DNA of 64,000 nucleotides from Candidatus Methylomirabilota bacterium. Lineage in GTDB: Bacteria > Methylomirabilota > Methylomirabilia > Rokubacteriales > DASRDR01. The notes under the pieces were generated by a model. That model saw nothing but the letters and a program-made list of their open reading frames with translations, ran no database searches and had not been told where the DNA came from. Positions 1 through 64,000 of the stretch are shown here, piece by piece. Within the stretch, counting starts at the first letter, position 1, and each line of letters opens with the position of its first letter. Location: contig DASYQW010000033.1 in the NCBI GenBank assembly GCA_036005065.1, positions 21,989 to 85,988 of the forward strand, given 5' to 3'. Position numbers and translations under genes: made by a program.

Positions 1-685
1 GCTCGATGCGGAAGACCCCGTCGACGCGGCCGGGACGGGGGGACATCACCACCACCCGATCCGACAGCAGCACGGCCTCCACGATCGAGTGGGTGATGAA
101 AAGCACCGTCTTCCGCGTCTCGAGCCACAGCCGCTCGATGTCCAGACGCATCTGCTCCCGCGTGAGGGCGTCGAGGGCGCCGAACGGCTCGTCCATCAGG
201 AGGAGCGGTGGGTCGTGGATCAGCGCCCGGCAGATCGCCGTGCGCTGGCGCATCCCGCCGGAGAGCTCGAAGGGATACTTGTCCTCGAACCCGGCGAGTC
301 CGACGGAGTGGAGGAGGGCCCGGGCCTTCGGCCGATAGGTCGCCACGTCGAGGCTGCGGCTCTCGACCTGCAGGAGCACGTTGCGGATCACGGTCCGCCA
401 GTCGAGGAGCACCGGGTTCTGGAACACGATGCCGATGTCGGTCTGCGGCCGCGTCACCGGCCGGCCGGCGAGCCGGACCTCGCCGGTCGACGCCGGGAGG
501 AGCCCGGCGATGATGAGCAGCAGCGTGCTCTTACCGCAGCCGCTCGGCCCCAGGATCGAGACGAACTCGCCCGCCGCGACGTCGAGCGTCACGGCTTCCA
601 GCGCCGCCACGAGGCCGTCCAGCGCGGCGTATGTCTTGGTGACGCCGGCGAGCTGGATCAGCGGCTCGGCCATCTCCTCGCTCAT
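1..685 (-). CDS. ABC transporter ATP-binding protein (NitT/TauT family, SsuB/TauB-like), 3'-partial; C-terminus lies beyond window start
   Basis: Reverse-strand translation starts MSEEMAEPLIQLAGVTKTY... and contains Walker A GPSGCGKST, an LSGGMRQR signature and a Walker B LLLMDEPF. The ATG sits immediately after a G-rich hairpin/RBS. It is the last gene of the permease-SBP-ATPase operon. Confidence 0.85.
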   Translation of the reverse strand, partial: MSEEMAEPLIQLAGVTKTYAALDGLVAALEAVTLDVAAGEFVSILGPSGCGKSTLLLIIAGLLPASTGEVRLAGRPVTRPQTDIGIVFQNPVLLDWRTVIRNVLLQVESRSLDVATYRPKARALLHSVGLAGFEDKYPFELSGGMRQRTAICRALIHDPPLLLMDEPFGALDALTREQMRLDIERLWLETRKTVLFITHSIVEAVLLSDRVVVMSPRPGRVDGVFRIE

Positions 686-762
686 GGGAGGGGGCCTCCA
701 CGGCCCCCTCCCAGGCCCACCCCCAGGAGGGGTGGCGGCGGCGGAGCCGCCGCTCGGAGCGG
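686..762 (+). repeat. Copy 3 of a structured intergenic repeat family (11-bp perfect hairpin gggagggggcc/ggccccctccc, then ...ggcggcggcggagccgccgctcggagcgg)
   Basis: Same architecture and shared 3' module (gccgccgctcggagcgg) as the copies at 30907 and 34751. It lies between the SBP stop and the ATPase start on the opposite-strand operon. Confidence 0.6.
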
Positions 763-816
763 ACCACCAGTTCCTTGCGGTTGGGCTTCGCGCTGCGTGC
801 GGTTACTCCGACCGGA

Positions 817-1809
817 TCACGGCAGGAACTCGTTCGTGTAGAAGGCCGTGGGCGGCAGGGTCGTCTCGAGCCCGCGGTACTGCTTGAGGATGTCGAGCGT
901 CGCCTGCCAGTCCTCGGGCGGCCCGTAGCCGAGCCGCTTCTGGGGGTTCGCCTTGCTGAAGAGGAGGGAGAGGTCGACGGCGAGCTGGCGGCGCACGATC
1001 TCGGCGTCGGCCAGCGGCGCCAGCTTCATGAGCGCCGCCACCGCCGCCTCCGGCTCCCGCATCGCGTCCTCGAACCCCTTGATGCTGGCTGCCACCACCT
1101 TGCGGACCAGGTCGGGACGTTCCTTGATCGTGTCCTGGTGGGCCAGGATCACGAAGCCGACCGAGGGCACGCCCAGGTCGCTGAACTTGAGGACGCGCGT
1201 CTTGAAGCCCTTCACCTCCATGGCGATCGCCTGGTCATCGGCGCCGCCTAGCAGGGCATCGGCGCGCTTCTCGGTCACCGACGGGATCTTCGCCTTGGGG
1301 TCCATGTGGATCAGCTTGATCGAGTCGGCGTTGAGCTTGTTGGCGGCGACCACCGCCGGCCACGTCTGGGTGAGGCCGTCGCCCGGCGTGATGGCGAGCG
1401 TCTTGCCTTCCAGGTCCTTGGCGCTGCGGATGTTCCTCTCGTCCAGCGAGACCACCGCATAGGGCAGGACGTTCAGGACGGTGGCCACCGCCTTGACCGG
1501 CACGCCCTTGGCCGCGTTCAGCGTGAGGGTCACGCCGTCCGCCCACCCGAAGGTATCCGACTTGTTCCCGATGAGCTGGACCGTCGTCGCCGAGCCACGG
1601 CCCTCGCCGATCTCCACGTTCACCCCGGCCTTCTCGAAGTAGCCGCGCTCCTTGGCCAGGGCGAACGGCGCGTGAATCCCGCCCCAGTACCAGTTCATCC
1701 GGAACGTCACCTTGTCCTGGGCGGTGGCGCGGCCGGCCTGCAGCACGGCCGCCCCGACGATGGCGATCGCCAGGAGGCCCAGCGCGGTCCAGAGACTGCG
1801 TCTCGTCAT
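817..1809 (-). CDS. ABC transporter substrate-binding protein, NMT1/THI5-like (SsuA/TauA family) with signal peptide
   Basis: 330-aa product MTRRSLWTALGLLAIAIVGAAVLQAGRATAQDKVTF... The N-terminal signal peptide and the NitT/TauT-type SBP fold are recognisable. The start was placed at an internal ATG of the long 817..3369 ORF. Confidence 0.85.
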   Translation of the reverse strand: MTRRSLWTALGLLAIAIVGAAVLQAGRATAQDKVTFRMNWYWGGIHAPFALAKERGYFEKAGVNVEIGEGRGSATTVQLIGNKSDTFGWADGVTLTLNAAKGVPVKAVATVLNVLPYAVVSLDERNIRSAKDLEGKTLAITPGDGLTQTWPAVVAANKLNADSIKLIHMDPKAKIPSVTEKRADALLGGADDQAIAMEVKGFKTRVLKFSDLGVPSVGFVILAHQDTIKERPDLVRKVVAASIKGFEDAMREPEAAVAALMKLAPLADAEIVRRQLAVDLSLLFSKANPQKRLGYGPPEDWQATLDILKQYRGLETTLPPTAFYTNEFLP

Positions 1810-1829
1810 GGCTTCCTCCTTGATGCGTG

Positions 1830-2633
1830 TCACAGGCCGCCTTCGGCGCCGAGGGGCCCGCGGCGCGAGATGTGCCAGGGAATGGCGATCCGCTCGAGGA
1901 GCGCCATCAGATAGTACAGGACCAGGCCGATGCCTGTCAGCACGACGAGCGTGGCGAAGAGGAGGTCCGTCCGGAGGTCGCCCCCCGCCACCAGCAAGAG
2001 GTAGCCGAGCCCGCGGTCCGACCCCACGAACTCGCCGATGATGGCGCCCACGGTGGCCAGCGTGATGGCGACCTTGAGGCCGGCGAAGATGTTGGGCAGA
2101 GCGTGCGGCAGGCGGACCTTCACGAACGCCCGCCAGGGCGACAGGCCCATCGAGCGCGTGAGGTAGACGATCTCCTGGTCCAGGGAGCGGAAGCCCACCA
2201 CGGCGTCGATCACGATGGGGAAGAACGAGAGCAGGAACGTCATGAAGACCTTGGGAAAGAGGCCGAAGCCGAACCAGATGATGAAGAGCGGGGCCAGGGC
2301 GATCTTGGGGATGAGCTGGGTGAAGACCAGGACCGGCATCACGCTCCGCTCGACGGCCCGGGAGAAGGCGACGGCCAGCCCGCAGGGGACGCTCACGGCC
2401 ACGCCCAGCAGGAAGCCCAGGATGATCTCCTGCAGTGTGACGAGGGCGTGCCGGCCGAGGAGGGGGGCGCGCGCGATCAGCTCGCGGGCGGTGTCGAGGG
2501 GGGTGGGCAAGAGGTAGCGCGGCACCTCGAGGCCGAGGAGCTGCCAGGCCACCAGGATGGCCGCGAAGGCCAGCGCGGTCTGGAGGTGAGCCTTGAAGCG
2601 CGCGGCCGCGCGGCGCGGGGCGCTCTCGGTCAT
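1830..2633 (-). CDS. ABC transporter permease (SsuC/TauC-like, BPD_transp_1)
   Basis: 267-aa multi-TM protein with a typical NitT/TauT permease EAA-like loop region. It sits 20 nt upstream of the SBP gene. Confidence 0.85.
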   Translation of the reverse strand: MTESAPRRAAARFKAHLQTALAFAAILVAWQLLGLEVPRYLLPTPLDTARELIARAPLLGRHALVTLQEIILGFLLGVAVSVPCGLAVAFSRAVERSVMPVLVFTQLIPKIALAPLFIIWFGFGLFPKVFMTFLLSFFPIVIDAVVGFRSLDQEIVYLTRSMGLSPWRAFVKVRLPHALPNIFAGLKVAITLATVGAIIGEFVGSDRGLGYLLLVAGGDLRTDLLFATLVVLTGIGLVLYYLMALLERIAIPWHISRRGPLGAEGGL

Positions 2634-2663
2634 CGCCCCACCCTCGGGCGCCGCATGCGGAGC

Positions 2664-3584
2664 CTACGCGGGGAGTAAGCCGGCCAGGACCAGCAATTCC
2701 CGGATGGTGCGGCGCTCGGCGTCCGCCAGCGGGAGCATGGGCGGCCGGACCGCGGCCGAGCGGAGGACTCCCAGCATCACGAGAGCCTCTTTCATCCGGG
2801 GCCGGTAGTCGCGAAGCGGCGGCCCCCACATCATCCGGGCCAGCGGCCCCAGCCGGTCCCAGATCCCGAAGGCGGTGGCGTAGTCGTGCTGCTGGACGGC
2901 CTCGAACATCTTCACCTGCAGGTCGAGCGCGATACCGCCGAATCCGATGAGCGCGCCGTGCGCCCCGAGGACGTACGCCTCGCAGAGGAACGTATCGCTC
3001 CCGGTGAGGACGGCCAGCGGCTTCGGCGCGCCGCGGAGCGCGCTCAGCGTGTCCACCAGTCGGGGCGCGTCGAAGGTGGACTCCTTCATGGCCGCCACCT
3101 GCGGGATCTCGGCCAGGCGGCGGAGCGTCTCGTTCGAGTAGGAGGGACCGATCCCGCGCGCGAACTGGAAGAGCACGAGGGGGAGCCCGGTCGCCTCGCC
3201 GATCGCGCGATGGTACTCGTAGGGCATCTGCCACGGGAGGGGCTCGCCCATGAAGGCCGGCACCGGGGGAAAGACCACCAGCCCGTCGGCGCCGGCCTTG
3301 CCCAGCGCCTGGCCCTGCGCCACCGCCTCCCGCGTCGAGCCGGCAATGAGGCCGCTCCACAGGGGACACGCCCCGCCGACCGCCTCCCGGGCGACCTCGA
3401 CGACCCGGAGGCGCTCCTCGACGGTGAGCGCGGGGCCTTCGCCGGCGTCCATGTTCAGGGCGAGGGCGGTCGGGCGTTGGGGGAGGAGCCAGCGGAGGTA
3501 GTCGCGAAGCCCCGCCCAGTCGACCTCGAAGTCGTCGGTCAGGGGCAGCACCGGCGCCGGCACGATGCCCCGGATCAGCTCCAT
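2664..3584 (-). CDS. Dihydrodipicolinate synthase/N-acetylneuraminate lyase family protein (DapA-like class I aldolase)
   Basis: 306-aa product MELIRGIVPAPVLPLTDDFEVDWAGLRDYLRWLL... with a GGGAGGG RBS. The start overlaps the upstream MoaD-like ORF by 10 nt. Confidence 0.8.
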   Translation of the reverse strand: MELIRGIVPAPVLPLTDDFEVDWAGLRDYLRWLLPQRPTALALNMDAGEGPALTVEERLRVVEVAREAVGGACPLWSGLIAGSTREAVAQGQALGKAGADGLVVFPPVPAFMGEPLPWQMPYEYHRAIGEATGLPLVLFQFARGIGPSYSNETLRRLAEIPQVAAMKESTFDAPRLVDTLSALRGAPKPLAVLTGSDTFLCEAYVLGAHGALIGFGGIALDLQVKMFEAVQQHDYATAFGIWDRLGPLARMMWGPPLRDYRPRMKEALVMLGVLRSAAVRPPMLPLADAERRTIRELLVLAGLLPA

Positions 3585-3940
3585 GGGCCCTCCCGGGAGG
3601 CGCCGGGCCAAGACCCGCCGCCCATGTACTGGCCGAGGAGCGTGATCCGGTCCCCGTCGAGGAGCTCCGAGTCGAGGTCGTGGGACACGCCGAGGACCGC
3701 GTTGTTGACCATGACCTCGATGTTGTCGCCGATCTCGCGGCGGCTGCCGGGATCCCACAGCGCGCCGCCGAGATCGGGATGCCGGTCGGTGACCTGGCGC
3801 AGCACGCCGCGCACGGTGGTGCCAGGTTTGACTTCCTCGGTCAGGGTCACCTCGCCCGTCCCCGGGCCGCCGACGAAGCGGTTCACCCAGGAGAGCACCT
3901 CGACGCGAACCCGGATGGGCTCGCCGGGCTTCCAGCTCAC
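3575..3940 (-). CDS. MoaD/ThiS-like sulfur-carrier (ubiquitin beta-grasp) protein with a 13-aa extension after the GG motif
   Basis: 121-aa product MSWKPGEPIRVRVEVLSWVNRFVGG...ITLLGQYMGGGSWPGASREGPWS. The GTG start overlaps the AOR TGA stop (GTGA). Only the last 121 codons of the 3575..5746 ORF are used. Confidence 0.6.
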   Translation of the reverse strand: MSWKPGEPIRVRVEVLSWVNRFVGGPGTGEVTLTEEVKPGTTVRGVLRQVTDRHPDLGGALWDPGSRREIGDNIEVMVNNAVLGVSHDLDSELLDGDRITLLGQYMGGGSWPGASREGPWS

Positions 3941-5853
3941 TTGGTTCCCCACACGGCGGGGATCATCCACTCCAGGCCGAGGGCCCGCAGCGTCTCCGGC
4001 TTGGGGCGCCCCGTCGGCCGGTCGTACCCCATCCCCTCGTACCAGACGTCCAGCATGTGCTCCCAGTGCTTCTCGACCGTCTGCCCTTTGGCCGGGCCGT
4101 CGACCGGCACCGACCCGTAGCGCTTGGAGGGGAACTCCTTGTCGGGGCCGATCCCGCAGCGCAGGTTGAAGGCGCGGAACATGGCGCCGATCCGGCGGCC
4201 GAATCGGACGGCGTCGTCCCGGGTGACCTCCCACCCGGTGGCCGCCGACAGCGCCCGGCAGAGGTTCTCGAAGGTGGTCCGCGTCGTGAAGATGCACGCC
4301 CCCAGCGAGTCCTCGAAGTGCCGCCGCCCGTTGAGTCCGGCGGTCTGCCGGGCGACCTGCTCGGGGTCGAAGGGATTGATCCGCGCCGGCAGGCCCAGCT
4401 CGGTGGGGAAGACCGGCGGCCCCGTCTCCAGCGTGCCGGTCGACCCGGTGCAGGTGTCGAGCAGCTCGTCCCAGCGCGCCCGGTGGTCGTGGCCGCGCGG
4501 CGAGGCGTTCTTCCCGGTATAGATCGCGCACTCGGCGGCCGGGCCGCCCAGGCGCTCGGCGGCGATCTTCGTTCCCTCGGCCAGGAGATCGCCGAGCCCC
4601 TGGCGGCGGCTCAGGAGGTCGAGAAGGCGATTGGCTCCCTCGGCATCCCCCCAGGTGAGGGGGAAGCCGAGCTGCGCCTCGGTGATGTAGCCCTTTTCCA
4701 TGCACTCCATCACCCAGCCGCAGAGCCACCCGAACTCGTTGACGTCGACGCAGGCGCGGTCGATCCGGGTGTTGAGCCAGGAGACGGCGACGGGGTCGGT
4801 GAGGCCGATCGTCCACCCTGCGCCCGACCAGCCCTCGTACTCCGGCTCGTCCACGATCTGCCCGGCGTACTTCCCCCTCGGCAGCACCTGCATGTGGCAG
4901 TGGTGCATGCCGCAGGCGCTGCACTGGTGTCCGCGGTGATCGAAGCCCTGGCGGAGGGCCGGCGCCTCCCACGTCTTCATGTCGACATCCGACGGGGCCA
5001 CGCTGGTCGTGTAGTTCTTGATCGGCAGCGCCCCGATGCCATGGAGGTTCACCACCCCCGGCAGCGTTCCGTACTCGTAGAGCGTCCGGGCCGCCGGATT
5101 CGTCTTGAGGTCGTGGGCGATCTCGTCGGCGGCCGCGATGACCCCGCGCGGATCGGCGGCCCGGAGGGCGTGGGTGCCGCGGACGATGGCCACGGCCTTG
5201 AGGCGCTTCTGTCCCATCACCGCGCCGCAGCCGTTCTTGGAGGCGACGTGGCCGTAGTCGCCCTGGATCGCCGCGAAGCGGACGAGATTCTCCCCCGCCG
5301 GGCCGATCGAGTAGACACTCAGCATGTGCCCGGCGAGCCCGATCTCCGCGCTCAGGGCGTCCTGGGTCTCCCAGGTGTCCTTGCCGAGGAGATGCGCGGC
5401 GTCCCGCACCTCGACCTGGTCGTCGTGGATCAGGAGGTAGACCCACCGCGGGGCCTGCCCCTGCAGGACGATCGCGTCGTACCCCGAGAACTTCAGGTTC
5501 GCCCCGAAGAAGCCGTTGGCCTGGGTGGACGTCGCGCCGTTCGTCATGGCGCCCCGGGTGATGACCGTCAGACCGCCGGTGCCCCAGACCGGGAGGCCCG
5601 CGAAGGGGCCGGTCGCGAGGACGAGGCGGTTCTCCGGGTGGTCCCATCCGACCTCGGGCGGCACTTCCTCCCAGAGGATCTTGGCGCCGAGGCCGGCGCC
5701 GCCGAGATAGTCGTGCATCTCCTGAGGCGTCCAGGGCTGGCTCCACGCCCGTCCCGCGCCGAGGTCGACCCGGAGGAGCCGGCCCGCATAGCCCCCGGGG
5801 AGCCCGGCTTTCGCCGCGGTCGTTTCCTTCGAGCCGGTCGCTGCCTGCGCCAT
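3937..5853 (-). CDS. Aldehyde:ferredoxin oxidoreductase family protein (tungsten/molybdopterin AOR, AorB-like)
   Basis: 638-aa product with the AOR N-terminal signature ...GGYAGRLLRVDLGAGRAWSQPWTPQEMHDYLGGAGLGAKILWEE. A GAGGAG RBS precedes the start. Confidence 0.9.
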   Translation of the reverse strand: MAQAATGSKETTAAKAGLPGGYAGRLLRVDLGAGRAWSQPWTPQEMHDYLGGAGLGAKILWEEVPPEVGWDHPENRLVLATGPFAGLPVWGTGGLTVITRGAMTNGATSTQANGFFGANLKFSGYDAIVLQGQAPRWVYLLIHDDQVEVRDAAHLLGKDTWETQDALSAEIGLAGHMLSVYSIGPAGENLVRFAAIQGDYGHVASKNGCGAVMGQKRLKAVAIVRGTHALRAADPRGVIAAADEIAHDLKTNPAARTLYEYGTLPGVVNLHGIGALPIKNYTTSVAPSDVDMKTWEAPALRQGFDHRGHQCSACGMHHCHMQVLPRGKYAGQIVDEPEYEGWSGAGWTIGLTDPVAVSWLNTRIDRACVDVNEFGWLCGWVMECMEKGYITEAQLGFPLTWGDAEGANRLLDLLSRRQGLGDLLAEGTKIAAERLGGPAAECAIYTGKNASPRGHDHRARWDELLDTCTGSTGTLETGPPVFPTELGLPARINPFDPEQVARQTAGLNGRRHFEDSLGACIFTTRTTFENLCRALSAATGWEVTRDDAVRFGRRIGAMFRAFNLRCGIGPDKEFPSKRYGSVPVDGPAKGQTVEKHWEHMLDVWYEGMGYDRPTGRPKPETLRALGLEWMIPAVWGTK

Positions 5854-5878
5854 CGTCGCTCCTCGCTCTCTCGCGCGC

Positions 5879-7216
5879 TCAGGCCCGCGTGGCGGTGGCG
5901 AAGACGGCCGGCGCCGCCGAGGGCCGGCCGAGCACGGTCTCCGGAAGGAGCCGCGCCGTCGTGCGGGACGCGATGAACGCGGGTTTGATGTCGAACGGGT
6001 TCCGCCGGAGATGCTCCTTCCACGGGCCGAGCCCGACTCCTGTCTGGACCAGTCCCTTGAGCATCCCCACGTCGTTGGTCGTCCAGATGTCGTCGGCCCG
6101 GCCCAGGATCATCGCCCCGGTCAGCCGGTCGCCGCGCCACAGGAGCTTCCGGTAGGCCGGGCGCTCCCGGCGCACCGCCGCGAACACCTCGGCCCCCGGG
6201 TCGTCCCAGCGGCCGAAGCTCGCCACGTCGAGCTGGCAGACGTCCACGATGTTCATGAGGAGGCTGCCCCGGTAGGCCAGGTCGCGGCCGGCCATGTTCG
6301 CCCCGACCACCCGGCCGTGCTCCATCGCCGTCGGCTCGATGGCGTGGACGTCCGGCTCGCCGGTCACCAGGTCACGGCCTTCGGCGATATCGCCCGCCGC
6401 GTAGACCTGGGGCACGCTCGAGCGGAGATGATCGTCCACCACCACGCCCCGGTTCACGCGGATTCCCGAGCCCTCCAGCCACTCCAGGTTGGTCCGGATG
6501 CCGGTCGCCATGATGACGACGTCGGCGTCGAGGTCGCCGCCGTCTCTGAAGCGGAGGCGTTGCTGGCCTCCCGCCTGCTCGACCGCGGTGAGGGTCGCGC
6601 TCGTGCGGATCTCGACCCCGTGCTTTCGCAACCACGCGTCGACCAGCTGGGCGCCCTCGCGGTCGATCATGCGCGGGAGGATCTGGGGGGCGATCTCGAC
6701 GATGGTGAGCCGGGCGCCCAGTCCCAGGATCGCGTTCAGGATCGTGAAGGCGATGAAGCCCGCCCCCACCATCACCACGTGGCTGCCCGGCTTGATCTCG
6801 GCCACCACCCGCCGGGCCTGGTCGAGCGTCCAGAAGCTGTGGACGCCCGGGCCGTCCACCCCGGAGACCGGCGGCCGGACGGCCGAGGAGCCGGTCGCGA
6901 TGAGAAGGTCGTCGTACTCGAGGGTCGCCCCGTCGTCCAGCGTGAGCTTGGCCGCCTTCGGATCGAGGCTCGCCGCGCGGCGTCCCAGGTGGGTGGTCAC
7001 CTTCAGCTGGGCGAGCCGGGCCGGCGTGGCGGTGAACACGTGGGACTCGGCGATGGTGCGGCCCAGGTAGTACGGGAGGACCATGCGCGAGTAGGGCCGC
7101 TCGGCGGAGACGAGCACGATCTCGGAGCCGTCGCGCCCCCGCTCCTCCTGGCGGATCGTGATGATGGCGTTGTGCCCGGCCGTGCCCCCGCCGACGATCA
7201 CGTGGCGCTTCGCCAT
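5879..7216 (-). CDS. FAD-dependent pyridine nucleotide-disulfide oxidoreductase (AorC-like NAD(P)H-linked subunit)
   Basis: 445-aa product MAKRHVIVGGGTAGHNAI... with FAD GxGxxG and second NAD-binding motif VVMVGAGFIAFT. The ATG overlaps the ferredoxin TGA stop (ATGA). Confidence 0.85.
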   Translation of the reverse strand: MAKRHVIVGGGTAGHNAIITIRQEERGRDGSEIVLVSAERPYSRMVLPYYLGRTIAESHVFTATPARLAQLKVTTHLGRRAASLDPKAAKLTLDDGATLEYDDLLIATGSSAVRPPVSGVDGPGVHSFWTLDQARRVVAEIKPGSHVVMVGAGFIAFTILNAILGLGARLTIVEIAPQILPRMIDREGAQLVDAWLRKHGVEIRTSATLTAVEQAGGQQRLRFRDGGDLDADVVIMATGIRTNLEWLEGSGIRVNRGVVVDDHLRSSVPQVYAAGDIAEGRDLVTGEPDVHAIEPTAMEHGRVVGANMAGRDLAYRGSLLMNIVDVCQLDVASFGRWDDPGAEVFAAVRRERPAYRKLLWRGDRLTGAMILGRADDIWTTNDVGMLKGLVQTGVGLGPWKEHLRRNPFDIKPAFIASRTTARLLPETVLGRPSAAPAVFATATRA

Positions 7217-7710
7217 CACCGGCCTCCGTTCCCGGCCACCGCGGCCAGCACGCGCTGCCCGCGCTCGGCGGCGAAGTCGGCCAGCCAGTCGGCGGTCTCG
7301 ACCTCCTCGTAGAGGATCGCCTGGGTCGGGCAGGCGCTGGCGCACGCCGGATCGCCGTCGCAGAGGTTGCACTTGAACGCCTTGTGGGTCTCCGGGTTGT
7401 AGAAGATCGTCCCGTAGGGGCAGGCGATCGTGCAGAGCTTGCAGCCGACACACTGGTCGTCCTGGACGATCTTGGCGCCGGCCGGCGAGATCACGATCGC
7501 CCCGACCGGGCAGGCCGTCATGCACCATCCCTCGGCGCACTGGACGCACGTGTAGGGGGCGTAGCTCGTGTGCCCTTCATAGGGTGAGACCCGGATGACC
7601 GACTTGGACGGCTGGAACGCGCCCGTCTGCATGTACGAGCAGGCGTACTCGCAGCGGAGACAGCCGGTGCAGCGTTCCGGCACGATCTTCAGGACCTTCA
7701 TGTGCGCCAT
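7216..7710 (-). CDS. 4x[4Fe-4S] ferredoxin-type protein (AorA-like electron-transfer subunit)
   Basis: 164-aa product with four CxxCxxCxxxCP-type motifs (CTGCLRCEYAC, CVQCAEGWCMTACP, CVGCKLCTIACP, CNLCDGDPACASACP). A GAGGA RBS precedes the start. Confidence 0.9.
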   Translation of the reverse strand: MAHMKVLKIVPERCTGCLRCEYACSYMQTGAFQPSKSVIRVSPYEGHTSYAPYTCVQCAEGWCMTACPVGAIVISPAGAKIVQDDQCVGCKLCTIACPYGTIFYNPETHKAFKCNLCDGDPACASACPTQAILYEEVETADWLADFAAERGQRVLAAVAGNGGR

Positions 7711-7795
7711 GCGTGTCCTCGTGGATTCGGAGGCCGTCGCGGGGCGCCGGGCGGACCCGGCGCGTCAATGGGCTCAGCCGGGTGAAGACAAGCCT

Positions 7796-7824
7796 TTATG
7801 TAACATACTCGTCCGCCCCGTTCA
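7796..7824 (-). promoter_or_regulatory. Candidate sigma70-like promoter for the aor operon (TTGAAC-N17-TACATA on minus strand)
   Basis: Locally AT-richer patch in the 160-nt gap upstream of the ferredoxin gene. The match to consensus was judged by eye only. Confidence 0.3.
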
Positions 7825-7871
7825 ACCCGCGGACACCGCGCGGCCCCGGCCGAGGGATGCCGGCACCCCGA

Positions 7872-10052
7872 TCACTGCGTGGGCGCGAAGCCCGGGCGGT
7901 CCGGCAGGCCGGCCGCGGGGATCTCGAAGACCGGTTCGCGCGCCGGCGGGGACGCGCCGGTGTCGGGGTTCCAGACTTCCACCCCCTCGGACAGGAAGAA
8001 GCGGGCCACCTGCTCCTGGGCCGCCCGGGCCAGCGTCCCGGCTGCCCCGGGGGCCCCGATCCGGAGGAGGAACCCGTGCGGCTCGGCGAGCTCCTTGGGC
8101 ACGCTCCCCGCCACGCGATCGTAGCGCAGCAGCGCGGTGGCGTCCGAGAGCTGGCCGGCGCGGACGAGCGCGCTCGTCGTCGGGTTCGGGACGACGGCGT
8201 CCCCCCAGGCGAACTGGATCAGGACCCGCTTGGGCTCCTGGCCGAGCAGCGGGCTCGCCCGCAGGTACCGCGCGTAGGCGACGGGATCGCCGCGCCGGGC
8301 CAGCCACTCGGCGCGCGCGAGGTACTCCTGGACGGCCAGCGCGCCCGGCGCGGGTGAGACGACCGGCGGGTCGCCCCGGAGCGGCAAGTCCTCCCGGAAG
8401 CCGTCCTCGGCGTTGAGGAGCGAGGGCGTGCGACCCTCGAGGACCCGGCGCAGCGCCGGCCGGAAGACCGGCGAGAGGCGGGCGACCTCGGCGATCGGCC
8501 CGCCCGGCACGTTGAGGACGCCGACGCGGAGGCGCGGATCGACGGCAAGGAAGAGCGTCCCGTAGATCCCGCCGAGGGACTGTCCCACGTACGAGATCGC
8601 GTCGCCGCGCGTATCGGGCATGCCGTCGCCGTCCACGTCGAGCCCGGCTTTGAGCGCGCGCGCGAACGCCATCAGGTCGACCACCTGCTGGCGCAGCCCG
8701 TCGCGCAGCCCGACCAGGGCGAGCGGCCCGGGCGTCGGGGGGCTCAGCCCCTCGGTCGCGTCGATCTTGCCGTCCCCGTTCAGATCGATCCCGCGGCCCG
8801 GGACCCGCACCTCGAGCGGTGCCCCATCCGTCCGCTCCACGATCAGGCGACCTTCGGGCCCCCCGCCGTGCCCCACCACCGTCACCGCGGCCGTCGCGAT
8901 CCCGTGGCGCGCGAGCACGCCGGCGATCCGGAGCGCGCTCGAGAACATCTCCCCGCCGTAGCCGTGTCCCATGATCGCGACCGGCCAGCCTTCGGGCGGC
9001 CGGCTTCCCGCCGGCAGCACGATCACGAACGGGAGCGGCACGTCCCCCGGCGCCGCCGGCTGGGGCCGCGCGGTCGCGGCCTCGACGATGCGTCGATCGC
9101 GGGTCAGGTACGCGGGCGACCAGTACCATCCGACCCCGACCCCGGCGACCGCATCCGGGGGCAGCGCGGCCAGTGAAAGGGGTCCGTCCTGGAAGGCATC
9201 CGGCGCCTCGAGCGCCACCCGCACCTGCCGGCGCAGGACGAGGCCTTTCAGCGTCGCCCGGGGGAAGTAGGCGCGTCCCCCACCCTCGGGAGCGGTCATG
9301 ACGGCCGGGGGCGGCGGACGCCGCTCGAGGGCGTCGCGGGCGTGCTCGAGGAAGGTCGTCACGCTCGCGGTGGTGAAGACCGCCGCCACCGTCACCGTCT
9401 CCTCGCGCACGCCCCGGCGGTCCAGCGCGGCCATGAGCGCATTGAGCCGCCGGCGGTAGTCCTGCACGGCCGGCGGCCCAGCGCGCCGACGCAGGAAGCC
9501 GCGGAATGCCGCCGAGGGGCGGAGCGGCCGCCCCTGGACATCGCGGAGCTCCCGCGTGACGACCAGTCCGTAGCGCGTCTCCGGCTCCAGCAGCGTCTCC
9601 GGCCGGGCGTAGAGTGTCTGGGACCCGGGATCGTAGACCAGGCGGTCGACCGCCATCGCCTCCGGCGGCCCCGGCGCGAGACGCACGAGGAAGAGGCTCC
9701 GCACGGTCACGCTCGCCGGGTCGATGGGCCCCGAGAAGGCCACGGCCAGGCGCGGGCTCAAGTCGAACCCGTCCAGCTCGTTGAGCAGGTGGACGTCGTC
9801 GCAGGTCGAGGGCTGGAGAGCGCAGTCGGGCAAGGGCAGCGCCACCCGGAGGCCCGTCCGCTGAGCGGCGTCGGCGAGGGTCAGGCGATCGGAGGGAAGA
9901 GGGCCGCGCTCCGGCCGCGCGGGATCGAAGCGGGGCTCGACGGCTGCCGCGGCGCGCCCGACCAAGGCCAGCGGATGGGCGCCGGCACTCCCCGCGGTCG
10001 CGAGCAGGACGATCGCCAGGAGGACGCCGGTCCGCCGCCCGCGCGCGCGCAC
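7872..10052 (-). CDS. Secreted alpha/beta-hydrolase fold protein (GxSxG nucleophile elbow GQSLGG) with a large N-terminal domain and DxDxDG Ca-binding-like loops
   Basis: The signal peptide RARGRRTGVLLAIVLLATAGSAGA is followed by GHGYGGEMF, YVGQSLGGIYG, DLNGDGKID and DVDGDGMPD. The GTG start was chosen where it overlaps the upstream Gfo stop, so the exact start is uncertain. Confidence 0.6.
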   Translation of the reverse strand: MRARGRRTGVLLAIVLLATAGSAGAHPLALVGRAAAAVEPRFDPARPERGPLPSDRLTLADAAQRTGLRVALPLPDCALQPSTCDDVHLLNELDGFDLSPRLAVAFSGPIDPASVTVRSLFLVRLAPGPPEAMAVDRLVYDPGSQTLYARPETLLEPETRYGLVVTRELRDVQGRPLRPSAAFRGFLRRRAGPPAVQDYRRRLNALMAALDRRGVREETVTVAAVFTTASVTTFLEHARDALERRPPPPAVMTAPEGGGRAYFPRATLKGLVLRRQVRVALEAPDAFQDGPLSLAALPPDAVAGVGVGWYWSPAYLTRDRRIVEAATARPQPAAPGDVPLPFVIVLPAGSRPPEGWPVAIMGHGYGGEMFSSALRIAGVLARHGIATAAVTVVGHGGGPEGRLIVERTDGAPLEVRVPGRGIDLNGDGKIDATEGLSPPTPGPLALVGLRDGLRQQVVDLMAFARALKAGLDVDGDGMPDTRGDAISYVGQSLGGIYGTLFLAVDPRLRVGVLNVPGGPIAEVARLSPVFRPALRRVLEGRTPSLLNAEDGFREDLPLRGDPPVVSPAPGALAVQEYLARAEWLARRGDPVAYARYLRASPLLGQEPKRVLIQFAWGDAVVPNPTTSALVRAGQLSDATALLRYDRVAGSVPKELAEPHGFLLRIGAPGAAGTLARAAQEQVARFFLSEGVEVWNPDTGASPPAREPVFEIPAAGLPDRPGFAPTQ

Positions 10053-10056
10053 GCGG

Positions 10057-11235
10057 TCACCCACGGCGGTCTCGAGCGAGGTCGACCCGCCGGCCCTCCT
10101 GGGCGGACACGTAGGCGGCATAGATGACCTCCACGGTCTCCCGTGCCAGGAGCGCGCCCGAGAGCGGCTCCCGGCCCTCACGGAGGGCGTCGACGAAGTC
10201 CGCCATCTCCTGCGGGTAGCCGCGTGTCCAGTCCTCGTCGGGGCTCGGAAACTGCCAGCCGGCTTTGGTCTCCACCTTCTCGGTGAGGTACTCGTCCCCC
10301 CAGACCGCGCCCTCGGGCGCGTAGATCTGGAGCGTCGTGTTCGGATTGATGTTCACCTGGACGACCCCGTTGGTGAAGTAGGCGGTGACCAGGTTCTTCA
10401 CGCCGCCGAGGCTCACGTCGGTCGCCATGACCGTCGCCTTGGTCCCGTCCTCGAACGTGAGGATGGCCGCCGACCAGTCCTCGACGTCCTCCCAGCTCGT
10501 CACCAGCCACTGCGGGGACGTCGCCCGGACGGCCGGGACCTCCGTGAGCCGGCCGACCTCCCCGATGACCGACGCCACCCGGATCGGCGCTCCACGCCTC
10601 TGCCGCCCCTCGTAGTGCTTCAAGTGGATCACCGCCCCGATCGGGTGGGAGCCCATCCGGAGGAGCGAGCCGCCCCCGGCCGTCGCCCAGCGGCGGGAGT
10701 AGTCGGCGTGGGAACCGGAGTGGCTCTCCTCGGCGCGCAGATCGAGCAGCGTCCCGCCGGCCCGGTCCATGAGACGCCGGAGCTTGGCCATGGCCGGCGC
10801 GTAGACGAAGTTCTCCGCGTAGCAGAGGGTGACGCCGTTCTCCCGGCAGGCGTCGAGGATGGCGTCGGCGTTCTGCCGGGCCGCGTCGAGCATGGCCTGC
10901 CGGGACAGGGCCTCGGCCTCCACGAAGCAGCCGGTCAGCGGCTTCTCGACGATGACGTGCTTGCCGGCCCGGGCGGCGTCGATGGCGAAGAGGTGGTGGT
11001 GACTGGTGACCACCGGCAAGGTGACGACGTCGATGTCCGGCCGGTCGAGGAGGGCGCGATGATCCGTGTACGCGTGCGGGATGCCGAACTTCCGGGCGAA
11101 CGCCTCCGCGCGCTCCCGCGACCGCGAGTAGACGGCCCGGAGCTCGCACTTGACCCCGCGCGATGCGCCGAGCGCGTGGGCGTGGAGGTCGGCCGCGAAC
11201 CCGGCTCCGATGAAACCGATGCCGAGCGTCTCCAC
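10057..11235 (-). CDS. Gfo/Idh/MocA family NAD(P)-dependent oxidoreductase (paralog A)
   Basis: Rossmann GIGFIGAGF, HVIVEKPLTG, C-terminal GGVKNLVTAY ... NPNTTLQIYAP. The GTG start follows a GGAG RBS. Only the C-terminal ~392 codons of the 10057..12063 ORF are used. Confidence 0.75.
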   Translation of the reverse strand: METLGIGFIGAGFAADLHAHALGASRGVKCELRAVYSRSRERAEAFARKFGIPHAYTDHRALLDRPDIDVVTLPVVTSHHHLFAIDAARAGKHVIVEKPLTGCFVEAEALSRQAMLDAARQNADAILDACRENGVTLCYAENFVYAPAMAKLRRLMDRAGGTLLDLRAEESHSGSHADYSRRWATAGGGSLLRMGSHPIGAVIHLKHYEGRQRRGAPIRVASVIGEVGRLTEVPAVRATSPQWLVTSWEDVEDWSAAILTFEDGTKATVMATDVSLGGVKNLVTAYFTNGVVQVNINPNTTLQIYAPEGAVWGDEYLTEKVETKAGWQFPSPDEDWTRGYPQEMADFVDALREGREPLSGALLARETVEVIYAAYVSAQEGRRVDLARDRRG

Positions 11236-11282
11236 CTGCACTCCGCCGGTCGCTGTCAGCGGGCCCAGCGGACCGCGCGCGG

Positions 11283-13520
11283 TTACCGTTCGAGAGACCG
11301 ACCGGTCGGGAGGCGGGCCAGCACCCCGGTCAGCTCGCCGTAGTCCACCGGTTTGACGAGGAAGGCGTCGAAGCCGGCCGCGACCGCCCGCTCCCGATCC
11401 TCCGGCCGCCCGTATCCGGTCAGCGCGATCAGGCAGAAGCGCTCCCCGCCCGGCGTGGCCCGGATGCGCGCGGCCAGAGTCAGGCCGTCGAGCCTGGGCA
11501 ATCCGAAGTCGATCAGGGCGACGTCGGGCCGTAGTGCCTGCAGACGCTCGAGACCGGCCGATCCATCGGGGGCCACCGCGACCTCGTGCCCATCCAGCTC
11601 GAGGAGAATCCGGAGGCTCTCCCGCACGTCCTCGCTGTCCTCGACGATGAGCACGCGCCGTGGGATCACGCCGGCGCGCTCCGACGCGCCCCGGCCGGGC
11701 ACGGCCGCCGGGGACAGGAGAGGCAGGCGCACGACGAACTCGCTGCCCCGCCCCGAGCCGGCGCTGCGCGCCTCCACCGCCCCGCCGTGCAGCTCCGCCA
11801 GCCGGCGAACGATGGTCAGGCCGATCCCGAGCCCGTCTCGAGGGCGCTGGAGCGGGCGGTCTTCCTGGGCGAACAGATCGAACACCCGGGGGAGCATGTC
11901 GGGGGCGATCCCGAAGCCCGTGTCGGCCACTCGCACCATCGCCAGATCCTCCACGCACTCCACCGCGACGGTGATCGTGCCGCCAGCCGGCGTGTACTTC
12001 ACCGCGTTGTCGACCAGGTTCGTCACGATCTGCTCCAGCCGGCTCGGATCCCCGTCGACCCACGCCGGCTTCGCCGACAGCAGGATCCGGCGGTCGGATG
12101 CGCGCCCGCCCTCGAGGAAGGGCGTGAGGGCGCGCTCCACGACGTGATGCAGATCGACCGGCTGCCGCTGAAGGACGAGTTTCCCGGCGGTGACCCGCCC
12201 GATGTCGAGCAGGTCGTCGAGGAGGCGGCCGAGGTGGGCGGCCTGGCGGGCGATGATCTCATGCAGCCGGACCGCGAGGTCGTCTCCCTGCCCCGTCCGT
12301 TCGAGGCTCGTGACCGCGTTCGTGATCGCGCCAAGCGGATTGCGCAGCTCGTGGCTCAGCATGGCGAGGAACTCATCGCGGGCGCGATTCCCTCCCTCGG
12401 CTTCCGCTCGCGCCGCGCGCTCCCGGGCGAGCAAGTCCGCGCGCTCCTGCTCGGCCCGCTGACGCGCGGTGACGTCCCGGAAGACCAGCACGACGCCCAG
12501 CACGATCCCCCCCGCATCGCGGATCGGCGCGCCGCTGTCGTCGATCGGGATCTCCGTCCCGTCCTTCGCGAGCAGAACGGTACGGTTGGCGAGATCCACC
12601 ACGCGCCCCTCGCGCAGCACTCGGGCGACCGGGCTTTCCACGACGGCCCGGGTACGCGCGTTGACGATCCGGAAAACCTCCTCGTACGGGCGACCGCGGG
12701 CCTCCGCGAGCGACCAGCCGGTCAGGGTCTCCGCGACCGGGTTCATGAGCGTCACCAGGCCGCTCGGATCGGTCGCGATCACGGCGTCCCCGATGCTCGC
12801 CAGCGTGACTCGAAGCCGCGCCTCCGACCGGGCCGTCGCCGCGGCCAGGGCATCCGCGCTGGCGCGGGCCGCCCGCGCCTGCTCGCGTTCGGCCACCGCC
12901 CGGCTCAGGGACAGCATGGCGACTGCGACGAGCCCGAGCGCGACCGTGAGGCCGACGATGTCGGTGTAGGTGGCGCGGCGAGCCTTCACGGCCTCGACGC
13001 GGGCTTCTTCCCGGTACAGGCGGGCCTCTTCGGCCCGCATCGCCCCGACGACGCTCCGGATCTCGTCCATGACGCGCTTGCCTTCTCCGCTGCGCACCAT
13101 GGGGGCGGCGCCCTCGAAGCCGCCGCGCCGGCGGGCCTCGACGCTGGCGTTCACCTCTTCGAGCTTCTGCCGGACCAGCCCTTCGAGCCGCTCGAGGAGC
13201 TCTTGATGTCGGATGTTGTCGGCGGTGAGTCGACGCAGCTGCCCGAGCCGATCCGGCAGCGCGCCGCGGGCCAGCTCGTACGGCTCGAGGTACTGCGGAT
13301 CGCCGGTGATGACGAACCCCCGCTGGCCGGTCTCGGCGTCCTTGACGAGGGACAGGACGATCTCGGTCGTCTCCCGCACGATCAGGCTGTGGCTCACGCG
13401 CTCGGTGGCCTCGCGGAGGTCGACCATCTGGCGATACGACAGCCACCCGAGCAGGGTGAGCACGGCCGCGGCGAGCGCGAATCCGCCGACGGCCAGTCGC
13501 GACGCGGTCAAGATGCGCAT
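11283..13520 (-). CDS. Hybrid sensor histidine kinase: CHASE3 - TM - PAS - HisKA - HATPase_c - receiver
   Basis: N-terminal CHASE3-like region (YRQMVDLREATERVSHS...GDPQYLEPYE), H-box AMLSHELRNPL, ATPase G-boxes and a C-terminal REC domain (VLIVEDSEDVRESL...LIALTGYG). Confidence 0.85.
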   Translation of the reverse strand: MRILTASRLAVGGFALAAAVLTLLGWLSYRQMVDLREATERVSHSLIVRETTEIVLSLVKDAETGQRGFVITGDPQYLEPYELARGALPDRLGQLRRLTADNIRHQELLERLEGLVRQKLEEVNASVEARRRGGFEGAAPMVRSGEGKRVMDEIRSVVGAMRAEEARLYREEARVEAVKARRATYTDIVGLTVALGLVAVAMLSLSRAVAEREQARAARASADALAAATARSEARLRVTLASIGDAVIATDPSGLVTLMNPVAETLTGWSLAEARGRPYEEVFRIVNARTRAVVESPVARVLREGRVVDLANRTVLLAKDGTEIPIDDSGAPIRDAGGIVLGVVLVFRDVTARQRAEQERADLLARERAARAEAEGGNRARDEFLAMLSHELRNPLGAITNAVTSLERTGQGDDLAVRLHEIIARQAAHLGRLLDDLLDIGRVTAGKLVLQRQPVDLHHVVERALTPFLEGGRASDRRILLSAKPAWVDGDPSRLEQIVTNLVDNAVKYTPAGGTITVAVECVEDLAMVRVADTGFGIAPDMLPRVFDLFAQEDRPLQRPRDGLGIGLTIVRRLAELHGGAVEARSAGSGRGSEFVVRLPLLSPAAVPGRGASERAGVIPRRVLIVEDSEDVRESLRILLELDGHEVAVAPDGSAGLERLQALRPDVALIDFGLPRLDGLTLAARIRATPGGERFCLIALTGYGRPEDRERAVAAGFDAFLVKPVDYGELTGVLARLPTGRSLER

Positions 13521-13627
13521 GTCAGAGGACGTCGAGGCCCAGAGCGACGGTCACAGCGACAGCATAGCTCGGGCTCGGAGCACTGGAAAGGTCGATTTCC
13601 AGGCGAGGAGCGCGGACGTGAGCCGTC

Positions 13628-14512
13628 CTAGGGCAGTGCCTCTTCGACCAGCGACTCCCGGACGTGGACCAGGGGATTCTGGATCAGGTCGATCACCACG
13701 GGGGTGGGGGGCGGACTCCCGCGACGGACGAGCACCTCCACCACAGGACGCAGCGGGAAGTCCCGGTTACGCGCGACGACGCGTCCGATGTCCCCGGTGG
13801 TCAGGCGCACGAGGCCGCCGACGGGGAACATCGAGATCCCCCGGACGAGGGCCTTCAGGATCCGGTCCGGGTAGCGCGAGCGCTCCCGCTGGAGGATGCC
13901 CTTGAGCGCCTCGGCGGGCGCCTGGCGCTCGCCCGGAGCGCCGTTGACGCGCTCCTCGTAGCTCTCGGCCAGCCGGATGACGTCCGCGTACTCGCCCTCG
14001 CGCCGGTACCGCTCGACGACGGCCGGCCCGGCGATGTCGTCCGGCGCGCGGACGACCCCGATGTTCCAGAGCAGGGCGGCCAGGCCGAGCTCCCGAAGCT
14101 GGGCACGGCCGTACCCGAGCTCCTCGCCCATCTTCGCCGCCAGGATGCAGAGGTTCACCGCCGTGCGGGCCGGCGTGGAGGGGCGGCCTCTGGAGCGAAA
14201 GAGCAGTTCCACCGGCGCGTCGTCGGTCGCGAGAGCCTGGAGGAGCAGGTCCACCGTGCCCTCCGCCTCGGCCATGGAGATGGGCGCCCCGGCCCGAACC
14301 GCCTGGTGAATGTCGCCGACGCGGCCCACGGCGTCGTGATACATGACGTCCGCCCTGCCGGCCTCCCACGCCCGAGCGGGACCCGCGGATTCGCTCCGAA
14401 GCAGCCTGACCGGGCGGCGCGGAGCCGCGGGCGCCGCCTCCGGGGCCAGGGGTCCCCGCGAGGGGGGCGGGACCGGGAGCGCCGAGCTCCTGACGAGGTG
14501 GCTGAATCTCAC
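13628..14512 (-). CDS. Degenerate HD-GYP-like domain protein (paralog 1; catalytic His/Asp and GYP residues replaced)
   Basis: The C-terminal YPVGS-type region (ISMFPVGGLVRLTTGDIGRVVARN) and LGLAALLWNIGVV correspond to HD-GYP, but the HD dyad is absent. The start was set at the GTG (VRFSHLVRS) by alignment to paralog 2; the track ORF begins at a TTG at 14566. Confidence 0.55.
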   Translation of the reverse strand: MRFSHLVRSSALPVPPPSRGPLAPEAAPAAPRRPVRLLRSESAGPARAWEAGRADVMYHDAVGRVGDIHQAVRAGAPISMAEAEGTVDLLLQALATDDAPVELLFRSRGRPSTPARTAVNLCILAAKMGEELGYGRAQLRELGLAALLWNIGVVRAPDDIAGPAVVERYRREGEYADVIRLAESYEERVNGAPGERQAPAEALKGILQRERSRYPDRILKALVRGISMFPVGGLVRLTTGDIGRVVARNRDFPLRPVVEVLVRRGSPPPTPVVIDLIQNPLVHVRESLVEEALP

Positions 14513-14633
14513 GCGATCGCTATCCCTTCCGGGTCTCGGGGCGAGGCGCCGTCGTTGGGATAGCAATGGTCATACCGGAAGCGGGGAGGAAGGAATTCCG
14601 CCAAAACGGCGGGTCATCTGTAAGGGGTCGTCT

Positions 14634-16832
14634 CTAGGGGGCGAACGAGCCGAGGACAGCCTGTCCAATCTCGGACGTCGAGGCACCCATGATCTGAGGT
14701 GAGGCGGCGAGGCTGCGCGGACCGCGGACCTCGAAGCCCACCGCGTCGACGAGGCGCGCGGCCGCGTCGACGAGCGAGAGGGTGTGCCGGCCGGGAGTGG
14801 GCTCCCAGGCGACGGGGCCGGCGGCCGGCCCCATGTCGCGGGTGTCGAGGACCCACCGAAGCGGCACAGCGCGCGCCTGGGCCTCGAAGACCATGCGTTG
14901 CCGCGCCGGTGGGATGTCCGGGTCGAGCGCCACGATGGTCCCGCTGACGGGGGCGAGGATCCGTGGCTGGCCGCCGGTGAGCGCCGGCGCCCCGGCCGGC
15001 TCCGTTCCGGCGAGGAACCACTCGTCCCGACGCCGCACGATCCCGGAGGGCGGGCGGGGCGGTCGGCTCGGCGTGGCCTCGTGGAGCCAGGTCATGACGT
15101 CGCGCCAGACGGGCGCGGCTCCGGTCACGCCGCTCACGTCTCGCATCGGCGCGCCGGACGCATTCCCGACCCAGACCCCGACCGTGTAGCGCTCCGAGTA
15201 CCCGACGCACCAGTTGTCGCGCATCTCCTTGCTGGTGCCGGTCTTGACGGCGGTCCAGAAGCGGGTGGCGAGCGGGTTCTCGAGCCCGAAGGTCGCGACC
15301 CGGCTCTCGCGCTGGGCGAGGATGTCCGATACCAGGAAGGCCACCGCCTCGGAGTACACGCGGCTCGCGGGATGGGTCACGTCAGCGTCCCTCATGGCCA
15401 GGGAGCCCGGGAGGCCGCCGTTGGCGAGGGTGCGGTAGGCGTTCACGAGCTCCCACAGGCTCACGTCCGCGGACCCGAGCGCCAGCGCCGGGCCGTAATA
15501 GTCACCCGCTTCGGTGAGCCCGGCGAACCCGAGGCGTCGGAGCTGGTGGACGAAGACGTCGGCCCCCACCAGGCCGAGCGTCCGCACCGCGGGCACGTTG
15601 AGCGACGACGCGAGCGCGGCGCGGGCGGTGACGAGACCCCGGAACTGCTCGTCGTAGTTGCGCGGGCGGTAGAGACCGCCCGTGACCGGCACCTCGAGGG
15701 GCGTGTCCTCCAGGAGCGACGCCGGCGTCAGGAGCCCGGCGTCGAGCGCCTGGGCATAGAGGAACGGCTTGAGGGCGGAGCCGGCCTGCCGGCGCGCGCG
15801 GATGCCGTCCACATGGCGGGCGCTCGACAGATCCCCGCTGCTCCCCACGTAGGCCACGACCGCGCCGGTCGCGTTCTCGACCACCAGGACCGCCCCGTCC
15901 TGGACGTTCTGGCCCCGGACCCCGAGGAGGTGGCGGCGGAGGGTGTCGATGGCCACGCGCTGAACCCGCGCATCCAGGGTGGAGCGGACCGGCGCGACGG
16001 GAGCGGGCGGCCCGGGACGGCGGAGGAGTCGGGCCGCCGCATGCGGGGCGAGGGCCACGCGCGGGCCCGTCCCGCGGGGTGCCGCCAGGGCCCGGGTGAC
16101 CGCGGCGCGGATGGCATCAGGCGTGGCGGCGCTTCCCTGGACCTCGCGCAGCGCCCACGCCCGCCGGGCCACGGCGTCGGGCTCGGCGTTCGGGGCGCGC
16201 AGGAGGACCGCCAGGACGGCCGCCTCGGCCTCGGTGAGGCCGTGGGGCGCCTTGCCGAAAAGGACGGACGCCGCGGCCGCCACGCCCTGGAGCTCGCCGC
16301 GAAAAGTCACCAGGTTGGCGTAGGCCTCGAGGATCTCGGCCTTCGACCAGCGCGCCTCGAGGGCCCGGGCGACCCGGACCTGGCGCCACTTCTGGGCGAG
16401 CGTGCGCGGGCCGTCGCGGCGCCGAAGATCGCGGTCGAGCGCGGCGGCCAGCTGCATCGAGATCGTGCTGCCTCCGCGGCGCGGGCCGCCTCGGAGCCTC
16501 CCGGCGGCCGCCGCCAGGAGCGCCCGGCCATCGACCCCCCGGTGGCGGTAGAAGCGGCGGTCCTCGGACGCGACGACGGCGGCCGGCAGGGCCGGCGAGA
16601 TGGCCGCGAGCGGCGTCCACTGGAGCCGCCGGCGCGTCGAGTCGAGTCGCAGCTCGTGCAGGAGCTCACCGTGACGATCGAGCAGGGCGAGGTCCGAGGG
16701 ACGATAGGCCGCGCGGACGGCCGCGAAGGCCGGGATCCCGGGGGCCGGCCCGCCGAAGAGTCCCCAGCCGGCGGCGGCGATGGCGGCGCCGATCCCGGCG
16801 CCGCCGAGGAGGAGCACGGTGGGGCGTGTCAC
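14634..16832 (-). CDS. pbpC: Penicillin-binding protein 1C (PbpC): glycosyltransferase + transpeptidase + PbpC C-terminal domain
   Basis: GT51 motifs (EDRRFYRHRGVD, GGSTISMQLA), transpeptidase SALKPF, SLN and KTGTS. The GTG start overlaps the A2M TGA (GTGA). This is the canonical partner of bacterial alpha-2-macroglobulin. Confidence 0.85.
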   Translation of the reverse strand: MTRPTVLLLGGAGIGAAIAAAGWGLFGGPAPGIPAFAAVRAAYRPSDLALLDRHGELLHELRLDSTRRRLQWTPLAAISPALPAAVVASEDRRFYRHRGVDGRALLAAAAGRLRGGPRRGGSTISMQLAAALDRDLRRRDGPRTLAQKWRQVRVARALEARWSKAEILEAYANLVTFRGELQGVAAAASVLFGKAPHGLTEAEAAVLAVLLRAPNAEPDAVARRAWALREVQGSAATPDAIRAAVTRALAAPRGTGPRVALAPHAAARLLRRPGPPAPVAPVRSTLDARVQRVAIDTLRRHLLGVRGQNVQDGAVLVVENATGAVVAYVGSSGDLSSARHVDGIRARRQAGSALKPFLYAQALDAGLLTPASLLEDTPLEVPVTGGLYRPRNYDEQFRGLVTARAALASSLNVPAVRTLGLVGADVFVHQLRRLGFAGLTEAGDYYGPALALGSADVSLWELVNAYRTLANGGLPGSLAMRDADVTHPASRVYSEAVAFLVSDILAQRESRVATFGLENPLATRFWTAVKTGTSKEMRDNWCVGYSERYTVGVWVGNASGAPMRDVSGVTGAAPVWRDVMTWLHEATPSRPPRPPSGIVRRRDEWFLAGTEPAGAPALTGGQPRILAPVSGTIVALDPDIPPARQRMVFEAQARAVPLRWVLDTRDMGPAAGPVAWEPTPGRHTLSLVDAAARLVDAVGFEVRGPRSLAASPQIMGASTSEIGQAVLGSFAP

Positions 16833-19800
16833 GGCGAGACGTCCACGGCGGCATTCGGCAGCTCCCCGAACAGCTCCGGCGCATACAGGGCTTCGACGCG
16901 CGTCGTGGGGAGCACGAAGCGCCCGCTCTGGTTCAGCCGGATCGTGTACTCGACGACCAGGCTCCCCTTCGGGACCCACGCATAGTACGCCCGGAAGGCC
17001 TCGAAGCCGCGCTCCTCGAAGGCCGGCCACGCCTGCCCCCGCCACGCCTCGCCCTGCGTCGCGAGCCGGGAGTCGCGGCCCAGCCCGGTCCCCAGGTGCG
17101 AAGCCCCCGCGGGGATGGGATCGCTCACGACGACCCAGGTCATGTCGGTCTGGGCCTCGATCTCGAGTCTCACCCGGACGAGGTCGCCGCGGCTCCACCG
17201 CCCCGCCTCCCGCGGCTCGAGCGGCGTTACGGTCTTGATGATGCGATAGCCGGCGGTGAGCGGCGTCGTGAGCGGGATGGCGGCCCGGGCCAGGATGGTC
17301 ACCCAGGGCTGCCCCGTCCCCGCGTGGTCCACGGTCACCTCCGCCCCCGTCGCGGGCCACGGGAACGTGAGCGACGCGCCGCTCGCCGCGTCCGCCCACG
17401 AAAGCCGCCGGGTCCCGCCGGCGAGCGCGGCGGTGGTCGTCCCGCTGACCGGGGTCCGCTCGAAGGCGCGCGAGAAGCGCTCGACCGCCAGCACGCCCCA
17501 CGCATTCGCGACGGTCAGGTCCCACGCCCCGTGTCGCTGGCGGGCCAGGGCCCCGCGAAGGATGCGGGGGACGTCATCCCGCCACTGGTCCGTCTCGAGG
17601 AGGTGGAGGAGCAGCCGGACGGCGTTCGTGTCCGCGGAGAGCATGAGCCACCAGAGCGCGTCGCCGCGCTCGGTGGAGAATCCCATCGTCGTCCCCGAGA
17701 AGGTGAGCCGCGCCCGGATGATCTGCTCGGCCTCGGCGAGACGGCGCTCGCGGTTCCCGATGCCGGGAAGGCGGTGGAGGAGGCTCCACCAGTCGAGGAC
17801 CGCGGAGGTCGGCCAGAGGTTGGGCTCGATGGTGACGCTGCCCAGGAGCCGCGGCTCGGCTTTCCCGTACCGGGCGAGCGCCTCGAGGGCCGCGAGCTTG
17901 CGGATCGACAGGTCGGCCGTCGGCAGCTCGGCCCGACCGGGCAGGCTCCCCTCGACGAACCGCCGGAGCGCGTCCTGCATCCGGCCCCGGACGTCGTCCG
18001 GAATCGGCCAGCCCGCCTCGTGGCTGATGGCCAGGACGTAGGACGTCAGGACCTCGCTCCCCCAGAGCATGGTGGGGAAGTACTTGAGGAGGCCGTCGGC
18101 ATCGAGCGAGAAGGGCAGGCTCGCCACGATCTCCTGCCAGAGGCGCTCGTTGCGGAGCGCCACCGCGCGGGAGACCTTCTGCTCGAGGCACGTGTAGGGG
18201 TAGCGGCTCATCCACTCCCGCACGCCGGCGAGGCCGTCGACGAGGGTCCGGCGGAGCGCGACCTCGACGCCGCCGCGTCCCGGCACCGCGTCGGACGGCC
18301 GCTCGACCGGCTGCCGGAGCGGGCCCACCCACTGGCTCAGCGTCGCCTGGAAGGTCCGGACGAAGACCGCCGGCACGACCCGCTGGCTCACGCGGACCCG
18401 ATCCGCCGGGCCGCCGCGCTCACCGGCCTCGATGTCGTACGTGAGCCGCTCGACGCCGACCGGCGCGGTGACCTCCCAGCCGACCGTCCGCGCCTCACCC
18501 GGGGCCAGGTCGAGGGCCTGCTCGCCGAGGGGGTCACCGGCTCCCTCGATCCAGCCGCGGACCGTCACGGCCATCGCCCGCTCGGTCGCGTTCCGGAGCG
18601 TCACCTCCGACCGGAACCGGTCTCCCTCCCGGACGAGGGGCGCGATGCCCGGGAGGATCATGAGGTCCTGGGTCGAGCGGATGGTGGTGGTCCCGGTCCC
18701 GAAGCGGCCGAGCCCGCTGGTGGCCACGGCCACGATCCGGAAGCTCGTGAGCGAGTCGTTGATCGGGACCTCGAGCCGGGCCTCGCCTCGAGCGTCGAGG
18801 GGCACCCGCGCCTTCCACAAGAGCAGCGTGTCGAACAGCTCCCGGGTCGTCTGCCGCCCGCCGCCACCACCGAGCGCCACGGCCTTGAGCCCGAAGTGCC
18901 GCTTGCCCACCACCTGCATCTGGGCCGTGGCCGTCCGCACGGCATACCCCCGCCGCCCCAGCATCGCCTCGAGGAGATGCCAGCTCGAATTCGGCGCGAG
19001 CTCGAGGAGCCCCTCGTCCACGACGGCGACCGCGACCTCGCTGCCGGGCGGAGGCGCCGCGCCGTCGGGCGTCCTCACGGCGATCCGCACGACGGCCGTC
19101 TCGCGGACGCGATAGGCCGGGCGCTCGGCCGTGACGCCGACCCGAAGCTCGTGCGCGCGCCAGCCCACCCGGATCTCCGCGATGCCGAGCTTGAACGCGG
19201 GCCGCCCGAGGTCGACGAGGGCCGTGGGCTGGACGTCGCCGGCCCGGCCGCGCACCGCCAGCACCGAGACGAACATGTTCGGCGCGTAGCTCGGGCGCAC
19301 CGGCACCTCGACGACCGGCTCCTTGCCCGAGAGGCGGACGACCCACGCCTCCTGGATGCCTTCCCGCTCCACGGCGACCAGCGCCGTCGCCTCGCGGAAC
19401 GGCATCCGAACCTGGAACCGGGCAACCTCCCCCGGCTCGTACCGCCGGCGCTCCGGGAGGAGATCCATGCGGTCGTGATCCCGAACCTGGAACCACCACT
19501 CCTCGGAGCCGGCGACCCAGACCGACTGATGGGCGGCGGTCGGCCGGCCGGCCTCGTCCGCGACACTCGCCTGGAGGACGAGGTTCCCGCTCACCGGCGG
19601 CTTCCCCTCGCACACGAGCCGGCCCTTCGCGTCCGTCACGCCCCGGCACAGCTCCCCGACCCGGCGGGTCTCCTCGACGTGCTCGAAGGCGTAGAAGCCG
19701 CCGACGAGGCGCTTCCGATGCGAGTACGCCTTCTGCTCGATCAGGTCCACCCGGACGGGCGCTCCCGCGACCGGCCGGCCGGCCACGTCCGTGACCGCCA

Positions 19801-22570
19801 CGGTCGCCTTGAGGCGATCGCGGGAGGACACCCAGCCGTCCGGCTTGATCCCGACCAGCCAGGTCGCCGGCCACAGCGGGACCGTGGTGGCGACCGTCTG
19901 GATCTCGCCGTTCGGGTCGCGGAACTCGAGCTCGGCCAGCACTTCAAGCGGCGTCGTCGCGCGAGGGAGCCGCGTGATGGTGGTCCGCGCGGTGCCGCCT
20001 CGATCGAGCCGAAGCTCCTCGCGCTGGTGGATCGCGGGACGCCCGGCCGCCGGCGCGTCGGCGGACTCCGGTTCCTCCTCCTCGGGGTCGCCGCCGCGCC
20101 GCACCATGCCTTCCTTGACGGGGCCGTTGGCGAAGGCGAACCCCTCGAAGTCTTCGCCGGCGGGGACCCAGCGCGGCCGGACCTGCGCGCGGAGCGTCAC
20201 CGGCTGATCGGATGCCGGACCGCCGGCCAGGTACTGGACGCCGACGTCCAGCGGGAGCTCGGCGACGGCGACCAGTGGCGTCGATGGCGCCCGGATCGTC
20301 CCGCGCATCAGCGGGACCCGGAACTCCTCGACCCGGAACTGACCGGCGTGCCACTCGGGTGCGAACTCGGGCTCGGCCTCCTCCTCGACGCCGGGCTGAA
20401 CCGAGCGGGCGGGTCGCTTCTTCGTCGGCGGCGCCAGCACGACCTGGTAGACGCCGAGCTTCGCCTCCTTCGGGATCGGCCAGGTGCTGAGGGCGGTGCC
20501 GGCCGGGTCCCACTCGACGGGAAGATCGTAGCGCTCCTCGCTCCCCAGATGACGGATCGAGACGCGGGTCGGCCGATCCCCATCGGCCACCGAGCCGAAC
20601 CCGCCGAGGGTCTGGGTCCGAATGAGATGCTTCATGTGGACCGTGTCACCGGCGCGGAAGAGCGAGCGGTCGAAGATCGTGTGGGCGGCGACCGGCCCCT
20701 GGTAGGGCTCGCCCGGAAGCTGGAAGCGCCAGGCCTCGATCCCCTGCTCCCAGCTCGAGTGGGCGAAGCTCAGGTCCTCGTGGGTCTGGGCGATGACGAA
20801 CAGCCCCTCGTCGAGGCCGAGGAGAGCCGTCGTCTGTGACCAGTCGAAGAAGGGGCGCCGGGCGCGCGGCCAGGGACAGCGCGGGAGGTCACGGCGCGCC
20901 GGGAGGCCCGCGGGCCGGGCGATGCCCTGCCCGTCCGTCGTCCCTCGCCAGAGGGTCCAGCCGCGGCAGTCCTGGACGGTGACCCGCGCTCCGGTCACGG
21001 GGCGGGCGGCATCCAGCGTCGTCACCCACACGAGCGAGCTCTCGCGCCCCCACTTCAGGTGAACCGAGAGGTTCGTGACCAGGGCGGCCGTCGGGACGTA
21101 CATGGGGCGCGGCCGCCCCAGGAGTGAGGCGCCCAGCCGGGCGCTCTCGAGCTCCACGATGTAGAGTCCCGGGGCGCCGAGCGGGATGCCGATCACCTCG
21201 AACGGGCGAGCCCCCTGGGGCTTGGGAACCTCGAAGGGCTGGACGGCCCGGCTGGGCTCGCCGCCTTCGAAGACGGAGGCCTCTCGATCGGCCAGCCGCA
21301 CCTTCCGCAGCCACGGCAGGATCTCGTCGCTCAGCTCCGGCGGAATCCGCCAGATCTTGCCGCGCACCCAGTCGAAGAGTCCGGTGCCGCCCCCGCGCGG
21401 CGCCTGATCCACGCGGAGGAGCCGCGTCCGGAGCTCCGGCTCCAGGTTGCGGAGCGTGACCGGCACCGCCGGGTCCCCCTTCGACTCGACGATCCCGAAG
21501 CGGGCCGCGAACTTGGCGAGCGGCGGGAACGGCTCGGTCCGCACGGTGAGCGGGAACGCGGCGGCGTTCGCGAGGAGCCGTCCGGCATCGTCCCGAAGCC
21601 CCGGGGGGACCTCGATCCGGAATGCGGTCGTCTCGGCGAAGGGCCCCGGGAAGACGACGCGCCGTACGAATCCCGCCGTCTCGTCGCCCGCCTCGGGAGT
21701 CGACGTCCGGCCGGCCGGATCGACGAGGGTGACCCGCCGGGCGGCCTCGCGCGCCACCGGAGCCGAGAACCGGACGGTCATCGGCGTCACCGGGAGGCAG
21801 CCGGCCTTCGGGTTCTCGCGCTCGCAGTGGAAGGTCGCGGTGAACGGGAGGCGGACCTCGAAGGGGAGCACCTGGTCCTGCTCGGACGCGACGCCGCTGG
21901 AGGTCGCCACGCCGGCGCCCCAGACGAGGCTCACCTTGGCGCCGTTCGGGAAGCGCTGGCGGGCCTGCAGGACGACGACGGGACCCGGCGGGGCGCCCCG
22001 GTAGCGCGTCCGGAGGAGCCCTTCCTTGACCGGCCCGCCGAGGAAGCGCACGCCGACGCGCTCCGGGAGTCCCTCCACCGTGAAGGCCACGTGCGCCAGC
22101 AGGGACGCCTCGGTCGGCTCGGCGTCCAGCAGGAGGACGAAGGCTTGCTCCTCGTCGATGTGAAGGCTGCCCTCGGGAGGGGTGGAGGCGAGGATGGCCG
22201 GCCCGCCCGTCGAGAAGGCGAAGTCCGGCCGGCCGGAGACGGCGTGGCCGGCCAGGCTCAGGAGGCCCGGCCGGACGCGGAAGGCGCAGCGCACGCCGGC
22301 CGGCAGGTCGCGCCCGAAGTCGTAGACCCAGCTCCGGCTGTCGACCCAGCGCCCCGTGCCCGCCTCGGCACAGGCGACGTCGAACGGCGGCGCGGACCCC
22401 CGCGGATCCCCGAGGGGCACCATGGGCTCGGAGAACCGGGCGGTCACCTGCCGGACGCGCTTGACGGTGCCCTGGGGGGTGAAGCCGGTGACCTCGGCGG
22501 CCACCGCGCCGACCGGCGCCGAGAGGGGGAGCAGGAGGAGGGCGGTGATCAGGGCGCGCATCGGTCGCAT
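16829..22570 (-). CDS. Bacterial alpha-2-macroglobulin family protein (YfhM/ECAM-like) with CLEQ thioester motif, signal peptide
   Basis: 1913-aa product with the thioester YPYTCLEQ and an N-terminal signal peptide MRPMRALITALLLLPLSAPVGA that has no lipobox Cys. It lies immediately upstream of pbpC. Confidence 0.9.
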   Translation of the reverse strand: MRPMRALITALLLLPLSAPVGAVAAEVTGFTPQGTVKRVRQVTARFSEPMVPLGDPRGSAPPFDVACAEAGTGRWVDSRSWVYDFGRDLPAGVRCAFRVRPGLLSLAGHAVSGRPDFAFSTGGPAILASTPPEGSLHIDEEQAFVLLLDAEPTEASLLAHVAFTVEGLPERVGVRFLGGPVKEGLLRTRYRGAPPGPVVVLQARQRFPNGAKVSLVWGAGVATSSGVASEQDQVLPFEVRLPFTATFHCERENPKAGCLPVTPMTVRFSAPVAREAARRVTLVDPAGRTSTPEAGDETAGFVRRVVFPGPFAETTAFRIEVPPGLRDDAGRLLANAAAFPLTVRTEPFPPLAKFAARFGIVESKGDPAVPVTLRNLEPELRTRLLRVDQAPRGGGTGLFDWVRGKIWRIPPELSDEILPWLRKVRLADREASVFEGGEPSRAVQPFEVPKPQGARPFEVIGIPLGAPGLYIVELESARLGASLLGRPRPMYVPTAALVTNLSVHLKWGRESSLVWVTTLDAARPVTGARVTVQDCRGWTLWRGTTDGQGIARPAGLPARRDLPRCPWPRARRPFFDWSQTTALLGLDEGLFVIAQTHEDLSFAHSSWEQGIEAWRFQLPGEPYQGPVAAHTIFDRSLFRAGDTVHMKHLIRTQTLGGFGSVADGDRPTRVSIRHLGSEERYDLPVEWDPAGTALSTWPIPKEAKLGVYQVVLAPPTKKRPARSVQPGVEEEAEPEFAPEWHAGQFRVEEFRVPLMRGTIRAPSTPLVAVAELPLDVGVQYLAGGPASDQPVTLRAQVRPRWVPAGEDFEGFAFANGPVKEGMVRRGGDPEEEEPESADAPAAGRPAIHQREELRLDRGGTARTTITRLPRATTPLEVLAELEFRDPNGEIQTVATTVPLWPATWLVGIKPDGWVSSRDRLKATVAVTDVAGRPVAGAPVRVDLIEQKAYSHRKRLVGGFYAFEHVEETRRVGELCRGVTDAKGRLVCEGKPPVSGNLVLQASVADEAGRPTAAHQSVWVAGSEEWWFQVRDHDRMDLLPERRRYEPGEVARFQVRMPFREATALVAVEREGIQEAWVVRLSGKEPVVEVPVRPSYAPNMFVSVLAVRGRAGDVQPTALVDLGRPAFKLGIAEIRVGWRAHELRVGVTAERPAYRVRETAVVRIAVRTPDGAAPPPGSEVAVAVVDEGLLELAPNSSWHLLEAMLGRRGYAVRTATAQMQVVGKRHFGLKAVALGGGGGRQTTRELFDTLLLWKARVPLDARGEARLEVPINDSLTSFRIVAVATSGLGRFGTGTTTIRSTQDLMILPGIAPLVREGDRFRSEVTLRNATERAMAVTVRGWIEGAGDPLGEQALDLAPGEARTVGWEVTAPVGVERLTYDIEAGERGGPADRVRVSQRVVPAVFVRTFQATLSQWVGPLRQPVERPSDAVPGRGGVEVALRRTLVDGLAGVREWMSRYPYTCLEQKVSRAVALRNERLWQEIVASLPFSLDADGLLKYFPTMLWGSEVLTSYVLAISHEAGWPIPDDVRGRMQDALRRFVEGSLPGRAELPTADLSIRKLAALEALARYGKAEPRLLGSVTIEPNLWPTSAVLDWWSLLHRLPGIGNRERRLAEAEQIIRARLTFSGTTMGFSTERGDALWWLMLSADTNAVRLLLHLLETDQWRDDVPRILRGALARQRHGAWDLTVANAWGVLAVERFSRAFERTPVSGTTTAALAGGTRRLSWADAASGASLTFPWPATGAEVTVDHAGTGQPWVTILARAAIPLTTPLTAGYRIIKTVTPLEPREAGRWSRGDLVRVRLEIEAQTDMTWVVVSDPIPAGASHLGTGLGRDSRLATQGEAWRGQAWPAFEERGFEAFRAYYAWVPKGSLVVEYTIRLNQSGRFVLPTTRVEALYAPELFGELPNAAVDVSP

Positions 22571-22678
22571 CAGCAGCCTTCGACGGAATACCCTGAGGGG
22601 AATTCAGGAGGCCGGTCGCTGTCGATCTGGCGCCCTCCCGTTCGACTAATGAGTGAATCCCACACAAGAGGAGGCGCC

Positions 22679-23026
22679 ATGCAGTACATGCTGCTGATCT
22701 ACCAGAACGAGGTGGAGTTCGGGAAGCTCAGCGACGCCGAGAAGGGGACGCTCTACCAGGAATACAGCCCGTTCACCGAGAGCATCAACAAGAGCGGGCA
22801 CTTCCGAGCGGGCGCCGGGCTCCAGCCCACCCAGACCGCGACGACGGTCCGGGTGCGGAACGGCAAGCGGCTGGTCACCGACGGACCGTTCGCGGAGTCC
22901 AAGGAGCAGCTCGCCGGCTACTACCTGATCGAGGCCAAGGACCTCGACGAGGCGATGGCCATCGCGGCTCGCGTCCCGTCGGCCAAGCTGGGCTCGGTCG
23001 AGGTCAGGCCGCTCATGGAAGAGTAG
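22679..23026 (+). CDS. YCII-related / DGPF domain protein
   Basis: 115-aa product [18 protein letters not shown]...[31 protein letters not shown] with a strong AAGAGGAGG RBS. Only the C-terminal part of the 21827..23026 ORF is used. Confidence 0.85.
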
Positions 23027-23115
23027 AGCGTCGGAGGGGGCCTCGACGGCCCCCTCCGAAGAGGGCGCCGCGCCATCAGGCCGCCCGGTGGGATACACTT
23101 CCACCGGGCGGCTTG

Positions 23116-24375
23116 ATGAGCATCGAGCGGCTCTACCGGGAGGAGTCGGGGCGGATCCTGGCCACGCTGATCCGCCTCCTCGGCGACTTCGACCTCGCCG
23201 AGGAGGCGATGCAGGAAGCCTTCGCCGCGGCGCTCGCCCAGTGGCCGGCCGAAGGGGCGCCGGCTAACCCGCGGGCCTGGCTCATCGCCACCGCGCGGCA
23301 CCGGGCCGTGGACCTCCTCCGCCGGCGCACCCGCTTCGCGGCGAAGCGGGACGAGCTCCGGCGCCTCGCTACCCTGGAGGCCGAATCGGTGACGCCCGAG
23401 CTGCCCGACGGCATGGTCGCCGACGACCGGCTCCGCCTGATCTTCACCTGCTGCCATCCCGCGCTGGCCCGCGAGGCGCAGGTCGCGCTCACGCTCCGAA
23501 CCCTCGGCGGACTCGGCACCGAGGAGATCGCCCGCGCCTTTCTGGTGCCGGTGCCGACGATGGCGCAGCGCCTGGTCCGGGCCAAGCAGAAGATCCGCGA
23601 CGCCGGCATCCCCTATCGGGTGCCGCCCGACGAGGAGCTTCCGGAACGCCTCGACGCGGTGATGCTCGCCGTCTACCTCATCTTCAACGAGGGCTACGCC
23701 GCGACCTCGGGCGATGCCCTCATCCGCCGCGAGCTCTGCGGCGAGGCGATCCGGCTGGGCCGGCTCCTCTGCGCGCTGATGCCGGACCGCGCCGAGGCGT
23801 GCGGGCTACTGGCCCTGATGCTGCTCCACGACTCCCGGCGTGACGCGCGGACCGATCCGGAGGGCGAGCTCGTCCTGCTGGACGAGCAGGACCGCCGCCT
23901 CTGGGATCGGGGCCAGATCGAGGAGGGGGTGGCCCTCGTCGAGGGAGCGCTCCGGCGTGGCACCCCGGGGTTCTACACGCTCCAGGCCGCCATCGTCGCC
24001 CTTCACGCCCAGGCCGAGCGCGCCGAGGCGACCGACTGGCGCCAGATCGCCCAGCTCTACGGGTTGCTCTCGCGCATCCACCCCTCGGCCGTCGTGGAGC
24101 TCAACCGCGCCGTGGCGATCGCCATGGCCGACGGCCCCGCCGAAGGGCTGCGTCTCCTCGACGCGCTCGAGGCCGAGGGGAGTCTCCGCGAGTACCACCT
24201 CCTGCCGGCCGCCCGGGCCGATCTGCTCCGCCGCCTCGGGCGCTTCGCGGAGGCCGCCCTGGCCTACCGCCGCGCCCTGGCCCTCGGCGGAAACGCGCCG
24301 GAGCGCCGCTTCCTGGCGCGGCGGCTCGGCGAGGTCGAGGCGAAGGCCCGCGGCGGCCCGGCGCCGGTCACGTGA
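23116..24375 (+). CDS. ECF-type RNA polymerase sigma factor with long C-terminal extension (ECF41/42-like)
   Basis: The sigma2/sigma4 regions and the ~220-aa C-terminal extension are recognisable. It sits directly downstream of the DGPF gene. The ATG lies 3 nt after a TTG. Confidence 0.8.
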
Positions 24376-24985
24376 GCGGCCGGGCCCGCGCCACGACGAA
24401 CCACTCGATCCCCTGACGCCCGGCGGCCGAGCTCCGGGGCACATGGCTCTCCTCGAGCGTGAAGGCCGGGGTGAAGAGGCGCCGCACCTCGGCCTCGGTC
24501 GTCGGGAACGGCGGGCCGCCGGCGCCCTCTCGGACCGGGAAGAAGCAGGCGAGGAGCCAGCCGTCCGGCTTGAGCAGTGTCCGGACGAGCCGCACGTATT
24601 CCGGCCGGCGGGCCGGGTCGATGGCGCAGTACGACGTGTACTCCCACACGCCGTCGAAGAACCCCGCGTAGTCCGCCGCCAGCCCGAACACGTCGCGCTC
24701 CTCGAAGACGATCGGCAGGCCCTCGGCCGCGGCGAGGGTCCGCGCCTCCCCGATCGCCTGCGGCGCGAAGTCGAAGCCCCAGACGTGAAAACCGATCCGG
24801 GCGAAGGCCCGGGCGTCGTGGCCGCGCCCGCAGCCGGGAACCGCGACGCGCTCACCGGGAAGCCGGTGGCGGGCGAGATACTCGACCAGCGGCGGCGTCG
24901 GCCGGCCGAGGTCCCACCGGTCCCCGCCCCGCTCGTAGAGTCCCCTCCAGAAGGCGGGCTCGCTGACGCTCGGCCCCTCGCTCAT
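24368..24985 (-). CDS. Thiopurine S-methyltransferase-like SAM-dependent methyltransferase
   Basis: 205-aa product ...[27 protein letters not shown]...[16 protein letters not shown]. The ATG overlaps the tesA-like stop (ATGA). Only the C-terminal part of the 621-aa track ORF is used. Confidence 0.7.
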
Positions 24986-25617
24986 CTCCGGAGCAGAGGC
25001 AGCAGGAACGGCCACACGCGCTCGGCGATGACCCGATGCCCGGCGGCGTTCGGGTGGATGCCGTCGGGCTGATTGAGCTGCGGGTCGACGGCGACGCCGT
25101 CCAGCAGGAACGGCATGAAGGCCACCTGGGCCTGCCGGGCCACGTCGCCGAAGGCCCGGGTGAAGGCCTGGGTATAGTCGGCGCCATAGTTCGGCGGGAG
25201 CCGCATCCCGCAGAGGAGGACCCGCGCCCCGCCGGCCGCGAGCCGCGCGACGATGTCGGCGAGGTTCTGACGCATGGCCGCGACGTCCTGGCCCCGGAGG
25301 CCGTCGTTGGCGCCCAGCGCCACGATCGCGATCTCCGGCCGGCTCCGCAACACCCAGTCGACCCGCCGCCGCCCCCCGGCCGTCGTATCGCCGCTCACGC
25401 CCGCGTTCACCACGCGGTAGGGGTAGCCGTCCCGGTCGAGGCGCGCCTGGAGGCGCGCCGGCCAGGCCTCCCCCTGCGCCACGCCCAGTCCCGCCGTGAG
25501 GCTGTCTCCCAGGACGACGATGACGCGGGGCTCGGCTCCGGCCGGCGACACCGGCCAGCCCCCCGCCACGAGGGCGGCCGCGGCGAGGACGAGGAGGGCG
25601 CGGCGAAACCGTGGCAC
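24982..25617 (-). CDS. tesA: GDSL-family arylesterase/thioesterase I (TesA-like), signal peptide
   Basis: GDSLTAG motif and signal peptide. It is divergent from the ybbA/ybbP-like genes, as in E. coli tesA-ybbAP. It starts with GTG. Confidence 0.85.
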   Translation of the reverse strand: MPRFRRALLVLAAAALVAGGWPVSPAGAEPRVIVVLGDSLTAGLGVAQGEAWPARLQARLDRDGYPYRVVNAGVSGDTTAGGRRRVDWVLRSRPEIAIVALGANDGLRGQDVAAMRQNLADIVARLAAGGARVLLCGMRLPPNYGADYTQAFTRAFGDVARQAQVAFMPFLLDGVAVDPQLNQPDGIHPNAAGHRVIAERVWPFLLPLLRR

Positions 25618-25639
25618 GCGTCAAGTGTAATATGAGGCC

Positions 25640-26317
25640 GTGATCGCGATTCGCGACCTGGTGATGCGGCTGCCGAGCGGCGCCGGCCTCGTGACGATCC
25701 TCGACGGCGTCACGCTCGACGTCGCGTCGCGCGAGTTCCTGGCGGTGACGGGGCCGTCGGGCAGCGGGAAGTCGACGCTGCTCGGCCTCATCGCCGGGCT
25801 CGATCGGCCCACCGCCGGCTCGATCCGCGTGGACGGGCTCGAGCTGGCACGCCTCGACGAGGACGCGCTGGCCCGGCTGCGCCGGGACAAGATCGGGTAT
25901 CTCTTCCAGGCCTTCCACCTGATCCCGACGCTGACGGCGCTCGAGAACGTGGCCGTGCCCCTCGAGCTCGCGGGGGCACCGGATCCCCTCGGCCAGGCCC
26001 GCGCCCTGCTCGCCGACGTCGGCCTGGCCGACCGCGTGGCGCACTACCCCGCCCAGCTCTCGGGGGGCGAGCAACAGCGGGTGGCCCTCGCGCGTGCCTT
26101 CGCCAATCGCCCCGCGCTCCTCCTGGCCGACGAGCCGACCGGCAACCTCGACTCGGCCACCGGGTCGCAGGTCATCGAGCTCCTCCTGGCCTGGAACCGG
26201 GAGCGCGGCAGCACGCTCGTGCTCGTCACCCACGACCCGGCCCTCAGCCGGAACGCCGACCGCGTGATCGAGCTGCGCGACGGGCGGGTGGTCGGCGAGA
26301 CCGCGCTGGCGCCGTGA
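25640..26317 (+). CDS. ybbA: ABC transporter ATP-binding protein (YbbA/LolD/MacB-ATPase-like)
   Basis: Walker A GPSGSGKST, signature LSGGEQQRV, Walker B LLLADEPTGNLD. It starts with GTG after a GAGG RBS. Confidence 0.85.
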   Translation: MIAIRDLVMRLPSGAGLVTILDGVTLDVASREFLAVTGPSGSGKSTLLGLIAGLDRPTAGSIRVDGLELARLDEDALARLRRDKIGYLFQAFHLIPTLTALENVAVPLELAGAPDPLGQARALLADVGLADRVAHYPAQLSGGEQQRVALARAFANRPALLLADEPTGNLDSATGSQVIELLLAWNRERGSTLVLVTHDPALSRNADRVIELRDGRVVGETALAP

Positions 26318-28833
26318 GGGCGTTTGCCTTCCGCATGGCCTGGCGCGAGACCCGGGCGGCCTCGCGCCACGTCCTGATCTTCTTCGCCTGCATCGCGTTC
26401 GGCGTCGGCGCGCTGGTCGGTGTGGCGAGCTTCGCGGCGAGCCTCGACCGGACGCTCGCCCACGAGGCCAAGGCGCTCCTGGGCGGCGACCTCGAGCTGC
26501 GCGGAGCGCGGCCGCTCGATCCGCCCACCGAAGCCCTCCTGGGTCGGCTGGCCGCGCAGGGGGCCACCCTGACGCACGTCCGGGAGCTGGTCGGGATGGC
26601 GCGCGATCCCGCCGGGGGCGGCACCGTGCTCGTCGAGCTCAAGTCGGTGGAGGATGCCTACCCCCTCTACGGCCGGCTCGAGACGGTTCCCGCCCGGCCC
26701 CTGGCGGAGCTTCTCGGCGACGACGGCGCGCTCGTCCAGGAAGCCCTGCTCACGCGGCTCGGTCGCGCCGTCGGCGACACCATGGTCATCGGCATGGGGC
26801 GCTTCCGGATCACGGGCATTCTCCGGAAGGAGCCGGACCGCGCGGCCGGCCTGTTCACCCTCGGCCCGCGAGTCCTCATCGCCGCCCGCGCGCTCCCGCG
26901 AACCGGCCTCGTCCAGTTCGGGAGCCGCATCCGCTACCGGGCTCTCCTGCGGTTGCCCGACCGACTCGAGCCGGCCGCGATCCGCGCGGCCCTCACCCGC
27001 GAGGTGCCCGACCCCGCCGTCCGCATCGCGACCTTCGACGAGGCCCAGCCCGGCCTCCGGCGATTCTTCTCCCAGCTCACCACCTACCTGGGCCTGGTCG
27101 GGCTCGTGAGCCTCCTCGTCGGCGGCATCGGCGTCGCCGCCAGCGTGCGGACGTTCATCGCGCAGAAGCGCTTCACGCTCGCCGTCCTCAAGTGCCTGGG
27201 CGCCAGCTCGCGCACGCTCCTCACGGCGTATCTCGGCCAGGCGCTGGCGCTGGGCCTCCTGGGGAGCCTGGCCGGCGCCGCGCTCGGGGTCGGCGTGCAG
27301 GCGCTCCTCGTCCCGCTCCTGGCCGGCTTCGTCCCCTTCGAGATCCAGGCGCGCCTCGAGCCCTGGGCGATCGTCCGCGGGCTGGCGATGGGCCTCTCGG
27401 TGACGCTCCTTTCCGCGCTGTGGCCGCTCGGCGAGATCCGCGCGATCCCCCCGGCGCTCATCCTCCGCTATCCGGTCGACCCGAGCGGACCGCGGGGGAG
27501 GCGCCCCTGGGGGGCCGCGCTGGTCGTCCTCGGCGGCCTCGGCGCCCTCGCCCTCTGGCAGGCCGGGTCGCCGAAGGTCGGCGCCATCTTCGTCGGCGCG
27601 ACCGCCGCCGCGCTGGTGGCTCTGGCCGGAACGGCCCGCGGGCTGACAGCCCTGGCGCGGCGCCTGCCACGGCTTCCGGACCTCGCCTGGCGCCACGGGC
27701 TGGCGAGCCTCCATCGGCCCGGAGGACAGACGGCCGGCGTGATCGTCTCCCTCGGCGTCGGCGTCATGCTCATCACGACGGTTGCGCTCCTGGAGCGGAG
27801 CATGAGCCGCCACATCGACCACGAGCGCCGCCGCGAGACGCCGTCCTTCTTCTTCGTCGACATCCAGCCGGACCAGGCGAATGCCTTCGTGCGGACGGTC
27901 CAGGCGGCCAGCGGGGGAGCCGTGCGGCCGGCCCTGACCCCGGTGGTCCGCGGGCGGCTGATCGCCATCGACGGGCGGCCGATCGTGCGCGAGCAGGTCG
28001 AGGGACGTGACCGCGCCTGGTACTTCACCCGGGAGTACGTGCTCACGTTCGCGGCCACCCCGCCCCCGGCCAACGTCCTGACCCGGGGGCGCTGGTGGAC
28101 CGCGGCGGAAGCCGCCGAGCGGCCGCGCATCTCCCTCGAGGAGGAAGCGGCCGGGACCTTCGGTGTGGACGTCGGTGGGACGCTGACCTTCGACATCCAG
28201 GGCGTGCCGATCGAGGCTCAGGTGATGAGCCTGCGGAAGGTCGACTGGCAGAGCCTGTCGGCCAACTTCTTCGTGATCTTCTCGCCGGGCGCGCTGGAGG
28301 GGGCGCCGCTCAGCTACATCGCCACCGCCCGGGTGCCCCCGGCGGCCGAGATGCCCACGCAGGACGCGGTCGTCCGCGCGTTCCCCAACGTGACGGCCGT
28401 CCCGGTCCGGGACATCCTCGAGCGGGTCGGCGGGGTGATGGCCGAGATCGGGGTGGCGATCCGCGTCATCGCGCTCTTCGTCATCGGGGCGGGGCTCACC
28501 GTCATGGCCAGCGCGCTGACCGCCAGTCGGTACCAGCGCCTGCGCGAGTCCGTCCTGCTCCGTACGCTGGGCGCCACCCGGACCGTCGTCGCGCGCGCCT
28601 TCGCCGTGGAGTACGCCTGTCTGGGCGCCGCCGCCGGCGTCGGCGGCACGCTGCTGGGGGCGCTGCTGGCCTGGATCGTCCTCCGGTTTCTCCTGGACGT
28701 GCCGTGGACGTTCGAGCCCGGAGCCCTCGCCCTCGGCCTCACGCTGCCGATCGCCCTCGCGCTGGCGGTCGGCTTCCTGGGGACGTTCCGGCTCCTGGGC
28801 CAGAAGCCGCTCCCCGTCCTCCGCCAGGAATAG
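26314..28833 (+). CDS. ybbP: ABC transporter permease, FtsX/MacB-like with duplicated periplasmic/permease modules (YbbP-like)
   Basis: 839-aa product with two FtsX-like 4-TM modules. The GTG start overlaps the ybbA TGA (GTGA). Confidence 0.8.
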   Translation: MRAFAFRMAWRETRAASRHVLIFFACIAFGVGALVGVASFAASLDRTLAHEAKALLGGDLELRGARPLDPPTEALLGRLAAQGATLTHVRELVGMARDPAGGGTVLVELKSVEDAYPLYGRLETVPARPLAELLGDDGALVQEALLTRLGRAVGDTMVIGMGRFRITGILRKEPDRAAGLFTLGPRVLIAARALPRTGLVQFGSRIRYRALLRLPDRLEPAAIRAALTREVPDPAVRIATFDEAQPGLRRFFSQLTTYLGLVGLVSLLVGGIGVAASVRTFIAQKRFTLAVLKCLGASSRTLLTAYLGQALALGLLGSLAGAALGVGVQALLVPLLAGFVPFEIQARLEPWAIVRGLAMGLSVTLLSALWPLGEIRAIPPALILRYPVDPSGPRGRRPWGAALVVLGGLGALALWQAGSPKVGAIFVGATAAALVALAGTARGLTALARRLPRLPDLAWRHGLASLHRPGGQTAGVIVSLGVGVMLITTVALLERSMSRHIDHERRRETPSFFFVDIQPDQANAFVRTVQAASGGAVRPALTPVVRGRLIAIDGRPIVREQVEGRDRAWYFTREYVLTFAATPPPANVLTRGRWWTAAEAAERPRISLEEEAAGTFGVDVGGTLTFDIQGVPIEAQVMSLRKVDWQSLSANFFVIFSPGALEGAPLSYIATARVPPAAEMPTQDAVVRAFPNVTAVPVRDILERVGGVMAEIGVAIRVIALFVIGAGLTVMASALTASRYQRLRESVLLRTLGATRTVVARAFAVEYACLGAAAGVGGTLLGALLAWIVLRFLLDVPWTFEPGALALGLTLPIALALAVGFLGTFRLLGQKPLPVLRQE

Positions 28834-28909
28834 CGCCGCCCGCCGGGGACGTCGGGCCCCCCGGGATTCGCCCGCGGCCTGGAGCGGCCGGCGGGTATAC
28901 ACTGGCCGC

Positions 28910-29278
28910 ATGGGCTTCCTGGTGCGGGTCCTCGTCAACGCGCTCGCCATCTACCTCGCGGCCGCCGTGGTGCCCGGGATCGAGATCCGCAGCCCCCTGG
29001 TCGCCCTCGGAGCGGGCCTCGTGCTCGGCCTCGTCAACGCGGTCATCCGTCCCATCCTGCTGATCCTGACCCTCCCGTTCATGCTGGTGACGCTGGGCCT
29101 CTTCCTGTTCGTCCTGAATGCCTTCTGCCTTTGGCTCACCTCGGTGCTGGTCAAAGGCTTCGAGGTGCATGGCTTCTGGGCCGCGCTCTTCGGCGCCCTG
29201 CTGGTGAGCGTGGTGAGCTGGCTCCTGACCACCTTCGTGAGCGACCGCGGCCAGATCGTCGTCATCCGGCGCAGCTGA
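28910..29278 (+). CDS. Small membrane protein, phage-holin-4_2/DUF360 (YvlD-like) family
   Basis: 122-aa product with four predicted TM helices. Residues VNALAIYLAAAVVPGIEI...LVALGAGLVLGLVNAVIRPIL are typical of DUF360. Confidence 0.7.
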   Translation: MGFLVRVLVNALAIYLAAAVVPGIEIRSPLVALGAGLVLGLVNAVIRPILLILTLPFMLVTLGLFLFVLNAFCLWLTSVLVKGFEVHGFWAALFGALLVSVVSWLLTTFVSDRGQIVVIRRS

Positions 29279-29294
29279 TCCGGCGCCGGCTCCG

Positions 29295-29450
29295 TCACGG
29301 GACCCGGGCCGCGGCCGGTGACACCGGAATCGGCTCGAGGGGGTAGCCGCGCTCGCGCCAGGCGTGGAAGCCTCCCAGCAGCGGCCGGACCCGGTCGATC
29401 CCGCGCCGCCGGAGAATCAGCGCCATCCTGGCGCTGGAGGCTTCGTTGGG
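29295..29450 (-). other. In-frame continuation of the rhodanese domain downstream of the TGA (PNEASSARMALILRRRGIDRVRPLLGGFHAWRERGYPLEP...)
   Basis: It contains the characteristic rhodanese C-terminal GG..AW...G.P motif. It would be read only after Sec insertion, stop-codon readthrough or correction of a sequencing error. Confidence 0.5.
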
Positions 29451-30257
29451 TCAGGTGCAGTAGAGCACGATCTCTCGATCGCGCGGGATCTCGTGATGGC
29501 GCACCGAGAGCTCCTCGGTCGTCATGTTGAGAGCGCCGGGAATCCGCACCGGCTCGGCCTCGACGTCGAGCGAGTGGCGCAGGTCGACGACGAGGAGTCC
29601 CTCCCCGGCCTCGAGCCGAGCCCGGAGCTCATCCGGGGTGATCCGGGCGATCCGCAGCCGTCGCAGGAAGCGCTGGCGCGCGACGTACTTCCAGCTCACG
29701 TAGACACCCAGGGCGACGACGACGAGCGCCACCACGCCCGTGCCCATGCCCGCGGCGTAGCCCGCTACCCGCTCGAGCTGGTCCGCGAAGACGTAGCCGA
29801 GCCCGACGAAGACCCCGGCCCACAGGAGACCGCCCAGACCGGTGAACGCGAGGAAGCTCGCGAGGCCCATCCCGACGATCCCGGCCAGGGGCGGCGCCGC
29901 CGTGCTCAGGCCCGGCACGAACTTGGCGACCAGCAGCGAGGGCGCGCCATACTGGGCGAAGGTCTCCTGGGTGCGGCGGACGCACGAGTCGGGCTCGAGC
30001 GAGATCCGGCACAGCAACGTCAGGACCGCGCCTCCGCGAAGGCGTCCCATCAGGTACCAGGCCGCGTCGCTCACGAGCGACCCCAGAACGGCGACTCCCA
30101 GCGTCGCGCCGAGACTGAGCTTCCCGGCTCCCGCCAGCGCTCCGGCGGCCAGCAGAATGGGAACGGCCGGGATCGGGAGCCCGATCTGCTCCGCCAGTAC
30201 CCAGCCGAACACCACCGCATAGCCGTGCCGGACCAGGAACTCGAGCAACCCGGCCAC
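29451..30257 (-). CDS. DedA-family membrane protein fused to a rhodanese domain. The ORF terminates at a TGA two codons after the rhodanese catalytic Cys (possible recoding or pseudogene)
   Basis: DedA/SNARE-associated TM core, then rhodanese ...LVVDLRHSLDVEAEPVRIPGALNM...EIVLYCT-TGA. The GTG start follows a GGGGAGG RBS. The in-frame continuation 29295..29450 encodes the rest of the rhodanese fold. Confidence 0.65.
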   Translation of the reverse strand: MAGLLEFLVRHGYAVVFGWVLAEQIGLPIPAVPILLAAGALAGAGKLSLGATLGVAVLGSLVSDAAWYLMGRLRGGAVLTLLCRISLEPDSCVRRTQETFAQYGAPSLLVAKFVPGLSTAAPPLAGIVGMGLASFLAFTGLGGLLWAGVFVGLGYVFADQLERVAGYAAGMGTGVVALVVVALGVYVSWKYVARQRFLRRLRIARITPDELRARLEAGEGLLVVDLRHSLDVEAEPVRIPGALNMTTEELSVRHHEIPRDREIVLYCT

Positions 30258-30354
30258 TCGAACCTCCCCGCGCCATATAGATGCGCCGGGCGCGCCGGGG
30301 GGTGCATGCTCGCCATCCGACGAGTCTCGCGGCCGTCGACCCCCGGGAGGTATG

Positions 30355-30900
30355 ATGGCCGCGATGCTCGTCGCCCACGTCGCCATCACCACGGCCGCCG
30401 ACTACCTGATCCGCCGGGAGCCGCACCGCCATGCCCACATCGAACGGCTGGCCGAGCTGCGCGGACGCGGCGTGCTCATCGCCGGAGGACCCACGCCGGA
30501 CGGGCGCACGGCCGAGCTTTTCTACCGGCTCCGGCGTCCCACCGAGCTGGCGCCCCTGATCGAAGAGGATCCCTACTATACCGGCGGCGCGTGGACGGCC
30601 TACGCCTCGCGGAGCTTCTCCCAGTTCGTCGAGCCGTGGGAGGCGCCGTCCATCGTGCTGGACGGGTCCCGGAAGGCGACGATCGTCGAGGGGCCGGCCG
30701 AGGATTCCAGCATGGCGCAGATTGCGCTGGTGGAGCTCCGGGGCGCCGCGCGACTCGTCCTTGGCGGGTTGTTCGATGAGCGCGCGACGCTGGCGGTCAT
30801 GCGCTCGGCGGACGGAGCGGAGGCCGCCCGGTGGCTCGCCGAGACGGGCTTCTGGACGCCCGATCGGCTCGCGGCCCGCGCGTGGCTCCACGTCCTCTGA
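30355..30900 (+). CDS. Tandem YciI-like domain protein
   Basis: Internal duplication: LAELRGRGVLIAGGPTPDG / LVELRGAARLVLGGLFDER. A GGGAGG RBS precedes ATGATG; either ATG (30352 or 30355) could be the start. Confidence 0.65.
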   Translation: MAAMLVAHVAITTAADYLIRREPHRHAHIERLAELRGRGVLIAGGPTPDGRTAELFYRLRRPTELAPLIEEDPYYTGGAWTAYASRSFSQFVEPWEAPSIVLDGSRKATIVEGPAEDSSMAQIALVELRGAARLVLGGLFDERATLAVMRSADGAEAARWLAETGFWTPDRLAARAWLHVL

Positions 30901-30906
30901 GTTAGA

Positions 30907-30984
30907 TCGGAGGGGGTGTCGGAACACCCCCTCCGAGACCTCCCCCAAGAATCGTTGCGGCGGCAAAGCCGCCGCTCGGAGCGG
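30907..30984 (+). repeat. Copy 1 of the structured intergenic repeat. Structure: 12-bp perfect hairpin tcggagggggtg-tcggaa-caccccctccga, then cctccccc, then gcggcggcaaagccgccgc and ccgctcggagcgg hairpins
   Basis: The first 30 nt are identical and ~85% identical overall to copy 2 at 34751. It lies immediately after the stop of the tandem-YciI gene. Confidence 0.8.
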
Positions 30985-31055
30985 CACATCCGGTGGCGCG
31001 TGGTCACGTATGAGCGCGAGAGCGATGCCCCGCGCATTCTTTCCCGGACGCTGAG

Positions 31056-31943
31056 ATGGTGGCCGGGCCCAACTTCGGGGTGGCGTGCGCGCTGGCGTCC
31101 GCGCTGACCTGGACCTTGATCGGCCTCGTCGGCCGTGCGCTGGCGCCCTACTTCAGCGCGCTCGCCATCAACCTGATCCGCTCCACGCTGGGCGCCGCCA
31201 TGCTGGCTCCGGTCCTCGTCGCCCGGGGCGGCTGGGCACCGCTGTCCAGAGTGTCGGCCGAGGACTGGCTCTACCTGGCGCTCTCCGTCGTCACCGCCTT
31301 CGCCCTGGGGGACACGGCCTTCTTCGCGAGCGCGAGGGCGATCGGCCTCGGGCGGGCCATGACCGTCTCGATGATCCACCCGCTGATCGCCGGCACCCTC
31401 GGCGTCGCCCTCCTCGGCGAGCAGGTCACGGCGGCCGTGGCGGCCGGCGCCGTCGTCACGCTCGGAGGCCTCGTGCTGATCGTGAGCGAGCGCGCGCCGG
31501 TTCTGCCCGAGGCGACGGCGAGCCGGGTCGAAGGCGTCGGCCTCGCCCTGGTGGCCGCGGCCGCCTGGGGCGTCAGCCCCGTCTTGATGAAACCCGCGCT
31601 CCGCGACGTGGATCCCGTCAGCATCCAGGCGGTGCGGCTGCCGCTCGCCGCGCTCGTGCTATGGGCGACCCCGTGGGCGCGCGGGACCGGCCAGCGGATC
31701 CGCCTCCATCTGCGGGCCGCCGGAGCGCTGCTCCTGGCGCTCGGTTTCCTCACGGCCCTGAGCGCGGTCACCTTCGTGGCGGCCCTGAAGTACGCCGGCG
31801 TCACGCTGACGGCCGTCCTGTCGGCGACCTCACCCCTCTTCGCGCTGCCCATCGGCCTCCTCGCCTTCGGGGAGAGGGTGACGTGGCAGGCCGTCGTCGG
31901 CGCCAGCCTTTGCCTGCTGGGGATCGCCCTCCTGAGCCTCTGA
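31056..31943 (+). CDS. EamA/DMT-superfamily transporter (10 TM)
   Basis: 295-aa product with two EamA repeats. Confidence 0.8.
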   Translation: MVAGPNFGVACALASALTWTLIGLVGRALAPYFSALAINLIRSTLGAAMLAPVLVARGGWAPLSRVSAEDWLYLALSVVTAFALGDTAFFASARAIGLGRAMTVSMIHPLIAGTLGVALLGEQVTAAVAAGAVVTLGGLVLIVSERAPVLPEATASRVEGVGLALVAAAAWGVSPVLMKPALRDVDPVSIQAVRLPLAALVLWATPWARGTGQRIRLHLRAAGALLLALGFLTALSAVTFVAALKYAGVTLTAVLSATSPLFALPIGLLAFGERVTWQAVVGASLCLLGIALLSL

Positions 31944-32043
31944 GCAGGCTCGCCGTGGGGTAGGAGCCTATCGGATTCACCGCGCGCAGCGTGAAATCGC
32001 TACGCGTATGGCGGTCCGCTCCGAGCAGCGGCTTTGCGATAAT

Positions 32044-32457
32044 TCAGCCGGCGCGGCGGAAGGCGACGGCCTGGCAGGCGGCGACGACCGTGCCGGCGTC
32101 GTCCGTCACCGTCATCACGTAGAAACCGGCTCGCCGGCCCTGGCGCTGCTCCCGGGCCTCGGCCACCAGCCGGGCACCGGGGCGGGCCGCCGCCAGGTAC
32201 TGGATGGTCACGCTCAGGGCCACGGCCGGCTCGCCGTGGGAATTGCAGGCGCCGCTGAAGGCGTAGTCCGCGAGCGAGAAGATCGCGCCCCCGTGCGGAT
32301 CGCCCTGGAAGTTGACCATGTCCGGGCCGAGGCGCAAGGCGGCCCGGCAGTAGCCGGGGGTGAGGTCGAGGAGCTCGATCCCGAGCCGCCCGGCGAAGGG
32401 ATCCCGACCGACCTGCTCCCGCACCGACTCGGATCCCGGGGTCGCCGGACCGGTCAT
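32044..32457 (-). CDS. PaaI-family hotdog-fold thioesterase
   Basis: 137-aa product with hotdog core ...GGAIFSLADYAFSGACNSHGEPAVALSVTIQYLAAARPGARLVAEA. Confidence 0.8.
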   Translation of the reverse strand: MTGPATPGSESVREQVGRDPFAGRLGIELLDLTPGYCRAALRLGPDMVNFQGDPHGGAIFSLADYAFSGACNSHGEPAVALSVTIQYLAAARPGARLVAEAREQRQGRRAGFYVMTVTDDAGTVVAACQAVAFRRAG

Positions 32458-32534
32458 GCCGACAGGCCGCCGGCGCTCAGGGCGCCACCAAAGAGGCCGG
32501 CGTGGCTGAAGGCCGGCGCCGGCGGCCTGGGCAT
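32454..32534 (-). CDS. Candidate 26-aa small ORF (MPRPPAPAFSHAGLFGGALSAGGLSA) translationally coupled on both sides
   Basis: Its ATG lies 2 nt after the FAH TGA. A GAGGAG RBS, contributed by the FAH C-terminal codons, sits 5 nt upstream. Its TGA overlaps the PaaI ATG (ATGA). There is no homology evidence. Confidence 0.3.
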   Translation of the reverse strand: MPRPPAPAFSHAGLFGGALSAGGLSA

Positions 32535-32536
32535 CG

Positions 32537-33385
32537 TCACTCCTCCTCGATCGGATTCCGGAGGACCCCGATCCCCGAGATGTCGACCTCGATCGTGTCG
32601 CCCTTGTGCATGAACACCGGCGGGGTGCGCCGGGATCCGACGCCGCCCGGCGTCCCGGTGGCGATCACGTCGCCCGGCGCGAGCGGCGTGAAGCTCGAGA
32701 CGTAGGCGAGGATCACCGGGATCGTGAAGATCAGGAGGTCGGTGGTGGCCCGCTGCATCTCCTGGCCGTTGAGGCGGGTGACCAGGGTGAGCCGGGTGGG
32801 ATCCGGCACCTCGTCGGCGGTCGTGAGCCAGGGGCCGCAGGCGCCGGACGCGCGGAAGTTCTTGCCGGGGGTCCATTGGGAGGTGTGGCGCTGCCAGTCG
32901 CGGATGCTCCCGTCGTTGAAGCAGGCGTAGCCCGCGACGTGACCGAGCGCCTCGGTGGGTGGGATGTGCCACCCGGGCCGGCCGATGACGACGGCCAGCT
33001 CCCCCTCGTAATCGAACTGCTCGGAGACCCGGGGCTTGACCAGGGACCGGTCATGGCCGACCAGGCTCTCGGGGAAGCGGACGAAGATCGAGGGGTGCTC
33101 CGAATCGCTTCGTCCCGTCTCCTGGATGTGGGTCTTGTAGTTGAGGCCGACGCACAGGATCTTGCCGGGGTCGGGAATCGGCGGGACGAGCTCGACCTCG
33201 TCGAGGCCGACGTCGGGCGCCCGCCCGGCGGTGGCCGTCCCGATCTCGCCGAGCGCGCCCGCGGCCAGCACGGCGCGCAGGCTGCCGAAGCGCTCCCCGA
33301 GCCGCCGGCCGGCGTCGATGACGCCGCCGCCGGCGACGACGCCGAAGCTGTCCGTTCTTCGGTCACGGTAGCTGACGAGCTTCAT
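32537..33385 (-). CDS. Fumarylacetoacetate hydrolase (FAH) family protein (2-keto-4-pentenoate hydratase / HpaG-like)
   Basis: 282-aa product MKLVSYRDRR... with FAH-fold motifs (DYEGELAVVIG, GTPGGVG). An AGGAGG RBS precedes the start. Confidence 0.85.
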   Translation of the reverse strand: MKLVSYRDRRTDSFGVVAGGGVIDAGRRLGERFGSLRAVLAAGALGEIGTATAGRAPDVGLDEVELVPPIPDPGKILCVGLNYKTHIQETGRSDSEHPSIFVRFPESLVGHDRSLVKPRVSEQFDYEGELAVVIGRPGWHIPPTEALGHVAGYACFNDGSIRDWQRHTSQWTPGKNFRASGACGPWLTTADEVPDPTRLTLVTRLNGQEMQRATTDLLIFTIPVILAYVSSFTPLAPGDVIATGTPGGVGSRRTPPVFMHKGDTIEVDISGIGVLRNPIEEE

Positions 33386-34136
33386 GGTGAACCTCCTGGC
33401 GCTCGAAGCGGCGATGGAGCGCAAGCGGCCGACTCCGCTTGCGGTAGCGCATGTTCAGGAGCTCGACGAAGAGCGCGAAGGCCATGGCCGAGTAGATGTA
33501 CCCCTTCTCCATGTGGGCGCCCGTCCCCTCGGCCACCAGCATCACCCCGATCAGGAGCAGGAAGGAGAGCGCCAGGATCTTGACGCTCGGGTGACGCTCG
33601 ACGAAGCCGCTGACGGCCCCGACCGACACCAGCATCACGAGCATGGCGACCACCATGGCGGCGATCATGATCGCGATCTCGTCGGCCAGGCCGACCGCGG
33701 TGACGACGGAGTCGAGCGAGAACACGATGTCCAGCACCATGATCTGGACGAGCACCAACGTGAGCACGCCGCCCCCTCCGCCCGCGGACGCCTCCTCGTG
33801 CTCCACCTCCAGCTTGTCGTAGATCTCCCAGGTCGCCTTGGCGATCAGGAAGAGCCCGCCGCCCAGGAGGATGAGGTCGCGCCCGGACACGCGATGCCCC
33901 AGCACCGCGAAGAGCGGGGCCGTCAGGCTCATGACCCACGTGATCCCGAAGAGGAGGAGCACCCGCGTGCCCAGCGCCAGGACGAGCCCGACGCGCCGGG
34001 CCAGCGGCCGCTTCGCCCGCGGCAGCCTGTCGGTGAGGATGGCGATGAAGACGATGTTGTCGATGCCGAGCACGATCTCCATGATGGCGAGCGTCGCGAA
34101 GGCGATGAGGTTGCTGGAGGTCAGCAGGTCGCCCAT
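33363..34136 (-). CDS. TerC-family integral membrane protein
   Basis: 257-aa product with conserved IMEIVLGIDNIVFIAIL and the duplicated DSVVTAVGL TerC motifs. Confidence 0.85.
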   Translation of the reverse strand: MGDLLTSSNLIAFATLAIMEIVLGIDNIVFIAILTDRLPRAKRPLARRVGLVLALGTRVLLLFGITWVMSLTAPLFAVLGHRVSGRDLILLGGGLFLIAKATWEIYDKLEVEHEEASAGGGGGVLTLVLVQIMVLDIVFSLDSVVTAVGLADEIAIMIAAMVVAMLVMLVSVGAVSGFVERHPSVKILALSFLLLIGVMLVAEGTGAHMEKGYIYSAMAFALFVELLNMRYRKRSRPLALHRRFERQEVHHEARQLP

Positions 34137-34182
34137 GCCAGCAGCATAGCGTATGGTACAATGCCGCGGCTACGGAGCCCGG

Positions 34183-34743
34183 ATGGACCCGACGCGACTG
34201 CGCCCCGACGATCTCATCGACACCGCGCGCGATCTGACCCGCCAGTCCTACGCGCCGCGGCCGCCGATCGCCGGTGTCGCCCTCGGCGAGGTGCCCGTCT
34301 TCCGGAGCCCGGACGGACTCTTCGCCGAGATCGCCCGGCTCGACGAGGCGCGCCAGGCCGACGGCTTCCCCGGCTTCTGCCCGGTCCAGTGGAACTGGAG
34401 CCTGCTCGAGCCCGGGGCGGTCAAGGCCTGGCATCTCCATCTCAACCAGGAAGATCTCTGGATCATCCCGCCCGACGCCGCGTTGCTCGTCGGCCTGGTC
34501 GATCTGCGGCGGGCCTCGTCGACCGCCGGCCACACCCAGCGCCTCACCCTCGGCAGCGGGCGCTGCCATCGCCTGCTGATCCCGCGCGGAGTCGCGCACG
34601 GCGTCGCCAACCTGGGGCCGCGCCGGCAGACCATGCTGTACGCGGTCAACCAGTTCTTCACGGCCGACCCCGACGGCACGGACGAGTGGCGGCTCCCCTG
34701 GGACCGCTTCGGCGAGAGCTTCTGGGCGATGAGCAAGGGCTGA
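34183..34743 (+). CDS. Cupin-fold protein, dTDP-4-dehydrorhamnose 3,5-epimerase (RmlC)-like
   Basis: ...FCPVQWNWSLLEPGAVKAWHLHLNQEDLWIIP... The ATG (MDPTR) follows a GGAG RBS; the track ORF begins 30 nt upstream. Confidence 0.55.
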   Translation: MDPTRLRPDDLIDTARDLTRQSYAPRPPIAGVALGEVPVFRSPDGLFAEIARLDEARQADGFPGFCPVQWNWSLLEPGAVKAWHLHLNQEDLWIIPPDAALLVGLVDLRRASSTAGHTQRLTLGSGRCHRLLIPRGVAHGVANLGPRRQTMLYAVNQFFTADPDGTDEWRLPWDRFGESFWAMSKG

Positions 34744-34750
34744 GTTCAGG

Positions 34751-34828
34751 TCGGAGGGGGTGTCGGAACACCCCCTCCGAAGCCTCCCCCGAGGATCGTG
34801 GCGGCGGCAAAGCCACCGCTCGGAGCGG
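34751..34828 (+). repeat. Copy 2 of the structured intergenic repeat
   Basis: It sits between the convergent cupin (+) and cyclase (-) genes. It produces the spurious MSEHPLRSLP ORF seen also at copy 1. Confidence 0.8.
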
Positions 34829-34840
34829 ATGTCGCCCGCC

Positions 34841-37297
34841 TCACGCCCCGACCGCGGCCGACTCGATCGTGGCCGGCAAACGGAACACCCGGACGGGGTG
34901 CTCCACGTTCCGGAGGGGCCGCTCCCCGAGATCCTCGAAGGGAAACTCGCCGTCCAGCCGGCTCCGGGTCACCGGCCCCACCATGATCGTGTCCCCTTCG
35001 CCGAGGGCGGCCAGCCGCGCCGCGACGTTGGTGACCTGACCCGAGGCGGTGTAGGTCCAGCGGGTCCCGGCCCGTCCCTCGATCTTGGTGGCGCCCACGG
35101 TCGCGGTCCCCGAGTTCACCCCGACGTGGAGCGCGATCGGCTCGTCGAGGTCGGCCAGCCTGGCATTGATCTCGCGCGTGCGGCGGAGGATGCCGAGGGC
35201 CGTCTTCACCGCGGCCCGGGCGTGCTGCCGGGGGTCCGGGTCCTGGAAGATCACCATGAGCCCGTCGCCGGCGGTCTCGTTGACGTCGCCTCCGCGCTTG
35301 AGGATCTCGTCCAGGAACGCCCCGAAGTAGCGCTCGATGAGGTCGTTCACCCGCTCGGGATCCAGGCGCTCGGTGAGGCGGGTATACCCGACGATGTCGA
35401 CGAAGAGGACGGAGACGTCGGCCTCGCGCTTGGCGAGCTCCGGGGCCTCGGGCGCCTGCTCGATGAGGTTCTGGACCGTCCGGGGGACGAACTTCGAGAG
35501 GCTCGACCGGATGCTTTCCAGGATCTCCACCCGCCGGAGGGCCGCCTTGAGGTCGACGTTCGCCTGCTCGAGCGCGCTGTACGCCTTGGCGTGCTCGAGC
35601 GCCACCGCGCTCTGGTTCATCAGGAGACGAAGCAGGCGGAGGTCCTCGGTCGTGTAGGCCGCCCCCGACCGCTTCCGGCCCAGTGCGAGGAATCCCGTCA
35701 CGCGCTCCTGGAAGATCACCGGCACGACGAGCTCGGCGCCGAGGGCAGCCAGCTCGGCCAGGCAGGCCTCCCGGACGTCCCTGAGGTCGGGGTCCTCCTC
35801 GAGCTGCTCCCGCGAGACCGGTGTCCGCAACCGCGCCAGACAGGCCGGCAAGGGGGAATCGGCCGGCACCGTGCGGGCCGGGTCCTCGCCGGCCACCAGG
35901 TAGCCCCGCCCCGCCGGGTCGGAGACCAGGAGGTGCTGTCCCACCGGGTGGAGGACCTCGTCGACGGTTCGATGGATCAGGGCCGCGATCCTCTGGAGAT
36001 CGAGCAGCGTCGTCATCAGGTCCGAGGCCCGCTCCAGCGACTGCTGCACGTCGTAGCGCTGCCGGAAGAAGACCCGATCGACCACCTGCTGGGTCCGCAG
36101 GTAGACCGGGTTCAGGAACACGACGACCGCCAGCGCCACGACGACCGCCGGCACGGTCCGCGAAGTCGAGAGGGCCAGCCCCGAGAAGGTGAGGTCGAGC
36201 AGCGCGATGGCGCCGGCATAGGCCGCCACCACCAGCGCCGTCACCACCGAGTAGATCGTGCCGATGCGGAGGACCGCCCAGACGTCGAAGAGGTTGTATC
36301 GGACCATCGCGTAGGCCACGGCCGCCGGGAACAGGAAGTTGAGCTTCCAGATGGCGTCGAGGTAGGGAACGGGCACGCGGAGCAGCGCCTCGACGGCGGT
36401 GCCGAGGACCGGCGGCAGGTACCCGACGGCGAAGCCGGCCGTCAGCACGCGGGCGCGCTGCCGGACGAGCGGCGTGGTCCCGGTCACGCTGGCCCGGGCC
36501 AGGGACAGGACCAGCAGGATCAGCGCGGCGCCCCAGTAGGTGGCGCCCACGCCCGCCACCAGCCCGATCCGGGAGTGGTCCGCGTGCAACCGGACCTGGA
36601 GCAGGAGCGCGACGACGGCCGACAGCCCGTAGGGCAGCCAGACGAGGCCCGGGCCCCGACGGGCGATCGCGGGCCGGCGCGGGAACGTCAGCGCCAGGTG
36701 CATGAAGAGGGCGGGCGAGAATGCCCAGGCGGTGAGAAACAGCAAGGGGAACCGGTAGACGGTGTGGGCGTCCGCGTACAGGATGCTGATGAGGAAGGAG
36801 TCGAGGCAGAAGGCGAAGACGAGCCAGCTCTGCGGGAGCCCCGGCTTGAGATAGAAGACGAGCGCGCCGAGGGCGAGGAAGAGCAGCCCGGCCAGCAGGC
36901 CCTCGACCAGGAAGCGCTTGAAGTCGTGCCGGGTCACGAGCCGGGTCGCGACGTCGGCTTCCACGAGCTGGCCCCGCCGATACAGGATGTAGTGGATGGG
37001 CGTCCCCGGCGGATGGGTCGCGACTTCGCTCTGGATCTCGCGGCCGGATGTCACGAGCCGGCCGTTCACCGCCCGGACCACGTCGAACGGCTGGAGCCCT
37101 CCGCGCTCGGCGCCGCCGATGGCGACCAGGAGGGTCTCCATCACCGAGAAGCCGGCGAAGGGCCGCCCGATCCGCCGATACTGATCCACTCCGGCCTGCG
37201 CGGCGAGGAGCAGCGCCAGTCCGAGCAGCGTGACGAAGATCGAGGTGTCGCGCGCTCGCCTGGCCCGTCCCGGCGGCGTGGCCCGATCCCGCGGCAT
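34841..37297 (-). CDS. Membrane-bound class III adenylate/guanylate cyclase: TM - periplasmic PDZ-like domain - multi-TM - GAF - cyclase (CHD)
   Basis: 818-aa product. It carries the CHD motifs VLFVDIVGYTRLTE ... ETAGDGLMVIF and a GAF-like region upstream. The N-terminal FDVVRAVNGRLVTSGREIQ is PDZ-like. The start was taken at an internal ATG (MPRDRATPP) of the 961-aa ORF. Confidence 0.8.
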   Translation of the reverse strand: MPRDRATPPGRARRARDTSIFVTLLGLALLLAAQAGVDQYRRIGRPFAGFSVMETLLVAIGGAERGGLQPFDVVRAVNGRLVTSGREIQSEVATHPPGTPIHYILYRRGQLVEADVATRLVTRHDFKRFLVEGLLAGLLFLALGALVFYLKPGLPQSWLVFAFCLDSFLISILYADAHTVYRFPLLFLTAWAFSPALFMHLALTFPRRPAIARRGPGLVWLPYGLSAVVALLLQVRLHADHSRIGLVAGVGATYWGAALILLVLSLARASVTGTTPLVRQRARVLTAGFAVGYLPPVLGTAVEALLRVPVPYLDAIWKLNFLFPAAVAYAMVRYNLFDVWAVLRIGTIYSVVTALVVAAYAGAIALLDLTFSGLALSTSRTVPAVVVALAVVVFLNPVYLRTQQVVDRVFFRQRYDVQQSLERASDLMTTLLDLQRIAALIHRTVDEVLHPVGQHLLVSDPAGRGYLVAGEDPARTVPADSPLPACLARLRTPVSREQLEEDPDLRDVREACLAELAALGAELVVPVIFQERVTGFLALGRKRSGAAYTTEDLRLLRLLMNQSAVALEHAKAYSALEQANVDLKAALRRVEILESIRSSLSKFVPRTVQNLIEQAPEAPELAKREADVSVLFVDIVGYTRLTERLDPERVNDLIERYFGAFLDEILKRGGDVNETAGDGLMVIFQDPDPRQHARAAVKTALGILRRTREINARLADLDEPIALHVGVNSGTATVGATKIEGRAGTRWTYTASGQVTNVAARLAALGEGDTIMVGPVTRSRLDGEFPFEDLGERPLRNVEHPVRVFRLPATIESAAVGA

Positions 37298-37485
37298 GGT
37301 CCGTCCCCCGTCCAGTGCGGAGTCCGGGGACCTGTGGCGTCCCCGGCCGCCCCATTCTATGCCGATTCGGGGCGGTGCGGGTTTCGTGCCGGGATCGCCG
37401 ATTTTCCTGCTACTCTGCCCTCGAAGCCGAGATCCGCCGGATCTTCGCGCTGCGCTAGCCGCCGAGGCACGGAGAGCTGCCGCCG

Positions 37486-38418
37486 ATGACGACGCCGGGT
37501 CGGGTGAAGTTCGCGATCGCCGTGCCGCAGCTCTTCCGCGAGCCGCGCGTCGACCTGACGGCCCTCCGAGAGTTTCTTCAGCGGGCGGAGACGCTCGGCT
37601 GCCACAGCGTCTGGGTTCAGGAGCAGATCCTGGGGGAGGCCGGGAGCCTCGAGCCGGTGGCCCTCCTCGCCCACGCCGCGGCCCTGACGGAGCGACTGCG
37701 GCTCGGCGTGGCCGTGCTGCTGACACCGCTCCGGAGCCCCGTGCAGCTGGCCAAGGCCCTGACGACCGTGGATCAGCTGAGCGCGGGACGGCTCATCGTG
37801 GGTGTCGGCCTCGGGGGCCGAACCACGATCTACCCCGCCTTCGGGCTGTCGCCGGAGCGGCGGGTCCGCCGCTTCACCGAGGGCCTCGAGGTCATGAAGC
37901 GGCTCTGGACCCAGGATCGCGTCACGTTCGACGGCGACTTCGTCAAGCTCGAGGACGCGGCCATGGCGCCCAAGCCGGTCCAGAGGCCGCATCCCCCCAT
38001 CTGGTTCGGCGCCCATCACATCGACGCGGTGCGACGGGCCGTCCGGCTGGGTGATGGCTTCATCGGAGCCGGGGCCTCGTCCACGGCGGAGTTCAAGGAT
38101 CAGGTCGCCCAAGTGCGGCGGTTCGTCGCCGAGAGCGGGCGGGACCCGTCGACCTTCGCCCTCGCCAAGCGCGTCTACATTCACGTCGATTCCGACCGCG
38201 CCCGCGGGGTCGCCCGGCTGCGCGAGTGGTTCGGCTGGTACTACGGGAACGCGGAGCTCGCCGAGCGGGTGGCGGTGGCGGGCTCCGTCGAGGCGTGCGT
38301 GAACGAGCTCCGAGAGATCCGGGCGGCCGGCGCCGAGCTGCTGCTCCTGAACCCCGTGTTCGAGGAGCAGCGGCATCTGGAGCTCTTCGCCCGCGAGGTC
38401 ATGGCGGCGGTGCGATGA
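37486..38418 (+). CDS. LLM-class (luciferase-like) flavin/F420-dependent oxidoreductase
   Basis: 310-aa product with a TIM-barrel LLM signature (LGCHSVWVQEQ..., PKPVQRPHPPIWFGA). Confidence 0.8.
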   Translation: MTTPGRVKFAIAVPQLFREPRVDLTALREFLQRAETLGCHSVWVQEQILGEAGSLEPVALLAHAAALTERLRLGVAVLLTPLRSPVQLAKALTTVDQLSAGRLIVGVGLGGRTTIYPAFGLSPERRVRRFTEGLEVMKRLWTQDRVTFDGDFVKLEDAAMAPKPVQRPHPPIWFGAHHIDAVRRAVRLGDGFIGAGASSTAEFKDQVAQVRRFVAESGRDPSTFALAKRVYIHVDSDRARGVARLREWFGWYYGNAELAERVAVAGSVEACVNELREIRAAGAELLLLNPVFEEQRHLELFAREVMAAVR

Positions 38419-38837
38419 AGGCCTACGGGATCACGCTGCTCAGGGTCACGGTCGGCGCCATCTACCTCCTGCACGCCTACCGGCTGGTCGCCGTCACCAC
38501 CCCGACCGCGACCGCCACCTTCATCGCCCAGACGTTCGGGCTGCCCTATCCGACGCTGATGGCGTGGCTCGTGATCGCCGCCCACGGCCTGGGCGGGCTC
38601 ATGCTCGTCGGGGGCATCCTGACCCGCGGCGCCGCCGCCGCCAACGCGCTCATCACCGCCGTCATCCTGGTCCGCGTCCACGTCCCCCACGGCTTCTTCC
38701 TGCGGGGGCCCGGCGTCGAGCTGGGGGCGGACCGTTCGGGCGTGGTGGGCGTCGAGTACATGCTGCTCCTGACCGCGGCGACGCTCGCCCTCCTCTTTCT
38801 CGGCTCCGGGCCCCTGGCCCTCCGTCCCTCCAAGTAG
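38415..38837 (+). CDS. DoxX-family membrane protein
   Basis: 140-aa product MKAYGITLLRVTVGAIYLLHAY... The ATG overlaps the LLM TGA (ATGA). Confidence 0.7.
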   Translation: MKAYGITLLRVTVGAIYLLHAYRLVAVTTPTATATFIAQTFGLPYPTLMAWLVIAAHGLGGLMLVGGILTRGAAAANALITAVILVRVHVPHGFFLRGPGVELGADRSGVVGVEYMLLLTAATLALLFLGSGPLALRPSK

Positions 38838-38871
38838 CTCCCCCCAACGCGCCGCCCAGGACCCCGGTATC

Positions 38872-39864
38872 TCAGCGGAAGGCGGGGAAGACCTCCCGGC
38901 TCAGGAGCTCGAGCTCGCGCGCGATGTGAGCGTGCGGCATCCCGGGGAAGTAGAGGCGGAAGATCAGGTGATTCGTGCCGAATGCGTGCACGAAACGCCG
39001 GATCTGGCCGATGCATCGCTCGGGACCGCCGATGATGAAGCGGTCCTGGCCGAGGGCCTCCAGGCGGTCGACCGGTGTCGCGTCCTGGGCGCCGATGAGC
39101 GGGTGCTTCCACCGGCCCCCGCCGTACTCGTCGCGGTAGTTGACCAGGAGGTGGCGCTCGGCGAGCTCCCAGGCCTCGGCGTCGGTGTCGGCGATGACCG
39201 TGTCGCGCGTGAGCGGCCAGGCGGCCGGCTCGGGTCGACCACCGGTCGCCAGCTCCCGCTGGTACGCGCGCTTGGCGTCGAGGAGCTTGGCCAGGTTGGC
39301 CGTCGGTCCGGGCACCCACGCCTCCCCGAGCCGCGCCGCGCGCCGGAGGGCCAGCTCGCCCCAGCCGCCGATCCAGACAGGTGGGTGTGGCTTCTGGAGC
39401 GGCTTGGGCTCGATGCGGGCGCCGCGGAGGGGGTAGTGAGGCCCGGGATGCGTGACGCCGTCCTGCGTCCACAGGGCGCGGATGACGGTGAGGGCCTCCT
39501 CGAAGCGCTTCCCGCGGCCCTCGAGCGGCGTGCGGTAGAGCGCGAACTCGTCGGGCTTGTAGCCGATCGCCACCCCGAACACGAGCCGGCCGCCGGACAT
39601 GACGTCGAGGAGGGCCGCGTCCTCGGCCGCCCGCACCGGATCGTAGAATGGCAGCACCGCGATGTCGGTGCCGAGAAGCACCCGCGAGGTCCGGGTTGCA
39701 AAGCCGGCCAGGACGACGAGCGGAGAGGGCCAGTAGTGATCGCGGACCCCGTGGTGCTCCTCCATCCACACCGAATCGAAGCCGAGGGCTTCGCCGCGCT
39801 CGACCTCCCGGAGCGCCTCGGGGTAGAAGGCGCCGCCTTCGGTGGGGATGAACCCGAACTTCAT
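38872..39864 (-). CDS. LLM-class flavin/F420-dependent oxidoreductase (second copy)
   Basis: 330-aa product MKFGFIPTEGG...DSVWMEEHH...PKPLQKPHPPVWIGG. Confidence 0.8.
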   Translation of the reverse strand: MKFGFIPTEGGAFYPEALREVERGEALGFDSVWMEEHHGVRDHYWPSPLVVLAGFATRTSRVLLGTDIAVLPFYDPVRAAEDAALLDVMSGGRLVFGVAIGYKPDEFALYRTPLEGRGKRFEEALTVIRALWTQDGVTHPGPHYPLRGARIEPKPLQKPHPPVWIGGWGELALRRAARLGEAWVPGPTANLAKLLDAKRAYQRELATGGRPEPAAWPLTRDTVIADTDAEAWELAERHLLVNYRDEYGGGRWKHPLIGAQDATPVDRLEALGQDRFIIGGPERCIGQIRRFVHAFGTNHLIFRLYFPGMPHAHIARELELLSREVFPAFR

Positions 39865-41048
39865 GGCTTCCGTGGCAGCTCGACGCGGCGGCCGGTGGCC
39901 GCCGACAGATAGCCCGCGTAGATCACTTCGACGGTCTCGCGCGCCAGATCACCGCCGCTCACCGGCTGGCGGCGCTCGAGGATGGCGTCGACGAAGTCGG
40001 TCAGCTCCTCGGCATAGCCCCGCATCCAGTGCTCGACCGGGTTCGGGAACTGCCAGCCGGCCCGGGTCTCGACCTTCTCGGAGATGTACTCCTCGCCCCA
40101 CACGCCGGGATCGGGCGCATAGAGCTGCATCCCCGTGTTCGGGTTGATGGCGATCTGGGCGACGCCGTTCGACATGTAGGCCGTTACCAGGTTCTTCACG
40201 CCGCCGAGCGAGACGTCGGAGGCGAGGATCGTCCCTCGCGTCCCGTCCTCGAAGGTGATGAGGGCGCCGGCCCAGTCCTCGACGTCCTGCCAGCCGGTCT
40301 GAAGATAGGCGCGGCGCTCGGCCCGGACCTGCGGCAACCGCGTCAGGGCGCCGACCTCCGCGAAGACGCTCCGGGCCCGGATCGGCCGGCCTCCGCGGAG
40401 GCGGCCCTCGGCGTGCTTGAGGTGGAGGAGGGTGGCGATCGGATGGGACCCCATCCGGAGGAGAGAGCCGCCGCCCGAGGTACGCCAGCGGCGGGAGTAG
40501 GGCGCCACCGACCCCGAGTGGGCCTCCTCGGCCCGGAGGTCGAGGAACGCGCCGCCCGAGACCTCGAGGAGGCGCTTGAGCTTGGCGATGGCCGGAGCAT
40601 AGACGATGTTCTCGGCATAGCAGAGCGTCACGCCGGCCGCCCGGCACGCCTCCAGCACCGCATCGGCGTTGGCCAGCGCCCCGGCCAGCATGCGCTCGCG
40701 CGGCGTCGCCTCGATGCGCTCTCCGTCCGTCCCGAAGTACCCGGTCAGCGGCTTCTCGACGATCACGTGCTTGCCGGTGCCCGCGGCGGCGATCGCGACC
40801 ACGTGGTGGAGGTCGTTCGGGCAGCAGACGTCCACGCAGTCCACGTCGGGGCGCTCGCAGAGCGCCCGGTAGTCGTCGAGCGCCAGCGGCACCTCGTGGC
40901 GCCGGGCGAAGGCCTCGGCGCTCGCGCGCGTCGCCGCCGCCACCGCCACCACGTCGGCCTTGGATCCGCGCAGGTGGGCCATCGCCCGGATGTGGGTTTC
41001 GGCGGCGGCCCGGGCCCCGACCAGGCCGATGCGGACGCGCGGCTCCAC
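39861..41048 (-). CDS. Gfo/Idh/MocA family oxidoreductase (paralog B of the 10057..11235 gene)
   Basis: The motif strings HVIVEKPLTG, LCYAEN.VYAPA.AKL, GGGSLLRMGSHPI, GGVKNLVTAY and VWGEEY.SEKVETRAGWQFP are all shared with paralog A. Confidence 0.85.
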   Translation of the reverse strand: MEPRVRIGLVGARAAAETHIRAMAHLRGSKADVVAVAAATRASAEAFARRHEVPLALDDYRALCERPDVDCVDVCCPNDLHHVVAIAAAGTGKHVIVEKPLTGYFGTDGERIEATPRERMLAGALANADAVLEACRAAGVTLCYAENIVYAPAIAKLKRLLEVSGGAFLDLRAEEAHSGSVAPYSRRWRTSGGGSLLRMGSHPIATLLHLKHAEGRLRGGRPIRARSVFAEVGALTRLPQVRAERRAYLQTGWQDVEDWAGALITFEDGTRGTILASDVSLGGVKNLVTAYMSNGVAQIAINPNTGMQLYAPDPGVWGEEYISEKVETRAGWQFPNPVEHWMRGYAEELTDFVDAILERRQPVSGGDLARETVEVIYAGYLSAATGRRVELPRKP

Positions 41049-41084
41049 TGCTGTCGTCTCCCTTCTCCTCCCGGGAGAGGCAGA

Positions 41085-42542
<1,458 letters not shown>

Positions 42543-43030
42543 GGCCCGGGCCTCCGATGCAAGATGGTGCGGATTGTCCGCCCATCCTAGCATCGCCAGC
42601 GGCGAGGCGGAAGGCGCGATTCCACGGCGACTTGGGAAATAATCGGTAAGTTTTCTCCCAGTCCGGGCGGCTGGAAATGATAAAAAACGGACCAGGCGGA
42701 GGCCAAGTGGCCGCACCGTCGAGTCGAAAGGTCTTTGGCTGGACTTGTTTAGCAGCCTTGTCGCTTCTTGGTACCTCTGTTGCGTACTTCAGATCTGCCG
42801 ACTGGTCGTCGGCGGAGGAGGGTCGGCGTGGCCGAGGGGTCTGGCGCGGTCATTCAGGGGTATGCCCTGATCACCGAGGGAGGCGCCGTGACGCCGCGGG
42901 ATCGTCGCGACGGGGCCAGGGCGGGGGTGTCCGGAATTCAAATTTGTTGCATGAATAGGCGCTCTTCGGTACCCTCAGTTAGTTTTGGACCTGACGGCCG
43001 GAGGCGCGCCCAGAGAGAGACGGGAGGGCG

Positions 43031-43405
43031 ATGAAGACAGCGCGGATCCTCGTCGTCGACGACGAGGCGGAAGTGCGGGAGCTCGTTGCCGAGTTCCTGG
43101 AATCCAAGGGATACGTCGCCCTGACCGCGTCGAACGGCTTCGAAGCCCTCACCACGGTCAAGGAACAGCGCCCGGACCTCATCCTGATGGACGTCATGAT
43201 GCCCAGGATGAGCGGCCTGGAGACCCTTCACCGGATCCGGGAGCTCGATCGGGACATCGGAGTCATCATGTTGACAGCCGTCGAGGACGAGGTGATTGCC
43301 AAGGAGGCGATGCGGAAAGAAGCCTACGACTACATCACCAAGCCGCTGGACTTCGGCTATCTCGAGCTCGTCATCCTCACCAAGCTGGCCCAGGGAGAGC
43401 GTTAG
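43031..43405 (+). CDS. Single-domain CheY-like response regulator
   Basis: 124-aa product MKTARILVVDDEAEVRELV...DLILMDVMMP...ITKPLD with a GGGAGG RBS. Confidence 0.85.
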   Translation: MKTARILVVDDEAEVRELVAEFLESKGYVALTASNGFEALTTVKEQRPDLILMDVMMPRMSGLETLHRIRELDRDIGVIMLTAVEDEVIAKEAMRKEAYDYITKPLDFGYLELVILTKLAQGER

Positions 43406-43465
43406 CATGCCAGCCGGCGGAGCGATGGATGCGCGGGCCCGGGGTCGCCATGCGGGGGAGCGTCG

Positions 43466-44260
43466 GTGTACGAGGCGTACTGGGGTCTGAGCGCGCCCCC
43501 GTTTCAGAACGTCCCCGACCCCAAGTTCTTCTGTCCCCTGCCGGCCTGTCAGGAGATCTTGGACAAGCTGCTCTACGTCGTCCAGTACGGCAAGGGCGGC
43601 GCGCTCCTCACCGGGGAGGTCGGGTGCGGGAAGAGCACGTTGAGCCGGGTCTTCCTGCTGCAACTGGACGAGGAGCGGTTCGACATCGGTCTGGTGATCA
43701 ATCCGGCCATGCCGGCCGAGGAGCTGCTCCACGAGATGGCCGTGCAGCTCGGTCTCTCGCCCGTGAGCTCGCAGCGCTCGGCGCTGTTCCGGATGCTGAA
43801 CGACCATTTCCTGGAGAACGCCCGAGCCGGCAAGACGACGGTTCTCATCATCGACGAAGCGCACACCATCAAGGACGAGGCGGTCTTCGAGGATCTCCGG
43901 ATGCTCTTGAACTTCCAGTTCAACGACCGCCAGCTCCTCACCCTGGTCCTCCTGGGCCCGGCCGAGCTCAGGGAGGTGATGAACCGCCACGGGTCGCTCG
44001 CCCAGCGGCTGCCCATCCGGCTGAACCTGAGCCCCCTCACCGAGGACGAGACGGCCGCCTACGTCCAGTTCCGGCTGGAGAAGGCCGGAGCGACGCGGCC
44101 CATCGTCACCGCCGAGGCGCTGCGGGCGATCGCCCGGGAGACGGGAGGCATCCCGCGGAAGATCAACAACCTCTGCGACCTGTGCCTCTTCGAGGGCTGG
44201 AGGAAACAGGCCAAGGCCGTCGATACCGCGCTCGTGAAGCTGGCGCTGGGCTCGCTATAG
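43466..44260 (+). CDS. ExeA/GspA/MshM-like AAA ATPase
   Basis: 264-aa product with Walker A GEVGCGKST and Walker B VLIIDEAH. It starts with GTG after a GGGGGAG RBS. Confidence 0.8.
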   Translation: MYEAYWGLSAPPFQNVPDPKFFCPLPACQEILDKLLYVVQYGKGGALLTGEVGCGKSTLSRVFLLQLDEERFDIGLVINPAMPAEELLHEMAVQLGLSPVSSQRSALFRMLNDHFLENARAGKTTVLIIDEAHTIKDEAVFEDLRMLLNFQFNDRQLLTLVLLGPAELREVMNRHGSLAQRLPIRLNLSPLTEDETAAYVQFRLEKAGATRPIVTAEALRAIARETGGIPRKINNLCDLCLFEGWRKQAKAVDTALVKLALGSL

Positions 44261-44284
44261 GATCGGGATGCTGGAGACACGTCG

Positions 44285-45358
44285 TTGAGGCTCAGTGACA
44301 TCGTCCGGACCGGAGCTCGCGCCCTGCCGCCGCGGGAAGTCGGCCGCGCGCCGCGCCCCGCCTCCTCGCCCGCGCCCGAGCCGGTCAGGCCGGTCGCGCC
44401 CGTCCGCGAGCTCCGACCGCCGGCCCCTCCCGACCGGGTGGAGCGGCTTCACCCATCGGAGCCCACCGAGGGCGGCGCTCCGAAGCGCGGCGACGCCGCG
44501 GACCTGATCTTCCAGCGGGCGGTGGAGCGCATCCGGGAAACCCTGGCCGTCCGGCGCGAGGCCCCGTTCTCCCTCGCCCAGGCGGAGGAGGCGGTGGAGA
44601 TCCTGCTCAAGAGCCTCGAGAGCAGCGACGCGCTCCTGGCCTCCTTCTTCCGGGTCAGCGACCTGGCCACGAACCCGGCCCGCAAAGCGGTCAACGTCGC
44701 CATTCTGGCGATGAAGATGGGGCTGGAGCTCGGGTACCCGCGCAAAGAGGTCCGCGACCTGGGGCTGGCGGCCCTTCTCTGTGACGTCGGGACCACCCTG
44801 GTGCCGGCCGAGATCCTGGGGAGCCCGGGCGCGCTGACGGCCAATGATCGGGCGATCCTCCGGAGTCGCCAGCTGGAGGCCGCCCAGGTCCTGCCGGCGC
44901 TCACCCCGGAGTACCGGTGGCTGGGGGAAGTGATCCGGGCGCGGTACGAGAAGCCGGACGGGCCTCACCAGCCGCAGGATCGGCTCGAGGAATGCGCGGC
45001 GATCATTCACCTCGCCGAGATGTACAAGAGCCTGGTCCACCCCCGCCCCTCCCGCAAACGCCTGGGCCCGCTCGATGCCCTCAAGGAGATCCTCAGTCGG
45101 CACCGGGCCACGTTCCCGGACAAGATCCTCAAGGCCCTCATCCGGTCCATGTCGACCTATCCCGTCGGCAGCCTGGTCCGGCTGAACACGGATGACATCG
45201 CCCAGGTGTCGGGCCGCAACAAGGACTACCCCCTGCGCCCCGTCGTGGAGATCATCGTGCGGCGCGGACGGCGGCTGCCCGAGCCCGTGCGGCTGGACCT
45301 GGCTCAGAGTCCGCTGATCCACATCAAGGAGTCTGTGCTGGAGGACGCCCTCCCGTGA
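44285..45358 (+). CDS. Degenerate HD-GYP-like domain protein (paralog 2) with Pro/Ala-rich N-terminus
   Basis: LGLAALLCDVGTTLVPAEILGSPGALT and STYPVGSLVRLNTDDIAQVSGRN match the HD-GYP scaffold but lack the HD/GYP catalytic residues. The C-terminus is ~60% identical to paralog 1. It starts with TTG. Confidence 0.6.
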   Translation: MRLSDIVRTGARALPPREVGRAPRPASSPAPEPVRPVAPVRELRPPAPPDRVERLHPSEPTEGGAPKRGDAADLIFQRAVERIRETLAVRREAPFSLAQAEEAVEILLKSLESSDALLASFFRVSDLATNPARKAVNVAILAMKMGLELGYPRKEVRDLGLAALLCDVGTTLVPAEILGSPGALTANDRAILRSRQLEAAQVLPALTPEYRWLGEVIRARYEKPDGPHQPQDRLEECAAIIHLAEMYKSLVHPRPSRKRLGPLDALKEILSRHRATFPDKILKALIRSMSTYPVGSLVRLNTDDIAQVSGRNKDYPLRPVVEIIVRRGRRLPEPVRLDLAQSPLIHIKESVLEDALP

Positions 45359-46530
45359 GGCGGGAGGCGCGAGCCTGCGCGCTCGTCGGCCTGCTCGCCC
45401 TGCTCCCCGGATGCGCGACTCCGGCCCCACCCGTCGTCCCCGTGGTCCAGGCGACCGAGGTGACGGCCCGCCCGCCGGCCCCGGCTCCGGCGGTGGCGCT
45501 GGCGGCGCCGAGCCCGCCACCGCCAGCGGCCGAGGGGACGGCGCCCTCGCCGCCGGCCCCCGCGCCCGAGCCCTCGCCGCTCCTTCAGCCGGTGAGGGAG
45601 AACCAGTCCTTCGTCACGGTGGGGAGCGTGCCCCAGTACCGGATCGGCCCCGGGGATGTCCTCGAGATCCTGCTGGCCACCGGACTCCCGCAGGACCGAC
45701 AGACGGCCGCCGTGAAGGCCAATGGCGCGGTGACCGTCGCGTTCTTCGAGGTGAACGTGGGCGGCTTGGCCCCGGAGCAAGCGGCGGCCGAGATCCAGCG
45801 GCAGCTCGCGCCCTACTACAAGCAGATCGCCGTCGAGGTGTTCGTCAAGGAATACAGCAAGAAGGTGACGGTGCTGGGCGCGATCGGCGGCAAGGTGGGA
45901 ACGGTTTCACTCCGGGGACGGACCACGTTGCTCGACCTGCTGGCCGAGGTGGGCGGGCCCGCGCCCACGGCCGACCTGGAGCGGGTGCGCGTCCTCCGAC
46001 CCGGGGCGCCTCCGGTCACGATCAACCTGTTCCGCCTCCTCGACGAGCCCCTCACCCAGACATTCGTCCTCGACGCCGGCGACGTCATCTTCGTGCCGGC
46101 GCAGGGCGCGGCCGTTCCCAGCGCCATCCCGAGCGCCACCGCCGGCCCCACCGAGATGCGGGGCGACGACCGCCGGGTCTTCATCCTGGGCGAAGTCCGG
46201 AGCCCGGGCGCGTTTCCCTTGTCCGCGAACATGCGCCTGTCCCAGGCGCTCACCCTGGCCGGCGGGCCGACCGACGTCGCCGTCCTGGAGAGCGCGCGGA
46301 TCATTCGCGGCGGGATCCAGAACCCCCAGATCGTGGAGGCGGACTTCCGAAGGCTGATCGAGCAGGGAGACGTGCGGCAGGACGTCCCGCTCCAGGCCAA
46401 CGACCTCATCGTCCTCCCCCGGAGCGGCATCGGCAACTGGAACGCCTTCATCGCCAAGATCAAGCCGACCCTGGAAGTCCTGACGTACCCGCTCGCATTA
46501 CCCGTCCAGATCAACGCCATCAGTCGCTGA
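45355..46530 (+). CDS. Polysaccharide export outer-membrane lipoprotein (Wza-like, Poly_export + SLBB)
   Basis: It has a lipobox LLPGC and a Pro/Ala-rich linker. The GTG start overlaps the upstream TGA (GTGA). Confidence 0.8.
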   Translation: MRREARACALVGLLALLPGCATPAPPVVPVVQATEVTARPPAPAPAVALAAPSPPPPAAEGTAPSPPAPAPEPSPLLQPVRENQSFVTVGSVPQYRIGPGDVLEILLATGLPQDRQTAAVKANGAVTVAFFEVNVGGLAPEQAAAEIQRQLAPYYKQIAVEVFVKEYSKKVTVLGAIGGKVGTVSLRGRTTLLDLLAEVGGPAPTADLERVRVLRPGAPPVTINLFRLLDEPLTQTFVLDAGDVIFVPAQGAAVPSAIPSATAGPTEMRGDDRRVFILGEVRSPGAFPLSANMRLSQALTLAGGPTDVAVLESARIIRGGIQNPQIVEADFRRLIEQGDVRQDVPLQANDLIVLPRSGIGNWNAFIAKIKPTLEVLTYPLALPVQINAISR

Positions 46531-46537
46531 GCGAAGA

Positions 46538-48880
46538 ATGGCCCAGTACGACATCAACCTGAGAGACTACCTGCGGATCCTCCGGCGCCGGAAAGGGATC
46601 ATCATCCTGGTCCCGCTGATCTTCGGCGCGTTCTCGTTCGGCTTCGCCCTCCTTCAGGCACCCCGGCCTCTCTATCGGACGACCGCCGTCGTGAAAGTCG
46701 AGCGGTCGGTGAACCTGACCGGGCTCCTGCAGGAGCTCGTGACCTTCACCCCGGTGGGCAACGTGGAGACACAGGCCGCCCTCATCAAGAGCTTTCCCGT
46801 GATGAGCCTGGCCTCGAAGAAGCTCGGGCTCATCCCCACCGGTGCCACCAGGGAGGAGATCCAGGCCTCACCCAAGTACCTCGGCGCGATCAACCGGCTC
46901 CAGGACAGCCTCTCCGTGAAGCTCGGCGAGGGGACGAGCCTCATCGAGATCAGCGTGACCTCGTACGATCCCGAAGAGGCGGTCCGCTTCGCCAACAGCG
47001 TCGCCGACGCGTTCCAGGAGGACAATTTCACGACCCGCAGCCGCCAGGTCCGGGAGGCCCGCGAGTTCATCGAGCGGCAGCTCGGGGAGGTCGGCGCGAC
47101 GCTGCGAGCCTCCGAGAACGAGATCAAGGGGTTCAAGCAGGCCCACCGGATCTTTCTCTTTCCGGAGGAGACGAAGGCGTCCCTCGGCCGACTCGGCGCC
47201 CTGGAGGCCGAGCTGGCGGTGGCTCGGCGGTCGATCGACGACACCCAGGGGCAGCTCGAGCTGCTCAAGGCCGCCAGAGCCGGCCCGCGTCCCGGCGGCT
47301 TCTCCGCCGACGGCGCCGATCCCGCGCTCGCCAAGCTGCTGAACTCGCTGGCCGACCTCACGGCCCAGCGCGACACGCTGCTGGTCAACCTCCGTCCCGC
47401 CCATCCCCAGGTCAAGCAGCTCGAGGCCCAGATCGCCAACGTCGAGGACAGCATCCGGGCAGCCCTATCCTCTCGCCTCCAGACGCTGAGGGCACGGGCC
47501 GACGAGATCCAGCGGACCATCGCCACCCTGCGCCAGGAGCAGGCGACCATCCCGGAGGCCGAGCTCCAGCTGGCGCGCATGGAGCGGGACATCAAGGTCA
47601 GCGAGCGCCTGTTCTCCTTGCTCAAGGAGAAACACCAGGAGGCGCTGATCCGCGAGAAGGAGCAGGTGGGCGACGTCAGCCTGGTCAAGCCGGCGATCCT
47701 CTCCCGCCGGCCGATCAACCCGCCCCAGGCCGGGTCGAAGGCCGCCGCCGGGCTGGTCATCGGCCTCGTCCTGGGACTGGTGCTGGCCTTCGTGGTCGAG
47801 GCCCTGGACACCTCGATCGGCGCCATCGACGACGTCGAGTCGTTCCTGGAGAGCCCGGTCCTCGGCGTCATCCCGCACCTCGACATCAAGGGGGAGTTGA
47901 GCGACGAGCCCGATCAGCCGCCGCTGGATCGAGAGACCGAGGAGAAGTACGCCTTCCTCATCAGCCTGTTTCTCCCCAACTCCCGCGCCGTCGAGGCCAT
48001 GCGAGCGCTCCGGACGAACCTGCTCTTCACCGGGCTCGAGCAGGACCTGAAGATGGTCATGGTCACCAGTGCGACCCCGATGGAAGGGAAGACCACCATC
48101 GCCATCAACCTGGCCATCCTGCTCGCCCAGCTCGGGAAGCGGACGCTCCTCATCGAGGCGGACCTCCGCAACCCGTACCTGCACCACGCATTCGGAATCC
48201 CGAAGGAGCCGGGATTCACCGACGTGGTCATCGGGAGCGCGCGGATCGACGAGGCGATCCTGACCTTCTCGGACTTCATCCTCGGCAAGGCGGGGCTGGA
48301 AAGCCTCATCGAGCGGCCGGGCATCGATAACCTGTTCCTCCTTCCCAGCGGTCACCAGCCACCCAACCCGACGGAATTCCTGAGCGCCCAGGCGCTGACG
48401 AGCCTCCTGGCCGAGGTGCGCCAGCGGTATGACTTCGTCATCCTCGACTGTGCCCCCGTCCTGCCGGTGGCGGACCCGACCATCCTGGGCTCGCGGGTCG
48501 ATGGCACCCTCCTGGTCGTTCGGGTCGGAAGTGTGGCGCGGGCGGCCTTGCGGCGGGCCAAGGCGCTGCTCGAAGCGGCGCGGGCCCGCGTGCTCGGCGT
48601 CTGCCTCACCGGAGTGAAGGCCGAGGTGAGCCCCGACTACGCGGAAATGGGCTACTACCGATACCGGTACGGGGCGCGGAGGGGGGAGTCGGCCCAGCCG
48701 GCCGGACCGCTGGGACGCGTGCGGGCGGCCTTCACCGACCGGGTGAGCGGACTCGTCGGGCTGTCGGTCCTGTTGGTCGCTCTGGCGGCGGTGTACTGGG
48801 CGGTCCGCCTCGGCTACCTGACGCTCACCTTCCTCTCCACCCTCGTCATCGGGCTGGCCCGCCTGGTCGGCCTGGGCTGA
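46538..48880 (+). CDS. Polysaccharide co-polymerase / BY-tyrosine autokinase (Wzc-like) with an extra C-terminal TM extension
   Basis: It has a Wzz-like N-terminal region and kinase Walker A (GKTT) ...DFVILDCAP. The Tyr cluster YYRYRY is followed by ~60 aa with hydrophobic helices. Confidence 0.85.
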   Translation: MAQYDINLRDYLRILRRRKGIIILVPLIFGAFSFGFALLQAPRPLYRTTAVVKVERSVNLTGLLQELVTFTPVGNVETQAALIKSFPVMSLASKKLGLIPTGATREEIQASPKYLGAINRLQDSLSVKLGEGTSLIEISVTSYDPEEAVRFANSVADAFQEDNFTTRSRQVREAREFIERQLGEVGATLRASENEIKGFKQAHRIFLFPEETKASLGRLGALEAELAVARRSIDDTQGQLELLKAARAGPRPGGFSADGADPALAKLLNSLADLTAQRDTLLVNLRPAHPQVKQLEAQIANVEDSIRAALSSRLQTLRARADEIQRTIATLRQEQATIPEAELQLARMERDIKVSERLFSLLKEKHQEALIREKEQVGDVSLVKPAILSRRPINPPQAGSKAAAGLVIGLVLGLVLAFVVEALDTSIGAIDDVESFLESPVLGVIPHLDIKGELSDEPDQPPLDRETEEKYAFLISLFLPNSRAVEAMRALRTNLLFTGLEQDLKMVMVTSATPMEGKTTIAINLAILLAQLGKRTLLIEADLRNPYLHHAFGIPKEPGFTDVVIGSARIDEAILTFSDFILGKAGLESLIERPGIDNLFLLPSGHQPPNPTEFLSAQALTSLLAEVRQRYDFVILDCAPVLPVADPTILGSRVDGTLLVVRVGSVARAALRRAKALLEAARARVLGVCLTGVKAEVSPDYAEMGYYRYRYGARRGESAQPAGPLGRVRAAFTDRVSGLVGLSVLLVALAAVYWAVRLGYLTLTFLSTLVIGLARLVGLG

Positions 48881-48911
48881 ACGCCACCCGGGGCAGCCGT
48901 CTCGCTCGGTG

Positions 48912-50342
48912 ATGAAGACCCCGGTCAGCTCCCCGACGGCAATCGCTCTTCTCTTCGCGGGAGGGCTCGCGCTCGTGATGGCGTGGGTGCTGGCGCAGGC
49001 CTCGCTCCCGCTGGGGCTGGGCGTCGGCGTCATCGTCGTCGTCCTGTTCGTCGCCTTCGTCAGCAACGAGGCCGCGCTCTACCTCCTGATCTTCTCGATG
49101 CTCCTCGGCCCTCAGCTCGTCGCCGGCGACATCGGCGGCGGGCAACTGGGACGAGGCCTCACCCTCCGCCTCGACGATTTCCTCCTCGTCATCGTGGGGG
49201 TGGCCTGGGTGGCCAAGACCGCGCTCTACAAGGAGGTGGGCCTGGTCTTCCGGACCCCCCTGAACCACTCCATCGCCGCCTACTCCTTCGCCGCCGTTTT
49301 CGCCACCGGCCTCGGCATCCTGGCGGGGCGCGTGGCGGTCATGGGAGGCATCTTCTTCACCCTGAAGTACATCCAGTACTTCGTCATCTACTTCATGGTC
49401 GTGAACAATCTGCGGGAGCGGAAGCAGTTCGAGCGCTTCCTGTGGGCGCTCCTGGCCACCTGCGCCATCGTGAGCGTGATCGGGATGCTGCAGATCCCAT
49501 CGGGCCAGCGCGTCTCGGCCCCCTTCGAGGGGCCGCAGGGGGAACCCAACACGTTCGGGGGCTATCTCGTCCTCATGCTGGCGCTGGTGGCGGGGTTGTT
49601 GATGACGACCAGGTCGACCCGACTGAAGATCGTCCTCCCGTGTCTCGCCCTGGTGATCATCACGCCCATCTTCTTCACGCTCTCGCGGGCTTCCTACCTC
49701 GCCCTGATTCCCCTGGCCCTGACCCTCTTCGTCTTCAGTGAGCGCAAGCTGTTCCTGGCGGCGTTCTTCGCCGCCACGCTGGCCTTGACTCCATTCTTCA
49801 TCCCCGAGGCCGTCGTCGACCGCGTCCGTTACACTTTCAGCCAGCCGCCCGAAGCGGGGCAGAAGCAGCTCGGGGGCGTTCGGGTCGACACCTCCACGTC
49901 GGCCCGCCTGGAGAGCTACGAGCAGGTCCTCTTGCGGGACTGGCTCGAGCATCCCCTGTTCGGCTACGGGGTGACCGGCTACCGATTCCTCGACGCCCAG
50001 TATCCGCGGACCCTGGCCGAGACGGGCCTGGTGGGCTTTCTCGCGTTTCTGTGGCTCCAGGCCGCGCTGTTCCGCGAGGCCTACGGCGTCCTCAAGACGA
50101 CCCAGGACCCGCTCTTCCGGGGGGTTGCCCTGGGTTTCCTGTGTGGGTTCGTCGCCCTCATCACCCACGCGATCGGGACCAATACCTTCATCATCGTCCG
50201 GATCATGGAGCCCTTCTGGTTCCTGGCCGGGATGGTCATCATGATTCCCCAGCTGGAGGCGAGCCAGGCCACTCCCGCCGTGGCCGCGGCGTCCAGGCCG
50301 TCATGGGCGCGTCGAGGGAGGCCGCTCCCGATCGCCTCCTGA
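48912..50342 (+). CDS. O-antigen ligase/polymerase family membrane protein (Wzy_C-like)
   Basis: Multi-TM product with FFTLSRASYLALIPL and a periplasmic loop. The ATG lies 3 nt after a GTG. Confidence 0.65.
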   Translation: MKTPVSSPTAIALLFAGGLALVMAWVLAQASLPLGLGVGVIVVVLFVAFVSNEAALYLLIFSMLLGPQLVAGDIGGGQLGRGLTLRLDDFLLVIVGVAWVAKTALYKEVGLVFRTPLNHSIAAYSFAAVFATGLGILAGRVAVMGGIFFTLKYIQYFVIYFMVVNNLRERKQFERFLWALLATCAIVSVIGMLQIPSGQRVSAPFEGPQGEPNTFGGYLVLMLALVAGLLMTTRSTRLKIVLPCLALVIITPIFFTLSRASYLALIPLALTLFVFSERKLFLAAFFAATLALTPFFIPEAVVDRVRYTFSQPPEAGQKQLGGVRVDTSTSARLESYEQVLLRDWLEHPLFGYGVTGYRFLDAQYPRTLAETGLVGFLAFLWLQAALFREAYGVLKTTQDPLFRGVALGFLCGFVALITHAIGTNTFIIVRIMEPFWFLAGMVIMIPQLEASQATPAVAAASRPSWARRGRPLPIAS

Positions 50343-50368
50343 GCCCGCGACCGTTCCAGGCCCCGCGA

Positions 50369-51787
50369 ATGAGTACCGCGAGTCCCATCCTCCGAAACGC
50401 CACCGCCCTCGTGGTGGCCCAGCTCGTCACCAAGGCCGTCAACGTCGCGGTGTCGGTCGCCATGGTCCGCTGGCTCGGCGCCCTGGAGCTCGGGCGCTAT
50501 GCCTACATCCTCGCCTTCTGCTTCCCGTTCGGCGCGGTCGCCGATTTCGGGCTGGCGACCCTGGCGATCCGGGAGATCAGCCGCGACCGCAGCCGCGCGG
50601 GAGTGGTGCTGGCCACGCTCCGTCGGTTGCTCCTGGGGTTGACGGGGATCTCGGTCGCGGCCATGGTGATCCTCGCCGCGCTCACGCGCCACGATTCCGA
50701 GACCCTCCTGGGCATCGCCCTCGTCGGGCTGTCGAGCGTGCTTTCGGCCGGCACCACCCCGTCGCTGGTGGCCCTGACGGCGCGGGAGGCGATGGACCTG
50801 GTCTCGCTGCATCGGATCGCGGCCTCCGTGGTAGGCTCCCTGCTCACGGTCGCCGTCCTCCTGATGGGAGGCACGGTCCTGCCCCTCCTGCTCGCGGCGG
50901 CGGGAACCAACCTGGCGATGCTGGGCCTGGGTCGGTGGCTGGCCGGCGATGTCGGAGTCCCGCTCCGGATTCCCGGCTCGGCGCTGCGGGCCATGCTCCG
51001 CCAGGCCATCCCGTTCGGGCTGCTCATGGTGGGCTTCGCCCTGTACTACCGCATCGACATGGTCATGCTCGAGTGGCTCCGGGGGCCGCGGGAGGTCGGG
51101 CTCTATGCGGCGGCGTACCGATTCCTCGACGCGATGGTGGTCCTGGCGGCCTCACTCGGCGGTCCCTTCTTCCCGCGTCTGTCGAAGCTCGTGAAGGGCC
51201 ACGAGCCGGAAGCACGGGCCCTCCTCGAGAACGCCTGGCGACCCCTGCTGGCGCTCGGGCTCCCTCTCTCGCTCGGGACGTTCCTCCTGGCCGACGACCT
51301 CACCCGGGCCTTGTTCGGTGCCGACTTCGCGCTGGCGGGCGGCCTCTTGCGGGTCCTGATCTGGGGCACCCTGCCGCTGTTCTGGATCAACGTGGCCAAT
51401 CACGCCCTCATCGCCGCCGATCGGGTGTGGGCCCTGGCCGGCGTCTACGGGGCCGGCCTCCTCGCCAACGTCGTCGGCAACCTGATCCTGATTCCGCGCT
51501 GGGGCGCCTGGGGGGCCAGCATCGCCACGCTCGCCTGTGAGTGGCTCACGCTGGCGCTGGTGGTACGCCTCATCCAGCGCCGGTTCACGGTGTCGTTCTC
51601 CGCCGACGGCCTCTGGCGGTACGTCCCGGCCGCGGCGGGCATGGCGCTCTGCATGTGGCTGGGACGGGGCTTCGGCCTGGCGGCCGAGATCGTGCTGGGG
51701 GCGCTGGCGTACGCCGGCGGGCTGCTCCTGCTCGGCTACCTCCGGAGCGCCGACATGCTGGCGGTCAGGCGCCTGCTGGCCGGGTGA
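50369..51787 (+). CDS. Oligosaccharide flippase (Wzx, MOP superfamily)
   Basis: 472-aa product, ~12 TM, with Polysacc_synt-type N-terminus MSTASPILRNATALVVAQLVTKAVN. Confidence 0.75.
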   Translation: MSTASPILRNATALVVAQLVTKAVNVAVSVAMVRWLGALELGRYAYILAFCFPFGAVADFGLATLAIREISRDRSRAGVVLATLRRLLLGLTGISVAAMVILAALTRHDSETLLGIALVGLSSVLSAGTTPSLVALTAREAMDLVSLHRIAASVVGSLLTVAVLLMGGTVLPLLLAAAGTNLAMLGLGRWLAGDVGVPLRIPGSALRAMLRQAIPFGLLMVGFALYYRIDMVMLEWLRGPREVGLYAAAYRFLDAMVVLAASLGGPFFPRLSKLVKGHEPEARALLENAWRPLLALGLPLSLGTFLLADDLTRALFGADFALAGGLLRVLIWGTLPLFWINVANHALIAADRVWALAGVYGAGLLANVVGNLILIPRWGAWGASIATLACEWLTLALVVRLIQRRFTVSFSADGLWRYVPAAAGMALCMWLGRGFGLAAEIVLGALAYAGGLLLLGYLRSADMLAVRRLLAG

Positions 51788-51793
51788 CCCGCG

Positions 51794-52498
51794 ATGCTTC
51801 GCTGGCTCGGGAGACTTTACCTCCCGTATCACCACCGGTCGGCGCGCCAGAGATCCGACCACCCTATCCAGCACGCGCGGCGCATGCTCGAGCTGGTCCG
51901 GGCTCGACACGGGCGCCCTCGGCTCCTGTGTGACCTCGGCTCCGGGACCGGGCCCTCGCCCCTCCAATCCCTCTGGGATGGCCGGCGCCTGGCCATCGAC
52001 CTCGTGCCAGGCCCGGGCCTCGACGTGGCCGCCGACGGGCAGCGGCTGCCGCTGCGGGACAAGAGTGTGGACGCGGTGCTCCTGATGGAAGTCCTGGAGC
52101 ACGTCCCGGATCCCCTGGGGATCCTCCGGGAGTGTGCGCGGGTCCTCACGCCTGGCGGGTACCTGTGCCTGACGGTGCCCCAGTACCACATCACTCACGA
52201 CCATCCGGGCGACTTCTACCGGTACACCCGCCAGGGCCTCGAGCACCTCTGCCGAGAAGCCGGGCTCCGTGTGCTGGACGCCTGGGCCACGGGAGGGGCG
52301 CTCCTCGTGGTGTTCCACGCCATCGAGCTGAATTTGCCACCGAAGCTCAGAATCCTGTTCGTCGGCCTCACCCATCGCCTGTTCGACTGGCTTGACGGGC
52401 GCGTCTGCGGGCACGGGAATCGGCCGGGCGCTCGAGACGCCCTGGGCTGGGCCCTCGTCGCCACCCGAAAGTGCGCCCAATCGCCGGCATGGCCATGA
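51794..52498 (+). CDS. Class I SAM-dependent methyltransferase (Methyltransf_11-like) #1
   Basis: LLCDLGSGTGP ... VDAVLLMEVLEHVPDP. Confidence 0.75.
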   Translation: MLRWLGRLYLPYHHRSARQRSDHPIQHARRMLELVRARHGRPRLLCDLGSGTGPSPLQSLWDGRRLAIDLVPGPGLDVAADGQRLPLRDKSVDAVLLMEVLEHVPDPLGILRECARVLTPGGYLCLTVPQYHITHDHPGDFYRYTRQGLEHLCREAGLRVLDAWATGGALLVVFHAIELNLPPKLRILFVGLTHRLFDWLDGRVCGHGNRPGARDALGWALVATRKCAQSPAWP

Positions 52499-53226
52499 GC
52501 GGTACGAGCGCGATGCGGCTCTTGACACTCGAGATCGGGAGTGGAAATGCCCCTGACCCGCGGGCTGATGTGCTCGTCGACCTGCACGTCTGGGATGACT
52601 CCGAGCGGAGTCGGATGGAACCCATCCGGCGGGATTCCAGACCGCTGATCGTCGCTGACGGAATCGCGCTCCCCTTCGCGGACAAGAGCTTCGACCTCGC
52701 CCTGGCCATCGGCGTCCTCGAGCACACCGACGATCCGGTCGCCTTCCTGAGCGAGATGTCCCGCGTGGCACACCGAGGCGTGGTCCACGTCCCCACGACG
52801 TTCGCCGAGCGGGTGTTCTACAGGCCATTCCACAAGTTCACCTTCGCCCTCGACGGCGATACGCTGCTGATCCGGCGCAAGAGCTTTCCCGACGTGTTCG
52901 GAGGTCTCTTCGATTACCTCGCGCACTTCGACGAGGACTTCGTTCGGTTCGCCCAGAACCACCGCTGGCTCTTCAATCTGACCTACGAGTGGGCGGGCCG
53001 CGCTTCCTACCGGCTGGAGGAGTACGATGCGGCCCGTCTCGAATTCGCTCCCTTCCAGCGCACGTACGATGGGCGACCGTTCAAGTTCCAGCTCTGCGTG
53101 AGCGAGCTGTTGCCGACCCAAGTGGAGCGCCTGCTCGCCCAGGAGGTACCCGTCTCGTGGCGGCGGCGCGTGCGCGACTGGATGAAGCGGGCCGCGGGTG
53201 CCATCGGGGCGCGGGCCCTTCCGTGA
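52495..53226 (+). CDS. Class I SAM-dependent methyltransferase #2
   Basis: LEIGSGNAP...FDLALAIGVLEHTDDP. The ATG overlaps the upstream TGA (ATGA). Confidence 0.7.
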   Translation: MSGTSAMRLLTLEIGSGNAPDPRADVLVDLHVWDDSERSRMEPIRRDSRPLIVADGIALPFADKSFDLALAIGVLEHTDDPVAFLSEMSRVAHRGVVHVPTTFAERVFYRPFHKFTFALDGDTLLIRRKSFPDVFGGLFDYLAHFDEDFVRFAQNHRWLFNLTYEWAGRASYRLEEYDAARLEFAPFQRTYDGRPFKFQLCVSELLPTQVERLLAQEVPVSWRRRVRDWMKRAAGAIGARALP

Positions 53227-53260
53227 TGGCCGTGATAGGCCCCCACGGCTGGAGCCTGGC

Positions 53261-53950
53261 TTGACGGCGCCCAGGTGCCGGACGTCCTACGCGGATCACC
53301 GGCTCGATCTGCGCGAGTCGCGGCTGACCAAGCTGCTCGCGTTGCTCGCGGATGAGCGGCGGGGTCGCCTGCTGGACATCGGCTGTGCCGCTGGAGAGCT
53401 GGCCGAGCTCCTCCAGACCCTCGGGTGGCAGGCCGAAGGTGTGGACCGTGAGCCGGCCCTGGTGGAGCGGGCCCGGGGGCGCGGCATCGCGGTCCGCCGT
53501 GCCGATTTCGAGCGTGACCCGCTGCCGTGGGACTCGGCCACCTTCGACGCCGCAGTGGCGGGCGAGGTCATCGAGCACGTGATCGATACCGATCACCTCC
53601 TGCACGAAGCCGCGCGGGTCCTCCGCCCGAATGGCGTGCTGATCGTCACCACGCCCAACCTGGCCAGCCTCGAGAACCGAGTCCGGCTCCTGCTCGGTCG
53701 TTATCCGATGTGGATGGATCATGGGATCGAGGGGAGCGGTCACCTGCGCTACTACACCCCCGGACTGCTCCAGCGCCAGCTCGAGCAACACGGGTTCCGC
53801 GTCGAGCGGCACGTGGGGAACTGGGTCCCCTTCCTCCCGCAGCGATGGGTGGACGACCGAAAGTGGCCCTGGCTGGCGGTGACAGGCGACTGGTGGCCCT
53901 CGCTGGCGATGGGGATCCTGATGAAGGCTCGACGGAGCATGCCCGCGTGA
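53261..53950 (+). CDS. Class I SAM-dependent methyltransferase #3
   Basis: LLDIGCAAGELAE...FDAAVAGEVIEHVIDTDHLL. A TTG start after a GGAG RBS was assumed; the track ORF starts at a GTG at 53198, so the start is uncertain. Confidence 0.65.
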   Translation: MTAPRCRTSYADHRLDLRESRLTKLLALLADERRGRLLDIGCAAGELAELLQTLGWQAEGVDREPALVERARGRGIAVRRADFERDPLPWDSATFDAAVAGEVIEHVIDTDHLLHEAARVLRPNGVLIVTTPNLASLENRVRLLLGRYPMWMDHGIEGSGHLRYYTPGLLQRQLEQHGFRVERHVGNWVPFLPQRWVDDRKWPWLAVTGDWWPSLAMGILMKARRSMPA

Positions 53951-54948
53951 GCGAGACGCCGCTGGTCTCCGCCATCGTCCTGAATTACAACGGCGCCCAC
54001 CTCCTGGCGGACTGCTTGAAGACCCTCGGTCAGCAGGACTGGCCGGCATTCGAGATCCTGGTGGCGGACAACGGCAGCGTGGACGACAGTCAGGCCGTGT
54101 GCGGGGACTACGACGTCCGCTGGCTGTCCATGGGAGAGAACCTCGGGTTTTCCCGCGCGAACAACCGAGCCGGGGCCGAGGCGCGCGGGCGGTATCTGTT
54201 CTTCGTCAACAACGACATGCGCTTCGCTTCGGACTGCGTCTCGCGGCTGGCCCGAGCTCTCGAGTCCGACCCCTCGCTGTTCGCCGCGGACCCGACGCAG
54301 CTCGACTGGGAGGGCAGCCGGGTGATCCACGGCCGGACTCGGCTCGTGCCCGGCAGCTACCGGGACACCGTGATCCCTCCGTTCGCGGTCGAGTACACGG
54401 CCGACGCGACGGGTCCGGTCGAGGTTCCGTGGGGCTGCGCGGGCAGCCTCCTGGTGCGCCGCGACCGGTTCGGCGCCCTCGGGGGATTCGACCCGACGTT
54501 CTTCATCGACTTCGAGGACACGGACCTGTGCTGGCGCGCCTGGCGGCGGGGCTGGCGGACCGTCTACGTGCCCGAGGCGGTCCTTCATCACCGGGTCGGC
54601 ATGTCCGGGGACGAGTTCCAGCACCTCGTCCGTCGGGTGGGGCCGGCCCGGGTGCCGAAATTCTGGTTCCGCCGCCGGGTGAGCTATCACACGAACCTTC
54701 TCCGGTTCGCCCTCAAGTGCCTGCCGGCGGGGACGGTGGCCCGCCTCGCGGGTCATCTGATCGCCCGCGCGGGGTGGCATGTGTCCCGGCGGAACCCCAA
54801 GATCGCCCTGGCCATCGGCCTGGCCTTTCTGAACAACGTGCGGCTCCTTCGGGGAACGCGGGCCGCGCGGCGCGACGTCGAGCGCACCCAGGTGCTCGAT
54901 CACGCGTCGCTGATGCGGCGGTTCGCACCCCCGAACAACCCGCGATGA
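53947..54948 (+). CDS. Family 2 glycosyltransferase (GT-A)
   Basis: VSAIVLNYNGAHLL...VADNGSVDDS...DxD-type FFVNNDM. The GTG start overlaps the upstream TGA (GTGA). Confidence 0.8.
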   Translation: MSETPLVSAIVLNYNGAHLLADCLKTLGQQDWPAFEILVADNGSVDDSQAVCGDYDVRWLSMGENLGFSRANNRAGAEARGRYLFFVNNDMRFASDCVSRLARALESDPSLFAADPTQLDWEGSRVIHGRTRLVPGSYRDTVIPPFAVEYTADATGPVEVPWGCAGSLLVRRDRFGALGGFDPTFFIDFEDTDLCWRAWRRGWRTVYVPEAVLHHRVGMSGDEFQHLVRRVGPARVPKFWFRRRVSYHTNLLRFALKCLPAGTVARLAGHLIARAGWHVSRRNPKIALAIGLAFLNNVRLLRGTRAARRDVERTQVLDHASLMRRFAPPNNPR

Positions 54949-56075
54949 GCCAGCGCCTCCGAGTCGGCATGTACACCACCGTCGGCCCGCGCTGCGGGAT
55001 CGCCGATTACGCGCGAGCCCTGAGCCGGGCACTGGCGGCCCGGGCCGAGGTGGCCACCATCCCGATCCGGCCGGCGAGCCTGAACCCGCTGCGCCCGGTG
55101 GCCGCCGGGCTACGCCTCAGCCGCCGGGACGTCGCGCACATCCAGCACACCTACAGCTTCTTCGGCGTGGATCAGCTCACCTACACGCTCCTGGTGCGCC
55201 TCCTGCTGGCCAGCATCCGGGCTCCACTCGTCCTGACCGCCCACACGGTGCGGGAGCCCGGGCCGAGCCGGTACAACGGCGGCCTCGGCAGCCGGCTGGC
55301 CAACGCCGTCGACGCGCCCGCCTGGCACGACACGGAGACGTTTCGGCGTGCTGACGCCATCATCGTGCACGCGGCCGTCCACCGGGACCGCCTGGTGCGC
55401 CGGGGGCTCGCGCCCGCTCGGATCCACGTGGTTCCGCCGGGGGTGACCCCTCGCGTGGCCGTCGAGCCCGGCGACGTCGCGGGCTTCCGCGCCCGGCTCG
55501 CGGTGCCCTCGGCCCGTCCGATCGTGGGCGTATTCGGATTCCTCGACCGATCGAAGCGGTTCCGGGAACTCCTGGAGGCCGTGGCCGCGCTGCCCGGGGA
55601 TCCGGTGTTGCTGGCGGCCGGAGGCCCGCGGCTCCCGTCACACGACGACGTCCGGCGCGACCTGCTCGCGACGGCCGAGGATCTGGGCATTGGAGACCGC
55701 GTGCGCGTGACGGGCTATCTCGAGCCCGACACGGTCCCGCTCGCGCTGGAAGCGATGGACCTCGTCGTGGTCCCGTACGCGACCGACGAGAGCATGTCCT
55801 ACTCCCTGCACCTGGCCCTGGGCCAAGGCCGCCCGGTCGTCGCCACCGACGTCCCGACGCTCCGGGAGGTGCAGGCGCGCGGCGACTGCCTGGCCCTGGC
55901 TCCGATCGCGGACGCGGCTCGCCTGCAGGAGACGCTCGGCCGGTTGCTGGCGGACCCCGAGGCCCGAGCCCGCCTGGCCGCCGCCGCCCGGGCCTACGCC
56001 GTGCGCGAGGGCATGGAGACGGCGGCAGCCCGGACGTTGCAGGTGTACGCATCGGCCCGAGAGACCCGCCGGTGA
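54945..56075 (+). CDS. Family 4 glycosyltransferase (GT-B, RfaG-like)
   Basis: C-terminal Glycos_transf_1 region with ATGA overlap. Only the C-terminal 376 aa of the 54099..56075 ORF are used. Confidence 0.75.
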   Translation: MSQRLRVGMYTTVGPRCGIADYARALSRALAARAEVATIPIRPASLNPLRPVAAGLRLSRRDVAHIQHTYSFFGVDQLTYTLLVRLLLASIRAPLVLTAHTVREPGPSRYNGGLGSRLANAVDAPAWHDTETFRRADAIIVHAAVHRDRLVRRGLAPARIHVVPPGVTPRVAVEPGDVAGFRARLAVPSARPIVGVFGFLDRSKRFRELLEAVAALPGDPVLLAAGGPRLPSHDDVRRDLLATAEDLGIGDRVRVTGYLEPDTVPLALEAMDLVVVPYATDESMSYSLHLALGQGRPVVATDVPTLREVQARGDCLALAPIADAARLQETLGRLLADPEARARLAAAARAYAVREGMETAAARTLQVYASARETRR

Positions 56076-57625
56076 CGCCCCGGGTCTCCCTCGTCGAGCG
56101 CGCCGGCCCCCCTGCCGATCGCCTCGCGGCCGAGGAGAGGACCATCCTCGGCACCTCGGTCCGGCTCTTCGTATCGGTCTGGCTGGTCTACACCCTCTTT
56201 CTCAACCCCTACCCGGCGTCCCTGGCGTCGAACATGCTGGCCCTGGCGGTCTCGGTGGTGGACCGCGGCAGCGTCGAGCTGCACCTCTACCACGGCCCCG
56301 ACGTGTCCTCGAAGGACGGCCGCTACCTTCCGGGTCTCCCCCCGGGCGGGTCGGTGCCGGCGGCGATTCTCTACGGTCTGCTGCGCCTGTTCATCCCACC
56401 GTTCGCCGTCACCGAGGACCTGGTGACGCTGAACGTCCTCGCCATCCTCCTCATCAGCACCCCGGCGGCCGCTCTGTGCGTCGTCCTCGTCTACCGAGTG
56501 CTCCGCCGCCTGCCGATGCCGGAGTCGGCGCGGCTTCTCACGGTGGGACTCTACGCCTTCGGCACCATGCACTTCGGGTTCGCCACGATCTACGCCAAGG
56601 AATCGATCGTGGCCCTGATCCTGCTCGGCGTGTTCGCCCTCGGCTCGGATGATGCCGCGGCCCGCCGCCTCACCCCGGCCCGGGCGGTCGGGATCGGGCT
56701 CCTTCTCGCCTACGCCGTCGCCACCGCCTATGCGGTCGTCGTGCAGATCGCCGTGCTGGGGCTCTACCTGGCGACGCGCCTGCGGCTCCGGCCGCTGATG
56801 CTGATCGGCGCCGGCCTGGCCGCCGGGATCGTGCCGCTGCTCGTCTATCACCAGGTGACGTACGGGAACCCCTTCGCCAACGCCTACACCTACCGGGGGT
56901 TCGCGACGCCTCAGTACCTCTACGCCCCGGATCCCGGCCGGTTCGTGGAGATCATGCTGGCGCCCAACACGGGGCTCTTGATCTACACCCCGATCGTGGC
57001 CTTGTCGGCCGTCGGTCTCTATCGCGCCTTCCGGAGGGGAATCCATCGCGCCGAGGTCGCCTGCATCGCCGGGATCATCCTCGCCACCTGGATCTTCTAT
57101 GCCGGCTATCGGCTTCCGCTCACCGGCTGGTACGTGCTGCCGAGCGAGGCGCATTTCGCGACCCGCTACCTCCACGTCGCCATGCCCTTCGCCATGATCG
57201 GGGTCGGCCTGGCCTTCCCGTGGGTGCCGGCCGGCCTGACGCGCGCCCTGGGCGCCGCCTCCGTGTTCTTCGCCTACCTGGCGGCCCAGGCCGGGCTGAT
57301 TCCTCAGTGGGAGGTGCGGCTCGTCTACACGATCAAGGTGCTGATCTCCTCCTTCGGGATGGGCATGCTGTTCGGTCAGTTCGTCCCGGAACGCCTGGGC
57401 GTCGAGACCCTGCACACCGTGCTCCGGCGTCCCGACGTCGGCGTGGCCGACCTCCTGGCCGGCCCCACACCTACGCTGATTCACCTGGTCGCGTCCCAGC
57501 TCGTCTTCTTCGGCCTCTTCCTGGCGGCCGCCGCCGTGGTCGGCGTGCTGCTCTGGCTCCTGTGGCGGCCCGCCTTCCGGGCCGGAGGGCCCCTGGCCTC
57601 GTGTGCGGAATCGGCGGCGTCCTGA
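56072..57625 (+). CDS. Polytopic membrane protein (~12 TM), possible GT-C-type glycosyltransferase or polymerase
   Basis: The hydrophobicity pattern is the only evidence. The GTG start overlaps the upstream TGA (GTGA). Confidence 0.5.
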   Translation: MTPRVSLVERAGPPADRLAAEERTILGTSVRLFVSVWLVYTLFLNPYPASLASNMLALAVSVVDRGSVELHLYHGPDVSSKDGRYLPGLPPGGSVPAAILYGLLRLFIPPFAVTEDLVTLNVLAILLISTPAAALCVVLVYRVLRRLPMPESARLLTVGLYAFGTMHFGFATIYAKESIVALILLGVFALGSDDAAARRLTPARAVGIGLLLAYAVATAYAVVVQIAVLGLYLATRLRLRPLMLIGAGLAAGIVPLLVYHQVTYGNPFANAYTYRGFATPQYLYAPDPGRFVEIMLAPNTGLLIYTPIVALSAVGLYRAFRRGIHRAEVACIAGIILATWIFYAGYRLPLTGWYVLPSEAHFATRYLHVAMPFAMIGVGLAFPWVPAGLTRALGAASVFFAYLAAQAGLIPQWEVRLVYTIKVLISSFGMGMLFGQFVPERLGVETLHTVLRRPDVGVADLLAGPTPTLIHLVASQLVFFGLFLAAAAVVGVLLWLLWRPAFRAGGPLASCAESAAS

Positions 57626-59544
57626 GCTACGGGTCCGGCGCGCGCCGGGACGTCGAGGTCGCGGTTCCCCGCATGATCGCCGCCCTGCGCCATCGCGGAC
57701 CCGACGACGAAGGGATCCACCTCGCCGCGGTGCCCGACGCGCGGTCCCCGCGCGGGTGGCTCGGCCTCGGCCATACGCGTCTCCGCATCATCGACCTCTC
57801 GGCCGCCGGGCGCCAGCCGATGGCCAACGAGGACGAGTCCCTCTGGCTCAGCTTCAACGGCGAGATCTACAACTTCGAAGAGCTCCGGCACCAGTGCGAG
57901 CGGCGGGGCCATCGCTTCCGGAGTCGGACCGACTGCGAGGTGCTCCTGCACCTCTACGAAGACGAAGGCGAAGACTTCCTGGCGCGCTGCAACGGCATGT
58001 TCGCCTTCGCCCTGTGGGACGGACGCCGCCAGCGCCTGCTCCTGGCCCGCGACCGTCTGGGGGTCAAGCCGCTCGTGTACGCGATGACGGCAGACGGCAT
58101 CGCCTTCGCCTCGGATGTCCGGGCGTTGCTCCCGGCGCCGGGCGTGAAGCGCGAGATCGCCCCGGCCGCCCTCCTCGACTACCTCACGCTCGGGTACGTG
58201 CTCACGCCGCGCACGATCCTGGCCGGCATCAGGCGGCTCCCGCCCGCGACGCTCCTCGTCTATGAGGACGGCGTCGTGCGCCTGCGGCGCTACTGGGACC
58301 TCGCCGCGTCGTTCCGGACCCCGCGCCCGGCCCCGGAGCGGGACCTCGAGGCGGCGCTGGAGGACCGCCTTCGCGCGGCGACCGGACGCCGGCTGGTCAG
58401 CGACGTGCCGCTCGGCGCCCTGGTGAGCGGCGGACTGGATTCGAGCGCCGTCACGGCCGAGGCCGCCGCCTGCCTCAAGGGTCCGCTCGACACCTTCAGC
58501 ATCAGCTTTCCCGAGCCCGGCTACGACGAGCTCCCCGCCGCCCGGACGGTCGCCGCCCACCTCGGGTGCCCGCATCACTACACGACGGCGCCGGCCGGGG
58601 AGGAGGCGATTCGCGCCGCCCTCGTCGCCGTCCTGGACGAGCCGCTGGGCGATACCTCCCTGGTCCCTCTCTACTCCCTCGCCCGATTCGCCCGCCAGCG
58701 GGTCACGGTGGTGCTGTCGGGGGACGGCGGCGACGAGACGCTGGGGGGCTACGAGACCTACCTCGCCGATCGCGTCTTCGGATGGTACCGCCGGGTGCCG
58801 GGACCGATCCGGCGGACGGTCGGCGCCGCCGCGCGGCACCTGCCGGTCACGAGCCGCAAGGTCGGGGCGACCTACAAGGCCCGCCAGTTCTTCACGGCCC
58901 CCGACGGCGATCCCGACCGGGCCCACTACTGGTGGCGGGTGGTCTTCCCGCCCGCCGACGCGTCAGCCGTGCTCGGCGCCGACCTCCGGGCCGCCGTCGC
59001 CGCTCACGACCCGTTCCACACCTTCGCCGACTATGCCGCCGAGCTGCCCGACGCGCCGCCGCTGGCCCGGGCGCAATACGTGGACATCAAGACCTTCCTG
59101 GCCGACAACATCCTGGTCAAGGTCGACCGGGCGACGATGGCCCACGCGCTGGAAGCCCGCTCGCCCTTCCTCGATTACGAGCTGGTCGAGTTCGCCGCCG
59201 GGCTGCCCGACCGGGCGAAGGTCCGCGGGCTCACCCAGAAGGTGCTGCTCCGGCGCCTCATGCGGGACCGCCTGCCCGCCTCGACGCTCCGCCAGGGGAA
59301 GCGCGGCTTCAACGCCCCGGTCTCGGCCTGGCTCCGAGGCCCGCTGCGGGGCCTGGTGGAGGAGCTCTTGTCGTCCCGCTCGCTCCGGGACGCGGGCCTG
59401 TTCGACCCCGTCCCCGTCGCCGAGCTATGGCGCGCCCACGCTCGCGGCTACACCGATCACGGCCTCAGACTCTGGGCGCTGGTCACGTTCATGCTCTGGT
59501 GGCAGGCGGTCTACGCGAAGCCGGTGGAGATGAGCCATGCTTAG
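57601..59544 (+). CDS. Asparagine synthase (glutamine-hydrolysing), AsnB-like amidotransferase
   Basis: 647-aa product M(GTG)CGIGGVL... with Cys2 nucleophile and PP-loop SGGLDSS. Confidence 0.85.
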   Translation: MCGIGGVLSYGSGARRDVEVAVPRMIAALRHRGPDDEGIHLAAVPDARSPRGWLGLGHTRLRIIDLSAAGRQPMANEDESLWLSFNGEIYNFEELRHQCERRGHRFRSRTDCEVLLHLYEDEGEDFLARCNGMFAFALWDGRRQRLLLARDRLGVKPLVYAMTADGIAFASDVRALLPAPGVKREIAPAALLDYLTLGYVLTPRTILAGIRRLPPATLLVYEDGVVRLRRYWDLAASFRTPRPAPERDLEAALEDRLRAATGRRLVSDVPLGALVSGGLDSSAVTAEAAACLKGPLDTFSISFPEPGYDELPAARTVAAHLGCPHHYTTAPAGEEAIRAALVAVLDEPLGDTSLVPLYSLARFARQRVTVVLSGDGGDETLGGYETYLADRVFGWYRRVPGPIRRTVGAAARHLPVTSRKVGATYKARQFFTAPDGDPDRAHYWWRVVFPPADASAVLGADLRAAVAAHDPFHTFADYAAELPDAPPLARAQYVDIKTFLADNILVKVDRATMAHALEARSPFLDYELVEFAAGLPDRAKVRGLTQKVLLRRLMRDRLPASTLRQGKRGFNAPVSAWLRGPLRGLVEELLSSRSLRDAGLFDPVPVAELWRAHARGYTDHGLRLWALVTFMLWWQAVYAKPVEMSHA

Positions 59545-60394
59545 CGTCGTCATCCCGGCCTTCAACGAGCAGGACGGCATCGGCCAGACCCTCGACGACG
59601 TGCAGGTCGCGCTCCAGGACGCGGGCATCGTGGCCGAAGTGATCGTGGTGGACGACGGCTCGACGGACCAGACCGGCGCCATCGCGACCGCCCACGGCGC
59701 GACTGTGATCCGGCATCCCATCAACGTCGGCTACGGCCGTTCGTTGAAGGACGGCATCCTGCAGGCCCGCTACGATCTGATCGCCATCGCCGACGCCGAC
59801 TGCTCGTACCCCGTGCACGAGCTCCCCCGCCTCCTGAAGGCGGGCGAAGGCTTCGACATGGTGGTCGGGGCCCGGACCGGGCCCACCTATCGGGGGAGCT
59901 TCCTGAGGTTCCCGGCCCGGAAGCTGTTCCAGTGGCTGGTCGAGTTCAGCGTGGGCCAGCGGATTCCCGACGTGAACTCCGGGCTCCGGATCATGCGGAA
60001 GGACGTGGTCCTGCGCTTCTTCGACACCTTGAGCAACGGCTTCTCCTTCACGACCACGCTGACCATGGCGATGCTCCTGAACGCCTACTTCGTGACCTTC
60101 GTCCCGGTCGCCTACTTTCCCCGGCGGGGGCGCTCCAAGATCCGCGTCGTCCGCGACACCCTCCGGATGGCGCAGATCATCATCGAGGCGATCCTCTACC
60201 ACAACCCGATCAAGGTCTTCCTCATCCCGACGGGCGTCCTGGCCCTGGTCGGGCTGGCCGTCGGCGCCTACGCGCCGTTCTCGGGCCACGGCGTCTTTCT
60301 CGGCGGCGTGGCGGTCGCGTCGCTCCTGACGGCCAGCGTGATCTTCGCCATCGGGCTCCTGGCCGACCTCCTCCGGCGGATCATGCAGAAATGA
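59537..60394 (+). CDS. GT2 polyprenyl-phosphate glycosyltransferase (DPM1/ArnC-like) with C-terminal TM helices
   Basis: LSVVIPAFNEQDGIG...VVDDGSTDQT...IADADCS. Confidence 0.8.
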   Translation: MLSVVIPAFNEQDGIGQTLDDVQVALQDAGIVAEVIVVDDGSTDQTGAIATAHGATVIRHPINVGYGRSLKDGILQARYDLIAIADADCSYPVHELPRLLKAGEGFDMVVGARTGPTYRGSFLRFPARKLFQWLVEFSVGQRIPDVNSGLRIMRKDVVLRFFDTLSNGFSFTTTLTMAMLLNAYFVTFVPVAYFPRRGRSKIRVVRDTLRMAQIIIEAILYHNPIKVFLIPTGVLALVGLAVGAYAPFSGHGVFLGGVAVASLLTASVIFAIGLLADLLRRIMQK

Positions 60395-60428
60395 CAGGCC
60401 GTGAACCGGTGCCTCTGAGGATCCCCGC

Positions 60429-61592
60429 GTGCGATTCGCCCTGGTGACCGCCGACTACCAGCCCGCGGCCGTGGCCTGCGGCGTCGGGGACTACACGCGG
60501 TGCCTGCGCCGGGCCCTGGAGGAGCTCGGCCATCCGTGTCTGGTGCTGACCTCGGCCCGGAGCCATAGCGGCGAGCCCGACGTCCAGCGCCTGGCCGGCC
60601 GCTGGGGCCCCCGCGAGACCCTGGCGGCCTGGCGTGCGCTCCGCCGGTGGCGGCCCGATGTCGTGAGCCTGCAGTACACGCCGGACCTCTACGGCTACGG
60701 CGTCGCGTTCAAGCTGCTCCCGCTGCTGCTCCGGTGGACGCGCGGGAGCCCGCGCGTCGTGACGACCTTCCACACGCTCGTCGGAGGGCGCCGGGTCAGC
60801 GGGCCCTACGCGGCGCTCCTGGCCGCCAGCAGCCACGGGGTGGTCAGCACCAACGCCGAGCTGACCGAGCTGTTCCGGCGGCGTCTCCCCTGGTGGAAGG
60901 GCAAGCTCCGGGAGATCCCGATCGGCGCGAGCATCCCGGAGCCGCGGGTGGACCGATCGTCGGCCAGGCGGTCGCTGCGCGAGCGCCTCGGCCAGAACGC
61001 CGACGCGACGGTTCTGGGCGCGTTCGGGTTCCCGGCGCCGGGCAAGGGGCTGGAGACGCTCGTCCAGGCGATGGCCGCCCTCAACGAGTCGTCGGAAGTC
61101 CACCTGGCCGTGATCGGCGAGACGCGGCCGGGAGACCGCGCGCACCGAGCCATGCTGGACCGGCGCGCCCGCGACCTCCGGGTGGACGGACGGATCCACT
61201 GGCTCGGGCGGCTGCCCGAGCAGGAGGTCTCCGATCTGCTCCTCGGCGCCGACGCCTACGTCGTCCCTTATGACGACGGCGCCTCCCTCCGGCGCGGCAC
61301 GCTGATCGCCGGCTTCCGCGTCGGCGTCCCGATCGTCACGACGCCTCCGCGGTACCCCGACCCGGCGCTCAGTCCCGGGGAGACGATCCTCACGGTGCCC
61401 CCCCGGTCGCCCGGCGCGCTGGCGGCGGAGATCCGTCGTCTGCTCACCGACCCCCATCTCCAGGAGCGGCTGCGGAAAGGGTCCGCCGCGGCGGCCGCCC
61501 GGTTCGAGTGGCCGGCGATCGCGGCCGACTACGTCGCCGTCGGCGAGCGGCTGAGGGGGAAGGAAGACCGCGTGCGGTCGGAGCGGACATGA
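60429..61592 (+). CDS. Family 4 glycosyltransferase
   Basis: GT-B fold. It starts with GTG. Confidence 0.7.
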   Translation: MRFALVTADYQPAAVACGVGDYTRCLRRALEELGHPCLVLTSARSHSGEPDVQRLAGRWGPRETLAAWRALRRWRPDVVSLQYTPDLYGYGVAFKLLPLLLRWTRGSPRVVTTFHTLVGGRRVSGPYAALLAASSHGVVSTNAELTELFRRRLPWWKGKLREIPIGASIPEPRVDRSSARRSLRERLGQNADATVLGAFGFPAPGKGLETLVQAMAALNESSEVHLAVIGETRPGDRAHRAMLDRRARDLRVDGRIHWLGRLPEQEVSDLLLGADAYVVPYDDGASLRRGTLIAGFRVGVPIVTTPPRYPDPALSPGETILTVPPRSPGALAAEIRRLLTDPHLQERLRKGSAAAAARFEWPAIAADYVAVGERLRGKEDRVRSERT

Positions 61593-62791
61593 GGATTCTG
61601 GTCCTGAGCCCGACGTTCCTGCCGGTCGTGGGCGGCGCCGAGCTGATCCTCCTCGAGGTCTACCGGCGGCTGGCGCGTCGGCACGACGTCCACCTCCTCA
61701 CCCCGTTCCTGGACTCGGAGCTCCTCCGGCAGCAGGCATCCGACGACTACGAGGCCCTCGTCTCGTTTCCCGTGGAGCGCTACCGGGACCGGCTCTCCTT
61801 CATGCGGGTGCGCGGGCACCGCTGGACGGCCGGCGCGATTCCGCCCTTCTCCCTGTCGGCCGTCGCCGCCGCGCGCGACGCCGTCCGCCGGCTTCGCCCC
61901 GACGTGCTGAACGTGCATTACGTCATGCCCACGGGGCTGGCCGGGGTCGTGGCCGATCGGGTCCTGGGGGTGCCGACGGTCATGACCCTCAACGGCCGCG
62001 ACGTGCCGGGGCCGGGGGTCCCGGTCCTGTGGCGATGGTGGCAGCGCGCCGTCCTGGCGCTCGTCACCGACGCGACCTACGGGTCCGCCTACTGCCGCAC
62101 GGCGGTCTATCGGGGCGCGCCCGGACGCGGCGAAGTCGTCTACAACGGCGTCGAGATTCCACCCCCGCCGGGCGATGGCGGCGCCGTCCGCCAGTCCCTG
62201 GCCATTCCCGACGGCGAGCCGCTCATCTTCGCCCTCCAGCGACTCGCGCCCGAGAAGCGCGCGGATGTCCTGCTCCAGGCCCTGCGGCGCTGCCTCGACA
62301 CCGCGGGAACGGGCACGCTCGTCATCGGCGGCAAGGGGCCCGAGGAGGCCCGGCTGCGCGCCCTGGTCGGGGAGCTCGGCATCGACAAGCACGTCCGCTT
62401 CGCCGGATACATCCCGCGCGCGATGCTCCCGTCCTTCTTCACGGCCTGCGATCTGTTCGCCTTCCACTCGACGTTCGAGACCTTCGGCGTCGTCGTGGCC
62501 CAGGCGATGAGCTACGGGCGCGCCGTCGTCACCGTGCGGAACACCGCCCTCCCGGAGATCGTGGGGGAGGCCGGGCTGCTGGTGGAGACGGGCGACTGGC
62601 GAGGGTTGGGCGACGCCCTGGCGCGCCTCGTCCGCGATGAGGCCCTGCGATCCCGCCTCGGCCAGGCCGGGCGCGCCCGCGCCGAGCGGCTGTTCGACTG
62701 GGACCGCATCGCCGAGGCCTACGAGGCGGTGCTGAGCCACGCGGCCCGCCGAACCCCGCAGCGGCGCGAGGCCCTCGGCCATGGCCATTAG
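61589..62791 (+). CDS. Family 4 glycosyltransferase
   Basis: MRILVLSPTFLPVVGGAE..., ATGA overlap, Glycos_transf_1 C-terminus (FETFGVVVAQAMSYGRAVV). Confidence 0.8.
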   Translation: MRILVLSPTFLPVVGGAELILLEVYRRLARRHDVHLLTPFLDSELLRQQASDDYEALVSFPVERYRDRLSFMRVRGHRWTAGAIPPFSLSAVAAARDAVRRLRPDVLNVHYVMPTGLAGVVADRVLGVPTVMTLNGRDVPGPGVPVLWRWWQRAVLALVTDATYGSAYCRTAVYRGAPGRGEVVYNGVEIPPPPGDGGAVRQSLAIPDGEPLIFALQRLAPEKRADVLLQALRRCLDTAGTGTLVIGGKGPEEARLRALVGELGIDKHVRFAGYIPRAMLPSFFTACDLFAFHSTFETFGVVVAQAMSYGRAVVTVRNTALPEIVGEAGLLVETGDWRGLGDALARLVRDEALRSRLGQAGRARAERLFDWDRIAEAYEAVLSHAARRTPQRREALGHGH

Positions 62792-63923
62792 GGTCCTCTA
62801 CGCGCACCACGTGGATCAGATGAGCGGGGCCGAGCAGAGCCTGCGCCTCCTCCTCCGGCACCTGGACCCTGGCCGGGTCGTCCCCGTCTTCGCCGGGCCG
62901 GCGGCGGGGCCGTTCCCGGACGCCCTGGTCCGCGAAGGGATCCCGGTGCTGGCCGTTCCCTTCGGGCCGCTCCGCGACCTCGGCGGCGTGGTCCGCTCGG
63001 TGCGCGCGGTGTGCCGGGTGATCCGCCGGCACCGCATCGACTTGGTGCACGGGAACGGGCCTCGCACCAACGTCGTGGCCGGGCTCGCCGCCCGGTGGAC
63101 CGGCATCCCCGCGATCTGGCATGTCCGCAACCTTCTGTACGGGCGGATGCGGGACGTGGACCGGATGCTGGCCGCGCTCCCGTCGGCCATCATCTGCAAC
63201 TCGGATGCGATCCGCGAGCGCTTCCGCGGCAGCCGGGCGTGGCGGAAGACGGTCACCATCCTCAACGCGGTGGACACCCGCCAGTTCAACCCCGCCGTCC
63301 CCCGGGAGCCGTTCCGCCGCGAGCTCGGGATCGCCGACGGAGAGCCGGCCATCGGCATCGTCGGGCGCATCGGCCTGGGCAAGGGACACACCCAGTTCGT
63401 CGAGGCGGCGATCCGGCTCGTGCAGGCGGGTTCCCCCGGACAGTTCCTCGTCGTGGGCGAGCCGCTCTTCGCAGAGGACGCGTGGCGGGCGGAGGCCCTC
63501 CAGGCCCGGATCAAAGACGCGCGCCTCGAAGATCGGATCCGACTCACCGGACCGCGTCGCGACATCCCGCTCGTGATGCGCGGCCTGGACATCCTGGTCC
63601 TGGCCTCGGACGCCGAGCCGTGCGGCCGGGTCCTGTTCGAGGCCATGGCCTCCGGCACGGCGATCGTGGCCACCAACACCGGGGGCACGCCCGAGATCGT
63701 CCGAGACGGGCGCGAGGGCATTCTCGTCCCCCCCCGCGACCCGGGCAGCCTCGCCCGCGCCGTCGACCGCCTCATCGCCGACCCGGACCTCCGGGCGAGT
63801 CTGGGGCGGGGCGGCGCCGAGAGGGCCCGGCAGGCGTTCACGGTGGAGCAGCACGTCGCCCGCACGCTCGAGGTCTACACCCGGGTCCTGGGCGGCGCCC
63901 CGCCGGCGGCCGGCGCTCCATGA
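62781..63923 (+). CDS. Family 4 glycosyltransferase
   Basis: ...EPCGRVLFEAMASGTAIVATNTGGTPEIV... It overlaps the upstream gene by 11 nt. Confidence 0.8.
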   Translation: MAIRVLYAHHVDQMSGAEQSLRLLLRHLDPGRVVPVFAGPAAGPFPDALVREGIPVLAVPFGPLRDLGGVVRSVRAVCRVIRRHRIDLVHGNGPRTNVVAGLAARWTGIPAIWHVRNLLYGRMRDVDRMLAALPSAIICNSDAIRERFRGSRAWRKTVTILNAVDTRQFNPAVPREPFRRELGIADGEPAIGIVGRIGLGKGHTQFVEAAIRLVQAGSPGQFLVVGEPLFAEDAWRAEALQARIKDARLEDRIRLTGPRRDIPLVMRGLDILVLASDAEPCGRVLFEAMASGTAIVATNTGGTPEIVRDGREGILVPPRDPGSLARAVDRLIADPDLRASLGRGGAERARQAFTVEQHVARTLEVYTRVLGGAPPAAGAP

Positions 63924-64000
63924 CGGGCGGCGACGTCTCCGTCGTCATCGTGAGCTGGAACACCCGAGAGTATCTGGGCCGGTGCCTGGCGGCCATCCCG
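63920..64000 (+). CDS. Family 2 glycosyltransferase, 5'-partial (runs off window end)
   Basis: MTGGDVSVVIVSWNTREYLGRCLAAIP. The ATG overlaps the upstream TGA (ATGA). Confidence 0.6.
   Translation, partial: MTGGDVSVVIVSWNTREYLGRCLAAIP

Follow-up and report, generated by a model that had tools for sequence, protein, structure and literature searches.

A family of hairpin-rich, noncoding repeats abuts stop codons in Rokubacteria genomes and is most likely mobile

The stretch of DNA analyzed here (hereafter, the window; 64,000 nt, 72% G+C) carries similar hairpin-forming sequences between several of its genes, raising the question of whether these are mobile DNA, terminators, or RNA modules of the genes they adjoin. 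They belong to a noncoding, hairpin-rich family that is dispersed in the genomes of Rokubacteria, an uncultured soil phylum, and that abuts stop codons. The best reading is a MITE/REP-like repeat that lands at stop codons, by way of a putative mobilizing enzyme, and would persist as a hairpin module at the 3' ends of RNAs. We put the probability that the family is nonautonomous, noncoding mobile DNA, a MITE/REP-like mosaic proper to Rokuibacteriota/Methylomirabilota, at about 0.68.

Copies in the Window

A repeat search recovers three ∼80-nt copies (682–762, 30904–30984, and 34748–34828; 70–91% identity to the reference) where the original prediction had placed them, and all three also score against a covariance model derived from relatives. 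The window contains five repeats in total: two long, one shortened, one solo hairpin 1, and one 5'-truncated, minus-strand copy of 76 nt. At least three copies and a possible fragment had been predicted; the copies stand, but the solo hairpin had been missed. The length of ∼80 nt holds for the core, but copies 1 and 2 are ∼132–151 nt, with a conserved ∼60-nt tail following. The fragment, described as 22 nt in inverted orientation (32015–32036), is indeed reversed but is part of the 76-nt copy. It had been placed 3' of the EamA gene; its orientation is that of a minus-strand thioesterase gene, not of EamA, and the 76-nt copy begins 6 nt past the TGA (32046–32044) of that gene.

682–684, left flank of copy 1, TCA (minus strand, TGA, overlapping the ABC start as ATGA; read from sequence)
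685–816, plus strand, copy 1, long form (covariance model, 69.7 bits; tail against long-form HMM, E=1.8e-16)
685–713, plus strand, copy 1 hairpin 1, variant TGGGAGGGGGCC-TCCAC-GGCCCCCTCCCA
716–724, plus strand, copy 1 C-motif, degenerate, CCCACCCCC
735–753, plus strand, copy 1 hairpin 3, GCGGCGGC-GGA-GCCGCCGC
750–762, plus strand, copy 1 small hairpin, CCGCT-CGG-AGCGG
763–816, plus strand, copy 1 3' tail, terminating in GTTACTCCGACCGGA
817–819, right flank of copy 1, TCA (TGA stop, minus strand, of the NMT1-domain gene at 817–3369; read from sequence)
23031–23059, plus strand, copy 4, solo hairpin 1, consensus TCGGAGGGGGCC-TCGAC-GGCCCCCTCCGA (pattern search; covariance model, 41 bits)
30897–30901, left flank of copy 2, CTGAG, including the YCII stop codon (read from sequence)
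30901–31051, plus strand, copy 2, long form (covariance model, 82.2 bits; RNA fold z = −2.8)
30907–30936, plus strand, copy 2 hairpin 1
30939–30946, plus strand, copy 2 C-motif, CCTCCCCC
30957–30975, plus strand, copy 2 hairpin 3
30972–30984, plus strand, copy 2 small hairpin
to 31050, plus strand, copy 2 tail, diverged
31051–31055, right flank of copy 2, CTGAG, directly 5' of the EamA ATG (read from sequence)
31962–32037, minus strand, copy 5, 5'-truncated (nhmmer, long-form tail model, E=3.9e-11, model positions 1–76)
34744–34840, plus strand, copy 3, shortened form (covariance model, 73.8 bits)
34751–34780, plus strand, copy 3 hairpin 1
34783–34790, plus strand, copy 3 C-motif
34801–34819, plus strand, copy 3 hairpin 3, one mismatch, GCCACCGC
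34816–34828, plus strand, copy 3 small hairpin

Copy 1 is the entire spacer between two minus-strand genes, from the stop of the NMT1-domain gene (TCA, 817–819) to the ATG of an ABC ATPase gene (CAT, 683–685), and is antisense to the pair; the TCA on either side is a candidate target-site duplication. Copy 2 lies between the stop of a YCII gene (TGA, 30898–30900) and the start of EamA (ATG, 31056), and loci L060 and L014 also have a matching flank pair at its spacing. Copy 3 is the exact spacer between the convergent stops of a cupin/dTDP-sugar-isomerase-like gene (TGA, 34741–34743) and a GAF-adenylate cyclase gene (TCA, 34841–34843). Copy 4 starts 4 nt past the TAG (23024–23026) of another YCII gene (22680–23026), and its 29-mer is the commonest form in public genomes. 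Only the loop and 3' arm of hairpin 3, the TCGGAGCGG hairpin, and the long-form tail are retained in copy 5.

Structure of the Unit

The full unit consists, in order, of a 12-bp G+C-rich hairpin (H1) whose stem includes GGAGG:CCTCC, a single-stranded CCTCCCCC motif, an 8-bp hairpin (H3) and, in the long form, the ∼60-nt tail. Its consensus is TCGGAGGGGGCC-TCGAC-GGCCCCCTCCGA, 2 nt, CCTCCCCCAGGA, a spacer, and TTGCGCCGGC-AAA-GCCGGCGC-TCGAA, with or without the tail. A 30-nt palindrome occurs exactly twice in the window and a 28-nt 3' module three times, versus 0 in shuffles for either. Two copies do share an identical palindrome, as had been noted, but the pair begins at 30907 and 34751, not at 686 and 30907, and it is also these two that follow a plus-strand stop (ctgagtt).

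Both stems are maintained as pairs. When copies were picked by the 5' arm of H3 only, the variable dinucleotide of the 3' arm was complementary in 64 of 65 (CC/GG, 32; GC/GC, 16; CG/CG, 15; CT/AG, 1). Compensatory double changes separate the orthologous pairs L065 and L102 (in both hairpins), L037 and L068, and L072 and L114, and the H1 variant in the window with TG..CA replacing CC..GG is compensated as well. Such changes in a palindrome can also arise without selection, via hairpin-templated repair, and this counts against the main reading. There is no conserved reading frame because copy lengths (75–99 nt) differ by non-multiples of 3, and judged by this out-of-frame variation the family is noncoding. 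Look-alike ORFs, suspected from the start to be spurious, are a by-product of the repeated sequence.

A further intriguing feature, not tied into the main reading, is a mirror-repeat motif capable of forming a triplex. It is quite improbable, in our estimation, that a triplex module (H-DNA or an RNA triple helix), not a plain hairpin, is the functional unit. The purine arm of H1 (5'-GGAGGGGG), its Watson–Crick partner CCCCCTCC, and a mirror copy 2–4 nt further on (5'-CCTCCCCC) would fold into an intramolecular pyrimidine-motif triplex, and the other strand would form a purine-motif triplex. In the consensus, the C-motif is an exact mirror, not an inverted repeat, of the H1 3' arm and is in register for a parallel third strand. 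Arm and motif vary together: GGA+G5 is paired with CCT+C5 in 59 of 72 copies, GGA+G6 with CCT+C6 in five of nine, and G6–7 without A with C7 without T in all four (L052, L081, L087, and L176). Fisher's test on G5/G6 versus C5/C6 (counts 59, 10, 1, and 5) gives p=9e-4 for copies that are not independent, and effectively only three independent subfamily events underlie the pattern. The motif is kept despite extra hairpins between it and H1 (L046, L063, and L070), but solo hairpins and L176 lack it, and the rule is broken in copy 1 (CCCACCCCC), L108, L117, L055, and L106, among others. Moreover, a run of seven C+.G-C triples is expected to be unstable at neutral pH, which counts against a triplex, and in such C/G-rich sequence the motif can form imperfect Watson–Crick pairs with the purine arm.

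Distribution and Mobility

At least 35 Rokuibacteriota/Methylomirabilota MAGs carry near-identical units, which lie at loci unrelated to one another. A single pattern scan of public genomes returned at least 120 matches, and those listed were almost all from MAGs of this group (∼35 distinct assemblies). The window and fetched loci together hold 90 full-length copies in 892 kb, the fetched loci having been chosen for carrying hairpin 1; the window itself has five copies in 64 kb. The family has a composition of ∼75% G+C. Because ∼80 nt are near-identical at unrelated loci, the units were copied rather than having converged. Decay products are present, including 5'-truncated, internally shortened or deleted, solo-hairpin, and mosaic forms with extra inserted hairpins, and such forms are typical of mobile repeats.

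Orthologous junctions are filled in some relatives and empty in others. At the YCII/EamA junction, the window has a 151-nt insert and the syntenic metagenome locus L126 is insert-free (TGAcGTG; YCII-TGA-c-GTG-EamA). A second junction is filled in L026, and in L092 the two convergent genes at it overlap. The cupin/cyclase junction has the 97-nt element in the window and L167, a different variant in L176/L177, a 29-nt relic in L168, and an unrelated 44-nt spacer in L173/L174; it is empty (0–1 nt spacer or 4-nt gene overlap) in L169, L178, and two JGI contigs. A junction of this type in L175, with another downstream gene, has a 41-nt mini-hairpin spacer. Exact insertion boundaries are unreadable because the empty-site relatives are only 65–82% identical in amino acids. 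Orthologous copies are retained between species with as little as 50–87% identity in the flanking genes, and their stems are kept by compensatory changes.

The idea of a lineage-specific REP/MITE-like element therefore fared well, given copies in dozens of MAGs, filled and empty junctions, and truncated, deleted, and mosaic variants. The further copies and conserved structure that the original prediction called for were found, and an Rfam search matched no described family at gathering score (best weak match of 29.6 bits versus a gathering score of 52.5).

Placement Relative to Genes

Copies occupy otherwise zero-length junctions, with ends flush with stop codons or a start codon. A co-oriented stop codon precedes 47 of 77 evaluable copies, and in 39 of the 77 the gap from stop codon to H1 is 0–7 nt (mode of 4). 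Relative to background (121 tandem, 22 convergent, and 32 divergent junctions), junctions with copies are enriched for convergent and tandem types and depleted for divergent ones (33 tandem, 18 convergent, and 3 divergent; chi-square p=7e-6). Between same-strand genes, 14–19 copies are sense and 14 antisense. One copy is inside a tRNA cluster, after a tRNA gene, with no TA or TNA nearby. Stop-codon usage beside copies does not differ significantly from background (p=0.16).

The context of the stops is distinctive. TGA stops adjacent to elements are within CTGAG in nine of 15 cases versus 22% in background (p=0.002), and TAG stops are within CTAG in 11 of 17 versus 38% (p=0.025). In 53 of 90 copies, the 10 nt preceding H1 include a TA, versus 9% of random 10-mers, an excess also seen at copies without a co-oriented stop. 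Some long copies have identical flanks (CTAG/CTAG, five times; CTGAG/CTGAG, three times; TCA/TCA, once). Matching flanks are not universal (TGA...TCA in copy 3; CTGAG...CTAC in L026), and across all copies the two sides share a CT(N)AG word in ten of 26 versus 7.9 expected, which is not significant (permutation p=0.19). Terminal inverted repeats are weak: the left-end (G)TCGGAG has a mirror CTCCGAC at the right end in only four of 84 copies (1.1 expected), and YCCGAC is found there in 12 of 84 (6.7 expected). No autonomous partner or transposase was found, and the genes enclosed by paired copies have ordinary roles in metabolism or transport.

We suggest that a transposase acting in trans moves, or formerly moved, the element and that this enzyme cuts palindromic sites with A/T in them, of the CT(N)AG / TNA type. 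At 72% G+C, such sites would be largely limited to stop codons, and the element would therefore home to gene ends. Insertions would be tolerated because the duplicated target would regenerate the stop.

Role of the Transcribed Hairpins

Once inserted, the element would be transcribed within the 3' UTR or intercistronic RNA, where its stable hairpins may, like REP elements of Escherichia coli, block 3' exonucleases or read-through. With H1 starting ∼4 nt past the stop codon, they may modulate termination or the release of ribosomes as well. A factor-independent terminator or a small-RNA module had been offered as an alternative identity; the latter would be one that matches no Rfam family. No hairpin in any copy is followed by a T/U tract, and a terminator scan flags none; therefore, the copies are not canonical terminators, and their occurrence in both orientations between same-strand genes and within a tRNA cluster argues further against that role. 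The original interpretation is thus upheld for its REP/MITE-like part and not for the canonical terminator.

A tentative possibility is that the element is primarily a cis-acting RNA module of host 3' ends, with placement kept by selection rather than insertion specificity; a mobile origin is compatible with this. It could be a terminator lacking a U-tract, a barrier to 3' exonucleases, an insulator separating genes that abut, or a device that modulates the termination or re-initiation of translation. A hairpin 0–7 nt past a stop, as in the 39 copies, falls inside the footprint (mRNA channel) of the terminating ribosome, which favors this role. In E. coli, REPs within ∼15 nt of a stop reportedly stall terminating ribosomes and lower expression. 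Predicted RNA folds are strong (−78 and −84 kcal/mol; z = −2.8 and −2.3), and the persistence of orthologous copies with compensated stems also fits. So does the bias toward convergent and tandem junctions, a pattern also described for REPs, for which action as RNA elements is presumed (PMC3733652). Against a primary cis-acting role, the hairpins have no following T-run, orientation is about equal in same-strand pairs, one copy sits in a tRNA cluster, and many relatives have no spacer at the same junctions, which indicates that the element is dispensable. Near-identity over ∼80 nt at unrelated loci also needs copying rather than convergence.

Comparison with Known Systems

Like SPRITE and other terminator-like repeats and intrinsic terminators, the family places strong G+C hairpins at 3' ends of genes; unlike them, its copies lack a U-tract and are not orientation specific. 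MIRUs of Mycobacterium are described as repeats between cistrons that overlap, at their ends, the stop and start codons on either side. The Rokubacteria units similarly reside in a high-G+C host, in operon junctions abutting an upstream stop and a downstream start (...TGA[element]ATGA... at copy 1; TGA[element]TGAgATG at copy 2), but they form no tandem arrays, have no conserved small ORF given their out-of-frame lengths, occur in either orientation, and are also frequent between convergent genes.

IS5 / PIF-Harbinger-type elements target TNA within CTNAG (PIF, CWCTTAGWG), and IS630-type elements target TA within CTAG. The CTAG, CTGAG, and TCA flanks of long copies and the CT(N)AG-enriched stops resemble these targets. 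However, neither a transposase gene nor an IS with matching ends was found for the family, two apparent duplication lengths would be required, and several copies have no matching flanks.

Bacterial MITEs (Correia/NEMIS of Neisseria, RUP of pneumococcus, ERIC, and YPAL) are likewise small, noncoding, and dispersed, with long and internally deleted size classes (155/107 bp in Correia elements; PMC2229807, PMC10969869), TA-containing insertion targets, and filled and empty sites between relatives. They are cotranscribed with neighboring genes and form RNA hairpins (PMC2229807, PMC10969869), as by analogy the Rokubacteria repeats may. Whereas the classical MITEs of bacteria have A+T-rich sequence, clear terminal inverted repeats, and a TA at each end (PMC2229807), this family is G+C-rich and dominated by internal hairpins, has terminal inverted repeats of at best 6–7 nt in a minority of copies, and has no known parent IS.

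REP/BIME sequences of Enterobacteria, Pseudomonas, and others share a G+C-rich palindrome (20–40 nt) in many copies and mosaic combinations, often very near stop codons, and plausibly transcribed as RNA hairpins. REPs lie mostly 3' of ORFs, at junctions of same-direction or convergent genes (PMC3733652), a distribution that this family fits. H1, a 29–30-nt G+C-rich palindrome, could then be a REP unit recognized as ssDNA by a RAYT tyrosine transposase, with composites as BIME-like mosaics. H1 does occur solo (copy 4, L022, and L092) and joined to other hairpins in mosaics, and weak or inconsistent terminal inverted repeats and target duplications are expected with an HUH-type enzyme. Such a system is nevertheless unlikely: no conserved GTAG or CGTC tag lies beside the hairpin, whose flanks are variable; there are few adjacent pairs and no inverted-doublet (REPIN) arrangement; and no RAYT-like gene is present in the small sample of neighborhoods. 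Unlike REP/BIME, a full unit has three parts in a fixed order (H1, C-motif, and H3, with or without tail) over 80–150 nt, and its flanks match (CTAG or CTGAG) in some copies. No paper describing these repeats was found in the literature. The family is apparently undescribed and represents a known kind, the bacterial REP/MITE-like repeats, rather than a new kind of system.

Copies of the Repeat in the Window

The window, in which G+C content is ~72% throughout, carries five copies of the hairpin repeat. Three copies of ~80 nt had been predicted from the sequence, and a repeat search of the window groups the segments at 682–762, 30904–30984, and 34748–34828 as one family. The 30-nt palindrome TCGGAGGGGGTG-TCGGAA-CACCCCCTCCGA occurs exactly twice in the window, at 30907 and 34751, and a 28-nt 3′ module occurs three times at two or fewer mismatches; no occurrence of either is expected by chance. 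The palindrome and its ctgagtt stop context had been ascribed to the first two copies, and are in fact common to those at 30907 and 34751, with the copy at 686 having a variant hairpin. A relaxed hairpin pattern adds a copy not in the original prediction, which lies 4 nt past the TAG of a YCII gene. The 22-nt inverted fragment reported previously is indeed in reverse orientation; it is not a standalone fragment, being part of a 76-nt, 5′-truncated minus-strand copy.

Copies of the repeat family in the window
685–816, plus strand: copy 1, filling the spacer from TCA at 817–819 (stop of an NMT1-domain gene, minus strand) to CAT at 683–685 (ATG of an ABC ATPase gene); antisense to the operon
30901–31051, plus strand: copy 2, between a YCII-like gene (stop at 30898–30900) and an EamA transporter gene (ATG at 31056)
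34744–34840, plus strand: copy 3, occupying all 97 nt that separate the stop of a cupin/dTDP-sugar-isomerase-like gene from that of a convergent GAF-adenylate cyclase gene
23031–23059, plus strand: copy 4, a solo hairpin with a second YCII gene on one side and the gene for an ECF-type sigma factor on the other
31962–32037, minus strand: copy 5, 5′-truncated, between the convergent EamA and thioesterase genes and starting 6 nt past the thioesterase stop

With a covariance model of the family, window copies score 82, 74, 70, and 41 bits. Copies 1 and 2 are long forms, which have an additional 3′ tail that short forms do not have.

Two other features of the window lie outside this set. Between copy 4 and the sigma-factor start (TTG/ATG, 23113/23116) is a strong 12-bp hairpin, GCCGCCCGGTGG-GATACACTT-CCACCGGGCGGC, at 23080–23112. 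It is not part of the repeat family and may be a regulatory or terminator-like structure within the YCII-sigma gene pair. The repeat search also identified two coding stretches, 10103–10999 and 39901–40809, that are 71–81% identical, 29.8 kb apart, and in the same orientation; they look like paralogous genes.

Anatomy and Distribution of the Family

We scanned species-representative genomes (one per species) for TCGGAGGGGG-N7-12-CCCCCTCCGA and obtained at least 120 matches. Nearly all of the matches listed are in metagenome-assembled genomes (MAGs) labelled Candidatus Rokuibacteriota, Rokubacteria, Methylomirabilota, or Methylomirabilia, representing at least ~35 assemblies; the few listed from other taxa, Streptomyces among them, consist of the palindrome alone and lack the remainder of the element. 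Among the listed matches, the commonest hairpin is TCGGAGGGGGCC-TCGAC-GGCCCCCTCCGA, found 29 times and, as its reverse complement, 27 times. Orienting the copies by the loop aligns their flanks into a single conserved unit of 80–150 nt. The unit begins with the first G+C-rich hairpin (H1; 29–30 nt with a 12-bp stem), followed by 2 nt, CCTCCCCCAGGA, a variable spacer of 0–15 nt, the second hairpin (H3), which reads (A)TTGCGCCGGC-RAA-GCCGGCGC, and then TCGAA or TCGGAGCGG. In long forms, found mostly in MAG SMAG_U4595 as well as in the window, the unit continues for ~60 nt more as ...GGACCACC..GGCGGTTCAGC..CACGCGG.GCGCGGTTATG.CGAC...

The original prediction called for a scan for further copies, and many more are present, both in Rokubacteria MAGs and in the flanks of loci fetched from public genomes and metagenomes. 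An nhmmer search found 90 full-length copies in 892 kb consisting of the window and the fetched loci, the latter having been picked for carrying H1; the covariance model also detects extra, unselected copies in the flanks of these loci. Some variants are solo hairpins or mini-hairpins, others have additional hairpins inserted after H1 and before the single-stranded C-rich motif that follows it (C-motif), and one subfamily has the hairpin CGGGGGGGTC...GACCCCCCCG. In one MAG, a 69-nt composite hairpin, CTTCGGAGGGGGGCCACCCAGGCCCCCCCACGCCTTCGGCGTGGAAGCCCGGGTACCCCCCCTTCCGA, is shared at 94% identity by two loci (L104, 1177–1245; L111, 5792–5859), where it adjoins a standard copy and is a further mosaic module.

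The family does not appear to correspond to a described element. At gathering thresholds, the window has 0 hits in Rfam, where a match to a known element had been named as a refuting result; at permissive E-values, the best weak match is that of copy 2 to Scr6106 (29.6 bits against a gathering threshold of 52.5). Our literature search found no published description of this family.

Metagenome contigs encoding relatives of the YCII protein that are 51–71% identical (46 loci, 169 kb) have 0 copies, implying that the family is confined to part of the phylum or that these contigs are from other lineages. In one such metagenome relative (L129, 2527–2722), two copies of an unrelated hairpin repeat, GGTGCCCCGGCT.CGCCGGGGCAC GA.GAGCG..GGGGGTATGGG..., are located past the YCII stop, thus related lineages may own separate repeat families at the same kind of site. 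A scan of viral contigs found 0 matches for the hairpin-3 module, so the element is not evidently phage-borne. Full copies are also present in contigs binned as Acidobacteria, Alphaproteobacteria, and Candidatus Acidoferrum (L037, L014, and L098; also L071). The flanks of L037, from the Acidobacteria bin, are 71–83% identical to those of two Rokubacteria loci (L068 and L008), which suggests that at least this contig is mis-binned.

Conservation of Pairing

RNA folds of two long copies have predicted energies of −78 and −84 kcal/mol (z = −2.8 and −2.3). Counts of paired positions in the first alignment (A1) are inflated twice over, because H1 was fixed by the search pattern, making its invariance uninformative, and because the filter demanded a near-complementary H3. 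The H3 test was therefore rerun with copies picked on the 5′ arm only, and orthologous copies were compared. Positions of H1 left free by the pattern co-vary (CC/GG, GC/GC, TC/GA, and the window's own TG/CA). In the H3 rerun, 64 of 65 copies have a 3′-arm variable dinucleotide that is complementary to the 5′ arm, with four variants represented. Orthologous copies in L065 and L102, whose flanks are ~87% identical, differ by compensated double changes in both hairpins, and such changes also distinguish L037 from L068 and L072 from L114. The structure conservation sought in the original prediction is thus found in H1, in H3, and in orthologous pairs, and together these observations indicate that pairing is maintained. 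Hairpin-templated repair, without selection, could contribute to this pattern.

The kept structure is not that of a canonical factor-independent terminator, one of the functions originally proposed. No hairpin is followed by a T-run, and a terminator scan of 22500–35500 flags no copy; hence the canonical intrinsic terminator was rejected as a candidate, the hairpins being present and the T-tract lacking. In the same 13 kb of the window, there are just two consensus intrinsic-terminator-like sites, no more than in shuffled sequence; canonical U-tract terminators seem rare in this genome. A protein-coding or MIRU-like small ORF was likewise rejected, given the lack of a start codon and the out-of-frame variation in length. 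As had been anticipated, many spurious look-alike ORFs are explained by the repeat family, in which out-of-frame lengths leave no reading frame conserved.

The relationship of the C-motif to H1 raises another reading of the conserved structure. Beginning 2–4 nt past the H1 3′ arm (5′-CCCCCTCC), the C-motif (5′-CCTCCCCC) mirrors that arm and does not complement it. The conserved order runs from the purine arm GGAGGGGG through the loop to the pyrimidine arm CCCCCTCC and then, after 2–4 nt, to a mirrored pyrimidine tract, CCTCCCCC. An intramolecular pyrimidine-motif triplex has its parts in this order, as does an H-DNA mirror repeat in the case of DNA, and the consensus CCCCCTCC-GAnG-CCTCCCCC is, like H-DNA motifs, a homopurine-homopyrimidine mirror repeat with a short spacer. 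Presence of the A/T and length of the G-run and C-run co-vary three ways across three subfamilies: GGA+G5 occurs with CCT+C5 in 59 of 72 copies, GGA+G6 with CCT+C6 in five of nine, and G6–7 without the A pairs with C7 without the T in four of four. However, several copies break the mirror rule, independent subfamily events are few, and long runs of C+.G-C triples are unfavorable at neutral pH. We therefore regard it as unlikely that the order encodes an intramolecular triple helix (an RNA "paperclip" triplex or H-DNA) planted a few nucleotides past stop codons by a mobile element. Triple-helix stabilizers of 3′ ends are known in eukaryotic and viral long noncoding RNAs; if the triplex reading were true, the family would be their bacterial, transposon-spread analogue or, alternatively, a dispersed non-B-DNA signal.

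Placement at Gene Junctions

Locations of copies were evaluated relative to genes approximated by ORF calls based on G+C at third positions, in place of gene prediction. A co-oriented stop codon precedes 47 of 77 evaluable copies, and in 39 the gap from stop to H1 is 0–7 nt, with a mode of 4. In 20 further copies, such as window copy 1, the start codon of a gene on the opposite strand is a few nucleotides from H1. At the far end, 33 copies are met by the stop of a gene on the opposite strand; the gaps cluster at ~0–13 nt in short forms and ~36–63 nt in long forms, the latter corresponding to the length of the tail. These gaps at both sides imply that the element typically spans the entire intergenic spacer. 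Junctions with copies are 33 tandem, 18 convergent, and three divergent, compared with 121, 22, and 32 in the background of the same loci (chi-square P = 7e-6), and within tandem pairs both orientations of the element are approximately equally frequent. One placement involves RNA genes: in two species (L065, 189–503; L102, 1160–1481), a full copy is in a tRNA cluster, 5 nt past tRNA-Ser(tga) and before tRNA-Ser(gct), with no TA or TNA target nearby.

Filled and Empty Orthologous Junctions

Three orthologous junctions were compared with those of relatives that are only 65–82% identical, so insertion boundaries are approximate. Between the YCII and EamA genes, the syntenic metagenome contig L126 reads ...ctccacgtcctcTGAcGTGacg... 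and the window reads ...ctccacgtcctcTGAg[149 nt]cTGAgATGgtg... Similarly, L026 has ~135 nt of element between TGA and CTA where, in L092, two convergent genes overlap around CTAG. The cupin/cyclase junction, occupied by copy 3 in the window, is found in several states.

Content of the cupin/cyclase junction in relatives of the window
L167 (99% identical): identical copy 3
L176 and L177 (79% amino-acid identity): another variant, which has a G-run hairpin and an intact H3 but lacks the C-motif
L168 (82%): 29-nt spacer resembling the left end of the element, CTAGATCCGAGGGGGCG
L175 (81%): 41-nt mini-hairpin spacer; the downstream gene encodes a luciferase-like monooxygenase, not a cyclase
L173 and L174 (81%): unrelated 44-nt spacer
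L169 and L178: 0–1 nt between stops (TAG|CTA, TAAgCTA)
Two JGI metagenome contigs: 1-nt spacer in one and a 4-nt gene overlap in the other

Repeated gain, loss, or turnover at one junction is expected of a mobile element with a site preference. The contig with the identical copy (L167; JGI 3300036863, Ga0376052_0518342) is 943 nt long and encodes a protein 99% identical to that of the window cupin gene; that metagenome sample therefore contains either the window's organism or a strain very close to it.

Target Signature and Ends

Long copies are flanked by identical words at consistent spacing, candidates for the target-site duplications of MITEs, with CTAG/CTAG in five and CTGAG/CTGAG in three (L060, L014, and window copy 2). 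Window copy 1 is flanked by TCA/TCA, and its left TCA shares bases with the start codon to read ATGA on the coding strand, which suggests that the two flanking genes originally overlapped by ATGA. Flanks of window copy 3 and L026 do not match. Over all copies, an identical CT(N)AG word on both sides is not significant in a permutation test, with only the long-form subset matching consistently. Usage of TAG and TGA beside copies does not differ significantly; only the extended context is enriched, with CTGAG at nine of 15 element-adjacent TGA stops (background of 22%; P = 0.002) and CTAG at 11 of 17 TAG stops (38%; P = 0.025). Regardless of context, the 7 nt preceding H1 are rich in A/T. A TA is within 10 nt upstream of H1 in 53 of 90 copies, compared with 9% of random 10-mers, and is also present in 24 of 43 copies not classed as following a co-oriented stop.

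The ends of the element are weakly related. For the left end, (G)TCGGAG, a mirroring CTCCGAC is present at the right end in only four of 84 copies (1.1 expected), and a right-end YCCGAC is present in 12 of 84 (6.7 expected). In a small sample of paired copies, no transposase or parent insertion sequence lies between the members, where ORFs encode amidohydrolases, a peptidase, a binding protein, and ABC ATPases, and no RAYT (Y1 transposase) gene was seen in sampled neighborhoods. A TNA, as in CTNAG, and a TA, as in CTAG, are targets of IS5/PIF-Harbinger-type and IS630-type transposases, which provides a lead for this family. In L090 (2287–2526), two full copies are arranged tail-to-tail between two liv-type ABC ATPase genes, with their hairpin-3 ends 80 nt apart, forming one of few REPIN-like inverted doublets seen.

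Interpretation

Copies in many Rokubacteria MAGs, filled and empty junctions, and decay variants agree with the original prediction of a REP/MITE-like, lineage-specific element. The best-supported reading is that the family is a nonautonomous mobile repeat of the MITE/REP/BIME kind that is specific to Rokubacteria. Under such a model, the element would insert at targets containing a stop codon where genes are tightly packed, or be tolerated at such targets alone, and would then be retained in 3′ UTRs and intercistronic RNA as a module of hairpins. Its hugging of stop codons may reflect targeting, selection for an RNA function, or both. Such a function could lie in blocking exonucleases, in termination without a U-tract, or in influencing ribosome release; REPs of Escherichia coli within 15 nt of stops reportedly affect ribosome release.

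The Rokubacteria/Methylomirabilota, an abundant and uncultured group, have G+C-rich genomes of unusually large size whose noncoding content is, to our knowledge, essentially uncharted. The covariance model of the family provides a lineage marker and possibly a binning marker. The family accounts for many assembly breaks, and the model should also improve annotation of gene ends. The family offers a clear natural example of a repeat filling zero-length gene junctions flush with stop codons. Should the proposed CT(N)AG/TNA targeting be true, extreme base composition would convert a simple target preference into homing to stop codons. If instead the position is selected, the many natural pairs with and without the element could show how a hairpin 4 nt past a stop influences termination, mRNA decay, and gene coupling.

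Comparison with Known Repeat Classes

We place the family in the general MITE/REP kind and in no named family because GTAG/CGTC tags, clear terminal inverted repeats, and A+T-richness are all missing. MIRUs form tandem arrays and contain a conserved small ORF overlapping the stop and start codons on either side, whereas in the window, copy 2 has no start codon at its left end, lengths are not multiples of three, and there are no tandem arrays. Palindromic elements derived from IS200/IS605 always have the same 4–5-nt target at the left end and cause no duplication. In contrast, left flanks in this family are heterogeneous, and CT(N)AG is within 16 nt in only 26 of 85 copies.

Like prokaryotic MITEs, the family is small (less than ~300 bp), noncoding, multicopy, and dispersed, with filled and empty orthologous sites, and it matches the size classes and decay products of MITEs (PMC2229807). 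Classical MITEs, however, have clear terminal inverted repeats and are A+T-rich; this family is not A+T-rich, and its terminal inverted repeats are weakly supported. REPs and REPINs have an unpaired GTAG or CGTC tag at one end (PMC3733652); in this family the tag is absent, with positions −16 to −1 upstream of H1 having only a weak A/T-rich pattern (T-7, A-6, T-3, C-2) and the 3′ side reading GA-nG-CCTCC. Nevertheless, H1 fits the REP palindrome, which is 20–40 nt, imperfect, and high in copy number. REPs are located downstream of ORFs, between same-direction and convergent genes (PMC3733652), and by its 33/18/3 junction types, the family has the same genomic distribution.
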